Shown: positions 1 to 59,520 of the stretch, piece after piece
How positions within the stretch are numbered: the stretch's first letter is position 1
Layout of the letters: each line of letters opens with the position of its first letter
Origin: Anaerolineae bacterium
GTDB taxonomy: Bacteria > Chloroflexota > Anaerolineae > B4-G1 > SLSP01
Reading direction: 5' to 3'
Length of the DNA: 59,520 nt
Assembly: GCA_034433375.1 (NCBI GenBank)
Contig: DAOUAQ010000203.1
Location: 1-59,520 of the forward strand
Notes under the pieces: model-generated
What the model was told of the DNA's origin: nothing
What the model saw: the letters and a program-made list of their open reading frames with translations, nothing else
Database searches by the model: none
Position numbers and translations under genes: made by a program

Positions 1-1820
<1,820 letters not shown>

Positions 1821-1918
1821 CTAGGCTCCTCCTTACGAGATTAATGGTAAATGTTTAGAACGTCAACCTGTAGAACAATCTCTCACGTATCTTCCTATGC
1901 ACACCTCCTTCAGTCAAT

Positions 1919-1936
1919 CGTTGAAACGTTTCAACG
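1919..1936. promoter_or_regulatory. Perfect 18-bp palindrome CGTTGAAACGTTTCAACG, LacI/cre-like operator candidate upstream of the SBP gene
   Basis: Read directly. The core TGAAACGTTTCA fits the cre/LacI-family half-site pattern. It lies in the 126-bp spacer between the small ORF and the SBP gene. Confidence 0.45.
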
Positions 1937-1946
1937 TTCCAAGATC

Positions 1947-2132
1947 CTAACGCGACTGCCGGCGCACGACCACAAAGAGCACGACGCCGCAACCCATGCC
2001 TAACGCCAATGTGACGACCGTGACGACAAACTCGGCGCTGCCTGGCTTGACAAAGGGCAGCACGATGAGCGCGGTCACGACCAGAAAGACGATGATCCGC
2101 AACGCAGCTCGGCCCATCTGCGGACTGATCAT
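1947..2132 (-). CDS. Small (61 aa) two-helix membrane protein, unknown function
   Basis: Start overlaps the upstream ATPase stop (ATGA overlap at 2129..2132). Two hydrophobic stretches: AALRIIVFLVVTALIVLPFV and FVVTVVTLALGMGCGVVLFVVV. Ends RRQSR. Confidence 0.45.
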   Translation of the reverse strand: MISPQMGRAALRIIVFLVVTALIVLPFVKPGSAEFVVTVVTLALGMGCGVVLFVVVRRQSR

Positions 2133-3151
2133 GAGACTGCACCGGCCTCTCGCGCCGCAATGTGGCAGGCTACCTGGCGGTTATTCCCTACCGGCAGCAA
2201 TTCAGGCCGTTCCACATCACACAGCCCCGGCTCGAAATACGGGCAGCGTGGATGAAACCGGCAACCACTCGGCAGCGCCAACAAACTCGGAATGTCCTGG
2301 CTGCGCAGCTCGACGCGCTGCTTGCTGCGGGTCAGTTCGGGATCAGCCTCCGGCACGGCAGCCAGCAATGCTTTGCTGTAAGGATGCAGTGGATCGTTGA
2401 TCAACTGCGGCGTCGAAGCGAATTCGACGATACTGCCCACATACATCACCGCGATGCGGCCTTCCCAGGCGAAGAACTTCGCCACCGCCAGATCGTGCGT
2501 GATGAAGAGATAGGTCACGCCCAGCTCGCGCTTCAAGTCTGCCATCATGTTGAGCAGTCCCACGCGGATGGAGACATCCACCATCGAAACGGCCTCATCC
2601 GCCACAATAAAGCGCGGATTGACGGTCAACGCGCGGGCCACCGAGACGCGCTGGCGCTGTCCGCCGCTCAACTGGTGCGGATATTTGTACAGGAAATCCT
2701 CGACCGGCGACAGCCCAACGGTGGTGAGCAGTTCGATCACGCGGTCCAACGCCTCGCGCGTGTTAGCGGCAAATTTGTGATGCAGCAGCGGCGCGCTCAG
2801 GATTTGGTAGATGGTGTGCGACGGATTGAGCGAAGCATAGGGGTCCTGGTGAATAATCTGCACGCCCAGGCGGAACTTCTTGAAATCCTCGCCTCTGTCG
2901 CCTCTGGGCGTCCATACCGGCTTCTCCGTGTACAAGACCTGTCCCGCGGTGGGTTTGAGCAGACCGGCGATCATCTTGCCGGTCGTCGTCTTGCCGCAAC
3001 CGCTCTCGCCGACCAGACACACCACCTCGCCCTCACGAATGCCGAAGGAGACGCCATCCACGGCTGTTACCCGCTCGCGCCGCGCGCCGAACATCCGTAC
3101 CAGATTACGCGCTTCGATGAGATACTGCGGTTTTTGCAGTCCCTCGCTCAT
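2129..3151 (-). CDS. ABC transporter ATP-binding protein, OppF/DppF-like
   Basis: Walker A GESGCGKTT, signature LSGGQRQR, Walker B FIVADEAVS. C-terminal Cys-rich oligopeptide-type tail CRFHPRCP. ATGA overlap with the upstream ATPase gene. Confidence 0.9.
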   Translation of the reverse strand: MSEGLQKPQYLIEARNLVRMFGARRERVTAVDGVSFGIREGEVVCLVGESGCGKTTTGKMIAGLLKPTAGQVLYTEKPVWTPRGDRGEDFKKFRLGVQIIHQDPYASLNPSHTIYQILSAPLLHHKFAANTREALDRVIELLTTVGLSPVEDFLYKYPHQLSGGQRQRVSVARALTVNPRFIVADEAVSMVDVSIRVGLLNMMADLKRELGVTYLFITHDLAVAKFFAWEGRIAVMYVGSIVEFASTPQLINDPLHPYSKALLAAVPEADPELTRSKQRVELRSQDIPSLLALPSGCRFHPRCPYFEPGLCDVERPELLPVGNNRQVACHIAAREAGAVS

Positions 3152-4218
3152 AGGGTCTTGCCTCCCATATATCGCTCGTAGCGTTCTTGCAGATCGTGTG
3201 TGTCTTCCTGCACCCGCCGCACGTTGAAGCAGGCGACGCTATGCGTCTCGCCGTAGTGTACCTCAAGTTTTGGCTCTTCCGTGAGACACCGCTCGGTGGC
3301 GTAAGGGCAGCGGGGATGGAATTTGCACCCCGGCGGAGGATCAACGAGGTCTGGCGGCGCGCCGGGGATCGAGATCAGCTTCTCGAATTCGCCGGTCACA
3401 GTAGGTACAGCGCGGATCAAGCCCAGGGTGTAGGGATGCGCCGGGCGGTAAAAGATGTCCGCCACCGGCCCCAGCTCGACGATGCTGCCGGCGTACATCG
3501 TAGCGACGCGATCCGCTAACTCCGCCGCCGTCGCCAGGTCGTGCGAGATAAAGAGCATCGCAAAGCCGATTTCTTCCTTCAGCCGCCGCAGCAGGTCAAT
3601 GATCGTCCGCTGCGTCAGAATGTCCAGCGCCGTGGTTGGCTCATCGAGGATCAACACTTGCGGATCCAGGAGCAGACTCATTGCCAGGAGCACACGCTGG
3701 CGCATCCCGCCGCTCAACTCGTGCGGGTAAGCGTCAATGACGCGCTTGGGATCGAGCTGTACATATTCGAGCAACTGCATCGCGCGCTCTCGAACCTGGG
3801 CGCGCGGCATACCTCCGTGCGCCTTCGATGTGTCGAGAATCTGATCCCAAATCCGCAGCACCGGATTGAACGCATTCAGCGCCGATTGAAACACCATCGC
3901 GCACTCGCGCCAGCGGAAACGGCGCAGTTCTTTTTCTTTGAGCGAGAGCACGTCAACCCCTTGATTGCCGCGCCAATAGGTGATCTCGCCTTTGGGGATG
4001 CGCGCAGCTTTGACCAACAGGCGAATCAGCGCCACACCAAGCGTCGTCTTGCCGCAGCCGCTCTCGCCGATCAATGCCAGACTTTCGCCCCGCGCCAGCT
4101 CGAAGCTCACCCCCCGTACCGCTTTCACCACACCGCGCTCAATTTTGTACTCCACCCACAAGTCTTCGACCGTCAGCGGCACCTTCGACTTGGAAGCATC
4201 AGCGACTTTGTTTTCCAT
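3148..4218 (-). CDS. ABC transporter ATP-binding protein, OppD/DppD-like
   Basis: Walker A GESGCGKTT, LSGGMRQR, LILDEPTTALD, C-terminal CKFHPRCP. The track ORF extends to 4296. I prefer ATG at 4218 (MENKV..), which follows GGAGGCAAGAGG and lies after the upstream permease stop at 4242. Confidence 0.88.
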   Translation of the reverse strand: MENKVADASKSKVPLTVEDLWVEYKIERGVVKAVRGVSFELARGESLALIGESGCGKTTLGVALIRLLVKAARIPKGEITYWRGNQGVDVLSLKEKELRRFRWRECAMVFQSALNAFNPVLRIWDQILDTSKAHGGMPRAQVRERAMQLLEYVQLDPKRVIDAYPHELSGGMRQRVLLAMSLLLDPQVLILDEPTTALDILTQRTIIDLLRRLKEEIGFAMLFISHDLATAAELADRVATMYAGSIVELGPVADIFYRPAHPYTLGLIRAVPTVTGEFEKLISIPGAPPDLVDPPPGCKFHPRCPYATERCLTEEPKLEVHYGETHSVACFNVRRVQEDTHDLQERYERYMGGKTL

Positions 4219-4241
4219 CTTGCCTCTTGCCTCCTGCATCC

Positions 4242-5150
4242 TTACCCCGTGCGCAGACGTGGGTTGAAGATTTCTTCCAGTGAGCGGCTCATCCACACAA
4301 TCGAAAGCTGGAAGAGCGCAATCGCCGTCACCGGCGCCATAATAAAGTAGACGCTATCCTTGAAGAAAATCGCGCCTTGCGTCCACGCCAGGTTGATCAT
4401 CACGCCCCAGTTGCGGGTCAGCGGGACCAATCCCAGGAAGACCAGCCCCACCTGCGCGTAGATGGCGGACGTCATCCCGAACGTGAAGCTGATGGCGATG
4501 TAGCTCAACATGTTGGGCAGCACTTCCGAAAAGATGATGTGCCACATCCCCAAATCCAACGCGACGGCAGCTTCGATGTAATCGCGCTCCTTGAGCGAAA
4601 ACACCTGCGCGCGGATCGAACGATACAGACCCGCCCACGATAGCACGGAAAGCAGCAGCGCCAACAAGAGCATGTTGTCCAACTTGATCAACGTGGCTAA
4701 CACGGCCAGCAGTGGAAAGCGGGGGATGGTCAGCCAGATGTCGGCCAGCATCGTTAGAAACGCATCGAACCCGCCGCCGATGAGCGCGCTCAACGACCCC
4801 AGCGCCACGCCGATGAACGTCGAAATAATGCCGGTGAGTAGCGCCATCTGGAGGATGTCTCGCCCCCCGTGGACGATCTGCGCCAGGATGTCTTTCCCTT
4901 GACTGTCGGTGCCTAAAAGATGCGTCTTCGAGGGCGGCTCGTAGATCGCGGTGATGTCGGCGGATGTGGCCTTTGGCACAATCAGCGTCCCTACCGTCGT
5001 CATCAACACAAAGCCGATGAAGAGCAGGAACCCTACAAATCCGGTTTTGTTGCGGCTCATCAATTTCAGGAACCGGCCAATCCCACGCACGAAGCGTCCG
5101 GGCCAATAACGAATACCGGTCTTGGGCATCAAGGCTTGGGATGTCGTCAT
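4242..5150 (-). CDS. ABC transporter permease, OppC/DppC-like
   Basis: Polytopic membrane protein with a BPD-transporter-like segment (..YIEAAVALDLGMWHIIFSEVLPN..). TGATG overlap with the upstream permease gene. Confidence 0.85.
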   Translation of the reverse strand: MTTSQALMPKTGIRYWPGRFVRGIGRFLKLMSRNKTGFVGFLLFIGFVLMTTVGTLIVPKATSADITAIYEPPSKTHLLGTDSQGKDILAQIVHGGRDILQMALLTGIISTFIGVALGSLSALIGGGFDAFLTMLADIWLTIPRFPLLAVLATLIKLDNMLLLALLLSVLSWAGLYRSIRAQVFSLKERDYIEAAVALDLGMWHIIFSEVLPNMLSYIAISFTFGMTSAIYAQVGLVFLGLVPLTRNWGVMINLAWTQGAIFFKDSVYFIMAPVTAIALFQLSIVWMSRSLEEIFNPRLRTG

Positions 5151-6232
5151 CAGTTACCTCCGGCAATGCGCACGCGGGGATCGAACCACCCGTAGATAAA
5201 GTCCGCTAGCAGGTTCGACAAGACTACCGAAATCGTGATGATCAGGAAAATGCCCTGCATCAACGGATAGTCGCGGGTGGTGAGCGCCGAAAGCAGCCGG
5301 TAGCCAATCCCCTGGTAGACGAAAATGCTCTCGATGAGAATCGAACCGCCAACGACGAAGCCGATGCTGATGAGCAATTGCGTGATGAGCGGTAACATCG
5401 CGTTGCGCCCGACGTAGGCTGTCGTGATACGCCCTTCGGAAAGACCCCGCGCCCGCGCCACGGTCACATAATCCTCGCCCAACGCGCCGATGGTGCTGCT
5501 CTTCATCGAGAGAATCCACGAGCCGATGGTCGAAAGGACATACGTGAGAATAGGCAGCGCCGCGTGAAAGAAGATGTCCGCAATAAAAACCCACGTAAAC
5601 CCCGGCTGGATGCCCGGCGACCGTGACCCGCGCATCTTATGAATTGGCACGAGATTCCAGTAAACGCCCAGATAGACGAGCAGCACAATGCCAACGATGT
5701 AGTTGGGTATTGAACTCAAGACTGAAGCTGTGCCAGATACCGCCGGTTCCCACAACGCCTGGCGTTTGTAAGCCAGCAACATCCCGATCAACATGCCCAG
5801 AATAAAGCTGATCAACAACCCCAATCCCACACTGAACAACGTCCAGGGAAGGAACGCGACGATGATCTGCCAGACGGATGTACCCGGCGAGCGCAACGAA
5901 TCCCCCAAATTTCCGTGCGCCAACTGCACCATATAATCGAAGTATTGTTGATAGAGCGGCGCATCCAGATCAATGGCAAAGAGCGATGCGGCCTGGTCGC
6001 GCGCTTCGGCATACGGAATGCTGTATTGCACCATCAACTCGTTGATATAGACCTCGATAGGATTGGAGGGCATCAGACGCACGAGGAAGAAGATCAGGCT
6101 GGTGACAAACCAGATCGTGAAAATGGCGCGCGCGAGCATCCTGATCACATAGTTTGAGGTGATACGTTTGACCCATCGCCAGAGCGGCTTTTTTTGCGGA
6201 ACAACCTGTGTGCTTATCGCTGCACTGTTCAA
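5150..6232 (-). CDS. ABC transporter permease, OppB/DppB-like
   Basis: Polytopic. Contains EDYVTVARARGLSEGRITTAYVGRNAMLP (EAA-loop region). TTG start 5 nt after GGAGG. Confidence 0.85.
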   Translation of the reverse strand: MNSAAISTQVVPQKKPLWRWVKRITSNYVIRMLARAIFTIWFVTSLIFFLVRLMPSNPIEVYINELMVQYSIPYAEARDQAASLFAIDLDAPLYQQYFDYMVQLAHGNLGDSLRSPGTSVWQIIVAFLPWTLFSVGLGLLISFILGMLIGMLLAYKRQALWEPAVSGTASVLSSIPNYIVGIVLLVYLGVYWNLVPIHKMRGSRSPGIQPGFTWVFIADIFFHAALPILTYVLSTIGSWILSMKSSTIGALGEDYVTVARARGLSEGRITTAYVGRNAMLPLITQLLISIGFVVGGSILIESIFVYQGIGYRLLSALTTRDYPLMQGIFLIITISVVLSNLLADFIYGWFDPRVRIAGGN

Positions 6233-6252
6233 TGGAACCTCCTTTCTGTTGC

Positions 6253-6303
6253 GTAGTAGCGACTTCAGTCGCTTTGCTCAGGAACGACTGAAGTCGTTAC
6301 TAC
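6253..6303. repeat. 19-bp inverted repeat (one mismatch) with a 13-nt loop, between the namZ-like gene and the first permease gene
   Basis: GTAGTAGCGACTTCAGTCG (6253..6271) against CGACTGAAGTCGTTACTAC (6285..6303). No U-tract on the transcribed (minus) strand. Confidence 0.6.
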
Positions 6304-6330
6304 ACCGTGTAGCGACTTTAATTGCTTTTG

Positions 6331-7488
6331 CTACGAATAGAGCCAGTAGTGACGGGATACTTTCTCGAAATCCGCCACGGTATCCGCCCATTCCTCAACC
6401 AATTCTGCCACATTGACGCCTGCATCCACCGCGAGCCGCACCCGATCCGTACCCGCCAGCAGGTCAATATGCGGATGCGCGCCCTCCCAGCTTTGCGGCA
6501 GCCACGCAAAGTCCGCCGGATACAGCGCCTTCAGCGCGGCGAGCACATGCAGGCCTACCGTCACCGGGCGGAAGGTCGCGCGGTCCATGACGTGGACTTG
6601 TACACCCCCGCAAACTTCCCCGGCAAACTTGGACGCCGCCGGGACAAATTGCGTGGGACGGAACCGCACGCCCGGCAACGCCAGCGCGTTCAGGTGCGCC
6701 GCCAGCGCCTCTCCATTCATCCACGGCGCGCCGCAAACCTCAAACGGCAGCGCCGTCCCCCGTCCTTCGGAAACGTTCGTCCCTTCCAAGAAACACATAC
6801 CGGGATAAACGCTAGCCGTTGAGAGATGCGGCATTGCCGGCGACGTGGGAACCCAGGTCAGACCAGTGGCGTCGAACCACATTTCGCGCCGCCATCCCGT
6901 CATTGGGATCACGGTCAACTCGGCGTTGATCCCCTGCGTCTGGTTCATATAATGCGCCAGTTCTCCCATCGTCAAGCCGTACCGCAGCGGAATGGGCAGC
7001 ACACCGACGAACGACTCGAAGCCCGGCGCCAACACCGGCCCCTCGCGCGTCGCGCCGTTGAGGGGATTGGGACGATCCAACACCATCATGGGCGTGTGCG
7101 CCTTCGCCGCGCCCTTGAGCATATAGAAGAGGGTGCTGATAAAGGTGTAAAAACGCGCGCCCACATCCTGCATATCGAAGACCAATATGTCAACATCGGC
7201 CAACATCGCCGGCGTAGGTTCCTGCGTCGCGCCGTACAGGCTGTAAATGGGCAAGCGCGTGCGTCCGTGGATGGCGTCCTGGACGTGCAAACCATCGGCG
7301 ACGGCCCCGGTGAACCCGTGCTCCGGCGCGAAGAGCGCCGTCAACGCGACGCCGCAGCGCAAGAGTGCGGTAACGCTGTCGGTGAGGTCTGCTGTCACTG
7401 CGGCGGGGTGGGTTGCCAGACCGACGCGCCGTCCCCTGAGCGGCACAGCCCCGTTACTGATCAAACGCTCCAATCCTGTGATGCTCAT
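6331..7488 (-). CDS. namZ: DUF1343 family protein, NamZ-like exo-beta-N-acetylmuramidase
   Basis: Family hallmarks by eye: LFAPEHGFTG, LPIYSLYG, VDILVFDMQDVGARFYTFISTL, VLDRPNPLNG. The assignment is at family level only. Confidence 0.75.
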   Translation of the reverse strand: MSITGLERLISNGAVPLRGRRVGLATHPAAVTADLTDSVTALLRCGVALTALFAPEHGFTGAVADGLHVQDAIHGRTRLPIYSLYGATQEPTPAMLADVDILVFDMQDVGARFYTFISTLFYMLKGAAKAHTPMMVLDRPNPLNGATREGPVLAPGFESFVGVLPIPLRYGLTMGELAHYMNQTQGINAELTVIPMTGWRREMWFDATGLTWVPTSPAMPHLSTASVYPGMCFLEGTNVSEGRGTALPFEVCGAPWMNGEALAAHLNALALPGVRFRPTQFVPAASKFAGEVCGGVQVHVMDRATFRPVTVGLHVLAALKALYPADFAWLPQSWEGAHPHIDLLAGTDRVRLAVDAGVNVAELVEEWADTVADFEKVSRHYWLYS

Positions 7489-7495
7489 CGCGTGT

Positions 7496-8719
7496 TTAGC
7501 CGTTATAGGGGAACAAGCCCAATTCCTCGTGGAGCAGCAACGCTGCTGCGCCGAGTAGGATGATGTCGGCGCCCATACTCACGAAGCCGATCTCTGAAGT
7601 TTGCGATAGCGCCGCTAACGCGCGTTTGTTCAGCGCTTCCTGGGCGGCATCGAGCAAGAATTGTCCGAAACACGTGATCCGCCCTGCCAACAGAATGCGA
7701 CAACCGCCGAGGACGACGATGAGATGCGCTGCCGCCGCGCCGAGGTGCTGTCCCACCTCTCGAATAACCTGCCGCGCTGCTTCATCCCCCTCCGCAAACG
7801 CTTCACAGACGGTCTCGAACGTGATGGCGTCGGGGTGGGGGGCAAGCTGGTTCAGTATGGACTGGGGGGCGCGCTGTGCCAGCGCCTGTGTCTGGCGGAC
7901 GATGGCCCGGCTGTTCGTGACGGTTTCGAGACATCCAGTGTTCCCGCATTGGCAGTGCTCGCCGTTCTCGACGACGGTGACGTGACCGATCTCTCCGGCC
8001 CCCAGCGGATTGCCGTGAAACAACCGCCCGTTCAGCACAATCCCCGCGCCGACGCCCTTGCCCACGTGAATGACCACCAAATCCCGCGCACTGCTGTTCT
8101 CGCCGAACGTGTATTCTCCCAGAGCCGCCACCTGGCAGTCATTTGCCATGTAAACCGGCAAGTTGTAGCGTTCTTGCAGCAAGGTACGCAGGTGGATGTC
8201 GCGCCAGTTGAGATTGACAGCCTGGTAGATCACGCCATTGACCGCATCCACCAGCCCCGGCGTGCCGATGCCAATGCCCAACAAGGGACTGCACGCGGCT
8301 TTGATGAGCGCGTCTACCAATTCATAGACTAATTCCAACGCGGCTGTTCCGTCGCGCCCCTGCAACGGCAAACTGACCCGATGCTTGATTTCACCGTGCA
8401 AATTGATCAACGCGCCGCGAAAATCCTCGCGCGCCAGGTCAATGCCGATCAAGCATCGCGCGTCGGCATTGACGCGCAGGAGGATGGCGCGTTTCCCGCC
8501 GGTGGAGGGCGCGCGCCCCACCTCTTCGAGCAGCCCCTGTGCCATCAAGTCCACCACGACATCCGAAACCGTAGGGCGGGTCAAGTGTGTGACCCGCGCA
8601 ATCTCAGCCCGGCTGATTTCGCCCCGTTCGTAGACAGTGCTAAACACCAATTGCGTGTTATGAATCCGCGTTTGCTCGTGCGTCGCTTTTTTTGTCACAG
8701 ATTGTGCCTTGATGGTCAA
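7496..8719 (-). CDS. ROK-family transcriptional regulator (NagC/XylR type)
   Basis: N-terminal winged HTH (ISRAEIARVTHLTRPTVSDVVVDL). ROK zinc motif GHVTVVENGEHCQCGNTGCLE. The annotated start is TTG without an obvious SD, so the true start is uncertain by a few codons. Confidence 0.85.
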   Translation of the reverse strand: MTIKAQSVTKKATHEQTRIHNTQLVFSTVYERGEISRAEIARVTHLTRPTVSDVVVDLMAQGLLEEVGRAPSTGGKRAILLRVNADARCLIGIDLAREDFRGALINLHGEIKHRVSLPLQGRDGTAALELVYELVDALIKAACSPLLGIGIGTPGLVDAVNGVIYQAVNLNWRDIHLRTLLQERYNLPVYMANDCQVAALGEYTFGENSSARDLVVIHVGKGVGAGIVLNGRLFHGNPLGAGEIGHVTVVENGEHCQCGNTGCLETVTNSRAIVRQTQALAQRAPQSILNQLAPHPDAITFETVCEAFAEGDEAARQVIREVGQHLGAAAAHLIVVLGGCRILLAGRITCFGQFLLDAAQEALNKRALAALSQTSEIGFVSMGADIILLGAAALLLHEELGLFPYNG

Positions 8720-8738
8720 GCAAGAGGGGTGTTAGATA

Positions 8739-8788
8739 GTTAAATTTACTTACGAAGTATTATACAACGCATTACAGCCATTGTCAAG
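8739..8788 (-). promoter_or_regulatory. Consensus sigma-70-type promoter (TTGACA, 17-nt spacer, TATAAT) with a 27-bp box shared with 13230..13256
   Basis: Minus strand: -35 TTGACA (complement of 8782..8787), 17-nt spacer, -10 TATAAT (complement of 8759..8764). This is followed by ACTTCGTAAGTAAATTTAAC, which contains the dyad TACTT-CGT-AAGTA. The 27-mer at 8739..8765 is identical to 13230..13256. Confidence 0.6.
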
Positions 8789-8794
8789 TATTTT

Positions 8795-9709
8795 TTACAG
8801 CCACAACTGTTCTGGATAAACATCGCGTTCGATCAACGCGCGAATGGCGTGCTGCACCTGCGCCCGGTCTTCTTTGTACGTCACACCGAACCATTGCGCG
8901 TCGCTGGCGAGCACTTTGACGCGCGCTCTTTGTTCTTGCACCAGGTCGCCCACAATGTTGGGTAGGAAGAACTCCGCTTTCTGTAGATTGTGGGCATTAT
9001 CCCGGAGGAATATGGGAAAGCGGCGCTCCAATTCCCCGAACAGGCTCGGCGTGAAGCCCCAGATGTTCATCGAGACGGTGGTCTGCGTGGGGATGGCGAT
9101 CCAGGTCGCGCCATCCTCGGTGTAGGCGATGGTTTCCCCGCGCCGTTCGATGTGCGTGCGCTCGCGGATGTGAACGAGAAAGCCGTCGTCATCCACTGTA
9201 CAAACGCCGCGTGAGACGTGGCCGTGTTCGGTGATCGTGTTCGCCAGCACGTAGCCGACCATACAGTAGTCGTAGACGCCGTCTTTATCCTCCGCGTGGG
9301 CGAGGTGCTCGGCCAGCGCCTCGAAGGCCGCGCGCCCGTAAAAGTCATCGGCGTTGATGACCGCGAACGGCCCGGCGACCTCATCCCGGCACCTGAGCAC
9401 TGCTTGCCCGGTGCCCCACGGCTTCTGGCGTTCCGGCGGCAGCACAAATCCCGGCGGCACGTCCGTCAATCGCTGGAGGACGTAGGCGGTCTCGCTATGT
9501 TTGCCGATGGTGCCGCCAAATCTTTCACGGAAGGCATTTTCAATGGCCTGGCTGACGACGAAGACTATCTTGCCGAAGCCAGCGCGCAGCGCATCATACA
9601 CAGCATAGTCGAGCAGCGTTGCGTTATGTGGCCCCACCGGCTCGATCTGCTTGATGCCCCCATACCGGCTGCCCAACCCTGCCGCCATCACAATGAGTGT
9701 GGGTTTCAT
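8795..9709 (-). CDS. Sugar-1-phosphate nucleotidyltransferase family protein
   Basis: N-terminal nucleotide-binding signature MAAGLGSRYGGIKQ, plus KPWGTGQAV and INADDFYG. Length 304 aa. Specificity is unknown. Confidence 0.7.
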   Translation of the reverse strand: MKPTLIVMAAGLGSRYGGIKQIEPVGPHNATLLDYAVYDALRAGFGKIVFVVSQAIENAFRERFGGTIGKHSETAYVLQRLTDVPPGFVLPPERQKPWGTGQAVLRCRDEVAGPFAVINADDFYGRAAFEALAEHLAHAEDKDGVYDYCMVGYVLANTITEHGHVSRGVCTVDDDGFLVHIRERTHIERRGETIAYTEDGATWIAIPTQTTVSMNIWGFTPSLFGELERRFPIFLRDNAHNLQKAEFFLPNIVGDLVQEQRARVKVLASDAQWFGVTYKEDRAQVQHAIRALIERDVYPEQLWL

Positions 9710-9710
9710 G

Positions 9711-10760
9711 TCAGTGCGTCAACGTTACCTTGCGTAATCCGCGCGGGGCTTCGGTGTCGTAGCCTTTGGCGCGGGTAAGATAGTAGCTGAAGAGCTGTCC
9801 CGGCACAATCGTCACCAGCGGGCTGAGCCATTCGGGCATGGCGGCGGGGAGGCGCAGCGGCGTGTGCGCGAGCGACAGCGCCTCCTCGCGGTTCGAGATA
9901 GCGAGCAGTTCCACTTCGCGCTGCGTGACCAGCTCTTCCAACAACGCGCGCATATCGTCGAAGACGGCGCCATCCGGCGCGACCGCCAACACGGGGAAGC
10001 CCTGCGAAACGACGGCCACCGGCCCATGCTGAAAATCGGCGGAGGAGTAGGGGGCAGCAATCACGTAGGCCAGCTCTTTCATCTTCAACGACCACTCGTA
10101 AGCCGTCGCGTAGTTGAAGCCGCGTCCCAGCACCACGCACTGTTGCATATACCGATACCGTTCAGCGACACGCTCGATGTATGTATCCAGATCGAGGGCC
10201 TGCTGCACTAACGCCGGCACGCGCTCCAAAGCCGGCCAGCGATCTTCTGGATCGCCGGCCTGATCGCTCATCGCCGCCGAAAGCATGGCGATCACCATCA
10301 ATTGCGCGGTGTAGCTCTTGGTCGCGGCGACGGCCAACTCCGGTCCGGCGTCCACGTCAATGACGAACTGCGCCAACTGTGCCAGCGGCGACTCCGGCGC
10401 GTTGACAATCGCCAGCGTGGGCGCGCCCTGGCGCTGCGCTTCGGCCATCACCTGCACAATGTCCGGCGACTGGCCCGACTGCGAAATGCCCAACACCAGC
10501 GCGTTCTTCAGGCTCGGCGGTTTCCCGTACAGGCTGAAGAGCGAGGGCGTCGCCAGCGCCGTTGGTATCCCGTTGAACGCGCCCCACAGATATTTCGCGT
10601 ACAACCCGGCGTTGTCCGACGTGCCCCGCGCTACCAGGAAGAGGTAACGGATGTCGTATTCGCGCAACGCGGCAGCGATTGTCTCTACATTGCCTTTTTG
10701 CTTTTCCAGCAAGCGCGCCAGCACCGCCGGTTGCTCGAAGATTTCTGATTTCAGGCTCAT
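9711..10760 (-). CDS. SIS-domain sugar-phosphate isomerase/deaminase (GlmS-isomerase-domain-like, NagB-II/GlmD/AgaS type)
   Basis: Two SIS modules: FLVARGTSDNAGLYAKYLWG and LVLGISQSGQSPDIV. No glutaminase domain. Confidence 0.8.
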   Translation of the reverse strand: MSLKSEIFEQPAVLARLLEKQKGNVETIAAALREYDIRYLFLVARGTSDNAGLYAKYLWGAFNGIPTALATPSLFSLYGKPPSLKNALVLGISQSGQSPDIVQVMAEAQRQGAPTLAIVNAPESPLAQLAQFVIDVDAGPELAVAATKSYTAQLMVIAMLSAAMSDQAGDPEDRWPALERVPALVQQALDLDTYIERVAERYRYMQQCVVLGRGFNYATAYEWSLKMKELAYVIAAPYSSADFQHGPVAVVSQGFPVLAVAPDGAVFDDMRALLEELVTQREVELLAISNREEALSLAHTPLRLPAAMPEWLSPLVTIVPGQLFSYYLTRAKGYDTEAPRGLRKVTLTH

Positions 10761-10763
10761 CTC

Positions 10764-11618
10764 TTATTCCCCTCCAAACTTGTTGATTCGCGCGGTCACT
10801 TCGTGAGCTAAGCGCGTGATAAAAGATTGCGTGTAAGCCACGACGCTCAATGCGGGATCTATGATCAATGGCGTCAGGTCCATAGCAAAGATCAGCCCTG
10901 TGGCGACGTCTGTATCGTGCGAGGCGAAATAGGTCGCGTTGGCCTGCCGCCGCCCCGTCGTCGCCAGGTCGTAGCGTTTGCCGCCGCACACCTGCGAATC
11001 GAAGACGCCAAGCAGCGCGGCTTGTAGCCCCCCGTGCGTCGAAACGTCGAACGTGATCTTGTCCGTATCCAACATCCAATCCAGATTGCGCCACACCTCG
11101 CACCCGTACAGGTGTTTGGGACGCGCCTCGGCCGGCAGACGACGCAACGCCTCAATCACCCGCAGCGTGACGGCGACGTGCGTGTCGTGCTTGTCGGCCA
11201 GATTGTGCGTGTAGATCACTTCGGGCCGCGCCAGCTCGAACAGCGCGTACAGGTCTTCGACAGGCGCTTTGTCGGTGCTGTCCTTGAGCACGGAACTGGG
11301 GTAATCGAGCAGCACTTGCGCGCCGTATTCGCCGATGATCGCCGCCTTCTTCTGTTCTTTGCGGCGAATGACTTGCATGGCTTCGTCGGTGTAATCTCTG
11401 TAAAGATCGGCGCGCGGCGATCCAGACCCGTTGGTGACGACGACGCCGGCGAACCAGCGGTCCTGGCGTTGAAAGCACTTGATAATGCCATCGAACGCCA
11501 TAATTTCGAGGTCATCCTGGTGCGCGCCAACGGCCATGTGCGTGGTGCGCTGCAACGCGACTTCTGCCGGAAGTCCATCCGGCGCGAAAATCTCTGCGGT
11601 CTCACGCTGCAGGTTCAT
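10764..11618 (-). CDS. PIG-L/LmbE-family N-acetylglucosaminyl deacetylase
   Basis: The AHQDDLEI motif corresponds to the PIG-L (A/P)HPDDE zinc-site motif. Its position next to the SIS deaminase and sugar kinase supports the call. Confidence 0.75.
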   Translation of the reverse strand: MNLQRETAEIFAPDGLPAEVALQRTTHMAVGAHQDDLEIMAFDGIIKCFQRQDRWFAGVVVTNGSGSPRADLYRDYTDEAMQVIRRKEQKKAAIIGEYGAQVLLDYPSSVLKDSTDKAPVEDLYALFELARPEVIYTHNLADKHDTHVAVTLRVIEALRRLPAEARPKHLYGCEVWRNLDWMLDTDKITFDVSTHGGLQAALLGVFDSQVCGGKRYDLATTGRRQANATYFASHDTDVATGLIFAMDLTPLIIDPALSVVAYTQSFITRLAHEVTARINKFGGE

Positions 11619-11638
11619 CGTTCACTCCCTTGAAAATA

Positions 11639-11708
11639 GTCCAAAGTCCAAAGTCCAGAAAAACTGGGCGTTCTTGGAAGCGTAGCGGCTTTGGCGGCTT
11701 GGCGGTGA
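11639..11708. repeat. Short tandem repeats: GTCCAAA x3 (11639..11659) and GGCGGCTT-type octamers x3 (11685..11708)
   Basis: Read directly. The same unit families recur at 27191..27309 and at 28749..28874. Confidence 0.8.
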
Positions 11709-11769
11709 AGATTTTCATCCAACCACTGATGAACTGCCGATTTATGATGAATTCCTCTTGAAAAAACGG

Positions 11770-11783
11770 TTGAAACGTTTCAG
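11770..11783. promoter_or_regulatory. Near copy (TTGAAACGTTTCAG) of the 1921..1934 palindrome core, between the kinase and deacetylase genes
   Basis: 13 of 14 positions are identical to TTGAAACGTTTCAA. It lies in the 180-bp intra-operon spacer. Confidence 0.4.
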
Positions 11784-11798
11784 CGTTCAAACGTTATT

Positions 11799-13196
11799 TC
11801 AATCAACCACCGGGAGGCTGGCCGCGGCGATGGATTGCCCCACGCGGCGACTTTTCTCGTCGGGCAGTTGGATGTGGATGCGCGCCGCCAACGCCGGGAA
11901 TTCCTCGGCCAACACGGTGTTTGCGCCGTCGAGAATGAGCTGCCCGCCGCTGCCGGAGGTGCAGCGTCCCAGAATCAGCACGTGGCGCAGGTCGTAAAAG
12001 TCGGCGTAGTGCGCGATGGCGTAGCCCATATAGATGCCCATCGTCTCCCAAATCTGCCGCGCGCCGGCGTGACCGGCTTCCAGTTTCTCCTGGACAAATT
12101 TGAGCTTCGCCGCCGGGGTGATGCCTTCCGGGATGGCGATACCCGCGCGCGGGGCCAGGCGGAAGACGCATTGCTGCGAGAAATACGTCGCGCCGACGCC
12201 GCGGTCGCCTGACCACTCGTCCACGGAGGCGTTGGGGTTGTAGTCCACCGGCGCGAAGGCCAACTCGTTCAGCCAGCCGGTGATCGTCCCGTCCAGCGCG
12301 ACGTAGCCGGCCGCCTGACTCGATCCCAGCGCGATGCCGAGCACGCCGTCATCCTCCAGCGACATCGCGCCGGCCAACGCCGTCACGTCGCCGTCGTTCA
12401 CCATTTCGAGCGGCGCACCCATCTCAGCGCGGATGCGCAGAAACAGGTTTCTGATCTCGCCGTAGCGTTCTTTGGGGACGCCGCGAAACAGCGAGGCCAC
12501 CCGCACTTGATTGTCCACGTAGATGCCGGCGGCGCTGCCCCCGATGGCATCCACGCGGGGGAGCTTGGCTGCCGCGGCGCGCAGGCTCGCCATAATCTCG
12601 CGGTAATGATAGTCCGGGTCGCGCTGGATGCTCGGCTCCCACACGACTTCCTCGCTGTAGATCGCCTCGCCATCCACCACAGCGGATACCTTGCGATCCG
12701 AAGCGCCCAGGTCGAAGCCGATGCGGTAGCCTTCCAGGTGACGTCCCAGTGGTCGTCCGCTTTCGCGCGCCGGGGGAACGTCCGCCGGGTCGCACGGGAC
12801 GATGGTGAACGGTCTGTCGTACACGTCCTCGCCCATAAAATGAAAGTCGAATTCCCGCGCGCCACCGGGCGTGTAAAGCGTTTGCAGCGCCGCGCCAATG
12901 CTCAACGGCCCGCCCACGTACACCTTCCACCCGCCGCGCTGCCAGAGCAGGAATTTGAAGATGCGCTCGGCGTAGGGCAGGTTAGCGTCAGCCTGGAGAT
13001 GCCCTGCGGGGAAAACGCGGGTGGCGAAGCGCGAAGTAACGCCGTTGAGTTGCTCGACGCCGAAAACGAGCGGGACGCCGCCGCCTGCTGCGGCGACCTG
13101 CGTCTGGAAATCGCGGTTGACCAGCGCGGCCGGCTGGAATTCCGGGTCGAGCGGAGGCACGAGACGAGGTTTGACGCGCTGAAAAGTCTGAATCAT
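11799..13196 (-). CDS. ASKHA-superfamily sugar kinase (ROK/BadF-like, no HTH and no ROK zinc motif seen)
   Basis: Phosphate-1-like GFDLGASDRKVSAV and VNDGDVTALAG (ROK-like NDxxxAAxGE region). Has an N-terminal extension of about 150 aa. ATG is preceded by AGGAG. Confidence 0.6.
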   Translation of the reverse strand: MIQTFQRVKPRLVPPLDPEFQPAALVNRDFQTQVAAAGGGVPLVFGVEQLNGVTSRFATRVFPAGHLQADANLPYAERIFKFLLWQRGGWKVYVGGPLSIGAALQTLYTPGGAREFDFHFMGEDVYDRPFTIVPCDPADVPPARESGRPLGRHLEGYRIGFDLGASDRKVSAVVDGEAIYSEEVVWEPSIQRDPDYHYREIMASLRAAAAKLPRVDAIGGSAAGIYVDNQVRVASLFRGVPKERYGEIRNLFLRIRAEMGAPLEMVNDGDVTALAGAMSLEDDGVLGIALGSSQAAGYVALDGTITGWLNELAFAPVDYNPNASVDEWSGDRGVGATYFSQQCVFRLAPRAGIAIPEGITPAAKLKFVQEKLEAGHAGARQIWETMGIYMGYAIAHYADFYDLRHVLILGRCTSGSGGQLILDGANTVLAEEFPALAARIHIQLPDEKSRRVGQSIAAASLPVVD

Positions 13197-13229
13197 TGCT
13201 ATCTCCTAAGTATTAGAAGAACTTAGAAA

Positions 13230-13279
13230 GTTAAATTTACTTACGAAGTATTATACCGCAATTCACGTCGTTTGTCAAG
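13230..13279 (-). promoter_or_regulatory. Consensus promoter (TTGACA, 17-nt spacer, TATAAT) with the same 27-bp box as 8739..8765
   Basis: Minus strand: -35 TTGACA (complement of 13273..13278), 17-nt spacer, -10 TATAAT (complement of 13250..13255), then ACTTCGTAAGTAAATTTAAC. Confidence 0.6.
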
Positions 13280-13302
13280 GTACGAATTTTTGGTTTTTGG
13301 GA

Positions 13303-13770
13303 TCAGGCAGTCAGCGTAGCGCCGTTTTTGCCGCGTATCAGCAGCGTCCAGGTGCCTTTTTGCACGGCTTGGTTGTCCTGATTGTAGATGGTGACGTACA
13401 GCGTTATCAGACCGCCGTTGTAGCCCGGCATGGGGCGCTTTTTGCCCACTCTGAGGGTGGCGTGGATTGTGTCGCCGACTTTGACCGGACCGCGGTATTT
13501 CCAATCCAGGCCGATAAAAGCGTCAATGGTGCCGCTCAAATGGCCCAGGCTGTTGGCAAGCCCGGTGCCGATGGAGAGGACGAGTGCGCCTTGTACGATC
13601 AGTTCGCCGAAAGGACTCGATGAAGCGTACTCGGCGTCAGTGTGCAGGGGATTATAGTCCCCGGATAGCTTGGTGAAGGTTTCAAAATCCTCTTGTGTGA
13701 TGGTGCGGTGGGTTGTCTCAAAGTGTAAGTCGGGATGCAGGTCTTCGTAGTACAGCTTTTCGACGGGCAT
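13303..13770 (-). CDS. MaoC-like (R)-hydratase / hotdog-fold protein
   Basis: LSGDYNPLHTD motif and hotdog-type length (155 aa). Confidence 0.8.
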   Translation of the reverse strand: MPVEKLYYEDLHPDLHFETTHRTITQEDFETFTKLSGDYNPLHTDAEYASSSPFGELIVQGALVLSIGTGLANSLGHLSGTIDAFIGLDWKYRGPVKVGDTIHATLRVGKKRPMPGYNGGLITLYVTIYNQDNQAVQKGTWTLLIRGKNGATLTA

Positions 13771-13796
13771 GAAAACCTCCGGGTAAAAGTTTAACG

Positions 13797-14957
13797 TCAG
13801 AGGGCGTGCTGCAACTGCTCAAACAGGGCTTCGTACTCCGCGACGGTGCGCTCGGTGGAGAAGCGTGCGACGATTTCCTCGCGGGGGCGGACGTAGGCGC
13901 TGTGGTGGTCGAGAACCTGGAGCATGGCCTGCGCTAAACCTGCGGCGTCGCCGATGGGCGCGATTTCACCCATGCCTGATTGCTGGATGGGTTGGCGCAC
14001 GCCGGGCAGGTCACTGGCGACGCACGGGACACCGCACAGCATTGCTTCCACCTGCACCAGGCCGAACGATTCGGTGGAGTTGAGACTCGGCACGACGAGT
14101 AAATCCAGGTTGGGGTAGAAAGCTGCCATCTGGACCGGGTCGAGCACATCCAGGAACTTCCATTGGTCTGCGTCTTCGTAGCGATAGATCATGGGTTGTA
14201 GCCGGCGGGCATAAGTCTCTTCCGCCAGAACATTTTTATATTGGCCGGCAAAAAGGATACGCGCTTTGGGGTAACGTTCCAAAATGTGCGGGAAGGCGTT
14301 GAGCAACACATCCACGCCCTTCTCGGCGGCTAAACGCGCGGCCATACCGATCACCGGACGCGCGTGTTGCGGGTTGTGCATCTTGGCGAAGGCGGCGATG
14401 CCGGAAGGCGTCATCGGCGGCAACTCCACGGGCGGGGGAATGATGTGGAGTTTGTCGCTGAATTTTTGCAGGAATGGGGAATGGTCGGCAAAGTCCTGGG
14501 TATAGGCGACGACTTTGTGAGAGGATTTTCCCGCCAGGTTGTTCATCAGATTCACAACCCGGTTCACGAAACGATTGAAGCGGCCAGGGGGTAATTGCAG
14601 GTCGCAGTGATAGGTGAGGACGGTCGGCTTTTTGAGCAAGCGCCCGCGCAAAGCCACTCCTGCTGCGTCAAACTGTGGCAGGTGCAGGCTGATAACGTCG
14701 GCCTGCGCAGCAAGTTTCCACGCCAGGAAGCCGAACGTGGGCATAATCACGCCTTTGCTGACCCGCAAGAGCACCGGCGCGCGCACGATCTGCACGCCGT
14801 CCAGTGTCTCACGACGCGCCAGGTTACGGTTGTAATGGGAGGTGAGAATTGTGACCGCGTGCCCACGCCGGACCAAGCCTTTAGCCAGACGTTCGGCGTA
14901 GATGGTCAAGCCGCTGGTGTGCGGGCGGTAGTAGGTCAAAACGATGAGAACGCGCAT
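13797..14957 (-). CDS. Glycosyltransferase family 4 (GT-B, Glycos_transf_1)
   Basis: MRVLIVLTYYRPHTSGLTIYAERLAKGL at the N-terminus. C-terminal ESFGLVQVEAMLCGVPCVASD (E-x7-E region). The track ORF to 15149 is an Arg-rich upstream extension that overlaps the epimerase gene. Confidence 0.85.
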   Translation of the reverse strand: MRVLIVLTYYRPHTSGLTIYAERLAKGLVRRGHAVTILTSHYNRNLARRETLDGVQIVRAPVLLRVSKGVIMPTFGFLAWKLAAQADVISLHLPQFDAAGVALRGRLLKKPTVLTYHCDLQLPPGRFNRFVNRVVNLMNNLAGKSSHKVVAYTQDFADHSPFLQKFSDKLHIIPPPVELPPMTPSGIAAFAKMHNPQHARPVIGMAARLAAEKGVDVLLNAFPHILERYPKARILFAGQYKNVLAEETYARRLQPMIYRYEDADQWKFLDVLDPVQMAAFYPNLDLLVVPSLNSTESFGLVQVEAMLCGVPCVASDLPGVRQPIQQSGMGEIAPIGDAAGLAQAMLQVLDHHSAYVRPREEIVARFSTERTVAEYEALFEQLQHAL

Positions 14958-14966
14958 AGAGAACTC

Positions 14967-14987
14967 CGTGAAACGTGAAACATGGAA
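14967..14987. repeat. CGTGAAA heptamers x3 (two perfect) in the GT4/epimerase spacer
   Basis: Read directly. Same unit family as 28896..28950. Confidence 0.6.
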
Positions 14988-14992
14988 AGCTT

Positions 14993-16018
14993 TTAGCCGT
15001 TGAACAAGCTGCGATTCGATTGTACCCATTCGAAGAGGCGGGTGATGCCTTCTTCGACGCTGACTTTTGGATGCCAGGCTAATTGCGCGGCGGCTTTGCG
15101 GATGTCGGCGACGAAGATGCGCTGGTCGCCGGGCCGCCAGTCGCGCCAACTGACCGGGATCTCACGCCCGGTGAGCCGTTCCAGCAGCGGGCAGAACTCC
15201 CGCCAGACCGAGAGCTGATTGGCCGCGCCGCCGCCGACGTTGTAGATTTGTCCTGCTACCCGGTCAATGGTGGCGATGGCCGCGTCGTAGGCGTTCAGCA
15301 AGTCTTCGATGTAGAGCAAATCGCGGACCTGCTTGCCGTCGCCGTAGATGGTGATAGGGCGTTCCAGCAGCGCCGCGATGATGAACCACGCTACCCAGCC
15401 TTGATCCTCCACGCCAAACTGGCGCGGGCCATAGATGCAGCTTTGGCGGAAGACGACAGTAGGCAGCCCATAGATGCGCGCGTAGTCACGCACGTACTGA
15501 TCGCCGGCGCCTTTTGAATTGCCGTAGGGCGAGTGGAAATCAAGCGGGTACGTTTCGGGGATGCCGTGGGGATAGTCGCGGTAGGCGTAGCGCGTCTCGC
15601 GTTCTTCCACGATGAGCGATTCCATGCCGCCGTACACTTTGTTCGTCGAAGCAAAAATAACGGCGGGATGATGGCCGACGAGGCGCGCCGCTTCCAGGAC
15701 GTTGAACGTGCCGGTGACGTTGATCTCGAAATCTTCGCGCGGGTGAAGAACCGAAGAAGTGACGGCAACTTGCGAGGCCAGGTGGACGATGACATCCACA
15801 TTGCGGACGGCGGCGGTGAGCAAGGCGGCGTCGCGCACGTCGCCGTGGATGAGGGTGAAGGCGTTGTCGCCGAATGTTTCGCGCAGCCAGGCAAGGTTAG
15901 CGGTCGCGCCGCGCCGCGAGAGGTTGTCGTAGATGGTTACGCGCTCTCCCCGTCCCAGGAGCCGGTGAACGTAATTCGCGCCGATAAACCCGGCGCCGCC
16001 GGTAATTAGATAATGCAT
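14993..16018 (-). CDS. NAD-dependent sugar epimerase/dehydratase (SDR extended family)
   Basis: ITGGAGFIG Rossmann motif and the YGNSK catalytic YxxxK. ATG at 16018 lies 8 nt after GGAGG. The track start at 16033 adds 5 codons. Confidence 0.85.
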   Translation of the reverse strand: MHYLITGGAGFIGANYVHRLLGRGERVTIYDNLSRRGATANLAWLRETFGDNAFTLIHGDVRDAALLTAAVRNVDVIVHLASQVAVTSSVLHPREDFEINVTGTFNVLEAARLVGHHPAVIFASTNKVYGGMESLIVEERETRYAYRDYPHGIPETYPLDFHSPYGNSKGAGDQYVRDYARIYGLPTVVFRQSCIYGPRQFGVEDQGWVAWFIIAALLERPITIYGDGKQVRDLLYIEDLLNAYDAAIATIDRVAGQIYNVGGGAANQLSVWREFCPLLERLTGREIPVSWRDWRPGDQRIFVADIRKAAAQLAWHPKVSVEEGITRLFEWVQSNRSLFNG

Positions 16019-16034
16019 GGTAGAAACCTCCATC

Positions 16035-17099
16035 TTACGAGGGATCAGCAGAACTTGTGGATGGTGCAGTCTCCACGTGTTGCGCGTTGCTGACGAGGCT
16101 TTTGAAGGACATTCCCCAAATCAAGAGCGTGAGCGCCCCCAGGGCGATGCCGGTGAGGTAAGCGAGCGCGTGGACAATCACCGCGTAGGTGAAGCCGGAG
16201 TCACGGGCGATGTTGAAGCCCCAGAAGAGCGCCTCGCGCACGGCGAAGTGGAACGATCCCAGGCCGCCGGTCGCCGGGAACACCATCCCGAAGGCGCTGG
16301 CCCATGTGATGACAAAGGCTTTAAGGATACCGTCGCCGGTGGGGAGAAACGCGCGACACGCTTGCAGCGCCATCCAAAAATAGAGGGGGGTCACAATCCA
16401 CAATGCCAATGACCACAGCAACAGCGCCGCCCCTTCGCGGACTGAGCGCAGCGCGATCAAGCCATCCAGAGTGTGCTGTACCGGCTTCAACCAACGTTCG
16501 GGATTGGGGATGCGCAGTATATCCAATATGCGCCGCGCCAGCAGCTCGACTTTTTGGGGGAACAGCGCTACCAGCATAAACATGACCAACAATCCCAATG
16601 CCAACGCGCCGCTCAATCCGATGACCAGTTGGAAGGAAAGTGATCCGGCCAGTTGTCCACCGGCGAGGTAGGTCCGCAGCCCTGGCACAAAGGGCAGCGT
16701 CGCCACGAGCATAATCACGATGAGGAACATATCCAGCACGCGCTCGACGACGACGGTGGACAGCGCCGCCATGATGGAGACCGGTCCGCGCATACTTGCG
16801 GCGACGGCGCGGGCGGGATCGCCGGCCCGCAAAGGCAGCACGCCGCTGACGAGATAGCCGATGTTGATCAAGCCAAAGGTGTCGCGCAGGGAGAGTTTGC
16901 GCCCCAGCAGGATCCGCCAGCGTTGCGCGCGAATGACGAGCGTCACCAGGATCAGCGCGAAGGTGAGCAGGAGTGAACCCAACTGCACTTGTCGCAGCGC
17001 TGCACCCACCTCGGAAAAATTTACACCACGTAGCGCAACATATAGCGCCACTGCGCTCAATACCAGGGTAATGATGATTTGCAGGCTTCGCTTTTTCAT
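16035..17099 (-). CDS. UPF0104 / lysylphosphatidylglycerol-synthase-TM-region-like (flippase-like) membrane protein
   Basis: Polytopic. N-terminal pattern ..ALRGVNFSEVGAALRQV.. and RAQRWRILLG are typical of the family. Confidence 0.7.
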   Translation of the reverse strand: MKKRSLQIIITLVLSAVALYVALRGVNFSEVGAALRQVQLGSLLLTFALILVTLVIRAQRWRILLGRKLSLRDTFGLINIGYLVSGVLPLRAGDPARAVAASMRGPVSIMAALSTVVVERVLDMFLIVIMLVATLPFVPGLRTYLAGGQLAGSLSFQLVIGLSGALALGLLVMFMLVALFPQKVELLARRILDILRIPNPERWLKPVQHTLDGLIALRSVREGAALLLWSLALWIVTPLYFWMALQACRAFLPTGDGILKAFVITWASAFGMVFPATGGLGSFHFAVREALFWGFNIARDSGFTYAVIVHALAYLTGIALGALTLLIWGMSFKSLVSNAQHVETAPSTSSADPS

Positions 17100-17200
17100 A
17101 CGCGATATTATACCACAGGGAGCATATCGTGGAGTTTAATTGTCGTCTCCCGGAAAGTGACTACACTAGAAGTTGTCCGCGGCGCTTCGACGGACGATGT

Positions 17201-17240
17201 GACTATCCGACTATCCGACTATCCGACTCATGACTATGTG
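17201..17240. repeat. GACTATCC octamer array (3 perfect and 2 degenerate units) just upstream of the coaX RBS
   Basis: Read directly. Confidence 0.8.
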
Positions 17241-17249
17241 GAGGAACCT

Positions 17250-18023
17250 ATGCTCTTAGCAGTCAATGTGGGCAACACGAATATTGTTTTCGGCATTCAC
17301 GACGGCGAAAAGTGGCTGCGGCATTGGCGCGTGCGCACGGTGCGCGATAAGATGCCCGACGAATACGGCGTGCTCTTCCGCGACTTTTTGCGAGAGACCC
17401 ACGTGGCGCTGGAAGCGCTGGAGCAGGTCGCCATCAGCAGCGTGGTCCCGCCGATTACCGACAGAATGGAGGAGATGCTCGTCGCGCAGACGGGCGTGAT
17501 GCCGTTGATTGTCAGCACAGCAGTGAAGACCGGGTTGACGTTCGCCATAGACAATCCGGCGGAACTGGGGGCGGATTTGGTCGCCGACGGGGTGGCCGCC
17601 TACGACCGCGTGCGGGATGCGTGCATCGTGGTGGACTTCGGCACGGCGACGACGTTCTCGGCGGTGGCGGCAGACGCGACGTACCTCGGCGTTGCCATCG
17701 CGCCGGGGATCAATATGGCGATGTCGGCGCTGGCGGGCGGGACGGCGCAACTGCCGCAGATCCGGTTGAGCGCGCCGCCGCGTCCCATCGGCACGAACAC
17801 CGTACATTCGATTCAATCCGGCATCGTCTTGGGTTACGTGGGGATGGTGGAGAGCCTCATCGCGCGTTTTCGGGAGCAGATGGGCGTCCCGGCGCCGGCG
17901 CTGGCGACCGGCGGCCTGGCGCGGTTGATCGCGCCGTTGACTTCATGTTTCGCAGTGGCGGACGAATGGTTGACGCTGGATGGCATTCGTCTGATCGCGC
18001 TGCTGAACAAGAATGGCGAATGA
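17250..18023 (+). CDS. coaX: Type III pantothenate kinase
   Basis: MLLAVNVGNTNIVFG (phosphate-1), VVDFGTATT, and a length of about 257 aa. ATG follows GGAGGA. The track ORF from 17079 is an upstream extension through a repeat array. Confidence 0.85.
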   Translation: MLLAVNVGNTNIVFGIHDGEKWLRHWRVRTVRDKMPDEYGVLFRDFLRETHVALEALEQVAISSVVPPITDRMEEMLVAQTGVMPLIVSTAVKTGLTFAIDNPAELGADLVADGVAAYDRVRDACIVVDFGTATTFSAVAADATYLGVAIAPGINMAMSALAGGTAQLPQIRLSAPPRPIGTNTVHSIQSGIVLGYVGMVESLIARFREQMGVPAPALATGGLARLIAPLTSCFAVADEWLTLDGIRLIALLNKNGE

Positions 18024-18119
18024 GCGAATCGGCAAATCGGCAAATCAGCAAATCGGCAAATCAGCAAATCAGCAAATCGGCGAATCGGCGAATCAGTGAA
18101 TCGGCAAATCAGTGAATAA
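18016..18119. repeat. 13 consecutive GCRAATCR octamers
   Basis: GCGAATGA GCGAATCG GCAAATCG GCAAATCA ... GTGAATAA, all direct. Unit 1 contains the coaX stop codon. Unit 13 contains the GTG used as the start of the next ORF. Confidence 0.9.
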
Positions 18120-19620
18120 CTCTCGACTCATAACCCCCAACTTACAACCCACACTCCTGAACCGAATCGTCTGGGTACTTCTGTTGGCGCTGCTGGTGCG
18201 TGTGGTATGGCTGGCGTTTTTCCCCACCAATCCCATCGCTCCGGTGGACGCGGAGGGATTTCATTTGCTCGCGGTCAACATGCGCGCCGGACGCGGGTTC
18301 GCTATCGGCTGGGAGCCACCCTTCTGCCCGACGATGGTGCGCACGCCGTTGTATCCGCTGTTTGTGGCCGGCATTTATGCGCTGGTCGGCGCCGATCCTG
18401 GGCGGGCGCTGCTCTTTCACCTGCTCCTTGAGGCGCTGACGACGGCGCTGGTTGTTCGTCTGGGGTGTGATCTCGGCGGCAAGCGCGTAGGGTGGTGCGC
18501 AGGATTGCTCTATGCGTGCAACGGCACGACGCAGCGTTACACCGGTTATCTTCTCGCTGAGGCGTTGCTCCTCCCGCTGCTGACTGCCTCCGTGTGGCTA
18601 ACACTGCGCTGCCTTCGCCGTCCGACGCGCAAAAAAGCCGCGCTGGCCGGCTTCTTCTGGGGATTGGCCTTGCTCACCAAACCCAACGTGCAGTTTCTCG
18701 CGTTGTTCATAGGCGGCCTCCTAACGTGGCGGATGGCGAATCACGAATTACGAATTACGAATGACGAATCACGTTTTACGTTTGACGTTTTACGTTCTAC
18801 ATTTGTTTTCTGGCTTACTCTCGGTCTGACACTGTTTCCCTGGCTGTCGCGCAACCGCATCGTGTTCGACAGGTGGGCGCTCTCCACGGCTTTCGAGGAG
18901 AATCTGGCGCGGGTGGCGGTGGTGGCGACATTGGCCGAAGTGGAGAATGTGCGCGTCGAGCCGTGGACCGAGACGTGGGAATACTACTACGACCGTTTCA
19001 GCGCGGATGCGGCAGCGCGCGACGACTGGGACGGGCGCGCGTTATGGGGTGATGGGTGCGTAGAACGGCAACGTCGTCAGGTTGCGATAACGCGCGCGGC
19101 GCGTGACCTTGTGCGCGCCCACCCGCTCAGCTATCTCCGCGCTCATCTACGCGGTGTCCTGACCAGCTTGCGCGACCCCGGGCACCGGCTGTGGTATCAC
19201 GTGCTGACCGGTGCGGAATGGGAAAGCACCGGCGTCGTCGCCGACATAGGGGCGCGGATGATGTGGGCGCTGGAGCGCGGCGCGGTAGGAGATGCGCTGC
19301 GCGCGCTGTGGCTTGAGCGGGTCGCGCGCCCGCCGTTGCTGGCGGCGCTGCTGTGGTGGGGATTGGGCGCCGCGCGCGTCGCGGTATGGATTGGGGGGCT
19401 GCGGGGGGCGTGGTGTTTGCGTCGCCGCCCGTGGGCGCTGTGGGTGTTCCTGGGGATGGTCGCCTATATAGTGATGTTACCTGGGCCTATCGCGTATGAT
19501 CGTTTCTATCTGCCGGCCATTCCGGCGGTCATTGTATTAGTCCTGACAGGTGTTTTGCAACCTGTCAGGACTGGTGGAACAATTGCTCGCGGATGTCCTG
19601 ATTGCTGGAACGCAGTTTGA
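18112..19620 (+). CDS. Polytopic membrane glycosyltransferase, GT39/GT83-like (ArnT/PMT_2 type)
   Basis: Multiple TM helices. The N-terminal region PTMVRTPLYPLFVAGIYALVG...LLLEALTTALVVRLG resembles the ArnT/PMT_2 family. The start (GTG inside a repeat) and the last ~16 codons (past a hairpin, overlapping the convergent gene) are uncertain. Confidence 0.6.
   Translation: MNNSRLITPNLQPTLLNRIVWVLLLALLVRVVWLAFFPTNPIAPVDAEGFHLLAVNMRAGRGFAIGWEPPFCPTMVRTPLYPLFVAGIYALVGADPGRALLFHLLLEALTTALVVRLGCDLGGKRVGWCAGLLYACNGTTQRYTGYLLAEALLLPLLTASVWLTLRCLRRPTRKKAALAGFFWGLALLTKPNVQFLALFIGGLLTWRMANHELRITNDESRFTFDVLRSTFVFWLTLGLTLFPWLSRNRIVFDRWALSTAFEENLARVAVVATLAEVENVRVEPWTETWEYYYDRFSADAAARDDWDGRALWGDGCVERQRRQVAITRAARDLVRAHPLSYLRAHLRGVLTSLRDPGHRLWYHVLTGAEWESTGVVADIGARMMWALERGAVGDALRALWLERVARPPLLAALLWWGLGAARVAVWIGGLRGAWCLRRRPWALWVFLGMVAYIVMLPGPIAYDRFYLPAIPAVIVLVLTGVLQPVRTGGTIARGCPDCWNAV
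18736..18805. repeat. Heptamer array (ACGAATN x5 then ACGTTTN x4-5) inside the glycosyltransferase CDS
   Basis: GCGAATC ACGAATT ACGAATT ACGAATG ACGAATC ACGTTTT ACGTTTG ACGTTTT ACGTTCT ACATTTG. Translated in frame as ..ANHELRITNDESRFTFDVLRSTFV.. Confidence 0.85.
19540..19571. terminator. Perfect 12-bp inverted repeat (GTCCTGACAGGT / ACCTGTCAGGAC, 8-nt loop) at the junction of two convergent genes
   Basis: Read directly. The right arm contains the stop codon of the minus-strand cNMP-binding gene. No clear U-tracts. Confidence 0.45.
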
Positions 19621-20038
19621 TTGCCAGTTCCGCTGCGATGCGGTGCATAATGTGGAAGCCGATTTCAGGATAATCGTAGCAGAGCTTCAGCAGGCGGTCG
19701 CGGGAGATGCGGAGGAGCTGTGTATCTGTTTTGCAGCGCGCCGACGCGGAGCGCGTGCCCTGATCCACCAGAAGGATTTCGCCGAAGGTGTCATTTTCCC
19801 TGCTGGTGGCGACGACCATCGGGGCCGTGCTGCTGTTTTGCGGTTCCATCAGGATGTTCACTTCGCCGCGCGCCACGATATAGAGCGCATCGCCGGGATC
19901 GTTTTGGTGGAAGATGTACTCGCTTCCACGATAGCTGATTTCTTCACAGACCATCAAGACCAAATCGAGATGAATTTCGTTGAGGTCGCGGAAGAGATCG
20001 GATTGTCTCAGGACCCGTTTGCTTTCTTGTAGATGCAT
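19565..20038 (-). CDS. Cyclic-nucleotide-binding (cNMP) domain protein
   Basis: SDLFRDLNEIHLDLVLMVCEEISYRGSEYIFHQNDPGDALYIVARGEV and FGEILLVDQGTRSASARC match the CAP/cNMP beta-barrel pattern. No output domain (157 aa). Confidence 0.75.
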   Translation of the reverse strand: MHLQESKRVLRQSDLFRDLNEIHLDLVLMVCEEISYRGSEYIFHQNDPGDALYIVARGEVNILMEPQNSSTAPMVVATSRENDTFGEILLVDQGTRSASARCKTDTQLLRISRDRLLKLCYDYPEIGFHIMHRIAAELAIKLRSSNQDIREQLFHQS

Positions 20039-20058
20039 CTTCGTCCTCCTGCGTTAGA

Positions 20059-20574
20059 TTACAACTCGATCCATTGAAGATTGCCCGTAGCCAAATCTAC
20101 GATAGCGCACGTTGCACAGCGCCACCGGCTGTGACCGAGCGCGCCGGGATTGATCACCCGCGTCTTGCCAATGGTCTCATCGGTGGGGACGTGGGTGTGC
20201 CCGTGGATGACGTAATCGTAAGTTGCGGCGCGGATCAAGGCTTCGAGCCGCGCCCAGCTATCCCCATGGATCAACGCGATCCGCGCGCCGTTGAAACTAA
20301 GTTCGTGGACGCGGGCCAGCCGCGCCGCGCCAAAACGTTCGGCAACTGCCAGCGGCAACTGGGGTTCGTGATCCATATTGCCCCTGGCGATCCACACCTC
20401 AAAGCCGTCCAGCAAGGCGAGGGTAAACGCGCTGGTGACGTCTCCCGCGTGTAGCACGGTCTGTACCTGCGCCTCGCGGAAGCGCGCTACGGCCATGCCG
20501 AGCGTCTGCTCGTTGTTGTGCGTATCGGAGATCAGACCGATCTGCATCATCGCGTTTTTCGCTGTGCCGGTCAA
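20059..20574 (-). CDS. Metallophosphoesterase, YfcE/MJ0936 family
   Basis: LISDTHNN, HAGDV, GNMD and IHGHTH motifs. The true start may be the MMQIG methionines, 8-9 codons downstream. Confidence 0.8.
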   Translation of the reverse strand: MTGTAKNAMMQIGLISDTHNNEQTLGMAVARFREAQVQTVLHAGDVTSAFTLALLDGFEVWIARGNMDHEPQLPLAVAERFGAARLARVHELSFNGARIALIHGDSWARLEALIRAATYDYVIHGHTHVPTDETIGKTRVINPGALGHSRWRCATCAIVDLATGNLQWIEL

Positions 20575-20582
20575 GCGCGCGA

Positions 20583-21224
20583 TCAGTTTTCGCGCGCGTC
20601 TACGACCTGCATATTGATGGCTTCCATCGCGGTGATAAGGTCGCCGCGCGCGACCCCGCGCACCTTCACCATCAGCGCCCCGCCGCCATCCGGCTGGTGA
20701 AACGTCCCCAGGGCGATGATGTCGCCGCCGAGCGCCGCGATGCTGCCGGCAATCCGGCTGAGCGCGCCCGGTTCATCAACGAGGTGCAGCGTCAGCCGCA
20801 CGCCGGTCTGGCGCGCGCCCATCATCTCCAGGATGGTCTTGAAAACGTCGGTTTCCGTGATGATCCCCACCAGACGGTCGCCATCTACCACAGGCAACCC
20901 GCCAATTTTGCTATCGGCCATAATGCGCGCGGCCTCTTCCAGCGGCGCATCCGGCGCAACGGTGATGACTTTCTTGGTCATAATCTCCTCGACCTTCAGC
21001 TTGGACAGCAGGTAGCCGACTTCGTAGACGCTGAGGCTGGTCGCCGGCGATGGCGAGGCGTAGAGCAGGTCTTTCTCCGAAATGATGCCGACGAGTTTGC
21101 GTTTCTTGTTGAGGATCGGCAAGCGGCGCACGTTGTGCTGGCGCATAAAACTCAACGCTTCGGCAACGGGCATTTCCGGGGTAATGGTCACAGGATTCGT
21201 GGTCATGCAATTTTTTACTAACAT
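20583..21224 (-). CDS. CBS-pair plus ACT domain protein (AcuB-like)
   Basis: Two CBS repeats (MTTNPVTITPEMPVAEALSFMRQHNVRRLPIL.. and MTKKVITVAPDAPLEEAARIMADSKIGGLPVV..). C-terminal ACT-like VRLTLHLVDEPGALSRIAG. ATG follows GAGGAGG. Confidence 0.8.
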   Translation of the reverse strand: MLVKNCMTTNPVTITPEMPVAEALSFMRQHNVRRLPILNKKRKLVGIISEKDLLYASPSPATSLSVYEVGYLLSKLKVEEIMTKKVITVAPDAPLEEAARIMADSKIGGLPVVDGDRLVGIITETDVFKTILEMMGARQTGVRLTLHLVDEPGALSRIAGSIAALGGDIIALGTFHQPDGGGALMVKVRGVARGDLITAMEAINMQVVDAREN

Positions 21225-21239
21225 GGTTTCCTCCTCAGT

Positions 21240-21668
21240 TTAGAACGCGCCTAACTGGCATTGTACGATACGCACCCCCAGTTGGTCGGCGACGTAGCCC
21301 ACCAGCATTTTAGGGATGGCGAACTGCGCGGCGATCTCCCACGCGCGTAAGCACACGAGCCGCCCTTCATCATCCAGCGCGGACTGGATGGCGGCCTCAA
21401 GCCCTGCGGGCACGGGATGCGCGGCCATGTTGGCAGCGTCCCAACCTTTGGTGTGCCCTGGATAGCCAAACAGGCCGAGTTGACAGTGATCGAGATGGAT
21501 CTTCAGCGCGTCGGCGTTATGCCCAACAGTGAGCGGCGCGACATTAGTTTTTTCGGCGATGATGAAAGCCTGCGCGCAGGCGATCTTTTCTTCATGACTG
21601 CGCGCGCGGATGTCGGCGGCAATCGTTGCATCTGGAACAAAGTCGGCGGGTAGCTTCTTCTCTCTCAC
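21240..21668 (-). CDS. Hypothetical protein with internal duplication; each half ends C-Q-L-G-x-F
   Basis: First gene of a tight operon. GTG start after GGAGGA. The halves ..ACAQAFIIAEKTNVAPLTVGHNADALKIHLDHCQLGLF and ..VCLRAWEIAAQFAIPKMLVGYVADQLGVRIVQCQLGAF align by eye. Confidence 0.5.
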   Translation of the reverse strand: MREKKLPADFVPDATIAADIRARSHEEKIACAQAFIIAEKTNVAPLTVGHNADALKIHLDHCQLGLFGYPGHTKGWDAANMAAHPVPAGLEAAIQSALDDEGRLVCLRAWEIAAQFAIPKMLVGYVADQLGVRIVQCQLGAF

Positions 21669-21783
21669 ATTTTCCTCCGTTAAAATTGTCGTGTCGTCGT
21701 CAGTTCCATAGTCTGGTAGACTTAGGCCCGGCTTTCTGGTCTGTATGGTTGATATGGTTCAAGAATATACTGACCTTTGAAAA

Positions 21784-21812
21784 TTGCAAGTTGCGCAGAC
21801 CCGTTGTATAAT
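21784..21812 (+). promoter_or_regulatory. Promoter for mscL (TTGCAA, 17-nt spacer, TATAAT)
   Basis: -35 at 21784..21789, 17-nt spacer, -10 at 21807..21812. The leader contains the imperfect hairpin AGACGGGTCA..TGACCGTCT. Confidence 0.55.
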
Positions 21813-21889
21813 CTTTGATGAGACGGGTCACATGAAGGTAACAGGTTGACCGTCTGTATGTATTCAACCATTTATCAAGGAGGCAGATT

Positions 21890-22333
21890 ATGTGGCAAGA
21901 ATTTAAGAAATTTGTGATGCGAGGTAATGTCGTTGACTTAGCCATCGCCGTCGTCATCGGCGGCGCTTTCGGCAAGATCGTGACATCTTTTGTCAACGAT
22001 ATTTTGATGCCGCCGATTGGGTTGTTGCTTGGCAAGGTGGACTTCACGAACCTGTTCATCAACCTTTCGGGGCAGGATTACGCGAGTTTAGCTGCCGCGA
22101 AGGAGGCCGGAGCCGCTACGATCAACTACGGCTTTTTCCTCAACACCATCCTGGATTTCATCATCGTGGCCTTCGTCATCTTCCTGGTTTTGCGCGCGCT
22201 GGATCGCCTTAAGAAGAAAGAAGAACCCGCCGCGCCCGCCGCGCCGACAACCAAGCCGTGTCCGTATTGCTTCACCGACATCCCCATCAAAGCGACCCGC
22301 TGCCCGCACTGCACGTCGCAACTGCAAGGATAG
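21890..22333 (+). CDS. mscL: Large-conductance mechanosensitive channel with a C-terminal CxxC..CxxC tail
   Basis: [44 protein letters not shown] is canonical MscL. The tail is [23 protein letters not shown]. Confidence 0.9.
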
Positions 22334-22346
22334 CGTAGTGTGACAC

Positions 22347-22392
22347 AAAAAACCTGACACCCGATTTTAAGAATGGGGTGTCAGGTTTTTTT
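22347..22392. terminator. Bidirectional rho-independent terminator between convergent genes
   Basis: 10-bp stem CCTGACACCC (22353..22362) / GGGTGTCAGG (22376..22385). A-run upstream and T7 downstream. Confidence 0.8.
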
Positions 22393-22400
22393 ATGCTTCG

Positions 22401-23438
22401 TTATGATGCCGTATCGCCCGTGACGACGGAGAACTGCATCGTGCGCAGCAGCTTCACGAACGCGGCTTGCGCTCCGGCTTCCTCAAAAATGACATACAGC
22501 GTGTCTGTTTTGCCCTTTGCATTAGGATATTGAAAGCGCGTGGCCCATTTATTCTTCCAGCCATAGATCTTTCCTGCTGTAACGTCGGTGCTGTGATCGT
22601 GGCGCAAGAAAACGCCCCAATCCGTTATCGTCGTGTTGACCGTTATCCCGTAAGTCTTGGTCTTCAGAATGTGGTGGATGTAGATCATGAGCTGCTGTTC
22701 GCCCACTGGGACGACGTTGGCGACCGCGTTGCTGAACTTTCGGGTGGTTTTTCCAACTTCGAGTGGGTCAACGCTCTTGAGCTGCGTAAATTTCCCGGTC
22801 GCCTTCACCCCGTATCGTTCGGTCGGCGGGGGAACCGTCGTGTCGAGTGGATAAGGCGCAAATACTGTGCCGGGGAAGAAGAAGGGGATGCAGCACAGGC
22901 CAACGCCGACAAGCCCGACTAACAACAGCACAATGCTGTTCCCTTTTGTAGGCGGCATTGTGCCGTCTTCGATGTACAGCGCCGTCGTCGTTCTGACATC
23001 GTTTTGGGTGAACAGCGTTTCATCCTCTTTTATGGCGTCCTTCAGGTCGGTGGGGGGCGTGCGCGTCATCCCAGTGACGGTAGCGGCGCCGTTTTGCCTG
23101 GCGACGACGAGCGCCGAAGTGTGTTTCACCAAGACCATATCACCGGTTCTGGCGTCAATGAGAAAGTAGTAAGTTTCGGTTGTTTTCCCATCCTTGCTTT
23201 TTTCGTACCCCAGGTCGTAGACTGCCATGCCGGCGACGCTGACATACCGGCTTGTGGCGACGTCGCCATTGACGAGCTGCGACACTGTCACCGTTTGCGG
23301 CGTGTCTGAATTGTTCAACGCCGTGCTGAGGCTGCCCAATCCCGCGCAAGCGACAACTGCCGCCAGGACAAGAACCAATCCACATCCCACTTTGAGACTG
23401 CCAATCCGGCCTTTCCATCGCAACACACGCTCGTTCAT
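22401..23438 (-). CDS. Hypothetical membrane protein (N-terminal TM and one internal TM)
   Basis: ATG follows AGGAGG. TM segments VGCGLVLVLAAVVACAGL and SIVLLLVGLVGVGLCCIPFFF. No family recognised. Confidence 0.5.
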   Translation of the reverse strand: MNERVLRWKGRIGSLKVGCGLVLVLAAVVACAGLGSLSTALNNSDTPQTVTVSQLVNGDVATSRYVSVAGMAVYDLGYEKSKDGKTTETYYFLIDARTGDMVLVKHTSALVVARQNGAATVTGMTRTPPTDLKDAIKEDETLFTQNDVRTTTALYIEDGTMPPTKGNSIVLLLVGLVGVGLCCIPFFFPGTVFAPYPLDTTVPPPTERYGVKATGKFTQLKSVDPLEVGKTTRKFSNAVANVVPVGEQQLMIYIHHILKTKTYGITVNTTITDWGVFLRHDHSTDVTAGKIYGWKNKWATRFQYPNAKGKTDTLYVIFEEAGAQAAFVKLLRTMQFSVVTGDTAS

Positions 23439-23573
23439 CGCGCGCCTCCTGGTTGATTGGGTTTGATTATAGTGAATTCTCTGTGTTTGACAAAAGCTGT
23501 ATTGACAGGTCTGCCAAACTGTGATACCTTTACGCTAACACGCGCTGAGATTGCACGTGGATAATTTACAAAA

Positions 23574-23705
23574 TCAACGCCGAGTGTTGAGGGCTGCGGC
23601 GCTCAACAACGGGGGAACCAGGTTGGGGGCGAATCGGCAGCGACCGTGCTGCTGTAGGGTCAGCTTCTTCGATCCGAGTCCGGCAGCTAACCTCGTAGGC
23701 GTTCT
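23574..23705 (+). promoter_or_regulatory. ydaO/yuaA-class (c-di-AMP) riboswitch aptamer
   Basis: P1 candidate AACGCC (23576..23581) pairs with GGCGTT (23698..23703). Conserved blocks recalled for the class: ACGGGGGAACCA (23609..23620), GGGGGCGAATC (23625..23635) and CCGAGTCCGGCAGCTAACCTCGTAGGCG (23674..23701). Local hairpin GTTGAG..CTCAAC. Confidence 0.7.
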
Positions 23706-23706
23706 A

Positions 23707-23747
23707 GGAGAAGGCTACCTTGTGCGACAAGGCGCCTTCTTTTGTTT
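23707..23747 (+). terminator. Intrinsic terminator (expression platform) directly after the aptamer
   Basis: AGAAGGC-TA-CCTTG-TGCGA-CAAGG-C-GCCTTCT followed by TTTGTTT. Confidence 0.7.
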
Positions 23748-23749
23748 AT

Positions 23750-23896
23750 AGCTATCAGCTATCAGCTTTCAGCCGTCAGTTATCAGCGAGCAGCTATCAG
23801 CTATCAGCTTTCAGCCGTCAGTTATCAGCGAGCAGCTATCAGCGATTGGCCTTCAAATGCAAGGGCTGACCGCTGAAAGCTGACCGCTGAAAGCTA
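23750..23896. repeat. 14 AGCNNTC heptamers (two and a third copies of a 42-nt super-unit) plus an inverted 2 x 14-nt copy abutting the RBS
   Basis: AGCTATC AGCTATC AGCTTTC AGCCGTC AGTTATC AGCGAGC, repeated (23750..23847). Then (TGACCGCTGAAAGC)x2 at 23867..23894, whose reverse complement matches CAGCTTTCAGCCGTCAG at 16 of 17 positions. Confidence 0.9.
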
Positions 23897-23906
23897 TAAA
23901 GGAGTG

Positions 23907-25862
23907 ATGATGCAGAAAATACTGGTGACGCCGGGTTCTTTCGTGGTTGGCGCGAATTATTGGGCCTCGCACGCCGGCACGGCGATGTGGCGCGAGTGGC
24001 GGGCCGATGTGGTGGAACACGATTTCAAGACGCTGTCCGAAGCGGGTTTACAAGTGTTGCGCGTTTTCCCGCTTTGGCCGGATTTTCAGCCGCTCACGCA
24101 GTTGTATGGCGGGCATGGCGACCCCGTTGAAATCCGCCACGGCGAAGCGGCGCTGCCCGCCACCGAAGCCGGACGCGCCGGCGTCTCTACCGCGATGCTG
24201 CTGCGCTTTGCGGAATTCACGCGGTTGGCGGCTCAGTACGACCTCAAACTCATCGTCGGGTTGCTCACCGGCTGGATGAGCGGGCGTTTGTTCGTCCCGT
24301 CGGCGTTGGAAGGACGCAACGTGCTCACCGACCCCGTGGCGTTGCTGTGGGAGACCCGCTTCGCGCAGTATTTCGTGCGGCAGTTCAAAGACGATCCCGC
24401 CATCGCCGCGTGGGACCTGGGCAACGAGTGCAACTGCATGGCGCGCGTCCCCGGCCACGAGGCGGCATGGGCGTGGACGGCGGCGATTGTCAACGCGATC
24501 CGCGCGGTAGACCCCGACCGGCCCATCGTCTCCGGGATGCACAGCCTCACGCCCACCGGCGAGTGGCGAATGCAGGATCAGGGCGAGCTGACCGACGTGC
24601 TGACGACACACCCGTATCCGGTTTTCACGCCGCACTGCAACCAGGACCCCGTCAACACGCTCTGCACGCAACTGCACGCTACGGCGGAATCGCTGTTCTA
24701 CGCGGACCTGGGCGGCAAGCCGTGTTTTGCGGAAGAACTTGGCACGCTGGGGCCGATGGTCGCCAGCGAAACCGTCGCCGCCGACTTCATCCGCGCCGGG
24801 CTGTTCTCGCTGTGGGCGCACGATTTGCGCGGGCTGCTGTGGTGGTGCGCCAGCGATCAGACAGAGCTGACCGATGCGCCCTACGATTGGTACGCGATGG
24901 AGCGCGAGTTAGGCTTGCTGCGCACGGATGGAACGTCAAAGCCGGTGCTCAAAGAGTTCGGGAAATTCCGCGCCTTTTTGGACAACTTGCCGCAGCCGTT
25001 GCCGCCGCGCGTCACAGAAGCCGTCTGCATCCTCAGCGCCGACCAGGATCAATGGGGCGTGGCTTACAGCGCCTTCGTCCTGGCGAAACAGGCCGGCTTC
25101 GACCTGGAATTCCAGTACGAGGCGCAGCCGCTCAAGGAGGCGGACCTCTATCTGCTGCCCTGTATCAGCTGGCATCGCGTGATCCACCGCCGCCGGTATA
25201 TGGAATTGATGGCGCGCGTAGCAGAGGGCGCGACGCTCTACATCTCCTACGCTGGCGGCTTTTTGAGCCATTTCGAGGAACTGACCGGCCTGCGCGTGCT
25301 CACGCGCGCGAAGCGGACGGGCGTTTGTAGTGCGCGCTTCAGCGCGTTGGACGCTGCGCCGCAGTTCTCGATGACCGGCGAGTACCGTCTCGCGCTTGAT
25401 CCCGTGCGCGCCGAGGTGTTGGGCGTCGAGGCAGACGGCAATCCGGCGTTCACCGTCGCGCCTTACGGCAAGGGGCGCGTCTATTTCCTGGGTTTCCCGC
25501 TGGAAATGGCGCTCACGACCACGCCCGGCGCGTTCCACACGCCGGAGGCGCAGCCGTTCTGGGTGCTTTACCGCCACATCGCGCAGCCCTTTGCGCAGGC
25601 GCGCGCCATCGTCAAACATCACCCTATGCTCGGTGTGACCGAGCATCCGCTCGATGCGCGCCGCCGCGTCGTGGTCGTCATCAACTACAGCCCTGAGCCG
25701 GTGAAAACAACGCTGGACCTGGCTTCTGGTTGGACGGTGGGGGCGGTCTGGTACGGCGCAAGCGGGCTGGAGCACGCTCCAGCCCAAGCGGAAAACATAA
25801 CACTCGCGCTGCCGCGAAATGACGCCTGTGTGATTGTTGTCGAAAATCGGATGGAATTGTAG
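23907..25862 (+). CDS. Cytoplasmic clan GH-A glycoside hydrolase with GH42-like three-domain layout (family not certain)
   Basis: N-terminal TIM-barrel pattern GANYWASHAG..DFKTLSEAGLQVLRVFPLWPDFQP. Candidate acid/base WDLGNECN and nucleophile CFAEELG. The middle domain resembles the GH42 trimerisation domain (ICILSADQDQWG..ADLYLLPCI). No signal peptide. RBS AAAGGAG. Confidence 0.7.
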   Translation: MMQKILVTPGSFVVGANYWASHAGTAMWREWRADVVEHDFKTLSEAGLQVLRVFPLWPDFQPLTQLYGGHGDPVEIRHGEAALPATEAGRAGVSTAMLLRFAEFTRLAAQYDLKLIVGLLTGWMSGRLFVPSALEGRNVLTDPVALLWETRFAQYFVRQFKDDPAIAAWDLGNECNCMARVPGHEAAWAWTAAIVNAIRAVDPDRPIVSGMHSLTPTGEWRMQDQGELTDVLTTHPYPVFTPHCNQDPVNTLCTQLHATAESLFYADLGGKPCFAEELGTLGPMVASETVAADFIRAGLFSLWAHDLRGLLWWCASDQTELTDAPYDWYAMERELGLLRTDGTSKPVLKEFGKFRAFLDNLPQPLPPRVTEAVCILSADQDQWGVAYSAFVLAKQAGFDLEFQYEAQPLKEADLYLLPCISWHRVIHRRRYMELMARVAEGATLYISYAGGFLSHFEELTGLRVLTRAKRTGVCSARFSALDAAPQFSMTGEYRLALDPVRAEVLGVEADGNPAFTVAPYGKGRVYFLGFPLEMALTTTPGAFHTPEAQPFWVLYRHIAQPFAQARAIVKHHPMLGVTEHPLDARRRVVVVINYSPEPVKTTLDLASGWTVGAVWYGASGLEHAPAQAENITLALPRNDACVIVVENRMEL

Positions 25863-25957
25863 CGCAAGCTGTGTCCGCAAGTTTGCGGCGCTTGCGTGCA
25901 GAAAAAGCAAACTAACAGTTTGCCCTACACTGGTATGTATGATTTTGGAGGAATAGA

Positions 25958-27208
25958 GTGAACGAAAAAACTGATTACAAAGTTCGCGCCGTACACTGCG
26001 ATCACAAAGCCGCCGATGACGCCGTCTACGAGGCGCTGCGACGGGTCACGCAACCGTTGGCACGTTCCTGGGACAAACTCCGGGCGGCAAAGCGTATCGC
26101 GATCAAGTTCAACCAGGATTGGGTGCTCCATCACGTGGTCTATTTTGAGGGACAACGCCGCCAGTTGGTGAGCGACAGTGTGGCGCGCGCCGTGTTGCGC
26201 CTGCTGCGCGAGGAAACCTCCGCCGAATTGGTGTGCGTGGACGCGAGTTACTACGTGATCTATCAGGAGAACGCCAAAACCGTCGCCGACACGACGACGC
26301 TGGCAGCAATCCTGCGCGAGTTCGACGTGCCGTACATTGACGGAAGCAAGCCGCCGTACAAAGTCGTCGGCGTGCCGGGCGGCGGGCAGATGTTCGAGCA
26401 GTACGCGATGATGCAGGATGTGGTCGAGGCCGATGCGGTGGTCTCGGTGGCGAAGATGAAGAACCACGCCTATATGGGCGTCACCGCCTGTCTCAAAAAC
26501 CTCTTCGGGCTGATGCCTGTCGCTATGCCGGGCCGCTCGCGCCACTACTACCACCATCTCGTGCGGATGCCCTACATGCTGGCGGACATCGGGCGGGTCC
26601 TCAACCCGGCGCTCAATATCGTGGATGCGCTGGTGGGGCAAGCCAGCTCGGAGTGGGGGCGCGAACCGGACATCGGGCGCATCGTCAACGCGCTCATCGC
26701 CGGCGACCACGTTATCGCCACCGACGCCTGTGTGACGCACCTGATGGGCCACAATCCGCAGAGCGACTGGCTGACCGAGCCGTTCCACCGCGACCGCAAC
26801 GCGCTGCTGGCGGCGGAGGAGGGCGGCTTCGGCACGGTCAACCTGGATGAGATTGACTTTACATCCGAGGTTGCGCCGCAGCCGGAAGGCACGTTCTTCG
26901 CCAAAAAGGGCGACGATCTCAAAACCGTCGTCACCTGGCGGCGGACGATGTGCGAGCAGGCGCTCTACTACCGCGATCACATGCGCGACTTCACCGATAA
27001 GTACGCCGGTGAGTTCATCCTGCTTCAGGATGGCGAGGTGCGCTGGCACGATACCAATGGGATGCTGCGCGTGAGCCGCCGCCAGCTCTCCGGCGCGCAC
27101 TCCGACCACGCGATGTTCTTCAAGTACGTGGATCCCGAAGAGCGCGAGCGGGAGCACTACGAGGTCTATGAGAGGGCGTTACAGCACGTTCAAAGTCTAA
27201 AGTCCTGA
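25958..27208 (+). CDS. DUF362 domain protein with extra C-terminal domain (paralog 1)
   Basis: IAIKFNQ.. and VSVAKMKNHAYMGVTACLKNLFGLMP are DUF362 hallmarks as I recall them. GTG start after GGAGGA. The last codons are supplied by a heptamer array. Confidence 0.75.
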   Translation: MNEKTDYKVRAVHCDHKAADDAVYEALRRVTQPLARSWDKLRAAKRIAIKFNQDWVLHHVVYFEGQRRQLVSDSVARAVLRLLREETSAELVCVDASYYVIYQENAKTVADTTTLAAILREFDVPYIDGSKPPYKVVGVPGGGQMFEQYAMMQDVVEADAVVSVAKMKNHAYMGVTACLKNLFGLMPVAMPGRSRHYYHHLVRMPYMLADIGRVLNPALNIVDALVGQASSEWGREPDIGRIVNALIAGDHVIATDACVTHLMGHNPQSDWLTEPFHRDRNALLAAEEGGFGTVNLDEIDFTSEVAPQPEGTFFAKKGDDLKTVVTWRRTMCEQALYYRDHMRDFTDKYAGEFILLQDGEVRWHDTNGMLRVSRRQLSGAHSDHAMFFKYVDPEEREREHYEVYERALQHVQSLKS

Positions 27209-27309
27209 GTCCAAAGTCCTGAGTCCAAAGTCCAAAGTTCAAAGTCCAAAGTCGTTTGCAGTTTGACTTTCGACTTTCGACTTTCGACTTTCGACTAACG
27301 ACTACAGCA
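27191..27309. repeat. 17 heptamers: CAAAGTC-type x9, then complementary-type TTTCGAC units (imperfect long hairpin)
   Basis: Read directly. The array begins within the last 6 codons of paralog 1 and ends 3 nt before the AAGGAG RBS of paralog 2. Confidence 0.9.
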
Positions 27310-27328
27310 GCAAGGAGATTGGTTAACG

Positions 27329-28582
27329 ATGAATACACAACGTGAAAAATACTGTGTCCGCGCGCTGCATTGCGACTATCGCGCCGCGGATGAAGTCGTT
27401 TACGAGACGCTCAAACGCGCCACTGCGCCGTTGACGCGGGCGTGGGAGAAACTCAAGGCCGCGAAACGCATCGGTATCAAGTTCAACCAGGACTACGCGC
27501 CGGCCCGCACGCCGTACTTTGAAGGTCAGCGCCTTCAGCTCGTCAGCGATCAAGTGGCGCGGGCGGTGGTGCGCTTGCTCCAGGAGGAGACCGCCGCCGA
27601 GTTGTTCTTTGTGGATACCACCGTCTTCCACTTCGATGGCAGCCCCGATCCCGTGGACTCCACGCACCTGGCCCCGATCATGCGCGAGTTCGGCGTCTCC
27701 TACGTGAACGCGGACATTCCGCCTTTCGGCGTATACCAGGTCCCCGGCGGCGGGCAGATGTTCCGCCAGTACGTGCTGCCGCAAGCCGTGCTGGAAGCCG
27801 ATGCCCTGGTGGACGTGCAGCGGATGAAGAACCACGCCTTTATGGGCATTACGCTCACGCTCAAGAATCTCTTTGGCTTGATGCCGATGCGCGAGCCGCT
27901 GGGCCGTTCCCGTCAGTACTTCCACCATCTGGTGCGGATGCCTTACATGCTTGCCGACATCGGGCGGCTGTTCAATCCCACGCTGAACATTATTGACGCC
28001 CTTATCGCGCAGACGGGCGGCGAATGGAGCGCGACGGACCAGGAAGCGCCGGTGGTCGTCAACGCGCTGGTCGCCGGCGATCACCCCATCGCTACCGACG
28101 TTGTGGGGACGCACTTGATGGGCCTCGATCCCACGGCGGACTGGCTGACCGCGCCGTACCACCGCGACCGCAACCCGCTGCTCGTGGCGGCGGAGGGCGG
28201 CTTCGGGACGGTCAACCTGGACGACATTGACTGGACTTCCGAGGTTGCGCCGCAGCCGGCCGGTGTGTTCTTCGCCGCGATGACCGACGATGTGGCGCGC
28301 GTCATCTCCTGGCGACGCACCACCTGCGAGCAGGCGCTCTACTACCGCGACCACCGGCAGGACTTCATTGACAAGTACGCCGGGCAATACATTCTGCTGC
28401 AAGAGAACGAGGTCAAGTGGAATAGCGAGAGCAGCTTCTTCCGTGGCAGCCGCCGTCATCTCTCCGGCGACCGGCCCGACCAGGCGATGTGGGTCAAGTA
28501 TGTGGATCCCGACGAAGCCGAGGGCGAGCATTTCGAGGTCTACGAACGGGCGCTGGCGGATATTCAAGCGCGAGGGTTGTAG
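27329..28582 (+). CDS. DUF362 domain protein with extra C-terminal domain (paralog 2)
   Basis: Collinear with paralog 1 along the full length. VDVQRMKNHAFMGITLTLKNLFGLMP. Shared C-terminal WRRTTCEQALYYRDH..DKYAGQYILLQENEVKW. Confidence 0.75.
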   Translation: MNTQREKYCVRALHCDYRAADEVVYETLKRATAPLTRAWEKLKAAKRIGIKFNQDYAPARTPYFEGQRLQLVSDQVARAVVRLLQEETAAELFFVDTTVFHFDGSPDPVDSTHLAPIMREFGVSYVNADIPPFGVYQVPGGGQMFRQYVLPQAVLEADALVDVQRMKNHAFMGITLTLKNLFGLMPMREPLGRSRQYFHHLVRMPYMLADIGRLFNPTLNIIDALIAQTGGEWSATDQEAPVVVNALVAGDHPIATDVVGTHLMGLDPTADWLTAPYHRDRNPLLVAAEGGFGTVNLDDIDWTSEVAPQPAGVFFAAMTDDVARVISWRRTTCEQALYYRDHRQDFIDKYAGQYILLQENEVKWNSESSFFRGSRRHLSGDRPDQAMWVKYVDPDEAEGEHFEVYERALADIQARGL

Positions 28583-28748
28583 CTGTTTGCGCGTGTGGCA
28601 AGTTAGCCTATTTGAACTTACGCCGTCGCCGCATGAATGGGTGGTTGAGGCGCTTGAACGCAGTCCGGTCAAAGAGGCTCCATTATCACACGCTATCGCC
28701 ATAAAAAGCAGACTCATTGATGACTCTACTGCAAAAAGTCCTTCTTGA

Positions 28749-28880
28749 CCGCTAAGACGCCAAGTTCGCCAAGAGAACAAAAGAATACATAAGTAATTTT
28801 AATAAATTTGCGCATTTTTACAAATTTTATTCATTTGCTCATTAAAAACCTTGGCGTCCTTGGCGACTTGGCGGTTTTTT
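28749..28880. repeat. Inverted CGCCAAG-type repeat arms flanking a ~75-bp AT-rich core, followed by T6
   Basis: Left arm CCGCTAAGACGCCAAGTTCGCCAAG (28749..28773). Right arm CCTTGGCGTCCTTGGCGACTTGGCGG (28849..28874). T6 at 28875..28880. Confidence 0.75.
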
Positions 28881-28895
28881 CAGGGGAGTCATAAA

Positions 28896-28950
28896 ACGTG
28901 AAACGCAAAATGTGAGATGTAAGGCTCCGCTTACGTTTTACGCTTCACGT
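28896..28950. repeat. Imperfect 21-bp inverted repeat built from ACGTGAA/ACGTTTT-type heptamers
   Basis: ACGTGAAACGCAAAATGTGAG against CTTACGTTTTACGCTTCACGT. 17 Watson-Crick pairs plus 2 G-U in RNA. Confidence 0.7.
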
Positions 28951-29073
28951 CCTGCAGATTCAAATGATTCTCTAAGCTTTTGTTAATGCCTTGCTAATCA
29001 TTCTATGGGATACTGGACTCAGGAACCTCGTATAGCCTGGATAGTATAAGGCTTGTGGTGCTCGGAGGGGAAA

Positions 29074-30903
29074 ATGGACAAAAAGCAAGGTAAAAAAGTA
29101 GGCTTCTCCGCGATCTACTTGATCGTGGCGTTATTGCTGGCTGGACTGTTCCAACAACTGATATTTCAGCCGATGGTCATTCGTTGGACGGAGGTGCCGT
29201 ACAGCCGTTTCCTTGAACAATTGGCGGGCGGTGAGATCGCTGAGGTGCAGTTGACGGCGGACCGCATTATGTATACCTGCTGCGCCGACGTCGAGGGCGC
29301 GGCGCAAGGCCGGGTCAACAACGTCGTGCGGGTGGACGACCCCGACTTGATCCAACGGTTGGTAGATGCCGGGGTGACGTTCTCCGGCGAGCAGCCGACC
29401 AACACATTGCTCTCGCTGCTCCTGGGATGGTTCATCCCGCTGCTACCCCTGGGCCTGATCTGGTATTTCGGGCTGCGGCGGATGGGGCAAGCCGGCGCCG
29501 GCGTAATGTCCATCGGCAAGAGCAAAGCGCAAGAGATCACCGGCGAGAAAACCGGCATCAAGTTCGAGCACGTCGGCGGCGTGGATGAAGTCGAAGTTGA
29601 GCTAAAAGAGATCATTGACTTCCTCAAAGACCCGCAGCGCTTCACCCGCCTGGGCGCCAAGTTGCCCAAAGGCGTGCTGCTCGTTGGGCCGCCGGGCACG
29701 GGCAAGACGCTCCTGGCGAAGGCGACGGCCGGCGAGGCCGGTGTGCCCTTCTTCTCCATCAGCGGCTCGGATTTTGTGGAAATGTTCGTGGGCGTGGGTG
29801 CGGCGCGCGTGCGCGATCTTTTCGAGCAAGCCAAACATCGCGCGCCGTGTATCGTCTTCATTGACGAGATTGACGCGATTGGGCAATCCCGCACCACGGT
29901 GGGCGCGCTCGGCTCCAACGACGAGCGCGAGCAAACGCTGAACCAGTTGTTGGCCGAAATGGATGGCTTTCAGACCAATCTCGGTGTCATGATCATGGCG
30001 GCGACGAACCGACCCGAAATTCTGGATCGGGCGCTGCTCCGTCCGGGGCGCTTCGACCGGCAGATACAGGTGGGCTTGCCGGCGGAATCCGGGCGGCGGC
30101 AAATCCTCGACATCCACACCCAAGGCGTGCAGCTAGGGCAGGATGTGGATTTGGGACGTATCGCGCAGATCACCGCCGGCTTTTCGGGCGCGGACCTGGC
30201 GAACATCGTCAACGAGGCCGCGCTTTTGGCGGTCCGCAGCGACCGCGAAGCGGTGACGATGGGCGACTTCGACCTCGCCATCGAGCGCGTGGTGGCCGGG
30301 TTGCAGCGCAAAATCACGCTCAAGCCCGAACTCAAGCGCCGCGTGGCCTATCACGAAGGCGGGCACGCGCTCGTGGCGCAGTTGCAACCGGATACCGATC
30401 CCGTGCATAAGGTCAGCATCATCCCCACGGCGAAGGGCGCGCTCGGCTACACGATGCAGATGCCGGAAGAGGACACCTATCTCATGAGCAAGCGCGAATT
30501 GGAAGAGCGCCTGGCGGTCATCCTGGGCGGGCGCGCGGCGGAATTGCTCATCTTCAACGACACGTCCACGGGCGCGGCGAACGATCTGGAGGTCGTCACC
30601 GCTTTGGCGCGGCGGATGGTGACGGAGTTCGGGATGACGGAGGCGCTTGGTCCGGTGCGCTACGCGATGGAGGCCGGGACGAGCTACCTGGGGCGCTTCG
30701 ATGGTCTGCGGCAGGACATCAGCCCCGAAACGGCAACGTTGATTGACAAAGAAACGCGGCGCATCATCGAAGACGCCGAGCAGCGGGCGTTGACATTGTT
30801 GCAGCAGCACAGCGACGCTTTGCACGAGGTCGCCCGCATTTTGCAGGAGAAAGAAGTCATCAGCGGCGATGAAATCAAACATTTGGCGCAAAAGCCAGTG
30901 TAA
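29074..30903 (+). CDS. ftsH: ATP-dependent zinc metalloprotease FtsH
   Basis: N-terminal TM pair, Walker A GPPGTGKT, Walker [12 protein letters not shown] region, zinc site HEGGH. ATG follows GGAGGGG. The track start at 29053 adds 7 codons. Confidence 0.92.
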
Positions 30904-30912
30904 ATCAACCTG

Positions 30913-30940
30913 TTGCAAAGCCTGATTTTGGCGGTAGAAT
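30913..30940 (+). promoter_or_regulatory. Candidate promoter for rnc (TTGCAA, 16-nt spacer, TAGAAT)
   Basis: -35 at 30913..30918 and -10 at 30935..30940. Leader of about 120 nt before the rnc ATG. Confidence 0.4.
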
Positions 30941-31069
30941 AGTAAGAACTAGGGCGAGGAGCGTCCGAGGTGATGCCGGGTAAGGTGCAGGAGCGCATAG
31001 GCTGGCTTGTGAATGTGAAACCTGGAAGCGGGAAGCCGCACTCTGCGATATTGCTGCTGAGGAGAAATT

Positions 31070-31774
31070 ATGGGTGGGAGTGAACTCCCTTTACTTGAAG
31101 TCCAGAACCGACTTCACTATCACTTCGTACAACCCGACCTGTTGGAACTTGCGCTGACGCATCCTTCGTTTGCTCATGAGCATCCTGAAGCAGGCGGCGA
31201 GGAACACCACAACCAGCGTTTGGAATTTTTGGGCGATGCGGTCCTGGATTTTTTGGTTGCGGCCTGGCTGTACCGCACTTATCCAGATTTCTCCGAAGGC
31301 CCTTTGACACGCTTACGGGCGACGTTGGTTTGTACGCCGACCCTGGCTTCGCTCGCGCAGCGTCTGGGACTTGGCGAAGCCCTCCGCTTGGGGCGCGGGG
31401 AAGAAGAGAGCGGTGGAAACGCGCGTGCGGCAAACCTGTGTGACGCGCTGGAAGCTCTCGTCGGGGCGCTTTACCTGGATGGCGGCCTGGACATTGCCTG
31501 GCAACACCTTGAACCGTGGTTCGTGCAGGAAGTTCAGGCGATTCTCCGCGCCGGCGCCGACGTTGACGCCAAATCGCGTTTTCAGGAGTGGACGCAAGCC
31601 ACCCTCGGCATTACACCCGCGTACCGGATCGTCGCCGAGAATGGTCCTGACCACGCGAAGACGTTCACGGCCCAGGTTGTGCTGAACGAGCAGGTGGTCG
31701 GCGAGGGGCAAGGTTCCAGCAAACGCCTGGCCGAGCAAGCCGCCGCCCAGGCCGCGTTGAACGCTTTGGTTTGA
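31070..31774 (+). CDS. rnc: Ribonuclease III
   Basis: NQRLEFLGDAVLDF signature and a C-terminal dsRBD (GPDHAKTF..GQGSSKRLAEQAAAQAAL). Confidence 0.9.
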   Translation: MGGSELPLLEVQNRLHYHFVQPDLLELALTHPSFAHEHPEAGGEEHHNQRLEFLGDAVLDFLVAAWLYRTYPDFSEGPLTRLRATLVCTPTLASLAQRLGLGEALRLGRGEEESGGNARAANLCDALEALVGALYLDGGLDIAWQHLEPWFVQEVQAILRAGADVDAKSRFQEWTQATLGITPAYRIVAENGPDHAKTFTAQVVLNEQVVGEGQGSSKRLAEQAAAQAALNALV

Positions 31775-31776
31775 TC

Positions 31777-31923
31777 GCTGGAAACTGGAAGCTGGATACT
31801 GGAAGCTGGATACTGGAAACTGGAAGCTGGAAGCTGGATACTGGAGAGTACTACTCGCAACTCTTAACTCTTAACTCTTAACTCTTAACTCTTTACTCTT
31901 TACCAATCACCAATCACTTGAGG
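31777..31923. repeat. 21 heptamers in three blocks: CTGGAAR-type x10, CTCTTAA-type x6, CCAATCA x2 (direct)
   Basis: Read directly. Fills almost the whole rnc-clpC spacer. Confidence 0.9.
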
Positions 31924-31933
31924 ACTAAACCGT

Positions 31934-34420
<2,487 letters not shown>

Positions 34421-34534
34421 TTTTGATGATCGAAAAGGAGGTGATGCCCCTCGACATGATGTGACATGCAGGAAGACCCGGTTTTGTAGTACGTTTACTC
34501 ACTCACTTTGCTTAACAAATCAGGAGGATTACGA

Positions 34535-35536
34535 ATGCGTAAGAACGTTTTGGCTCTACTGTCTGTGCTCTTGGTTGCCAGTATGCTGCTGAGTGCCTGC
34601 GGCGGCGGCGGCGGCGGCAAGTTCAAGATTGGGTTGGTCACCGACGTTGGGCGGGTCAACGACCGCAGCTTTAACCAATCGGCATGGGAAGGCGTCGAGC
34701 AAGCCGGTAAGGCCCTCAATGCTGAGGTGAAATACATCGAGACGACCGACGCCAAAGACTACGAGAATAACATCAAGCAGTTTGCGGATGAAGGTTACGA
34801 TGTCATCGTCACCGTTGGTTTCGCGCTGGGCGACGCCACCATCAAGATGGCGAAGCAATACCCGAAGGTCAATTTCATCGGCGTGGATCAATTCCAGGGC
34901 GAGACGCTTAAGAACCTGACCGGTTTGATCTTCCATGAAGATCAATCTGGCTATCTGGCCGGCGTGCTGGCCGCGTACTTGACGAAGAGCGGCACCATCG
35001 CTGCCGTTTTGGGCACGGACCTGGTGCCGCCGGTGGTAGCTTTCAACGAGGGCTACATCGCTGGCGCGAAGTCGGTCGATCCCAACATCAAGATCATCTC
35101 CACCTATCACCCCGGCGAGATCAGCCAGGCGTTCACCGATCCCGAATGGGGCGCGGCGACCGCGGCGCAGGCGATTGACCAGGGCGCGGATGTGGTCTTC
35201 GGCGCGGGTGGGATGACGGGTAACGGCGCTCTGGAAGAGACGGCGACGCACGCGGGTCTCTACTGCATCGGTGTGGATACCGATCAGTGGGAAACCGTGC
35301 CCGGCGCGCAGCCCTGCCTGGTCTCCAGCGCGATGAAGCTCATCACGCCGGGTGTTGTTGAGCTGGCGAAGCTGGCGAAAGACGGCAAATTCCCCGGCGG
35401 CAATTACTTTGGCGGTGCAGGGTTGGCTCCGTTCCATGACTTCGACAGTAAAATTCCTGCCGACGTCAAGAAGAACCTCGAGGCCATTGACAAGGGCCTC
35501 AAAGACGGCTCCATCAAGACCGGTTACGGTCAATAG
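34535..35536 (+). CDS. BMP-family (PnrA/Med/TmpC-like) ABC substrate-binding lipoprotein
   Basis: MRKNVLALLSVLLVASMLLSAC lipobox with a Gly-rich tether. FKIGLVTDVGRVNDRSFNQSAWEGV is the BMP hallmark. ATG follows AGGAGG. Confidence 0.85.
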   Translation: MRKNVLALLSVLLVASMLLSACGGGGGGKFKIGLVTDVGRVNDRSFNQSAWEGVEQAGKALNAEVKYIETTDAKDYENNIKQFADEGYDVIVTVGFALGDATIKMAKQYPKVNFIGVDQFQGETLKNLTGLIFHEDQSGYLAGVLAAYLTKSGTIAAVLGTDLVPPVVAFNEGYIAGAKSVDPNIKIISTYHPGEISQAFTDPEWGAATAAQAIDQGADVVFGAGGMTGNGALEETATHAGLYCIGVDTDQWETVPGAQPCLVSSAMKLITPGVVELAKLAKDGKFPGGNYFGGAGLAPFHDFDSKIPADVKKNLEAIDKGLKDGSIKTGYGQ

Positions 35537-35550
35537 AGTCGGGTTGTGTG

Positions 35551-35587
35551 GGGGAAGGTGTGCATAACACCTTCCCCTTTTGTTTTG
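35551..35587 (+). terminator. Rho-independent terminator/attenuator directly after the SBP gene
   Basis: Perfect 10-bp stem GGGGAAGGTG / CACCTTCCCC, 7-nt loop, then TTTTGTTTTG. Confidence 0.8.
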
Positions 35588-35602
35588 TCGTGGAGGGAAA
35601 TT

Positions 35603-36715
35603 TTGCCATCTCTTACCTCAATTGCTGAAGAATTTGATTTTGGTGGTGGCGTGCTCGACGTGCAACGCTACGGTTCGGGCAACGTGAACGATACTTTTCT
35701 GGTCACACTGGACTCCGGTTCTTATGGAAAGGCCATTCTCCAACGGGTCAATCAGCGAGTGTTTCGCCGCCCGGAGTTGATCATCCTCAACATGCGCGCT
35801 TTTATGGATCACATACGTGCCCACGCGGGAGGGTTTCCCCACCCGCCGGGGCGCAGATGGGAAACGCTCGACATTATTTCTACCAAAAACGGCATAGATT
35901 ATTTTGTGGATATCGAGAAAGGTTTTTGGCGTGCGACAACCTTTGTCGAGGGGGCGCAAACGTATGATACGATTCAAAACCGTCGTCATGCCGGTGAAAT
36001 CGGGTATGCGCTGGGCAGATTTCACAGTCTGATCAGCGATCTTCCCGTAGAAAAGCTGCACGATACCCTCGAAGGATTTCATATCACACCGCGCTATTTG
36101 GCGCATCACGATGAAGTGATTGCCAAAGACGGCTACAAATCGTCGCCTGACGTGCGCTATGGGCTGAATTTTGTTGCTCAACGCCGGGAATGGGCTTCTG
36201 TTTTAGAGGATGCGCTCGCGCGCCACGAATTAGTCATGCATCCGATCCACGGTGATCCCAAAGTCAACAACATTATGATTGACGATGCTACCGGGCAGGC
36301 CGTCAGCGTCGTTGATCTGGACACGGTCAAGCCCGGGCTGGTGCATTACGACATCGGCGATTGCCTGCGTTCGTGTTGCAACCCTCTGGGCGAAGAAACC
36401 TGCGCTCTCGACGAGGTGCGGTTTGAAACCGACTTGTGTCAGGCGATTTTGGTAGGCTATCTGGCCGAGGCGCGGCATTTTCTGACCGCCAAAGATTACG
36501 CCTACATCTATGACGCGGTGCGGTTGATCGCGTTCGAGCTAGGCTTACGGTTTTTCACCGACTACCTGGAAGGCAATGTGTACTTCAAAACGAGGGATGC
36601 GGAGCACAACCTGTGCCGCGCGCTGGTGCAATTCCGTTTGACGGAAAGCATCGAGGCGCAAGCCGGCGCGATCCAGGCGATTGTGGCTTCGCAGCGCACA
36701 GCAGTTAGCGATTAG
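35603..36715 (+). CDS. APH-fold anomeric sugar kinase, N-acetylhexosamine 1-kinase (NahK)-like
   Basis: By-eye collinearity with Bifidobacterium NahK as I recall it: YGSGNVNDTFLV, ILQRVNQRVF, HGDPKVNNIMIDDATG..VVDLDT, RFFTDYLEGNVYFKTRDAEHNL. I place the start at TTG 35603, 6 nt after GGAGGG and downstream of the terminator. The track start is 35546. Confidence 0.72.
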   Translation: MPSLTSIAEEFDFGGGVLDVQRYGSGNVNDTFLVTLDSGSYGKAILQRVNQRVFRRPELIILNMRAFMDHIRAHAGGFPHPPGRRWETLDIISTKNGIDYFVDIEKGFWRATTFVEGAQTYDTIQNRRHAGEIGYALGRFHSLISDLPVEKLHDTLEGFHITPRYLAHHDEVIAKDGYKSSPDVRYGLNFVAQRREWASVLEDALARHELVMHPIHGDPKVNNIMIDDATGQAVSVVDLDTVKPGLVHYDIGDCLRSCCNPLGEETCALDEVRFETDLCQAILVGYLAEARHFLTAKDYAYIYDAVRLIAFELGLRFFTDYLEGNVYFKTRDAEHNLCRALVQFRLTESIEAQAGAIQAIVASQRTAVSD

Positions 36716-36800
36716 CGGTCAGCTATCAGCGACGAAATTCATATCTGGTGAGCTGACCTGCTGTTGATGCTGATGGCTGACGGCTGATAACTGACAGCGA
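36703..36800. repeat. AGC/CAGC-type heptamer arms in inverted orientation (same family as 23750..23896)
   Basis: Left arm AGTTAGC GATTAGC GGTCAGC TATCAGC (includes the kinase stop codon). Right arm GCTGACC..ATGGCTG ACGGCTG ATAACTG ACAGCGA, ending at the GAGGAGG RBS. Confidence 0.85.
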
Positions 36801-36815
36801 TAGAGGAGGTGCAGT

Positions 36816-37976
36816 TTGGAACAGGCGAAGGATACAAAAAAGGTTTTTTCCTTTAAGACTGTTCTGCGGACAGTCCGTATGCCGCTATTGGCCATCGGCG
36901 CCGCCCTGTTGGCCGGCGCGCTGGTGATGCTCCTATCGGGCGACAATCCGCTGGTTGCCTATTGGGGGTTGTTGCGTGGGGCGGTAGGCAGTCTCTCGGC
37001 CCTCTCGCAAACGATTCGCAAGGCCACCCCGTTTATTTTGACCGGGCTTTCGGTGGCTTTCGCGTTCAAAGCGGGCCTGTTTAACATCGGCGCTTCTGGA
37101 CAGTTTTTGATGGGCACGATCTTTTCGGTCGCCGTGGGGGTCAGCTTCGCGGGGCTCCCGATGGTGATTCACATGCCGCTGGCGCTGCTGGCCGGGATTC
37201 TCGGCGGCGCGCTGTGGGGCGCGCTTGCCGGCTGGCTGAAGGTCTGGAAAGGGGCGCACGAAGTCATCACGACGATCATGCTCAACTATATCGCCTCGCT
37301 GTTTGCCAGTTGGACGGTGTACGCCGGCGGCATCGCCGGGCAGAAGCCGGGGCCGCTTTCCGATCCGGTGGGGGCGGCGCGCGCGATTTCCCAGACGCGG
37401 GATGTGTTCGAGAGTGCGCGCATTCCGCAAATGCTGCCGGCCATTCTCGACCGGGTGCATTGGGGCATTATCCTGGCCCTGTTGATGGCAGTGCTGGCCT
37501 GGTGGGTGCTGTGGAAGACCACCCTGGGCTTCGAGATTCGCACGGTTGGTCAGAACCCGCACGCCGCGCATTACGCCGGTATCCGGGTGGGCCGCACCAT
37601 GGCGTTGTCGATGGCGATTGCCGGCGGTCTGGCCGGTCTGGCCGGCGCGGTGGAGACGCTGGGCCTCAACTACAAGTTTGCGCCGGAGTTCACCGGCGGC
37701 GTCGGCTTCGAGGGCATCACCATCGCCTTGCTGGGGCAGACCCATCCGTTGGGCGTCGTCTTATCCTCGTTTTTGATGGGCGGGTTGAATGCCGGTTCGG
37801 CGAAGATGCAGTTCGACTCTGGCGTTGACAAGCAGATCATCCAGGTCGTGCAGGCGCTGGTGCTGGCGTTTGTGGCGGCGCCGGAGATCATCCGCACCCT
37901 GTTCCGGCTGCGCAAGCCAACGCCGGAAGAGGAACTGCAACAGGCGACAGCGGCGATGAGCTGGAGCGAGGAGTAG
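36816..37976 (+). CDS. ABC transporter permease (BMP/ribose-type)
   Basis: Polytopic, 386 aa. TTG start after GAGGAGG. Typical ..FNIGASGQFLMG.. segment. Confidence 0.85.
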   Translation: MEQAKDTKKVFSFKTVLRTVRMPLLAIGAALLAGALVMLLSGDNPLVAYWGLLRGAVGSLSALSQTIRKATPFILTGLSVAFAFKAGLFNIGASGQFLMGTIFSVAVGVSFAGLPMVIHMPLALLAGILGGALWGALAGWLKVWKGAHEVITTIMLNYIASLFASWTVYAGGIAGQKPGPLSDPVGAARAISQTRDVFESARIPQMLPAILDRVHWGIILALLMAVLAWWVLWKTTLGFEIRTVGQNPHAAHYAGIRVGRTMALSMAIAGGLAGLAGAVETLGLNYKFAPEFTGGVGFEGITIALLGQTHPLGVVLSSFLMGGLNAGSAKMQFDSGVDKQIIQVVQALVLAFVAAPEIIRTLFRLRKPTPEEELQQATAAMSWSEE

Positions 37977-37985
37977 GAGGGCGCG

Positions 37986-39053
37986 ATGAGCGACACAAAA
38001 AACAAAAACAATGGAAACGGCCTTTCTGTGTTAACGCGCCTGACCGCCCGCTGGAGTTGGATTGCCATCATCGTGCTCTTCACCCTGGCCGTGCTGGTGG
38101 ATCGGACCGCATTGGGACAAACGTGGCTGCGGGTGCTCTTTGGGAAGAGCGCGCTCAACTTCGCGCTGCGGGCCGCTGTTCCACTGACGCTGGGCGCGTT
38201 GAGCGGCGTGATCTGTGAACGTTCGGGCATCATCAACATCGGCATCGAAGGAATGATGCTGGCCGGCGCGTTCGGCGCTTTTGTGGTGAAGGTGAAAACC
38301 GGCGCTTTTCCCCTGCCGCTGAGTCTTTTCCTGGCGACGGTGACGGCGCTGCTGGTCGGCGGCGCTATGGCCTACATTCACGCTCTGTTGAGCATCCGTT
38401 ACAAAGTGAACCAGATCATCAGCGGCACGGTCATCATCACCCTGGCGACCGGACTGACGACGTACTTCTTCAACCCCGATTGGATTAGCAAAGGCAAGTT
38501 CGGCAACATTTCGATTCCGCTGCTTGCCAAAATCCCCGTCCTGGGTGAAGTGCTCTTCTCGAATGGACTGATTACGTATCTGGCGTTGATCTTCGTGATC
38601 CTGCTGCAAGTGTTGTTATTCCACAGCAAATGGGGACTGCGCACGCGGGCCATCGGCGAACATCCGCGCGCGGCCGACACGGTGGGCATCAACGTCAACA
38701 AAATGCGCTATTACAACACGATTGTCGGTGGGATGCTGGCCGGGCTAGGCGGCGCTTTCCTGGTGCTGGAAGCCGTGGGCCAGTTCAAGGAAGGGATGAC
38801 CGCCGGACGCGGCTTTATCTCGCTGGCGGCGATGATCTTTGGCAACTGGACGCCGGTGGGATCGTTCGGCGCGGCGCTGCTCTTTGGTTATACCCAGGCC
38901 CTACAAAATGAGCTGCTGCTAGCCGGCGTCACCACCGTTCCCCGGCATTTCATCAGTATGCTGCCCTACGTGGTGACGATTGTGGCCGTGACCGGCTTTG
39001 TCGGACGCACGCGCCCGCCGGCCGCCGAGGGGCAGGTCTATGAATCGGAGTAA
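37986..39053 (+). CDS. ABC transporter permease (BMP/ribose-type)
   Basis: Polytopic, 355 aa. ..GIINIGIEGMMLAGAF.. segment. Confidence 0.85.
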   Translation: MSDTKNKNNGNGLSVLTRLTARWSWIAIIVLFTLAVLVDRTALGQTWLRVLFGKSALNFALRAAVPLTLGALSGVICERSGIINIGIEGMMLAGAFGAFVVKVKTGAFPLPLSLFLATVTALLVGGAMAYIHALLSIRYKVNQIISGTVIITLATGLTTYFFNPDWISKGKFGNISIPLLAKIPVLGEVLFSNGLITYLALIFVILLQVLLFHSKWGLRTRAIGEHPRAADTVGINVNKMRYYNTIVGGMLAGLGGAFLVLEAVGQFKEGMTAGRGFISLAAMIFGNWTPVGSFGAALLFGYTQALQNELLLAGVTTVPRHFISMLPYVVTIVAVTGFVGRTRPPAAEGQVYESE

Positions 39054-39057
39054 AGCC

Positions 39058-40578
39058 ATGGACACAGACGTTGTTCTTGAAGCACGGAATATCACCAAAC
39101 AGTTTCCCGGCGTGTTGGCGAACGATCACGTCAGCTTTCAACTGCACCGCGGCGAGATCCTGGCCTTACTCGGCGAGAATGGCGCCGGCAAGAGCACGCT
39201 GATGAATATCATCTACGGGCTGTATCACCAGGATGAAGGCGAGGTGCTCATCCAGGGCGAACCATTCGTGGCTGCCAGCCCGCGCGATGCGATTGTGCGC
39301 GGCGTGGGGATGGTGCATCAGCACTTCCAACTCGTCGAGCCGATGACGGTGACGGAAAATATCATCCTGGGGTCGGAAGTGATGCGCGATAAAGTCTTCC
39401 TCGACATCACCCGCGCGCGCATTCAGGTGGACGATCTTTCGCGCCGCTACGGTCTGGAAGTTGACCCGGATGGCATCATCGAAGATTTGCCTGTCGGCGT
39501 TCAACAGCGCGTGGAAATCATCAAGGCGCTGTACCGCGAGGCGCAAATCCTGATCCTGGATGAGCCGACGGCGGTGCTCACGCCGCAGGAAATCGAAGAC
39601 CTGTTCCGCGTCATGCGGCAGTTGGTGGCGCAGGGGCACTCGATCATCTTCATCACACACAAACTGAAGGAGGTGTTGGCGGTGGCGCATCGTATCGTCG
39701 TGATGCGCGCCGGGAAGGTGGTGGGCGAGGCGCTGCCCGCCTCTTCCACCCAGGGATCGCTGGCTTCGATGATGGTGGGGCGCGAGGTCATCCTCAAAGT
39801 CCCCAAAGAACCGGCCAACCCCGGCGACGTGGTGCTGGATGTGCAAAACCTGCGCGTGCGCGACGAGCGCGGCGCGCAGGCCGTCAAGGCGCTGACGTTC
39901 CAGGTGCGCGCGGGAGAAATCCTCGGTGTGGCGGGTGTGCAGGGCAACGGTCAGACGGAGCTGGTGGAAGCCGTCACCGGCCTGCGCCTGGCGGAGGAAG
40001 GGCGTATGACCCTGAAAGGCCATGACGTATCCCGCGGGCACCCCCGGCACTTTACCGAGCGCGGATCGGCGCACATCCCCGAAAACCGCCACCGTTATGG
40101 CATGGTCGAACCCTATCCGGTCAGCGAGAATCTGGTGCTGAACCGCTACTACGCGCCGCCGTTTGCGCGCGGCTGGGTGCGCGATTACCCGGCGATTGAC
40201 AAGAATGCCACGCGCCTGGTTGAATTGTTCGACGTGCGCACGGCGAGCATTGAGACGCCGGGCGGCAATCTCTCCGGCGGCAACCAGCAGAAGATGGTCG
40301 TGGCGCGCGAGCTAGGGCGCGAGATCGCGTTACTCGTCGCGGCGCAGCCCACGCGCGGTGTAGACGTAGGCTCCATTGAGTTCATCCACGGTCAGATCGT
40401 GAAGCAGCGCGACGCCGGCGTGGCCGTGTTGCTGGTCTCTTCGGAGTTGGACGAGATCATGGCGTTGGCGGATCGCATCATCGTGATGTATAAAGGCGAG
40501 ATCATCGGCGAGGTGAACGCGGCGACCGCCACCCGCGAGCAGTTGGGCTTGCTGATGGCTGGTGTGCGACCAGAGTAG
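39058..40578 (+). CDS. ABC transporter ATP-binding protein, duplicated-cassette (RbsA-like)
   Basis: Walker A GENGAGKST, then LILDEPTAVL. Second cassette has LSGGNQQK and a degenerate Walker A. ATG at 39058 follows GGAG. The track start at 38998 overlaps the permease gene. Confidence 0.9.
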   Translation: MDTDVVLEARNITKQFPGVLANDHVSFQLHRGEILALLGENGAGKSTLMNIIYGLYHQDEGEVLIQGEPFVAASPRDAIVRGVGMVHQHFQLVEPMTVTENIILGSEVMRDKVFLDITRARIQVDDLSRRYGLEVDPDGIIEDLPVGVQQRVEIIKALYREAQILILDEPTAVLTPQEIEDLFRVMRQLVAQGHSIIFITHKLKEVLAVAHRIVVMRAGKVVGEALPASSTQGSLASMMVGREVILKVPKEPANPGDVVLDVQNLRVRDERGAQAVKALTFQVRAGEILGVAGVQGNGQTELVEAVTGLRLAEEGRMTLKGHDVSRGHPRHFTERGSAHIPENRHRYGMVEPYPVSENLVLNRYYAPPFARGWVRDYPAIDKNATRLVELFDVRTASIETPGGNLSGGNQQKMVVARELGREIALLVAAQPTRGVDVGSIEFIHGQIVKQRDAGVAVLLVSSELDEIMALADRIIVMYKGEIIGEVNAATATREQLGLLMAGVRPE

Positions 40579-40624
40579 CTTTATAGACCTGTCAGGTCTG
40601 GAGAAAAGGTGCAACAATCCGAGG

Positions 40625-40660
40625 CGGGGTGGTTCTCACGAATCACCCCGTTTTCTTGTT
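40625..40660 (+). terminator. Rho-independent terminator after the ABC operon
   Basis: CGGGGTG / CACCCCG stem, 12-nt loop, then TTTTCTTGTTT. Confidence 0.7.
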
Positions 40661-40705
40661 TCGACGCGTTGTTGTACGCGGGACTTTTATAGTCTTCCCT
40701 TCATG

Positions 40706-40740
40706 ATGGATGTGGTGTATAATACAAGAAATACATCCAT
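40706..40740 (+). promoter_or_regulatory. Candidate vapBC promoter with flanking 8-bp inverted repeat (operator)
   Basis: ATGGATGT (40706..40713) and ACATCCAT (40733..40740) bracket TATAAT (40718..40723). The -35 is weak. Confidence 0.45.
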
Positions 40741-40761
40741 ATTATTGAGGTGGATAAAAAG

Positions 40762-41034
40762 ATGAGCGAAGATGTGCGCCGTATTAATGTGATTTTTCCT
40801 CGCCAGTTGCTCGCCGAGTTGGATGCGTTGGTCCCTTCTGGCAAACGCAGTGAAGTCGTTGTTGAAGCTACGGCGTCGTACCTGGCGCGTCTCAAAGTCC
40901 TGGCCGCATTGCGCGAGACCGCCGGCGTCTGGGAATCCGCCGATCATCCCGATTTGATCACGCCTGAGGAGGTGAACGGCTGGTTGGAACAGTTACGTTC
41001 GACCTGGCGGCGCGTACCTCTCTTTGCGGAGTAG
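40762..41034 (+). CDS. vapB: Ribbon-helix-helix (CopG/VapB-type) antitoxin
   Basis: MSEDVRRINVIFPRQLLAELDALV is an RHH N-terminus. The stop lies 3 nt before the PIN gene ATG. Confidence 0.65.
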   Translation: MSEDVRRINVIFPRQLLAELDALVPSGKRSEVVVEATASYLARLKVLAALRETAGVWESADHPDLITPEEVNGWLEQLRSTWRRVPLFAE

Positions 41035-41037
41035 GTG

Positions 41038-41457
41038 ATGACTGATTACCTGCTGGACTCCAACGTCCTCATTCAACACCTGCGTGGTCATCAGCCTACC
41101 ACGGCCTTGCTGTCGCGCCTGGCCCTGGAAGGGCAGTTGGGCGTTGCCGCCATCTCGCGCACAGAGGTTTTGGCTGGGATGCGCGAACGCGAACGTGGGG
41201 CTACGTTGCGCTTTCTCAATGCGCTGGCCTGTTACGCCGTGGACAGGCCCGTCGCCGATCTGGCCGGTGAATGGCTGCGACGTTATCGTCAACAGGGTGT
41301 GACCCTGGACATCGCCGATGCGCTCATTGCTGCGGTTGCGCGCCATTACGATTTGACTTTGCTGACTTACAACCCCCGCCATTTCCCTATGCCAGAGTTG
41401 AGGCGGTATCACGAGATGCCAGACTTGTTCGTATCCTATCAAGGTGGCAGTGGATAG
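41038..41457 (+). CDS. vapC: PIN-domain toxin, VapC type
   Basis: YLLDSNVLIQHL (first acidic residue), ISRTEVL, DIADALIAAVA, LLTYNPRHF. Confidence 0.8.
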   Translation: MTDYLLDSNVLIQHLRGHQPTTALLSRLALEGQLGVAAISRTEVLAGMRERERGATLRFLNALACYAVDRPVADLAGEWLRRYRQQGVTLDIADALIAAVARHYDLTLLTYNPRHFPMPELRRYHEMPDLFVSYQGGSG

Positions 41458-41466
41458 AGATAGTGC

Positions 41467-42870
41467 ATGATGACAACAACTTCACCAGATACCTGGCCCC
41501 CTGATTTTGTCAAGCGTATGCGCGCCTGGTTGGGTGCAGATGCGGATGCGTTCTTTACCGCGCTGGCAAAGCGCGATGTAGGATTGCGGCTCAATCCCGC
41601 GCGCGGCACGCCGGACGACCTGCGCGCGCGCATCCCATGGGAGACGCAGCCGATTCCCTGGTGTCCGGAGGGCATGTGGTTGCAAGAGGAAGCGCAGGCC
41701 GGCGCGCATCTCTATCACACCCTCGGCGTCTATTACATGCAAGACCCTAGCGCGATGGCCGCCGGCGTCCTGCTCAATCCTTATCCCGGCGAATGGGTGC
41801 TCGATCTCGCCGCTGCGCCTGGCGGCAAGACGACGCATATCGCCGCGCGGATGCGGGGTGAAGGCGACCGTGCAGACACGGGCGTCCTCGTCGCCAACGA
41901 AGTCGTCCGCCGCCGCGCGACGGTGCTGGCGATGAACGTGGAGCGGATGGGCGTCGCCAACGCGCTGGTCATCAACGAGACGCCGGAGCGGCTGGCAGCG
42001 CGCTGGCCTAGCCTCTTCGACGCGGTGCTGGTGGATGCGCCGTGCTCTGGCGAGGGCACCTTTTCCCGCGATTCGCAGGCCATCCGCGATTGGAGCCTGG
42101 ACACGGTGTTCGGCAACGCGCGCCGCCAGAAGCAAATCCTCGACCAGACCGCGCCGTTGGTGCGGCGCGGTGGGCGGCTGCTGTATGGGACATGTACCTT
42201 CGCGCCGGAGGAGAACGAAGGCGTCATCGCCGATTTCCTGACGCGCCATCCTGACTTTGACATCGCGGATTTGCCACAGGTTCCGGGCCTGCATCCGGGA
42301 CGTCCCGAATGGGTGGGCGCGCCGGATGATCTGCGGCGCGCCGGGCGTTTCTGGCCGCACACCGGGCCGGGACACGGCCACTTCTACGCGCTGCTCCATC
42401 GCCAGGGTGAACCGCCCAACGACCTCCCGGAACGCTGGACGGGTAGCCTCGTTCCCGGTCGCGTATGGAATCTCTACCAAAAAACCATTGGCGAGACGTT
42501 GACCGCGCCGGTTTCTGCTGAAGGACTGCTGCTGACCAAAACTGACGACCTTTACATCACCCCGCTGGACCCCAAACTATGGGAGGGCTTGCACGTGCTG
42601 CGCCCCGGCTGGTGGGTGGCCTCGCTGCGGCACAACAAAGTCTGGCCCGATCACGCCCTGGCGACGGCGTTGCGCCCGGAGGACGTGCGGAATGTCGTTG
42701 ATCTGGCGCTGGATGATCCGCGTTTGGAGAACTATCTGCGGGGCGGCTTTTGGCCTGATGATGGGGTGGGCGACTACGTTTTGGTCACCGTCGCGGGTTT
42801 TCCGGTGGGCTGGGCCAAGCGCGGCGATGGACGCTTGCGCAGCCGTTATCCCGTCCACCTACGCGGTTAG
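41467..42870 (+). CDS. NOL1/NOP2/Sun-family rRNA (cytosine-C5) methyltransferase, RsmF/RsmB-like
   Basis: SAM motif DLAAAPGGKTTHIA and catalytic DAPCSGEGTF and YGTCTF. Confidence 0.8.
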   Translation: MMTTTSPDTWPPDFVKRMRAWLGADADAFFTALAKRDVGLRLNPARGTPDDLRARIPWETQPIPWCPEGMWLQEEAQAGAHLYHTLGVYYMQDPSAMAAGVLLNPYPGEWVLDLAAAPGGKTTHIAARMRGEGDRADTGVLVANEVVRRRATVLAMNVERMGVANALVINETPERLAARWPSLFDAVLVDAPCSGEGTFSRDSQAIRDWSLDTVFGNARRQKQILDQTAPLVRRGGRLLYGTCTFAPEENEGVIADFLTRHPDFDIADLPQVPGLHPGRPEWVGAPDDLRRAGRFWPHTGPGHGHFYALLHRQGEPPNDLPERWTGSLVPGRVWNLYQKTIGETLTAPVSAEGLLLTKTDDLYITPLDPKLWEGLHVLRPGWWVASLRHNKVWPDHALATALRPEDVRNVVDLALDDPRLENYLRGGFWPDDGVGDYVLVTVAGFPVGWAKRGDGRLRSRYPVHLRG

Positions 42871-42938
42871 AATTTGCTTAAAAACGGGTGTAGTGGCACA
42901 ATTGACTTGAATGAGAGCGGCTTGAAGGAAAGCAGCGC

Positions 42939-45900
42939 ATGACAGACAATTCGACGATGTTCTACACCTCAAGCATCTATATTCCTGAAGACCGCCGCCA
43001 GGCCATCGCGCGTGGAGAAACGTTGCCTGACCGGACGTCGGGCGCAGCCTTGTTTGCGGACATCTCCGGTTTTACGCCGTTGACCGAAGCCCTCACCCGT
43101 ATCTACGGCCCCAAGCGTGGGGCAGAAGAACTTACCCGCCAACTCAACCGCGTGTATAACGCTCTGATTGCCGAGGTGGATCGCCATAAGGGCAGCGTGA
43201 TCGGCTTTGCCGGTGATGCCATTACGTGCTGGTTTACCGAGGATGACGGCGTCTCCGGTCTGGCGACGTTGCGCGCTGCCGGCTGCGCCTTCGCCATGCA
43301 GGCTGCGATGCAGGCGTTCAAAAGCGTGATGCTCCCTGCCGGGGAAACTGTCTCGCTGGCGATGAAAACGTCTATTGCCACCGGCGCGGCGCGGCGCTTC
43401 CTCGTCGGCGACCCTGACATTCAATTGATTGACGCGCTCGCGGGCGAGACGTTGGCGCGTATGGCCGCCGCCGAACATTATGCCGGGCGCGGTGAGGTCC
43501 TCGTGGATGTCCACACCGCGATGGTTTTGGGGAACAGGGTGCGCATCCGGGAGTGGCGGCCTCCCGTTACAGAAGAGGATGCAACCGAGGAATGTTTTGC
43601 GGTCATTGAGTGTGTGGATGGGGCACTGGACGACGCGACGGCTTTCGACGCGCCACCGCCGCCGCTGTTGCCTCCGGCTATTGTCCGACCCTGGCTGCTC
43701 CCGCCGGTCTACGCGAGCCTGCAAGAAGGCGTGGGGGAAGCCCTCGAAATGCGCCGCGGTGTGGTGGCGATTTTCCTCTGCTTCCAGGGCATTGATTACG
43801 ACCACGACGAGCAGGCCGGTGACAAGCTGGATCGTTACATCCGTTGGGTGCAAGGCGTGATGCGCCAGTACGATGGCGCGTTGCTGCAACTCATCATCGG
43901 CGACAAGGGCAACTACCTCTACGGCGCTTTTGGCGCGCCGATTGCCCACGAGAACGATCCCCAACGCGCCGTAAGCGCGGCGTTGGAACTGCTCAGCCCG
44001 CCCGCCGCTCTCGAATTCGTCGGGCCGATCCAGATTGGCGTGGGGCAGGGGACGATGCGTACCGGCGCTTACGGCGGCGTCACCCGCTGCACCTACGGCG
44101 TCATCGGCGACGCGGTTAACCTGTCGGCGCGCCTGATGCAGAACGCCGCGCCTGGCCAGGCTTTGGTCGCCAAACACGTGCAAGAAGCGGCCGCGCAAGA
44201 CTTCCGTTGGGAAGTGCTACCGCCGATCACCGTCAAAGGCAAAGCGCAGCCGGTGCCGGTGGCGCGCCCGATTCGCAAAGCGCAGCGCGCGCGCGTCGCC
44301 ACGCACAACGGCGCACTGGTAGGCCGTGAGACGGAGTTGGCGGAACTGCGCGCGGCGCTGCAGCCGATTTTTGCGGGGCGCTTCGGCGGCATAGCGTATG
44401 TGTACGGTGAGGCCGGGGTGGGTAAGAGCCACCTTATTTTCGAGCTGCGCGTCCGTTTGATGCAGAACAACAGTTTCTCGTGGTTTACCTGTCCCGCCGA
44501 ACCCATCCTGCGGCAATCGCTCAATCCGTTCAAGTACTTCCTGCGGCAATACTTCAGCCAAAACACCGAAAACTCCGAGGAAACCAACAAGGTCAACTTC
44601 AGAGAGGTGCTCCAGGGCCTTTTCAGCGGTCTTGAGCAGTCCAGTTTGCCCGGAGCGGCTGCGCTGGCAGCGGAATTGAAGCGCACGCAATCTGTATTGG
44701 GCGCGTTGGTGGATTTGCGCTGGGCGGATTCCCTCTACGAGCAATTGGAACCGGAACTGCGCTTCAGAAATACCCTCACAGCTTTCAAAACGTTGCTCCA
44801 GGCGGAGAGTTTGCGGCAGCCGGTGATTTTGCACGTTGAGGACGCTAACTGGCTGGATGATGATTCGCAAGAACTGCTTGGCGCCCTCACGCACAACGTC
44901 GCTGATTACCCGTTTGTCCTGTTGCTCAGTGGGCGCTACCGCGACGACGGCAGCCGCTTTCGCATTCAAGCGCCTTCCGCTATTCCTGAACATGCTATCA
45001 ATTTGAATGTCCTATCGGCGGAAGACATCCATACGCTGGTAGCGCAGATGTTGGGCGCCGAGATTTCGCCGGCGCTTGCGGCGTTCATCGCCGAAAAGAC
45101 AGAAGGCAACCCGCTCTTCGCCGAGCAACTGGCGCTGGACCTGCGCGAGCGCGAACTTATCCAGCAGCGCGATGGCGTGTGGGCCATCGTCAGCCGCGAA
45201 GTTGACACGATTCCCGCCACGATCAACGCGGTGCTCATTGCCCGTCTTGACCGGCTGGCGGCGCAAGTCAAGGCCGTGGTGCAGACTGCCGCCGTCCTGG
45301 GGCGTGAATTCGAGATCCAAATTCTGTCGCGGATGCTGCGCGACGATGCCGATTTGCCTTACAAGATGCAGCGGGCCGAAGAGGAGCTGATCTGGCAGGC
45401 GATATCGGCGATGCACTACATCTTCCGCCACACGATGATGCGCGACGCCGCCTATGATATGCAGCTCCAGGCCCGGTTGCGCGACTTGCACGCGCTGGCA
45501 GCGCAGGCGATGGCGCAGGTTTATACTGCCGAGTTGGAACCGCATTATGCCGATCTGGCCTATCACTACGGTAAAGCCGAAAATGTCCAGCAAGAATTTC
45601 ATTATGCGAAGCTGGCCGGCGAGTATGCCGCGTCGCGCTATGCCAACCAGGAAGCCATCGAACATTACCATCAGGCGCTGCGCAGCCTGTCTTACCTTGA
45701 CTCCGCTGAGAGTTTGGCGCAGCGTCAGGATATATTCACAATGCTCGCTAAATTGCAGATCACCATCGGGCAATACGAGCAAGCGCACGAACACCTCGAA
45801 AAGGCTCTGGCTCTCTCTGCTCAACGGGAGGATGGCAAAGGACAAGTTCACGCGTGTCGGTGGATGGCGCAGATGCACGAATTGCAGGGCGAATACGACG

Positions 45901-46955
45901 AGGCTCTGGAATGGGTGCAGAAGGGGTTAGGCATCTTGCACAACCAGCGCACCCCCGATGCCGCCGAACTCCGCCTGATTGCCGGTTTGATTCACACCCG
46001 GCGCGGCAATTACGACGAGGCAACGCAGCAATTCCGGGACGCTCTGCAGATTGCGCAATATCTTGACGACACTGCGGTCCGCGCCCGCGCCCACAACGGT
46101 CTGGGGGTGATTCGTCTGCGGGATGACATCGCTGCGGCTATTGACCACTTCCAACAAGCCTTCACATTGTACGAGCGCGCCGGGGACATTTCGGGACAGG
46201 CGAAATCCCATAACCTCATCGCCAACGCCTACATCGAAACCGGACAATGGCGTGAAGCGGATTACCATTATCGCCAGGCGCGGGAGATTTTTGAGAAAAT
46301 CGGCGACGTGTACAACGGCGCGTTTAGCGACAACAACCTCGGCGAGATCGCGCTCTATCAGGGCCGGTTGGACGAGGCTCTGACGTTCTACCGCCAGGCC
46401 CTGCGAGCGTTGGAGCAGATCGGCGGTTCGACTTATGTTTTGGGCGTTCTGCGCATGAACCTGGGGCACGTGTTTGTCCGCCGGGGGGAAATTGACAAAG
46501 CTTTCCAGGAACTCCAGACGGCGCAAGAGCGTTTCGAACAGGCCCAGGCGCGGGATTTTTTGCCGGAGTTACATCGCCATTATGCGGAAGCATATCTTGC
46601 CGTGGATGATCTGGACGATGCCGAGCAGCAGGCCGGCCATGCGCTGGTCCTCAGCCGCGAGTTGGAACAGCGCAGCGAGGAGGGCTACGGCCTGCGGGTT
46701 CTGGGCCGTATTCTGAACGCGCAGGGACATTCTGCGGACGCGGAAACGTATCTGAAGCAAAGTCTGGACATTCTTGAGGATATGGGCGATAATTATCAAA
46801 AGGCGCAGACCCAACTTTCGCTGGCGCGACTCTACACGCAGCAAAACAACTTCCTCAAGGCCAAAAACGCGCTTGAACAGTGCATACCGGTTTTCGAACG
46901 CTTAGGGGCGGCGCGTGACTTGGAAGCTGCGCGCGCCTTGTTCGCGACGTTGTAA
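42939..46955 (+). CDS. Tandem class III nucleotidyl cyclase domains plus STAND/AAA_16 NTPase plus TPR array
   Basis: CHD1: LFADISGFT, FAGDAITCWF. CHD2: YGVIGDAVNLSARL. P-loop GEAGVGKSH (44406..44429). C-terminal ~430 aa of TPR-like repeats (..YHYRQAREIFEKIGD.., ..ALTFYRQALRALEQIGG..). Confidence 0.8.
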   Translation: MTDNSTMFYTSSIYIPEDRRQAIARGETLPDRTSGAALFADISGFTPLTEALTRIYGPKRGAEELTRQLNRVYNALIAEVDRHKGSVIGFAGDAITCWFTEDDGVSGLATLRAAGCAFAMQAAMQAFKSVMLPAGETVSLAMKTSIATGAARRFLVGDPDIQLIDALAGETLARMAAAEHYAGRGEVLVDVHTAMVLGNRVRIREWRPPVTEEDATEECFAVIECVDGALDDATAFDAPPPPLLPPAIVRPWLLPPVYASLQEGVGEALEMRRGVVAIFLCFQGIDYDHDEQAGDKLDRYIRWVQGVMRQYDGALLQLIIGDKGNYLYGAFGAPIAHENDPQRAVSAALELLSPPAALEFVGPIQIGVGQGTMRTGAYGGVTRCTYGVIGDAVNLSARLMQNAAPGQALVAKHVQEAAAQDFRWEVLPPITVKGKAQPVPVARPIRKAQRARVATHNGALVGRETELAELRAALQPIFAGRFGGIAYVYGEAGVGKSHLIFELRVRLMQNNSFSWFTCPAEPILRQSLNPFKYFLRQYFSQNTENSEETNKVNFREVLQGLFSGLEQSSLPGAAALAAELKRTQSVLGALVDLRWADSLYEQLEPELRFRNTLTAFKTLLQAESLRQPVILHVEDANWLDDDSQELLGALTHNVADYPFVLLLSGRYRDDGSRFRIQAPSAIPEHAINLNVLSAEDIHTLVAQMLGAEISPALAAFIAEKTEGNPLFAEQLALDLRERELIQQRDGVWAIVSREVDTIPATINAVLIARLDRLAAQVKAVVQTAAVLGREFEIQILSRMLRDDADLPYKMQRAEEELIWQAISAMHYIFRHTMMRDAAYDMQLQARLRDLHALAAQAMAQVYTAELEPHYADLAYHYGKAENVQQEFHYAKLAGEYAASRYANQEAIEHYHQALRSLSYLDSAESLAQRQDIFTMLAKLQITIGQYEQAHEHLEKALALSAQREDGKGQVHACRWMAQMHELQGEYDEALEWVQKGLGILHNQRTPDAAELRLIAGLIHTRRGNYDEATQQFRDALQIAQYLDDTAVRARAHNGLGVIRLRDDIAAAIDHFQQAFTLYERAGDISGQAKSHNLIANAYIETGQWREADYHYRQAREIFEKIGDVYNGAFSDNNLGEIALYQGRLDEALTFYRQALRALEQIGGSTYVLGVLRMNLGHVFVRRGEIDKAFQELQTAQERFEQAQARDFLPELHRHYAEAYLAVDDLDDAEQQAGHALVLSRELEQRSEEGYGLRVLGRILNAQGHSADAETYLKQSLDILEDMGDNYQKAQTQLSLARLYTQQNNFLKAKNALEQCIPVFERLGAARDLEAARALFATL

Positions 46956-47056
46956 CACACGCCTACGTTACTTCTTCACGACGCCACGAGAACGAAAGTT
47001 CGGGCCGTCAACATATTGACTGGCTTCCAGCAGCTTTTCGTCATCTTACTCTGCAT

Positions 47057-47098
47057 CCTATAACCTTCAACCTGTAACCTTCAACCTTCAACTCTGTT
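47057..47098. repeat. CCTTCAA-type heptamers x6 just upstream of the giant gene RBS
   Basis: CCTATAA CCTTCAA CCTGTAA CCTTCAA CCTTCAA CTCTGTT. Confidence 0.8.
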
Positions 47099-47115
47099 TC
47101 ATTAAGGAGGGCGCA

Positions 47116-50100
47116 ATGAACGGCAGACGTTTGAACCCCAAGTGGTCTGTGGTGGTGTTGAGTGTGGTGGTGAGTGTAGGGTTACTCTGGCTGTTGTTGG
47201 CGACGTTAAAGGGCACGCCAGCCGCGCGCGCCATCGCCGCCCCGGATGCTCCGCTGGCTCCCATCCGCACCGGTGTTGTCCCTGAACCGAATTCGCATTA
47301 TGCGCCGCGCAATGCTCCCGTCACCATCAACTTCGATGAAGCCATTGACGTGGAGACGGTAAACGTGAATACCTTTGCAGTGTTCGGTAGTCAAAGTCCC
47401 CGCGTCACCGGCGCTTACAGCCTTAGCAATCTCTTACGTTCCGTCACCCTGCATCCGGCGCGCCTCTACTTCCCCGGCGAACTCATCCACGCCAGCGTCA
47501 CCACCGGTATGCAGAATATCACCGGCGAACAGGTCATCTCCTCGACCGTGTGGCAGTTCCGCGCGGCGGTGGAGGGCGGGTATGGTTTTTTTGCGGCGGG
47601 TATGCTGGTGTCGCCCACGCTGGCTCACGATACGGCGCTGGGCGATCTGGACAACGACGGCGACCTCGACGTGCTGCTCATCAACAGCTCGCCGGACAGT
47701 CTGCTCGTGAGGAATGACGGCGGCAGCAGCCTGATGCCGTATCAAAGCCTTAGCCTCATCTCTGGCAGCGCGACGGCCGGCGCGCTAGGCGATCTCGATG
47801 GCGATGGGGCATTGGATGCCCTAATCGCTAAAACCGAAGGCGCTGAAGTCTGGCTCAACCTCGGCAACGGCGTGTTGACGCCCACGCAGGATTTCGGCGG
47901 TTACTACGGCTACGACGTGGCCCTCGGCGATGTGGACGGCGACGCTGACCTGGATGCCCTGATCGTTTATAGCTTTGGGGCGCAGGTGTGGTTCAATCAA
48001 GGCGGGCGACAGGGCGGGGCAGCCGGGACATTTGTGGATGGCCTGCTATTTTCCGGCTCTATGGCTCCCACCGCCGCAGCGCTGGGTGACGTGGATAACG
48101 ACGGCGACCTTGACGCCTTCATCGTGTTAGCCAGCGGCCCCGGCGATGAGGTCTGGCTCAACGACGGCTTGGGCGATTTTAGTCTCACCGCGCAGGCGTT
48201 GGACTTTATGGATAGCCAGGATGTGGCTTTGGGCGACCTGGACGGCGACGGCGACCTGGATGCCTTCGTTGTCAACGACGTCAATTATGGGAACACAGTC
48301 TGGATCAACCAGGGCGGCGCGCAGATGGGCACGCCGGGCTGGTTCAGCGACAGCGGCCAAAGCCTGGGCTACGCCGACAGCTACGCCGTCGCGCTGGGCG
48401 ACGTGGACGGCGATGGCGACCTCGACGCGGTTGTTGCCAACGGCGGCGCGAGCCAGAGCGCCGATGTGGTCTACTTCAACAATGGCGCCGGTTACTTTAC
48501 CACCGAGCGTTGGCTCGACGATATGCTGACCGGATATGGCGTCGCGCTTGGCGATATGGACAACGACGGCGACCTGGATGTGTTTGTTGCCAATGTCGGC
48601 GCGCCGGCGCAGGTTTGGCGTAACAGCCCGCCAACGTGCTTCGCGCAGCTTGCCAGCGATCCCGGCGTCACCTATGCCAGCCTCAACGCTGATGCGATTC
48701 AGCAGGCGGTAGATGCTGCGCTTAGCGATGACGTCGTCAAGATTGCCGGGACGTGCGTCGGCGTATCGCAACGCGGCGGAACGTGGCAGACGGTCTACAT
48801 CGTTAAACCGGTGACTTTGCGCGGCGGGTATGCGCCCGGCGCATGGGATACGCCCGATCCGACCATGGGCGCCTTCCTGGACGCGCAGAACGGCGGGCGC
48901 GTGGTCGCCATCACAACGCCGGTTGCGGTGACGCTGGAAAACCTCGACATCGCCAACGGCGACGCCACGGGTTTGGGCGGCGGCCCCTATGCCTACGATG
49001 GCGCGGGCGGCGGCATCTACGTCGTCAGCGCGACCGTCACGCTGCGGAATAATCGCATCCACAACAACGTCGCCGGACGCAATGCCCGGAGCGCTGGCGG
49101 CGGCGTATACCTCTACGACAGCCAGGCGACGCTGGAACACAATGAAATTTCCTGGAACACCGCCGGGATGAGTACGACGATGGGCGTCAGCGGCGAGGGC
49201 GGCGGTCTGGCGTTCAGCGCCAGCGACGTGACGTTGATCCGCAACAACATCAAAGATAACTATGCCAGCAGCGCCGGCTCTGGCCTGGGCGGCGGCATTT
49301 ATGTCGAAGATGGCACTTTGAGCGGCGACGGCAACCTGCTGAGCGACAATATCGCCAGCTCCGATGCGCAGGGGTGGGGCGGTGGAATTCTCGCCGGTTC
49401 TGGCAGTTCCTCTATGCTGGTCAATACTGTGCTAAAGGGTAATACCAGCGGCTCAACCGGCTATTCTCACGGTGCGGCGCTGTTACTCGAAGGCGCCACG
49501 GCTGACCTGGCGCACACAACATTCGTCAACAACTACGGCGGCGACGGCAGCGGCGTCTATGCCTATGGCGGCTCCACCATCAACCTGACCAACACGGTGA
49601 TGAGCGACCACACCACCGCAATCACGGTTGCGGTAGACAGCGCCGCAACCGTGGTGGGTGTCCTGTGGCACAACGTCGTCGTCCCCACCAACGGCGATGG
49701 CGCCATCAACGTGAGCCATATCATCACCGGCGACCCTGCTTTTGCCTACGATGGCTATCACCTTGAGTCCACCAGCGCGGCGATCAACCAGGGGGTAGAC
49801 GCCGGCGTGTTGCACGATCTTGACAACGAATCTCGTCCTAATGACCTGATCCCTGACCTGGGCGCAGACGAGTATTATCCCCGCTGTTGGGCGCAAGCCG
49901 TCGGCGCTGTGACCGTGACTCATGCCAGTTTCGGCGCTCAGGCGGTGCAGGCGGCGGTCAACGACACGGCTCCTGGCGATCTGGTGAAGTTGGCCGGGAA
50001 TTGTGTTGGGGTCAGCTATCAGGATTTCTCATATCAGACCGCCTACATCACCCACCCCTTAACAGTGCGTGGCGGGTACACGCCGACTGACTGGAGCGTT

Positions 50101-53100
50101 TCCAGCCCATTCAGCTATCCGACCCTGCTGGATGCTAACGCCGGCGGGCGCGTCGTCAATGTGGAAAGCGTCCCCGCGACGCTGGAAAATGTGTGTCTGC
50201 GGGGCGGGTACATTCTCGGACACGGCGGCGGCATCCGCGCCAATCAAGGGATTACCCTGGTCAACGTCCAGGTGGAACAAAGCCAGGCCCAAGATGGCGG
50301 GCGCGGCGGCGGCGTGTGGGTGCTCGGCGATGCGACCATGACCAACGTGGCACTCCGCGGGAACATCAGCTCGTGGGACGGCGGCGGGGGATACGTCAGC
50401 GGCACATTGACCATTGCCGGCTGCGATATCTCCGGCAATACTGCCGCATGGTACGGCGGCGGCCTAGCCGTGCAGGGTTCCCTGGTGCTGAACGATTGCC
50501 AGATCGCCGGGAACTCTGCCTCGGATGGCGGCGGCCTCTATCTGAGCGATGGCGGCGGCATGATGACGTTTGCCCGTGTGCTCGATAACGCTGCCAGCGG
50601 TGGGCGCGGCGGCGGCGTCTATGCCCGCCAGGGTCTCGACGTGTCTCGCAGCCGCTTTATCAACAACAGCGCCAGCATAGACGGCGGCGGCGTCTACCTG
50701 GAAGGGAACGGCTATCCTGGCCGCTTCGTGAACACGATCTTCAGTCGCAACTATGCGACGGACGATGGTTCGGCGCTCTACTTGCTTGAACTTGACCCGA
50801 CCAGCCGCGCTGACCTGATCCACCTCACCATTGCTGATCCTATGTTGCGGGCGAACTCGGCCATTTACGTGCCGACCGGCACAGTCTACATCACCAACAC
50901 CATTTTCGCCAATCACAATATCGAGTTGTTAGTGTTGGGGGCGGCGAGTGTTTTTGAGGATTACAACTTGTTCGACGCTGATCCGCTCTTTGGCGGTACT
51001 GTCAACGGCGGCGGGCACAGCCTCGTCGGCGATCCGCGCTTTGTGGACGCGGGGATGGATGATTTTCACCTGCGCGCCGGTTCTGCCGCGATTGATGCGG
51101 GGGTGGATGCCGGCATCGCCGAAGATTTCGACCTGCTGCCGCGTCCGAGCGGCCCCCGGCCCGACATCGGCGCACACGAAGCGCAATTTGCGAGCGGCGT
51201 CAACACGTTCGACGATGATACCATCGTCAACGGCAACTGCACGCTGCGCGAGGCCATCATCGCCGCCAACACGGACGCGCCGGCGGATGCGTGTCCGGCC
51301 GGCAGCGGCGCGGATACGATCCTGCTGGCGGAAGGCGTCTACCCACTGAGCATCTCCGGCGCTATGGAAGATGACGCGCGGACCGGCGATCTGGATGTGC
51401 ATGGCGATCTTACCATCCTCGGCGCGGGGCCGGGATTGACGTTCATTCACGCCGGCGGGCTGGATCGCGTGTTGGAAGTGTTCGGCGCGCGCGTCGTCAT
51501 CTCCGGCGTCACGCTGCTCGGCGGCGACAATGTGGGTGACGGTGGTGGTATCCAATCGAACGGTGGTGCGGATATCGAGTTGATCAACGTCCATATCCGC
51601 AGTAATCAGGTTAGCAATGACGGCGGCGGATTACACGTTACCGGATTGTTGACATTGCGCGACAGCGCGGTGTACAGCAACACGGCGCTCGGTCACGGCG
51701 GCGGGATGCTGGTGAATGGGGCGACCACAGTCACGGTGTTCAACACGACGTTTTACGGCAATCAGGCCACCAGCGACAAACCGGGCGGCGCTATTTACGT
51801 CGGCCCGGATGGGAATGTCACATTGGTTGACAGCGAAGTCTATGCTAACAACGCCGGCGGCGCGTATGGCGGCGGTCTCTTCAACCGGGGCGCGATGACT
51901 ATCACCGGCAGCCGCATCCACCATAACAACGCCGGGCCGGGCGGCGGCGGGATTGCGGCAGACGCCGGTACACTCTACATCGAGACGACGGAGATTTACA
52001 GCAATACGACGCCTCACAATGGCGGCGGCGTTCTCAATACGGGCAGCAGCGTGTTGACGCTCGCATCTAGCGCGCTGTATGGCAATCATGCCGACAACTT
52101 CGGCGGCGGGCTGCACAATGACAGTATCGCTGCGGTCAGCGACACGCCCATCTATCGAAACACGGCAGCGTGGTCCGGCGGCGGGGTCTATAACCTGGGA
52201 GACAATGCCAACCTCAGCTTGATCCGCAGCAACCTGGTCAACAACACCGCGCAGAGCGGTGGCGGTCTGTACAACTACGCATCTGCCAGCTTGACCGACC
52301 TGACGATGCTCGGCAATCATGCCATCACCGGCGGTCTCGGCGATGCCGGGATGGGCGGCGGCGTGCGCAACTTCGCGCCCGGCGCCATCACTCTGACGCT
52401 CGTCACATTTAGCCAGAACGACGCGGCGGGTGACGGTGGCGGCCTTGCCAACGCTGTGGGCGGGACGGCGTTCCTGGAAGATACTATGTTCTACTCCAAT
52501 ACGGCGACAGCGCACGGCGGCGGCGTGTATTACGAAAGTCCCGCGACGCTGGCGCCGACCGGCTATTTCACCGTCAGCCACAACAGCGCCAACCTGGGCG
52601 GCGGTGTCTATATCTTCGACGGTGATTTTGTGTTCAGCCAGGGCCTCATCTACAGCAACACGGCGACGGCTGATGGCGGCGGCATCTACGCCGAGCACGG
52701 GCGTGTGCGGATGACCGGCGGCGTGATTCGTGAGAACGCCGCGCTCAGTGGCAGTGGAGGCGGCGTCGCGGTCAGCCAGCCCACCGCAGCCTTTATCCAG
52801 ACCGACGGTCTGCTTCTCGCCAACACGGCGGCGAACGGCGGCGGCGTTTTCGTCAGCGATGGGCAGGCGTGGTTGTATGGCGGCAGCATCCGCGACAATA
52901 TGGCGGCCAACAACGGCGGCGGCCTGCTGGTCAACCGGCAGACGATCCTTGATGGCGGCAGCATCTTCAGCAACACCGCTGCCTACGGCGGCGGTGTCTA
53001 CGTGGGCAGCGCGGGCGTGTTCACGCAGACCGGTGTGAGCTACGTCGTCAACAATATCGCTACCCAGGCTGGCGGCGGTGTTTACGCCGAGGGCGGCGTC

Positions 53101-56100
53101 ACCGTCCTGGAAGGTGGACAAGTGGCGATGAACACTGCCCCTTATGGGGGTGGCTTATATGTGAACTACGGCGCCGCCACACTGCGCGGGACGGCCAGGA
53201 TTAACAACAATACGGCGTTGAACAATGGCGGTGGGGTCTACGTGCTGGCGTCCGGCGCGATGTTTGCGCAGATGGGAACCAGCCAGATCGCGCACAACCG
53301 CGCCCCGAATACGGGGAGTTTCGGCGGCGGCGTCTACGTGGATCAGGGACATGCCTTGTTGATCGGCGGGACGGTGTTCAGCAACACCAGCAGCTACGGC
53401 GGCGGCGTCCACGTCAGCCAGGGGCAGGCGATTCTGGCCGGCGGCGTCATCGCCGAGAACGCGGCGCAGGATGGCGGCGGCGTCCATGTCAACTATGGCA
53501 CCAGCGTCTTCACGCAAACTGAGGGCTTGATTGCGAATAACCGGGCGACGCGGCATGGCGGCGGTATTTTCGTAGCCTCCGGGCAGATTGCCATCGGCGG
53601 CGGGCAGGTGTCCAACAACGCGGCGGCCAACAACGGCGGCGGTGTGTATGTGCAGTTCGGCGGCGTCACGCTGTACGACGGCGCCATTGTCAGCAATACA
53701 GCGACGAATGGCGGCGGCGTGTACGTTGATCTGAGTCTGGCGCTCTGGCGGCAGCTTGGCGGGACAATCGCCGCCAATACGGCGACATCGTTGGGCGGCG
53801 GGGTGTTGCTCAACTGGGCGCCCGGCGAGATGACCGGCGGCGCGGTGTTGAATAATCACGCGCTTTCCGGCGGCGGTGTCTACATTGGTGGTAACAGCAG
53901 TGTATTCACGCAAACTGGCGGGATTTTGCGGGCCAACACCGCCGACAACGGCGGTGGCCTCTACGTGAACCAGGGGCGGGCGACGCTATTGCGGACTGTG
54001 CTGTATGCCAATAGTGCGCTCAATGGCGGCGGCATCTACAATAACAACAACCTCGAATTGGTCAACGTCACCCTCAGCGGCAACACGGCGACGCAAAATG
54101 GCGGCGGTGTCTACAACAGCGGCGCGGTCAAGGCGACGAACGTGACGCTCGCGCACAATCAGGCAACCACCGGCGGCGGTGTCCGCAATACGAACCGCGT
54201 CTCCGTCCATAATGCTATCATCGCCAACAACAACGGCGGTGATTGCAACGGCGCGCTCATTTCCGAAGGTTACAACCTGAGCAGCGATGCCTCGTGTGGT
54301 CTGGATGGCGCCGGCGACCTGATCAACACCAATCCTCTGCTCGGTCTCCTCCTCGATAATGGCGGGAATACCTTGACGCACGCGCTGTTGCCGGGCAGCC
54401 CGGCGCTCAACGCGGCGACCTGCGTCAATGCGCCGGCTACTGATCAGCGCGGCTTCCCGCGCCCCGATGCCGGCAGTGGGCGCTGCGACATTGGCGCGTT
54501 CGAGGAGCAGTCCTTCACGAATTTGCCGCCGGTTGCCAACGCCGGGCCGGATCGGACGGCGAATGTGCGGGGAACCGTGACCCTGGATGGCAGCGTCAGC
54601 TACGATCCCGACGGGCACACGCCGTTGACGTACCAGTGGGCGCAGACGGGCGGAACGGCGGTCACGTTCAACGCGACGATTTCGCGCACCTCCTTCACCG
54701 CCCCGGCGACGTCCGGCCTGCTCACGTTCACCCTCACCGTTTACGATACTCTGGGCCTCGCTTCTGTCCCCGATGAGGTCGTCGTCAGCGTGGGCGGCGC
54801 GCCTGTCGCCGGTTTGCAGGCGGTCAACAGCAGCCCCACGCCGTTGGGACAGACGACGTTCTTCACGGCGAGTGTCACAGCGGGCACGAATGTGCTGTAT
54901 GAATGGGACTTCGGCGATGGCAACGGCGATAGCGGTCAGCACGTCAGCCACATCTACGCGGTTGCGGGCCAGTACGCGGCGACGGTGCGGGCTTTCAACG
55001 CCAGCAACAGCCTCGTCGCCAGCACGCCGGTCAGCATCACCAACAATACACGCGACTCGGCGCAGCCCATCGGCAGCAACACGGTGCTCACCAGCGCGCT
55101 CATCAGCGTCAACGATACCGACTGGTACAAATTCCTGGTGCCTGAGCCGGATTCGACCATCACCGTGACGCTCAGCGATCTGCAGGCCGATTTCGACCTG
55201 CTGCTCTTTGCGCCGGAGATTGACGAGGAAACCGGTCAGTTGCGTGACATCGGACGCCTGAGCAACATCGGGCGGCTGAGCAATATCGGGCGTTTGAGCA
55301 ACATCGGACGCTTGAGCAACATCGGCCAACTGAGCAACATCGGCGAATTGCTCGATCTGGGAAGGTTGAGCAACATCGGACGGCTCAGTAATATCGGGCG
55401 GCTCAGCAATATCGGGCGGCTCAGCAATATCGGACGCCTGAGCAATATCGGGACGCTGGTGGATATTTCGGTCTATCCTCTCACCGCCACCGAGCAGATC
55501 ATCTACAATGTGCATGAGCTGGCGGGATACTACTATGTCGCCGTCTACGGTCAGGGCGACAGGACGGTGGGGCAACCTTACACCCTTGCCGTCAACGTCA
55601 CGCCGCCGCCCTATGTCAATTATCCTATGACGGACACCGTCGAGATTGACGTGACCGTTCCCGCCACCGACACGGCGGTGAATACGCTTATCCTGTACAA
55701 CACCGCGCGGCTGGGCCAGTTCTACCCGGCGCAGCAAACGCTGATCGCCGATCAGTTGTTGCCGAGGTTGACGCCATTGGCCGCCCATCCCCAGGTCAAC
55801 GGTGTGCTGGTTGACCTGAACAGCTACCCGGAGATTGCCGCGGCTTACGCAAAGTGGGACAAGCATCCCGACAGCCCGCAGCACGCGAATTTCGTGGCGA
55901 TGCACATCAAATCCTTGCTCTACGCGCTGTCGCCGGCCTATCCTAGTCTTGCATACCTGGTGCTGGTGGGCGATGATCGCATCATCCCGCACCGCCGCAT
56001 CCGCGACGATGCGCTGGTCTCCAACGAGCGCACCTACGAGGACGCTTACTTCGCGCCTAACATTGATACCTCGCTGGCGCGCCGCTACGTCCTCAGCGAC

Positions 56101-57807
56101 GACTACTACGCGGGTCTGCTGCCGCTGCCCTGGCGCGGGCGGGAATTGTACCTGCCGCAGGTGGGCATCGGGCGTCTGGTGGAAGCGCCGGAAGACATCA
56201 TCGCGGCGCTGGATGCGTTTGTGGCGCAGCCGGTGCTGCAACCGGCGGACGCTTTTGTCACCGGCTATGACTTCTTGATTGACGAGGCGCATGTTATCAG
56301 CGCCACGCTCGCCGCGCAGGGCATCGCGCAGATGACGACGCTCATCAGCGACACGTGGACGACGAACGACGTGCGCGCGCACTACATCAGCGTGACGGCG
56401 GCCAGCGCGTTGAACTCACTCAACGCGCACTTCACCCACTACGGCCTCATCCCGCCCACTTATCCGCCTATGCCGTCGCTGGAGGACCTCTACGTGCTGG
56501 CCTCCGAGCTGACGGCAACGACCGATTACAGCGGCACGCTGCACTTCTCGGTGGGCTGCCACTCCGGGTTGAACGTCCCGGACGCGGATGCGCCCTCGGT
56601 GGAAGAGGCGACGGACTGGCCGCAGGCGTTGCTGCGGCGCGGCGCGATGTTCATCGGCAACACGGGCTACGGCTACGGCGATTCGGACCTCATCGCTTAC
56701 TCGGAGCGGCTGATGACGGGCTTCGCGGAACGTCTGGGTATCTGGGAAGACGGGCAGTCGCCCACCGTCGGCTACGCGCTGATGCGCGCGAAGCAGGGGT
56801 ACTACAACAGCTTCAGCGCCGGCGCGTTCAGCAACTACGACGAAAAAGTTCTGGCGGAGATGACGCTGTACGGCTTGCCGATGCTGCGCATCCACATGCC
56901 GCAGACAACGACGCTCACCACGCGCACGGCGCAGCCGGCGTCGCTGCCGGATGGCGGAACCGTCGTCACCACGGCGCATCACCTCTCGCTTGACTACGTG
57001 GAACACGTCACGCCGCAGGGGACGTATTATACCGTCGCCGGCGAGGGTGACGCGCACATCGCCGGCGGGCGTCCCATCGCGCCGCGCGTCAGTGCGGACG
57101 TGCAAATCCCCGGCGCGATTGCTCACGGCGCGCTGCTCGTCGGCGGGACGTTCACCGATATGGCCGACTTCGATCCCGTGGTGTCGCGCATCGTGACCGA
57201 ATCCACCTATATCGAGACCGAGCCGGACTTTCCGAGCGCGGCGTGGGAACCGGCGCAGCTCAGCGCGATCAACCGCTTCCTCTCCATCGAGGGCAAAGCC
57301 TATGCCAGCCTGGTGCTCGTGCCGGGCCAGTTCCGCGCCACCACGACCGACCTGCCGACCACCGGCATCGCGCGGCTCTACACCGACCTGCGCTTCGAGG
57401 TCTACCACGCGCCCTTCACCGTCACGGACTTCATCGCGCCGAGCATCCACCACGTGCGCGCTATCAGCAGCACGGAATCCCTGCGCTTTGAGATTTGGCT
57501 GGACGACGACGCCGACACGCCCGAAGACACGGGCGAAGTCGCGCGCGTCGTCGTGCTGTACCGCCATCTCGACCAAACCACCTGGGCGAAGGCCGAACTG
57601 ACCTACCTGGGCAAGAACGCCGCCGGTATCGGCATCGCCGCAGGCGCGGTTGCTCCCATCACCGCGCCCATCGAGTACTTCGTGCAGGCCGTGGACGATA
57701 GCGGCAACGTCATCCTGGCGTTGGATCACGGGATGCCTTTCACCGAGGTGGAGAGTGTGGAGGTTGGGCATACAATTTACTTGCCGTTGGTGTTGAAAAA
57801 CCAGTAG
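47116..57807 (+). CDS. Giant (3563 aa) secreted multi-domain protein
   Basis: Domain order: signal/anchor, Ig-like domain, 7 FG-GAP/VCBS repeats, three right-handed beta-helix cassettes, 2 PKD, PPC domain, C25-like cysteine peptidase.
- RBS AAGGAGG and N-terminal hydrophobic anchor.
- Seven ALGD(L/V/M)D(N/G)DGDLD repeats (about 47590..48640).
- Beta-helix cassettes at 48639..49885, 49884..51190 and 51190..54510. The third starts with NGNCTLREAI (CSLREA-like) and carries GGG(V/I/L)(Y/H)V-type repeats.
- PKD motifs DGSVSYDPDG and WDFGDG.
- PPC motif DTDWYKF..DFDLLLF..YYYVAVYG.
- C25-like motifs LVLVGDDRIIP, FTHYG, VGCHSG. Confidence 0.85.
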   Translation: MNGRRLNPKWSVVVLSVVVSVGLLWLLLATLKGTPAARAIAAPDAPLAPIRTGVVPEPNSHYAPRNAPVTINFDEAIDVETVNVNTFAVFGSQSPRVTGAYSLSNLLRSVTLHPARLYFPGELIHASVTTGMQNITGEQVISSTVWQFRAAVEGGYGFFAAGMLVSPTLAHDTALGDLDNDGDLDVLLINSSPDSLLVRNDGGSSLMPYQSLSLISGSATAGALGDLDGDGALDALIAKTEGAEVWLNLGNGVLTPTQDFGGYYGYDVALGDVDGDADLDALIVYSFGAQVWFNQGGRQGGAAGTFVDGLLFSGSMAPTAAALGDVDNDGDLDAFIVLASGPGDEVWLNDGLGDFSLTAQALDFMDSQDVALGDLDGDGDLDAFVVNDVNYGNTVWINQGGAQMGTPGWFSDSGQSLGYADSYAVALGDVDGDGDLDAVVANGGASQSADVVYFNNGAGYFTTERWLDDMLTGYGVALGDMDNDGDLDVFVANVGAPAQVWRNSPPTCFAQLASDPGVTYASLNADAIQQAVDAALSDDVVKIAGTCVGVSQRGGTWQTVYIVKPVTLRGGYAPGAWDTPDPTMGAFLDAQNGGRVVAITTPVAVTLENLDIANGDATGLGGGPYAYDGAGGGIYVVSATVTLRNNRIHNNVAGRNARSAGGGVYLYDSQATLEHNEISWNTAGMSTTMGVSGEGGGLAFSASDVTLIRNNIKDNYASSAGSGLGGGIYVEDGTLSGDGNLLSDNIASSDAQGWGGGILAGSGSSSMLVNTVLKGNTSGSTGYSHGAALLLEGATADLAHTTFVNNYGGDGSGVYAYGGSTINLTNTVMSDHTTAITVAVDSAATVVGVLWHNVVVPTNGDGAINVSHIITGDPAFAYDGYHLESTSAAINQGVDAGVLHDLDNESRPNDLIPDLGADEYYPRCWAQAVGAVTVTHASFGAQAVQAAVNDTAPGDLVKLAGNCVGVSYQDFSYQTAYITHPLTVRGGYTPTDWSVSSPFSYPTLLDANAGGRVVNVESVPATLENVCLRGGYILGHGGGIRANQGITLVNVQVEQSQAQDGGRGGGVWVLGDATMTNVALRGNISSWDGGGGYVSGTLTIAGCDISGNTAAWYGGGLAVQGSLVLNDCQIAGNSASDGGGLYLSDGGGMMTFARVLDNAASGGRGGGVYARQGLDVSRSRFINNSASIDGGGVYLEGNGYPGRFVNTIFSRNYATDDGSALYLLELDPTSRADLIHLTIADPMLRANSAIYVPTGTVYITNTIFANHNIELLVLGAASVFEDYNLFDADPLFGGTVNGGGHSLVGDPRFVDAGMDDFHLRAGSAAIDAGVDAGIAEDFDLLPRPSGPRPDIGAHEAQFASGVNTFDDDTIVNGNCTLREAIIAANTDAPADACPAGSGADTILLAEGVYPLSISGAMEDDARTGDLDVHGDLTILGAGPGLTFIHAGGLDRVLEVFGARVVISGVTLLGGDNVGDGGGIQSNGGADIELINVHIRSNQVSNDGGGLHVTGLLTLRDSAVYSNTALGHGGGMLVNGATTVTVFNTTFYGNQATSDKPGGAIYVGPDGNVTLVDSEVYANNAGGAYGGGLFNRGAMTITGSRIHHNNAGPGGGGIAADAGTLYIETTEIYSNTTPHNGGGVLNTGSSVLTLASSALYGNHADNFGGGLHNDSIAAVSDTPIYRNTAAWSGGGVYNLGDNANLSLIRSNLVNNTAQSGGGLYNYASASLTDLTMLGNHAITGGLGDAGMGGGVRNFAPGAITLTLVTFSQNDAAGDGGGLANAVGGTAFLEDTMFYSNTATAHGGGVYYESPATLAPTGYFTVSHNSANLGGGVYIFDGDFVFSQGLIYSNTATADGGGIYAEHGRVRMTGGVIRENAALSGSGGGVAVSQPTAAFIQTDGLLLANTAANGGGVFVSDGQAWLYGGSIRDNMAANNGGGLLVNRQTILDGGSIFSNTAAYGGGVYVGSAGVFTQTGVSYVVNNIATQAGGGVYAEGGVTVLEGGQVAMNTAPYGGGLYVNYGAATLRGTARINNNTALNNGGGVYVLASGAMFAQMGTSQIAHNRAPNTGSFGGGVYVDQGHALLIGGTVFSNTSSYGGGVHVSQGQAILAGGVIAENAAQDGGGVHVNYGTSVFTQTEGLIANNRATRHGGGIFVASGQIAIGGGQVSNNAAANNGGGVYVQFGGVTLYDGAIVSNTATNGGGVYVDLSLALWRQLGGTIAANTATSLGGGVLLNWAPGEMTGGAVLNNHALSGGGVYIGGNSSVFTQTGGILRANTADNGGGLYVNQGRATLLRTVLYANSALNGGGIYNNNNLELVNVTLSGNTATQNGGGVYNSGAVKATNVTLAHNQATTGGGVRNTNRVSVHNAIIANNNGGDCNGALISEGYNLSSDASCGLDGAGDLINTNPLLGLLLDNGGNTLTHALLPGSPALNAATCVNAPATDQRGFPRPDAGSGRCDIGAFEEQSFTNLPPVANAGPDRTANVRGTVTLDGSVSYDPDGHTPLTYQWAQTGGTAVTFNATISRTSFTAPATSGLLTFTLTVYDTLGLASVPDEVVVSVGGAPVAGLQAVNSSPTPLGQTTFFTASVTAGTNVLYEWDFGDGNGDSGQHVSHIYAVAGQYAATVRAFNASNSLVASTPVSITNNTRDSAQPIGSNTVLTSALISVNDTDWYKFLVPEPDSTITVTLSDLQADFDLLLFAPEIDEETGQLRDIGRLSNIGRLSNIGRLSNIGRLSNIGQLSNIGELLDLGRLSNIGRLSNIGRLSNIGRLSNIGRLSNIGTLVDISVYPLTATEQIIYNVHELAGYYYVAVYGQGDRTVGQPYTLAVNVTPPPYVNYPMTDTVEIDVTVPATDTAVNTLILYNTARLGQFYPAQQTLIADQLLPRLTPLAAHPQVNGVLVDLNSYPEIAAAYAKWDKHPDSPQHANFVAMHIKSLLYALSPAYPSLAYLVLVGDDRIIPHRRIRDDALVSNERTYEDAYFAPNIDTSLARRYVLSDDYYAGLLPLPWRGRELYLPQVGIGRLVEAPEDIIAALDAFVAQPVLQPADAFVTGYDFLIDEAHVISATLAAQGIAQMTTLISDTWTTNDVRAHYISVTAASALNSLNAHFTHYGLIPPTYPPMPSLEDLYVLASELTATTDYSGTLHFSVGCHSGLNVPDADAPSVEEATDWPQALLRRGAMFIGNTGYGYGDSDLIAYSERLMTGFAERLGIWEDGQSPTVGYALMRAKQGYYNSFSAGAFSNYDEKVLAEMTLYGLPMLRIHMPQTTTLTTRTAQPASLPDGGTVVTTAHHLSLDYVEHVTPQGTYYTVAGEGDAHIAGGRPIAPRVSADVQIPGAIAHGALLVGGTFTDMADFDPVVSRIVTESTYIETEPDFPSAAWEPAQLSAINRFLSIEGKAYASLVLVPGQFRATTTDLPTTGIARLYTDLRFEVYHAPFTVTDFIAPSIHHVRAISSTESLRFEIWLDDDADTPEDTGEVARVVVLYRHLDQTTWAKAELTYLGKNAAGIGIAAGAVAPITAPIEYFVQAVDDSGNVILALDHGMPFTEVESVEVGHTIYLPLVLKNQ
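55231..55464 (+). repeat. 13 tandem 18-bp units encoding the hexapeptide repeat (I/L)G(R/Q/E/T)L(S/L/V)(N/D) within the giant CDS
   Basis: TGQLRD IGRLSN x4 IGQLSN IGELLD LGRLSN IGRLSN x4 IGTLVD. Codons differ between units (Arg cgc/cgg/cgt/agg, Leu ctg/ttg/ctc, Ser agc/agt). Confidence 0.9.
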
Positions 57808-57880
57808 AAACGCAATGAAGATGTCTCGTTCATCTGACTTGAATTCGCTTCTGCGCATTGTTACTGAAAGGAGAAAATCT

Positions 57881-59520
57881 ATGTTCCGGCATCGGTTCGA
57901 TCGTCTGATCTGGCGTTGGCTCCACGTGAGCATTATTTGTAGTTTGTGCTTGTCTCCTTTTGCTTTTATTGCGCGGGCGACCCCGGCTCTTGCCGCGCCC
58001 GTGACCGGGAACGCGACCGCCCCGCTCCCGGCTTGGATGGCAGAAGAGACTCCGCCGCCTTCGGCTGATAGCGCGAGCGCGCCTGTTGCTGCGCCCGCGC
58101 CGCCCTGCCGCTTGCTGGATGACCCTGAAAAGCGGAGCCTGCTCTCCGGCGCGTTGGAGACGGCGCTGCTCCACGCTTGCGGGCGTGAAGAAACGGTGGA
58201 CGCAGCGGCGGCATCGTTCACGCCTGTCCCGCTGGCCCCTACCGCCCTGGGCGACGACGTGCTGGTGAACGACCCGGCCGGCGAGTACACCTCGATGACG
58301 CAGAGCGGCGCCGTCGTCGCCTATAATGAGGACAATGGCGTATTGTGCGCCGCCTACAACGACTCGTATCATGGCGTCGTACAAGGCACCGGCTTCACCG
58401 GTTTCAGCAGTTCCGGCGACGGCGGCGCGACGTGGAGCGATCACGGCTCGCTCAACACGTCCAACTCTTACGGCTACCCCTCGTTAGTCTGGCGGCGCGC
58501 CGACGGCCACTTCTACCTCGCCACCTTACATTCGAGTGGCCTGGGGTTGTGGAACCTGGGCGCGGGCTGCGATGCGGCGACCTGGGTGGGGATGATTGAC
58601 GGCGGCACGGATGATAAGGAGATGCTGGCGGTGGACAATAACCCATCCAGCCCCTACTACGGTCGCCTCTACGCCGTCTGGATGGATGCCGCCGACGGTC
58701 ACATCTACGCCGCACGCTCCGGCGACGGCGGGCAGAGCTGGTCCGCGCCGGTGGACGTGAGCGGCCACAATCGAGTCAACGGCGCGTGGCCCGCGGTGGA
58801 CCCCGTCACCGGCGACGTGTACGTGGCCTGGACGCACTGGGATACGTATCCCGACGGCCCGATTGATGTGGAGATGGCGCGCTCGACCGATGGCGGCGCG
58901 ACGTGGACGCCGCTCGCCAATCCGATGAGCGATCAGATCAATCCGCGCGATGCGACGGCGACGACATACTGTAGCCGTCCCGCGCTGAAGGGCAACATCC
59001 GCTACTACCCCTACCCGCAGATCGCCGTGGACCGTAACCGTGTCTTGCACGTCGTCTATTCCTATGACCCGGACGGCTACAACTACGGCGACGTGATCAA
59101 CGTCTATTACCGCCGCTCGCTCAACCAGGGTGTGACGTGGGAGACCCAAATCCGTGTGAATGACACCTGGACATGGACTGACCAGTTCTTCCCGGCGTTG
59201 GCGGTAGGCGAGACGGGCGTCGTCGGCGTCTTCTGGTATGATCGGCGGTTGGATTCGTCCAACGTGATGTACGACCGCTATATGGCACTCTCGCGCGACG
59301 GCGGCGCGACGTTCGAGGCCAACCGGCGCATCAGCGACGTCTCCTCGCCTGTGGTGCTCGATCCCGCCTTGGCGACCTGCTACCACGGCGACTACGACAG
59401 CGCAGCGGCCGGCGGCGGCTACTTCTACACCGTCTGGGGCGACGACCGGCGCGGCAACCCCGACGTCTGGTCGGACTCTGAGCCGTATTTCTGGGGGCGA
59501 CTGTACGGCACGATCTATGA
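57881..59520 (+). CDS. Secreted BNR/Asp-box repeat (sialidase-like beta-propeller) protein; C-terminal end beyond the window
   Basis: Not in the ORF track because it runs off the edge. ATG at 57881 follows AAAGGAG. Signal peptide MFRHRFDRLIWRWLHVSIICSLCLSPFAFIARATPALA. Asp-boxes SSGDGGATWS, SGDGGQSWS, STDGGATWT, SLNQGVTWE, SRDGGATFE. The frame is open to 59520. Confidence 0.75.
   Translation, partial: MFRHRFDRLIWRWLHVSIICSLCLSPFAFIARATPALAAPVTGNATAPLPAWMAEETPPPSADSASAPVAAPAPPCRLLDDPEKRSLLSGALETALLHACGREETVDAAAASFTPVPLAPTALGDDVLVNDPAGEYTSMTQSGAVVAYNEDNGVLCAAYNDSYHGVVQGTGFTGFSSSGDGGATWSDHGSLNTSNSYGYPSLVWRRADGHFYLATLHSSGLGLWNLGAGCDAATWVGMIDGGTDDKEMLAVDNNPSSPYYGRLYAVWMDAADGHIYAARSGDGGQSWSAPVDVSGHNRVNGAWPAVDPVTGDVYVAWTHWDTYPDGPIDVEMARSTDGGATWTPLANPMSDQINPRDATATTYCSRPALKGNIRYYPYPQIAVDRNRVLHVVYSYDPDGYNYGDVINVYYRRSLNQGVTWETQIRVNDTWTWTDQFFPALAVGETGVVGVFWYDRRLDSSNVMYDRYMALSRDGGATFEANRRISDVSSPVVLDPALATCYHGDYDSAAAGGGYFYTVWGDDRRGNPDVWSDSEPYFWGRLYGTIY

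Follow-up and report, generated by a model that had tools for sequence, protein, structure and literature searches.

Riboswitches of the c-di-AMP (ydaO) class, Rfam family RF00379, have been associated with K+ transporters, amino-acid transporters, cell-wall remodelling and the osmotic shock response (PMC7266159). Validated members include the leaders of kdpFABC in B. thuringiensis and B. anthracis, of kimA and ktrAB in B. subtilis and of ablA in Dehalobacter. OFF switching has been validated for kdp (PMC6488665) and for Dehalobacter ablA (PMC9337991), and kimA and ktrAB are described as OFF in the summary of PMC11302148. A structural role has been assigned to the pairing between a loop of the aptamer and its 3′ tail (PMC5393176). 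We found no publication on c-di-AMP riboswitches in Chloroflexota, and no description of a glycosidase/DUF362 gene set as a c-di-AMP target in the literature. The gene association reported here appears to be new.

The window, by which we mean the whole 59.5-kb stretch of DNA that was analysed, was scanned with cmscan against all of Rfam 15. RF00379 was the single match, and it covers the full model (positions 1–134 of 134; E = 3e-16). A comparison with the Rfam threshold had been put forward as a check by the sequence-only reading, which had seen a ydaO-class riboswitch and a terminator upstream of a glycosidase/DUF362 operon; the score of 77.3 bits is well over the gathering score of 38, and the match, the predicted fold and the gene annotation all bear this reading out. 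The three sequence blocks on which it relied are present (ACGGGGGAACCA at 23610–23621, GGGGGCGAATC at 23626–23636 and CCGAGTCCGGCAGCTAACCTCGTAGGCG at 23674–23701), and the closing helix AACGCC/GGCGTT can form between arms at 23576–23581 and 23698–23703. It also holds that no ORF explains the stretch, with none of at least 80 aa over 23439–23903 on the plus strand. In the cmscan alignment the highly conserved consensus positions of RF00379 are all matched (ACGGGGGA.CC, GGGG.GAAUC, GUAGGG and CCGA..CCG.CAGCUAACCUCG). The conserved core, with the presumed nucleotides of the two ligand pockets, is retained in this match and in the alignment with the crystallised RNA and Bacillus members. The Rfam helices were recovered by RNAalifold from seven relatives, with compensatory double changes in 9 of 36 pairs, and an A-U pair in P3 is replaced by G-C in L001 with pairing kept. 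The minimum free energy (MFE) fold of 23560–23750 consists of the aptamer helices and a separate hairpin with a stem at 23705–23744 (−79.2 kcal/mol, z = −4.1, equalled by none of 200 shuffled sequences). The aptamer itself is ordinary, a new representative of a known riboswitch class. Promoter, aptamer, terminator and the first gene follow each other on the same strand (Table 1), and a riboswitch of the c-di-AMP class very probably acts in cis on the glycosidase/DUF362 operon. We infer that c-di-AMP is the ligand and that its occupancy alters the efficiency of termination. Cyclase families of the DisA_N/CdaA type had no Pfam match among the approximately 24 ORFs of the window that were scanned.

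Table 1. Features of the leader and the operon, with positions in the window.
Feature	Position	Strand	Details and basis
Promoter	23502–23530	+	−35 TTGACA (23502–23507); 17-nt spacer ending in TGA (extended −10); −10 TACCTT (23525–23530); leader alignment
5′-proximal leader hairpin, upstream of aptamer	23539–23559	+	CACGCGC ... GCACGTG; inverted repeats in relatives
c-di-AMP riboswitch aptamer (RF00379)	23568–23717	+	P1 is 23577–23581 with 23698–23702; covariance-model match
Pseudoknot 5′ strand	23664–23670	+	CUUCUUC, hairpin loop of last aptamer stem; conservation among leaders
Intrinsic terminator	23705–23747	+	Two-part stem (23705–23715 with 23734–23744; 23718–23723 with 23727–23732), loop GCG, U tract TTTTGTTT (23740–23747); fold, conservation
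Pseudoknot 3′ strand	23707–23713	+	GGAGAAG, also 5′ base of terminator stem; complementarity and fold
Heptad tandem-repeat array with inverted counterpart	23750–23895	+	AGCTATC-type (23750–23843); GCTGAAA/GCTGACC (23865–23895); TRF, fold
Shine-Dalgarno sequence of first gene	23901–23904	+	GGAG, 5 nt before ATG at 23910; read from sequence
GH5-like cytoplasmic glycosidase, ~650 aa	23910–25862	+	Likely start ATG 23910 (ORF listed from GTG 23904)
DUF362a, 416 aa, predicted LarA-like fold	25958–27208	+	PF04015, 100.6 bits (cut-off 24); predicted structure
DUF362b, 417 aa, paralogue of DUF362a (61% identical)	27329–28582	+	PF04015, 99.9 bits (cut-off 24)
Probable operon end	28759–28881	+	Long inverted repeat 28759–28774 with 28861–28875, then TTTTTT; read from sequence

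The promoter was missed by a simple consensus scan, its −10 element agreeing with TATAAT at three of six positions, and became visible in the leader alignment, where TATTGACA-N14-TGn-TAnnTT is aligned in seven of eight homologous leaders. From this arrangement, transcription would start near 23537. The 5′-proximal hairpin of the window is imperfect (one C/A mismatch); inverted repeats of different sequence occupy the same place in L111, L081, L088 and L002, and a role such as transcript stabilisation may be assumed. Downstream of the terminator, the heptad array (period 7, 13.4 copies; period 42, 2.2 copies at 100%) forms a long hairpin with its inverted counterpart (centroid −50.6 kcal/mol). 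This array is missing from L111, L002, L084 and L086 and is a strain-specific insertion outside the switch.

The first gene had been described as a cytoplasmic, GH42-like glycosidase. Inspection by eye gave no N-terminal signal peptide, and the downstream gene set, a cytoplasmic glycosidase followed by DUF362 genes, is otherwise as described, but the GH42 assignment did not stand. With Pfam, no match to the Glyco_hydro_42 catalytic domain was obtained, and the scores for Cellulase/GH5 (PF00150; 21.8 bits, cut-off 23.5) and GH42M (19.5 bits, cut-off 25.8) are both under the respective cut-off. GH42 is represented only by this sub-threshold match to its trimerisation domain. The nearest solved relatives are GH5 enzymes, with PDB matches of 1e-19 to the endo-beta-mannanase 7bob and 1e-13 to GH5_18 beta-mannosidases (range 1e-19 to 1e-9). 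In the family alignment of 25 homologues, N174-E175 and E278 do not vary; we take these to be the catalytic motifs of clan GH-A. The start codon was chosen by alignment with L001 and L002. As judged from sequence comparison, the glycosidase is GH5-like, of the mannanase/mannosidase type, and not GH42. The two following genes belong to DUF362, a large family of unknown function, and separate orthologues of DUF362a and DUF362b are found in all related loci. PDB sequence searches with DUF362a and its profile gave nothing useful, and only the fold search was informative: for the AlphaFold model (pLDDT 88, pTM 0.91) the top 15 PDB fold matches are all LarA-family racemases (Foldseek probability 0.96–1.00, E 4e-5 to 4e-3). 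The model indicates that DUF362a has a LarA-like fold. Since this fold is accompanied by obligate a/b pairing and by neighbouring genes for a DHDPS-type aldolase, an enolase-superfamily dehydratase, ThuA and Gfo/Idh/MocA enzymes, the predictions point to sugar or 2-hydroxy-acid chemistry for the DUF362 pair. The operon probably ends near 28880.

In Chloroflexota, an RF00379 riboswitch stands ahead of this gene set in ten distinct leaders, and the homologous leaders score 61.5–84.6 bits. The relatives were found by Rfam scans and with a purpose-built covariance model (R1), which superseded a strict motif regular expression that, applied to the first 80 loci, caught just the two closest relatives. 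Viral contigs scanned with a 14-base pattern gave 79 loci with one real aptamer (L175). Every GH5-like locus of at least 69% identity that has upstream sequence carries the riboswitch, and every riboswitch locus that reaches far enough downstream carries the DUF362 pair. An MFS transporter gene comes first after the riboswitch in four of the ten leaders (L084, L086, L250 and L253), and two loci have the order riboswitch-MFS-DUF362a-DUF362b without the glycosidase. Neither riboswitch nor DUF362 pair was found at approximately 150 GH5-like loci of 66% identity or less. Because riboswitch loci can do without the glycosidase and distant glycosidases occur without riboswitch or DUF362 pair, the conserved regulated core, as read from these sequences, is the DUF362a/b pair, usually together with the MFS transporter, the glycosidase or both. 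The unusual target noted in the sequence-only reading thus gains strength from an association that is kept in ten leaders. Adjacency to MscL was considered as a functional hint and dropped as independent evidence, being confined to closely syntenic loci.

The loop CUUCUUC of the last aptamer stem is unchanged in eight of the ten leaders (GUUCUUC in L086, CUUCCUC in L250). With GGAGAAG it forms a duplex of 7 bp and −9.0 kcal/mol; in the MFE fold the latter strand pairs instead with 23736–23742. In the alignment, the counterpart of the loop in the T. tengcongensis RNA of known crystal structure (4QLM; sequence from PMC5393176) is CUCCUUC, to which the 3′ tail GAAGGAG of that RNA is complementary. 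Across the class, the two strands vary yet remain complementary (CUCCUUC/GAAGGAG, CUUCUUC/GAAGAAG, CUCUUUA/UAGAGAG and CUCUC/GAGAG). Crystal structures of the class likewise give this pairing of loop and 3′ tail a structural role. The strong terminator that had been proposed directly after the aptamer was also found: the hairpin has −20.3 kcal/mol in the window, and each of the ten leaders has a hairpin and U tract at the same position (−17 to −24 kcal/mol). Differences between its arms preserve pairing as read from the alignment (GGC..GCC in the window versus GGACACC..GGTGTCC in L084 and L086). No spacer lies between the pseudoknot 3′ strand and the terminator, and this strand supplies the terminator pairs G13-C36, A12-U37, A11-U38 and G10-C39, which adjoin the U tract. 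If the strand is blocked, the terminator loses 5–16 kcal/mol in ten of ten leaders. For the window and the four leaders closest to it (L111, L001, L088 and L081), approximately −20 kcal/mol is reduced to −6.8 to −9.3 kcal/mol, which leaves a bulged 8-bp hairpin with CUUCUUUU after it. In L002, L086, L250 and L253 the terminator core still has approximately −11 to −15 kcal/mol.

We favour an account in which the conserved sigma-70-type promoter would start transcription near 23537 and the leader would fold into the ydaO-class aptamer, including the pseudoknot between CUUCUUC and GGAGAAG. At the terminator, RNA polymerase would then halt or continue into the three-gene operon. Bound c-di-AMP would lock P1 and the pseudoknot, the terminator core would form and transcription would stop, so that the operon would be on at low c-di-AMP, as are the K+ and osmolyte systems of the class elsewhere. 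In this account of riboswitch, terminator, operon control and OFF direction, the last of which is the class default and preferred by a small margin, we have moderate confidence as a whole. The validated members named above are all OFF. Pseudoknot and terminator can coexist in L002, L086, L250 and L253 because the terminator core survives there with the strand blocked, which speaks for an OFF switch. The transporter-first order in L084, L086, L250 and L253 fits, by analogy, the pattern of the class. A regulated core of DUF362a/b with MFS transporter, glycosidase or both in front suggests that the operon may take up and convert a glycoside or a solute of the sugar-acid type, in connection with osmotic or cell-envelope homeostasis.

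An OFF switch needs an antiterminator for the ligand-free state, and folding, shuffling and conservation across the leaders yielded no credible one. An extended antiterminator of GUAGGGU...CUUCUUC with GGAGAAGG..ACCUUG (−13 to −18 kcal/mol) was rejected, as shuffled arms give similar energies (0.15–0.72 of the shuffles equal or exceed it). This structure is the pseudoknot helix prolonged into the 5′ arm of the terminator at the cost of the last aptamer stem. Two candidates picked by eye, a GUAG:CUAC fold-back of P3 and the 3′ strand of P1 and an AAGG-NNN-CCUU mini-hairpin, are weak, and nascent segments fold differently from leader to leader; in L001 the relevant fold-back base is changed, with compensation in P3 and none in the terminator. 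Additionally, the hairpin that is left in the window and the four nearest leaders when the strand is blocked would be a poor terminator in the ligand-bound state, which argues against OFF. That a terminator directly after the aptamer is the layout of an OFF switch had been proposed before; the adjacency is real, but the step to OFF is unsafe, because the 5′ base of the terminator is the pseudoknot strand itself. In Dehalobacter, the OFF call rested on an aptamer separate from the terminator (PMC9337991), and the window has no such separation. [quoted passage not shown] For comparison we used three reference leaders, a kdpF-type leader (a type validated as OFF), L249 in front of an APC-family permease gene, and L175 (the latter two untested). 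The OFF mechanism of the kdp-type leader and of L249 is likewise not derivable from simple folding, so polarity calls from sequence deserve limited weight.

A serious rival, which we nevertheless regard as somewhat unlikely, has the same aptamer and terminator acting as an ON switch. Here GGAGAAG(G) would pair either with the aptamer loop or with the terminator 3′ strand CCUUCUU. Without ligand, the pseudoknot would be labile and yield its purine strand to the terminator 3′ strand; the complete hairpin of −20 kcal/mol would then form against the U tract and end transcription. With c-di-AMP bound, the pseudoknot would be locked, leaving only a weak and poorly placed hairpin, and read-through would follow. 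The operon would be induced at high c-di-AMP, for example for removal or export of solutes at excess turgor. Such a switch would make use of the position of the pseudoknot strand right beside the U tract and of the energy lost on blocking it, which is shared by all ten leaders and largest in its consequence in the five closest, and it does without the antiterminator that we failed to find. It would also agree with the rule that overlap of aptamer and terminator stem predicts ON, as for the Na+ riboswitch of the same study, and separation OFF (PMC9337991), and with the fluoride riboswitch, in which a pseudoknotted aptamer and a terminator platform act together as an ON switch (PMC11077080). Also in favour of ON, the terminators of the three reference leaders lie 20–45 nt past the pseudoknot strand and are independent of it. 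Against ON, no member of the class with this behaviour was found described in the literature. In L253, L250 and L002 the strong terminator core does not need the pseudoknot strand, and termination there would go on with the pseudoknot locked; a single polarity would be expected for homologous leaders of one operon. What makes the overlap in the window strong is a single U-to-C difference in the U-proximal strand (CCUUCUUUU versus CCUUUUUUU in L081), any purine tract ahead of a terminator pairs with its U tract, and the same abutting layout occurs in L247, a leader from a Firmicute upstream of a gene for an amino-acid permease. The fuller form of the ON reading, which we offer tentatively and consider unlikely, is that the clade uses an ON switch by which high c-di-AMP would induce a heteromeric LarA-like DUF362 enzyme with MFS transporter and/or GH5-like glycosidase, which would dispose of or convert a compatible solute of glycosidic or sugar-acid nature at times when turgor has to drop.

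It is improbable that the leader, with its aptamer intact, is mainly a constitutive attenuator or RNA-stability element on which the ligand has little effect or acts through Rho, RNase access or translation. No clear antiterminator and no clean mutual exclusion runs through all ten leaders, which would suit such an element, as would the 146-nt repeat hairpin that separates terminator and ribosome binding site in the window and makes translational coupling to the aptamer unlikely. This insertion, however, is missing from the closest relative, L111. Furthermore, aptamer core, pseudoknot and terminator position are kept while the downstream proteins diverge to 69–73% identity and the gene order differs, which is difficult to account for unless ligand-dependent control is under selection. 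A ydaO fold in which c-di-AMP has been replaced as the ligand by a metabolite connected with the glycoside or sugar-acid pathway could be imagined from the atypical gene context and from the c-di-GMP-I variants that sense c-AMP-GMP, but is highly improbable in view of the fully matched conserved positions, a score far over the threshold and a core in which no clade-specific substitution was seen in the alignment with the crystallised RNA and Bacillus members.

The interest of the locus lies in what the aptamer controls and how. The presence of the riboswitch assigns a conserved, uncharacterised gene set to the c-di-AMP response of Chloroflexota, and riboswitch-gene links have repeatedly led to the functions of unknown genes (PMC7266159). 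The strand common to terminator and pseudoknot provides a compact test case for the ON direction in this class. If ON should be true, c-di-AMP would gain a positive transcriptional output and the DUF362 family its first physiological context.

Compared with the RF00379 class, the RNA is alike in its full-length model match, helices, core, loop-to-3′-tail pseudoknot and the arrangement of 5′ leader and intrinsic terminator, whereas its host belongs to the Chloroflexota (Anaerolineae) and its target operon lies outside the associations named in PMC7266159. The terminator of the kdpF-type, L249 and L175 leaders begins further on and that of the window on the pseudoknot strand; similarly, the aptamer of Dehalobacter ablA stands apart from its terminator (PMC9337991) and that of the window abuts it. 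On the enzyme side, the glycosidase resembles 7bob, the GH5_18 enzymes BlGH5_18 and ScGH5_18, and 6gvb in its TIM-barrel catalytic domain, but it is under the Pfam GH5 cut-off, and the C-terminal part of its ~650 aa is weakly like the GH42 trimerisation domain. The fluoride crcB and ZTP/pfl RNAs are transcriptional ON riboswitches that use competition between pseudoknot and terminator. Their aptamers and ligands are unrelated, and the stretch shared in the window is the lower third of the stem, and in several relatives 1–2 nt; competition over so short a stretch may not suffice to determine termination. DUF362 has been placed in the LarA clan CL0471 (PMC11770544). The best PDB matches of the DUF362a model are LarA, malate racemase and LarA-like enzymes, a likeness of predicted fold with TM-scores of only ~0.35 and no match at the sequence level. 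[quoted passage not shown]

The whole 59.5-kb window was scanned with 4227 Rfam families at their gathering thresholds, and RF00379 (c-di-AMP, ydaO/yuaA leader) was the sole match, covering the full model with 77.3 bits (E 3e-16) against a gathering score of 38. Folding of nucleotides 23560-23750 gave the aptamer helices and a separate strong hairpin ending in TTTTGTTT (-79.2 kcal/mol, z = -4.1). Among seven relatives, the Rfam architecture was recovered by RNAalifold, with compensatory changes in nine pairs. A sequence-only reading had proposed a ydaO/yuaA-class riboswitch plus terminator in a stretch without an ORF. This finding is real and its main interpretation right; an ORF scan detected no ORF covering the region, and the quoted sequence blocks as well as the closing helix AACGCC/GGCGTT are all in the window sequence. 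Judged by sequence and predicted fold, the leader RNA is a further member of the known RF00379 class, in agreement with all membership tests run, and the straightforward reading would be that it senses c-di-AMP and acts via the terminator.

Coordinates of the riboswitch leader and of the operon that follows it
Feature	Position	Strand	Basis or remark
Promoter	-35 23502-23507, -10 23525-23530	+	alignment of homologous leaders
Small 5′ hairpin	23539-23559	+	just after inferred start; recurs, with differing sequences, in four relatives
RF00379 match	23568-23717	+	Rfam scan
Aptamer P1	23577-23581 with 23698-23702	+	fold/Rfam architecture
Pseudoknot strands	23664-23670 with 23707-23713		CUUCUUC with GGAGAAG
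Intrinsic terminator	23705-23747	+	-20.3 kcal/mol; begins on pseudoknot purine strand
Heptad-repeat array, long hairpin	23750-23895 (146 nt)		between terminator and RBS
RBS GGAG	23901-23904	+	start ATG 23910
Gene 1, GH5-like glycosidase	23910-25862	+
Genes 2 and 3, DUF362a and DUF362b	25958-28582
Inverted repeat after DUF362b	28759-28881		CGCCAAGTTCGCCAAG with CTTGGCGACTTGGCG, about 85 nt apart, then TTTTTT; probably the operon terminator

We compared ten leaders, those of the window and of related Chloroflexota loci with the riboswitch ahead of DUF362a/b. In the last aptamer hairpin, the loop CUUCUUC is identical in eight of them (GUUCUUC and CUUCCUC in the others) and is complementary to GGAGAAG, 4 nt past P1. 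When the crystallised T. tengcongensis RNA (sequence from PMC5393176) is aligned, CUCCUUC of its loop and GAAGGAG of its 3′ tail fall at the same positions, which identifies the predicted pairing as the class's own pseudoknot. Elsewhere the strands vary yet remain complementary, as in CUCUUUA/UAGAGAG (kdpF-type), CUCUC/GAGAG (B. mycoides) and UCCUUC/GAAGGA (locus L175). The locus L248 (Bacillus sp. N5-665, NZ_CP093325) carries two full RF00379 aptamers on the same strand about 1 kb apart (1807-1954 and 2940-3085; 112 and 115 bits); the second lies ahead of a kdpF-like short ORF and the first has no obvious terminator.

The terminator uses the pseudoknot strand itself (G23710-C23739, A23711-U23738, A23712-U23737, G23713-C23736), so that the spacer is zero, a layout that appears unusual. 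The earlier argument, that a terminator directly after the closing helix has the arrangement of an OFF switch, therefore needs correcting. Weighing the class prior against leader anatomy, we give the OFF direction, in which bound c-di-AMP causes termination, about an even chance. Validated members in the literature consulted are all OFF: kdp of B. thuringiensis (PMC6488665) and of B. anthracis (PMC11302148), kimA and ktrAB of B. subtilis (summarised in PMC11302148) and Dehalobacter ablA (PMC9337991). [quoted passage not shown] In contrast to ablA, no spacer separates aptamer and terminator in the window. An OFF switch needs an antiterminator, and none was found by leader folding, which counts against this direction. 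Shuffled controls did as well as the most attractive candidate, and local hairpins were not conserved. The OFF mechanism of the kdpF-type reference leader was likewise not reconstructed by the same simple methods, so they have limited ability to assign polarity from sequence.

Fluoride and ZTP riboswitches use competition between pseudoknot and terminator. The same competition here would make c-di-AMP an ON signal for read-through, which we consider possible but rather unlikely. It is favoured by the loss of 5-16 kcal/mol from the terminator in all ten leaders when the pseudoknot strand is blocked in silico; what is left in the window and its four nearest relatives is just a bulged hairpin of -6.8 to -9.3 kcal/mol, with CUUCUUUU after it. 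However, the terminator core in L002, L086, L250 and L253 holds about -11 to -15 kcal/mol, with an overlap of only 1-2 nt with the pseudoknot, the 'strong' overlap of the window comes down to a single U-to-C difference in the U-proximal strand, and any purine tract ahead of a terminator pairs with the U tract anyway. Outcomes other than OFF or ON are improbable.

The promoter is conserved among homologous leaders (TATTGACA, 17-nt spacer with TGn at its end, TAnnTT). A simple consensus scan did not report 23502-23530 because the -10 element matches TATAAT poorly. The repeat array behind the terminator is missing in the closest relative L111 and in L002, L084 and L086, which marks it by comparison as an insertion and no part of the switch. 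Further intergenic gaps hold tandem arrays of 7- or 8-nt units (17201-17228, 18015-18117, 18733-18794, 27191-27303, 31777-31900). Both the leader array, with a 42-nt unit in 2.2 copies at 100% identity, and that at 27191-27303 are followed by their own inverted counterpart. In appearance, these arrays resemble a genome-wide repeat element that is expanding, in the style of cyanobacterial STRR repeats. A giant ORF (47116-57807, +; 3563 aa) contains an 18/36/54-nt tandem array at 55247-55452, in which the 18-nt unit recurs about 11 times.

Upstream, a syntenic block (19565-22333) encodes a cNMP-binding protein, a metallophosphoesterase, a CBS+ACT protein (20583-21224, -) and MscL (21890-22333, +). 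L081 retains this block; in L001, L002, L088 and L111, MscL alone lies upstream. In other phyla, proteins with CBS domains act as receptors of c-di-AMP, and MscL serves as a valve for osmotic release. This adjacency was dropped as independent evidence since it is present only in closely syntenic loci. The divergent upstream gene (22401-23438, -; 345 aa) matches nothing in Pfam or NCBIfam, and in L081 and L002 a 703-aa protein takes its place (annotation in L081: DUF6345).

Rfam scans and R1, a covariance model from this clade's leaders, were applied to 160 loci that encode GH5-like homologues, taken from collections of genomes and metagenomes, and to further contigs holding specific homologues. 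The riboswitch was present in every locus with upstream DNA and a glycosidase at least 69% identical: L001/L090 (90%), L111 (88%), L088 (87%), L081-83/L089 (84%), L002 (79%), L084/85 (73%) and L086 (69%). The scans detected none in about 150 loci at or below 66% identity, of which a few are uninformative because their contigs are short upstream. By tblastn, glycosidase and DUF362 pair occur together only in riboswitch-bearing loci. In L084 and L086, one or two MFS transporter genes stand between riboswitch and glycosidase-DUF362a/b, and L084 continues with ThuA, Gfo/Idh/MocA and xylose-isomerase-like TIM-barrel genes. A search from DUF362a added two lineages that lack the glycosidase, L250 and L253, with the order riboswitch-MFS-DUF362a-DUF362b; L250 continues with a DHDPS-type aldolase and an enolase-superfamily gene. 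The single-DUF362 loci L251 and L252 carry no riboswitch. This distribution indicates that the conserved unit is the riboswitch with the DUF362a/b pair, transporter and glycosidase being frequent partners. In L251 (Litorilinea aerophila, 6980-9251), a DUF362 homologue 65% identical to DUF362a directly follows an MscS-type mechanosensitive channel gene, a further tie of this subfamily to osmotic-stress genes.

Gene 1 had been called GH42-like, a family assignment that needs correcting: its nearest solved relatives are the GH5-type endo-beta-mannanase 7bob (1e-19) and GH5_18 beta-mannosidases, and Pfam gave only sub-threshold matches to GH5 'Cellulase' and the GH42 trimerisation domain. N-E(175) and E278 do not vary among 25 homologues, and we regard them as the catalytic residues of clan GH-A; no signal peptide was seen by eye. 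Genes 2 and 3 are paralogues (61% identical). The top 15 PDB matches of the confident DUF362a AlphaFold model (pLDDT 88) are all LarA-family nickel-pincer racemases (Foldseek probability 0.96-1.00), in agreement with the shared Pfam clan of DUF362 and LarA_N (PMC11770544). An alignment of 22 sequences of the DUF362a/b subfamily shows no variation in the motifs K168-N169-H170 and H199-H200. Given the LarA-like fold, they may form part of a cofactor or metal site; the LarA residues for comparison are Lys184, His200, His108 and His174. Genes for FtsH, RNase III and a Clp ATPase, beyond a 470-nt gap with the terminator-like inverted repeat, were treated as separate transcription units.

The combination of an MFS transporter, a retaining beta-glycosidase and a LarA-like pair, with neighbouring genes of the kind found in sugar, sugar-acid or 3-keto-glycoside catabolism, suggests that the operon imports and converts a glycoside or hydroxy-acid solute. 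If the switch is OFF, expression would occur at low c-di-AMP (osmotic up-shift or K+ limitation), as for genes of osmolyte uptake and synthesis; if it is ON, the operon would clear such a solute at high c-di-AMP. A literature text search for c-di-AMP riboswitches with Chloroflexi, with supplementary gene lists outside its reach, returned nothing relevant. The conserved regulon appears new, and the gene lists of earlier surveys might include such loci. Reviewed targets of the class are K+ and amino-acid transporters, cell-wall remodelling and osmotic response (PMC7266159), whereas the glycosidase, the DUF362 pair and, in relatives, the MFS transporter that follow the riboswitch described here are not on that list.

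Follow-up and report, generated by a model that had tools for sequence, protein, structure and literature searches.

What does a c-di-AMP riboswitch control when the genes behind it encode a glycosidase and two proteins of DUF362, a family that an earlier note on this DNA had described as being of no established function, and for which we found no function assigned in the literature? The locus lies in a stretch of 59,520 nucleotides from an Anaerolineae bacterium, the whole of which we refer to as the window. The earlier note had treated riboswitch, glycosidase and DUF362 pair as one module, and we have looked at each component in the window and in related genomes. Everything described in that note was found where it had been placed, and the features are listed in Table 1.

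The riboswitch and the genes behind it

Table 1. Features of the riboswitch/DUF362 locus, in window coordinates
Feature	Position	Strand	Basis or comment
MscL mechanosensitive channel gene	21890-22333	+	MscL-like translation; context, outside operon
c-di-AMP riboswitch aptamer, ydaO/kimA class, RF00379	23568-23717	+	Rfam model match
Expression platform (intrinsic terminator)	23707-23749	+	Fold, terminator scan, conservation
Leader heptamer-repeat array	23750-23895	+	Tandem Repeats Finder, fold
ORF 1, glycosidase (GH), 652 aa	23904-25862	+	
GH to DUF362-A spacer, 95 nt	25863-25957	+	Sequence, terminator scan
ORF 2, DUF362-A, 416 aa	25958-27208	+	
C-terminal domain of DUF362-A, aa ~318-416	26909-27205	+	Stand-alone AF2 model
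A-B spacer heptamer arrays	27191-27303	+	Tandem Repeats Finder, terminator scan
ORF 3, DUF362-B, 417 aa	27329-28582	+	
C-terminal domain of DUF362-B, aa ~319-417	28283-28579	+	Aligns with the domain of A

The presence of a riboswitch upstream of the three genes is confirmed, as the RF00379 model aligns over its whole length (positions 1-134 of 134) and scores 77.3 bits (gathering score 38; E = 3e-16), and a terminator-type expression platform follows. This is a G+C-rich hairpin in which GAAGGC...GCCUUC encloses an inner stem, with UUUUGUUUAU after it. The platform overlaps the aptamer at its 3' end and was recognised in the fold of 23700-23905 and by a terminator scan match at 23718-23732, and hairpin and T-tract are kept in five relatives. 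c-di-AMP riboswitches are described as transcriptional OFF switches (PMC9960051), and the intrinsic terminator that directly follows this aptamer implies the same here, the OFF logic at 23568-23749 being carried over from the established behaviour of the class. With c-di-AMP bound, the aptamer would let the hairpin and U-tract end transcription, and at low c-di-AMP there would be read-through into the three genes, all of which have cytoplasmic products.

The leader that follows holds AGCTATC-type heptamers (a 42-nt unit present 2.2 times by Tandem Repeats Finder) and complementary GCTGAAA-type repeats, which fold together into a long hairpin (z = -5.4 against shuffles) just 5' of an AAGGAG ribosome-binding site. 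Many of the intergenic regions in the window contain heptamer arrays that could form long hairpins.

The three genes are co-directional and in an operon-like arrangement, as had been reported. Their products show neither hydrophobic N-termini nor TM-like segments (maximum Kyte-Doolittle 19-residue mean <=1.27 across all three), in keeping with the earlier statement that signal peptides are lacking. The first spacer contains a GCGCAAGC...GCTTGCG hairpin, an A-rich stretch and then a GGAGG ribosome-binding site, with no U-tract and no terminator-like site by inspection and terminator scan. The second (27209-27328, 120 nt) takes in most of an array of nine CAAAGTC heptamers and 4.6 copies of GACTTTC, the latter nearly the reverse complement of the former; these could form an imperfect hairpin, again with no U-tract, and the scan found no terminator-like site in this spacer. 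The claim that only hairpins and repeats, and no U-tract terminator, separate the genes thus holds. A scan for promoter-like sites found none in either spacer, and the region as a whole has 8 terminator-like sites against a shuffle expectation of 6.6 +/- 2.5.

Conservation of the switch and the DUF362 pair

Between them, Rfam and a covariance model of our own detect the riboswitch ahead of DUF362 genes at 30 related loci: Rfam finds it 5' of DUF362 pairs in 7 loci, in three different gene contexts, and our model finds it upstream on the same strand in 28 of 81. Of the A/B-pair loci, 22 include sufficient DNA upstream, and every one of these has the riboswitch; three further pair loci are cut by contig ends. 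In a neighbour-joining tree the A-type and B-type proteins form separate clades and A is always the first gene, so by sequence A and B appear to be ancient paralogs that have retained the order A then B. No riboswitch accompanies the single DUF362-long genes of Caldilineaceae, Roseiflexaceae, Oscillochloris and Anaerolinea, whose surroundings are heterogeneous.

The glycosidase is distributed differently. A homolog is present in only five of the fetched loci (L005, L006, L012, L016 and L020), which become three once same-sequence duplicates are collapsed, while in L009-L011, L013-L015 and L017-L019 the riboswitch is followed directly by A and then B with no glycosidase gene. These relatives are equally close, with DUF362-A 88-91% identical, and the proposed conserved triad of GH, DUF362 and DUF362 has to be given up: riboswitch and pair are conserved and the glycosidase falls outside this conserved unit. 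Comparison of the loci indicates that the A/B pair was the original cargo of the switch, and the glycosidase would be a lineage-specific addition between switch and pair.

The same data bear on whether the adjacency is incidental, with the riboswitch controlling the glycosidase alone, the spacer structures ending or processing the transcript, and A and B being expressed separately. The structures in the 95-nt and 120-nt spacers, and the frequency of long-hairpin arrays between genes of the window, would suit this, but where the glycosidase is missing the same riboswitch and terminator directly precede A and B, the switch accompanies all of the pair loci that can be assessed, and the spacers have neither U-tracts after their hairpins nor promoter-like sites. 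We consider incidental adjacency very improbable.

In more distant relatives the switch leads a longer operon, seen in 16-20 loci. In these more distant Chloroflexota it runs riboswitch-MFS-A-B-DHDPS-like-acid-sugar dehydratase-MBL-kinase-second GH5-type gene. The enzymes are a DHDPS-family protein (KdgD/aldolase-like), a galactonate/mannonate-dehydratase-like member of the enolase superfamily, an MBL-fold protein and a fructosamine-kinase-like kinase; the MR_MLE protein matches acid-sugar dehydratase at 1.9e-52 as against 1.2e-6 for L-Ala-D/L-Glu epimerase. The GH5-type protein that closes these operons differs from the glycosidase of the window, from which it follows that a glycosidase has been recruited twice. 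In the closest relative (L012) a DHDPS gene comes right after B. These gene contents point to glycoside and sugar-acid metabolism, although the DHDPS, dehydratase, MBL, kinase and MFS genes are absent from the window itself, so the case for sugar acids is borrowed from the relatives.

The DUF362 pair and its relationship to LarA

Alignment of A and B over 414 residues gives 61% identity, close to the 60% estimated by eye, and 75% similarity. The motifs quoted earlier are present, except that K-M-K-N-H is true of A and B has R-M-K-N-H. PF04015 gives 100.6 bits on A and 99.9 bits on B, in each case confined to residues ~71-261, so the C-terminal ~100 aa are beyond the Pfam model. A has a core of aa ~1-305 followed by the C-terminal domain, and B has the same architecture and conserved residues.

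The C-terminal domain, with motifs WRRTxCEQALYY ... YILLQDGEVxW ... VDPEE.E.EH.EVYE in A, had been described as an extension outside the DUF362 core, and it does look to be a separate, uncharacterised domain: aa 305-416 of A modelled alone gave a pLDDT of 91, the domains of A and B have no Pfam match (E <= 10 for A), the PDB fold search gave no match (best E = 2.7) and a BFVD search gave only weak DUF5678-like matches. The pair thus shares with generic DUF362 proteins, which include the NCBIfam NF052623 'Npun_F2552 family' and Fe-S or CBM9-linked proteins, a core matching PF04015 at about 100 bits, but is of a long form (~415 aa) with a family-specific C-terminal domain. NF052623 scores are 59 and 43 bits against a cut-off of 500 bits, and in contrast to the Fe-S proteins there is no Fe-S domain and one conserved Cys (C14) family-wide.

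The earlier note had suggested predicting and searching the structures of core and extension separately; this gave nothing for the extension but was informative for the core. The AF2 model of DUF362-A (pLDDT 93, pTM 0.93) has LarA and its homologs as the top 18 matches in a Foldseek search of the PDB (probability 0.89-1.0, E 3e-5 to 2e-2), and as its only significant structural neighbours, with low TM-scores of 0.30-0.38. DUF362 and DUF2088 (LarA) share Pfam clan CL0471, and D-gluconate and D-mannonate 2-epimerases are among the LarA homologs (PMC11770544). The core is thus predicted to fold like the nickel-pincer enzyme LarA, of the lactate racemase superfamily. Alignment with hhalign (E = 2.4e-4; LarA sequence checked against 5HUQ) sets H170 opposite H174 and K180 opposite K184. 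Neither residue varies within the family, even at 21% identity, and the H-x9-K spacing is that of LarA's catalytic His174 and cofactor (NPN)-tethering Lys184, whose roles His170 and Lys180 would then fill. Every candidate active-site residue is retained in the A clade and the B clade alike (112 sequences).

There are also clear differences from LarA. In the alignments its second catalytic His108 has no conserved counterpart in the pair, and no equivalent of Arg75 could be mapped; for the Ni-ligand His200 simple spacing suggests H199, which the extended hhalign alignment sets opposite LarA His217. The Pfam scan of the pair gave no match to PF09861/DUF2088, and an unrelated domain of ~100 aa replaces the C-terminal domain of LarA. 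The genes come as conserved A/B paralog pairs, with no larB, larC or larE seen near any locus examined, and there are no LarB-, LarC- or LarE-type families among the window ORFs covered by the Pfam scan, which left out some, especially in the first 2 kb and at 40.7-41.4 kb. On the side of likeness, operons of the relatives hold an acid-sugar dehydratase and an aldolase-family gene, as would be expected beside a sugar-acid epimerase.

We give about an even chance to the reading that this is a c-di-AMP-repressed operon built around the ancient A/B pair, whose LarA-fold members would act on a hydroxy or sugar acid. The putative reaction would be a LarA-type hydride-transfer oxidation and re-reduction, for example C2 epimerisation, with a 2-hydroxy acid or a sugar acid as substrate, and A and B may act together as a hetero-oligomer or in consecutive steps. 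It is possible, but on balance unlikely, that the LarA likeness is only ancestral and that the pair is a metal-dependent LarA-fold enzyme without pincer chemistry, a hydrolase, isomerase or lyase using conserved His, Lys and Asp directly. Only two of five LarA signature residues map with any support, and the lack of a DUF2088 match, the low TM-scores and the failure to see lar cofactor genes near any locus go the same way, as do other invariant polar residues (K50, N52, D159, K168, H199, H200, D210 and D256) that could form a metal site. Against it are the exact H-x9-K spacing, invariant family-wide, and the finding of no other significant structural neighbours.

The glycosidase and the role of the operon

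The first gene had been labelled GH42-like. Its best PDB sequence match is Op5Man5 (7BOB, E = 1e-19, over aa 14-65 and 98-355), and the GH5_18 beta-mannosidases 7lr1 and 6gvb are matched as well; Pfam gives weak matches to PF00150 and PF08532, and the GH42 link is only a sub-threshold match to the GH42 trimerisation domain. GH42 catalytic identity was dropped on these grounds, and the product is assigned from sequence as a cytoplasmic GH5-family glycosidase of the Op5Man5 type. Op5Man5 is a GH5 exo-beta-1,4-mannosidase with GH42-type homotrimeric architecture. The window protein resembles the Op5Man5/GH5_18 enzymes in its size (~600-650 aa), cytoplasmic location, weak trimerisation domain match and retention of the NE acid/base and nucleophile Glu, which align with a GH5 exo-beta-mannosidase (candidates N174-E175 and E278, by motif position). 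Sequence similarity is low, however, and homologs in other genomes have no riboswitch and neighbour GH2 beta-mannosidase, GH36, GH32 and phosphomannose isomerase genes. Translation probably starts at ATG 23907 or 23910 rather than GTG 23904, since the AAGGAG ribosome-binding site overlaps the GTG.

In the preferred reading the glycosidase might cleave an intracellular beta-glycoside, perhaps a beta-mannoside, and so supply the pair with a sugar or aglycone. An MscL gene adjoins the riboswitch/DUF362 locus in 8 related genomes, and PF01741 is matched by the MscL homologs of relatives. Induction at low c-di-AMP and the MscL adjacency suggest a tie to osmotic or cell-envelope homeostasis, although the osmotic logic of catabolic induction at low c-di-AMP is not obvious. 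The direction proposed earlier, glycoside or osmolyte turnover, is a reasonable one because a glycosidase has been recruited on two occasions and genes for MscL or MscS are nearby, but what the evidence favours, more specifically, is sugar-acid chemistry by LarA-fold enzymes. A stronger version, a dedicated and conserved GH-DUF362-DUF362 module for intracellular glycoside osmolyte or glycan turnover with the glycosidase as integral first step, we think improbable. It could draw on the shared riboswitch and terminator-free spacers, the same arrangement in five loci, the double recruitment and the MscL gene, but the glycosidase is missing in close relatives, its homologs elsewhere are in ordinary sugar-utilisation loci without the switch, its catalytic domain is GH5 and not GH42, and no osmolyte-synthesis or osmolyte-specific gene was identified.

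Recycling of cell-wall sugars typically involves MFS permeases, APH-type kinases and cytoplasmic exo-glycosidases, a set that the operons would fit. The window has an amino-sugar recycling cluster (NamZ, ROK, SIS, PIG-L) at 6.3-11.6 kb. Nearly every gene preceded by a c-di-AMP riboswitch in Actinobacteria has to do with the cell wall (PMC9960051). All three could be taken to mean that the operon serves envelope glycan remodelling or recycling and not osmolyte or sugar-acid catabolism. We regard this as quite unlikely, as the MR_MLE protein is far better as an acid-sugar dehydratase than as an L-Ala-D/L-Glu epimerase, the glycosidase is closest to beta-mannosidases and not to muramidases or GlcNAc-ases, and the operon proteins have no signal peptide or cell-wall-binding domain.

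With regard to known RF00379 operons, such as those of B. subtilis kimA, B. thuringiensis kdpFABC and actinobacterial rpfA and nlpC, the locus has the same aptamer class, matched at full length, and an intrinsic terminator right after it. It differs in its cargo, a LarA-fold DUF362 pair and a GH5 protein, with a sugar-acid pathway in relatives, which is neither a K+ or osmoprotectant transporter nor a wall hydrolase. In a literature search that did not take in the gene lists from Nelson et al. (2013), we found no report linking c-di-AMP riboswitches to DUF362, and the conserved association of switch and pair is a first testable lead on the role of this uncharacterised enzyme family.

The proposed operon and its riboswitch

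The c-di-AMP (ydaO/kimA) riboswitch aptamer is the sole Rfam family returned by a scan of the whole window, and the match is complete (model positions 1-134 of 134). The run UUUUGUUUAU after a G+C-rich hairpin completes an intrinsic terminator that overlaps the 3' tail of the aptamer and forms the expression platform, and both hairpin and run are kept in relatives. Riboswitches of the RF00379 class terminate transcription when c-di-AMP is bound (PMC9960051), and the window copy should thus be an OFF switch, with low c-di-AMP predicted to allow read-through past the terminator and so to turn the operon genes on.

Three co-directional genes follow, encoding a glycosidase (GH) and two DUF362 proteins (DUF362-A and DUF362-B, here A and B). 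The GH-A and A-B spacers contain a hairpin and heptamer arrays, and a site scan found in them neither a hairpin with a U-tract nor a promoter-like site. None of the three proteins has a signal peptide or TM-like segment, and A and B are 61% identical over their full length. An earlier note, made from sequence alone, had described a riboswitch and three co-directional genes with no U-tract terminator between them, proteins without signal peptides, and DUF362 paralogs roughly 60 percent identical; riboswitch, ORFs, spacers, localisation and paralog identity are all as described, and that observation is therefore confirmed.

Features of the window discussed in the text
Feature	Position	Strand	Details
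Amino-sugar or peptidoglycan recycling-type cluster	2129-11618	-	oligopeptide ABC transporter genes, NamZ, ROK protein and others
Exo-beta-N-acetylmuramidase NamZ	6331-7488	-	in the 2129-11618 cluster
Heptamer/octamer tandem arrays	18015-18117, 18733-18804, 23750-23895, 27191-27303, 31777-31917, 36707-36795, 47057-47092		7- or 8-nt units, intergenic
cNMP-binding protein, metallophosphoesterase, CBS-CBS-ACT protein, 142-aa protein	19565-21668	-	beside mscL
345-aa conserved protein	22401-23438	-	N-terminal hydrophobic segment, no Pfam match, divergent from riboswitch promoter region
c-di-AMP riboswitch aptamer, RF00379	23568-23717	+	77.3 bits (gathering score 38), E = 3e-16
Intrinsic terminator	about 23707-23749	+	G+C-rich hairpin and UUUUGUUU, directly 3' of aptamer
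Heptamer-repeat block after terminator			146 nt, long-hairpin fold (z = -5.4), 3' end at AAGGAG ribosome-binding site
GH	23904-25862	+	652 aa
DUF362-A	25958-27208	+	416 aa
DUF362-B	27329-28582	+	417 aa
AT-rich, apparently non-coding stretch	28583-29052		470 nt, between DUF362-B and ftsH
Very large gene, 1338-aa protein	42939-46955	+	partial adenylate/guanylate-cyclase domain, AAA ATPase domain, TPR repeats
Very large gene, 3563-aa protein	47116-57807	+	FG-GAP, PKD and Big_5 repeats

Conservation in related loci

More than 2000 full-length DUF362 homologs, about 415 aa long, were found, almost all of them from Chloroflexota, and 91 related loci were fetched (labelled L001 and so on). In an NJ tree the A-type and B-type proteins form old paralog clades, and A comes first in every case. 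By Rfam, DUF362 pairs in three differing contexts have this riboswitch upstream of them, and a covariance model made from those matches and run on 81 loci found it upstream and on the same strand in 28. It precedes every A/B-type pair with enough upstream sequence (22/22, leaving out 3 A/B pair loci cut by contig ends). The pairs in L052, L059, L075 and L088 are independent duplications and have no riboswitch. Single-copy long DUF362 genes (Caldilineaceae, Litorilinea, Roseiflexaceae, Oscillochloris, Anaerolinea) are in mixed neighbourhoods, and a riboswitch before them was considered and rejected, with no match to Rfam or the built model in Litorilinea, Caldilineaceae, Oscillochloris, Anaerolinea and others.

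The loci of the window's clade, which we call type I, have the order MscL, riboswitch, optional GH, A, B. GH was found in only five of the fetched loci (L005, L006, L012, L016 and L020; three after collapsing same-sequence duplicates) and is missing in equally close relatives: in L009-L011, L013-L015 and L017-L019, with DUF362-A 88-91% identical, the riboswitch and terminator are directly before A. The earlier note had suggested a module of glycosidase and two DUF362 proteins for the turnover of an intracellular glycan or glycoside osmolyte. The riboswitch part of that neighbourhood holds in relatives, but the glycosidase part does not, and a fixed osmolyte module of this kind, weakened by the patchy presence of GH, is unlikely. 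The GH-less relatives also contradict an incidental adjacency of separately transcribed genes, which is highly improbable. The conserved unit is the riboswitch plus the DUF362 A/B pair, and in this we have high confidence.

Type II loci come from more distant Anaerolineae and other Chloroflexota MAGs, and their operon, which has tight gene junctions, includes sugar-acid genes. After the riboswitch come one or two MFS transporters, then A, B, a DHDPS-family gene, an acid-sugar dehydratase, an MBL-fold protein, a fructosamine-kinase/APH-type kinase and a second GH5-type protein. The dehydratase is of the enolase superfamily and galactonate/mannonate-dehydratase-like (E = 1.9e-52). The GH5-type protein differs from the window GH and is related to PDB 9GMJ (DUF5060), for which a literature search gave no usable result. 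The window has no homologs of the DHDPS, MR_MLE, MBL, kinase or MFS genes of the extended operon.

In type II loci one or two URO-D-family genes precede the riboswitch closely and in the same direction (L004, L008, L023, L025, L027, L029-L032, L034, L035, L039, L043, L044, L055 and L057), often with an aldo-keto reductase and in some cases an amidase; these genes may be part of the same pathway without being under c-di-AMP control.

A DHDPS-family gene also follows B in the type I loci L012 and L014. In L012, the closest relative, it occupies the place of the AT-rich stretch of the window, and nucleotide similarity between the two ends exactly at the stop codon of B, which suggests a deletion or rearrangement there in the window's lineage. 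In L021 (8479-10239), another close relative, mscL is only about 90 nt upstream of a DUF362-A that is 86% identical, and both riboswitch and B are absent, which suggests their secondary loss. In L001 (Litorilinea aerophila, 6980-9251), L086 and L090 a single long DUF362 gene comes directly after an MscS-type channel gene; this arrangement, in Litorilinea and some Caldilineaceae, lacks the riboswitch, and is a second, independent association of the long DUF362 family with a mechanosensitive channel.

The DUF362 proteins and lactate racemase

A and B match PF04015 with 100.6 and 99.9 bits (threshold 24), over aa ~71-261 only, and they are not members of the "Npun_F2552 family" NF052623 (58.9 and 43 bits against a cut-off of 500). 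We found no paper assigning a function to DUF362 and no functional study of it, including any link to the c-di-AMP riboswitch or Chloroflexi.

The AF2 model of DUF362-A (pLDDT 93, pTM 0.93) has lactate racemase (LarA) and its homologs as its only significant structural neighbours in PDB by Foldseek, where they fill ranks 1-18 (probability 0.89-1.0, E 3e-5 to 2e-2). The TM-scores, at 0.30-0.38, are low, which would fit an enzyme of two domains whose C-terminal half differs. DUF362 and the DUF2088 of LarA share one Pfam clan (PMC11770544). At the sequence level DUF2088, the N-terminal domain of LarA, has no Pfam match in A or B at E <= 0.1, and a PDB sequence search with DUF362-A alone or a 53-sequence profile gave nothing usable.

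Alignment of a DUF362 profile to LarA (sequence identical to 5HUQ) by hhalign gave a best E of 2.4e-4 in three runs, in all of which H170 and K180 pair with LarA His174, a catalytic base, and Lys184, the tether for the nickel-pincer nucleotide (NPN) that is the LarA cofactor. The segment EADAVVSVAKMKNH170AYMGVTACLK180 of DUF362 aligns with EADLLISEGFIESH174FFAGFSGGRK184 of LarA. All family members down to 21% identity have H170 and K180, and likewise K50, N52, D159, K168, N181, H199, D210 and D256. We considered that one paralog might be catalytically dead and rejected this, as neither the A nor the B clade has lost any of these residues. From the Foldseek neighbours and the H170/K180 match it is therefore evident that DUF362-A has a LarA-type fold and two of its key residues.

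The pair thus shares with LarA the fold, the Pfam clan and an H-x9-K motif, but differs in having no DUF2088 match, no conserved counterpart of the second catalytic His108 and a different C-terminal half. In the hhalign alignment the column opposite His108, near I100, is variable and not His; PDB does contain LarA-like enzymes that have only one catalytic His, 9q3j for example. H199 and H200 are invariant and 19 or 20 residues past K180, against 16 for the Ni-ligand His200 in LarA, and by spacing either could be its equivalent; in an extended hhalign they sit opposite LarA His217, but the relaxed local alignment past K180 is unreliable and we therefore do not equate H199 with His200. No counterpart of the phosphate-binding Arg75 could be mapped in the alignment, and a global hhalign run (-glob) was unsuccessful. 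Cofactor use by the pair is hypothetical, and no larB, larC or larE gene was seen among the scanned window ORFs or in the annotated neighbourhoods of the loci. A LarA-fold enzyme that works without NPN fits most of the data and is possible, though somewhat doubtful. The structural and motif link to LarA does predict residues, H170 and K180, and a cofactor that can be tested.

The earlier note had set apart a C-terminal extension of about 100 aa as foreign to the DUF362 core, and this stands, as PF04015 stops at ~261 and the extension matches nothing in Pfam, even at E <= 10, and no PDB fold (best E = 2.7), so that the structure check on the extension alone found no well-characterised domain. 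It comprises aa ~318-416 of DUF362-A, folds confidently alone (AF2, fragment aa 305-416, pLDDT 91), and has two helices, a beta-hairpin (YILLQDGEVxW), a short helix, a strand and a last helix. There is a weak Foldseek match to viral DUF5678 in BFVD (probability 0.97-0.99, E = 0.15-0.16, TM 0.36-0.52). The domain is present in full-length members down to about 27% identity. Searches with it alone gave only short fragments, and the two of these that were inspected on long contigs proved to be parts of split DUF362 genes and not stand-alone domains. To judge by the high pTM of the full model, the domain would pack against the core, and it may replace LarA's own C-terminal lid.

The glycosidase, the proposed pathway and neighbouring genes

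The glycosidase had been labelled "GH42-like", but no Pfam match to the GH42 catalytic-domain family was found at E <= 0.1, and its other Pfam matches are all sub-threshold: GH5 (PF00150, 21.8 bits, just under the 23.5 cut-off), the GH42 trimerisation domain (PF08532, 19.5 against 25.8) and the GH2 TIM barrel. In PDB sequences, phmmer ranks 7BOB first (E = 1e-19) and GH5_18 beta-mannosidases next (1e-13 to 1e-8). 7BOB is Op5Man5, an exo-beta-1,4-mannosidase of GH5 that was described as the first member of its family to have a GH42-type homotrimeric architecture (PMC8233224), which accounts for the label. The clan GH-A catalytic pair is present as N174-E175 (acid/base) and E278 (nucleophile), with G-N174-E175-C aligned to DLGNE of 7bob and E278, in AEELG, to QE. 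By its sequence the window enzyme is probably a member of GH5, Op5Man5-like or GH5_18-like, and not of GH42, and exo-beta-mannosidase is a predicted candidate activity. Chloroflexota and Armatimonadota have many close homologs, and one from Lentisphaeria is among the matches listed. General riboswitch control of these homologs was rejected, as in three inspected loci their neighbours are ordinary genes of sugar utilisation (GH2 beta-mannosidase, GH36, GH32, phosphomannose isomerase) and there is no riboswitch.

Our best explanation, a c-di-AMP-controlled operon with LarA-fold A and B as its core, has in our view about an even chance of being right; we have high confidence in the regulatory architecture and in A and B as core, and low confidence in the chemistry. 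A and B together would carry out a LarA-like hydride transfer on a 2-hydroxy acid or sugar acid, for example C2 epimerisation, for which LarA homologs including gluconate/mannonate 2-epimerases are a precedent (PMC11770544). The GH5 enzyme would free their substrate from a glycoside, as would the second GH5-type enzyme in type II. Adjacency to MscL or MscS, together with control by c-di-AMP, suggests a link with osmotic or envelope homeostasis; that the operon serves envelope-glycan recycling we think very unlikely.

More specifically, A and B could be an unrecognised LarA-like hydride-transfer branch under direct c-di-AMP control in Chloroflexota, with NPN or a new cofactor on Lys180, catalysing the committed step of an undescribed sugar-acid pathway for imported or glycoside-derived sugar acid in osmotic or envelope stress. 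All of this together is quite unlikely, but if true it would give DUF362 its first function and add carbon-skeleton chemistry to the transport and wall hydrolysis of the c-di-AMP regulon.

Riboswitch, GH5 and DUF362 are each already known families. The tight coupling of the riboswitch to an ancient long-form DUF362 pair, the C-terminal domain and the sugar-acid link appear to be undescribed in the literature searched, original riboswitch gene lists aside. DUF362 is an old Pfam family, and a specific signal, c-di-AMP, is now tied tightly and repeatedly to one of its subfamilies. The operon of the relatives, with acid-sugar dehydratase, aldolase-family enzyme, transporter and glycosidases, narrows the search for a substrate to sugar acids and glycosides. 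The c-di-AMP riboswitch of Chloroflexota controls metabolic enzymes too, beyond the transporters and wall hydrolases of Firmicutes and Actinobacteria.

With regard to the surroundings, the 345-aa protein has the same place in L005, L012, L019 and L020, and is missing in other close relatives. At least seven related genomes have the first three genes of the block beside mscL in unchanged order, and the fourth is patchier; the 142-aa protein has no Pfam match. CBS-domain proteins are c-di-AMP receptors in other bacteria. The recycling-type cluster also includes a ROK protein with a MarR-type N-terminus, a nucleotidyltransferase, a double-SIS protein and a PIG-L deacetylase. Inside the gene of the 3563-aa protein, an 18-nt (6-aa) unit is repeated in tandem at 55247-55452. 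The short arrays, which occupy many of the intergenic regions, are often paired, with adjacent, nearly complementary units that could form long hairpins, and are similar to the STRR heptamers known from filamentous cyanobacteria.
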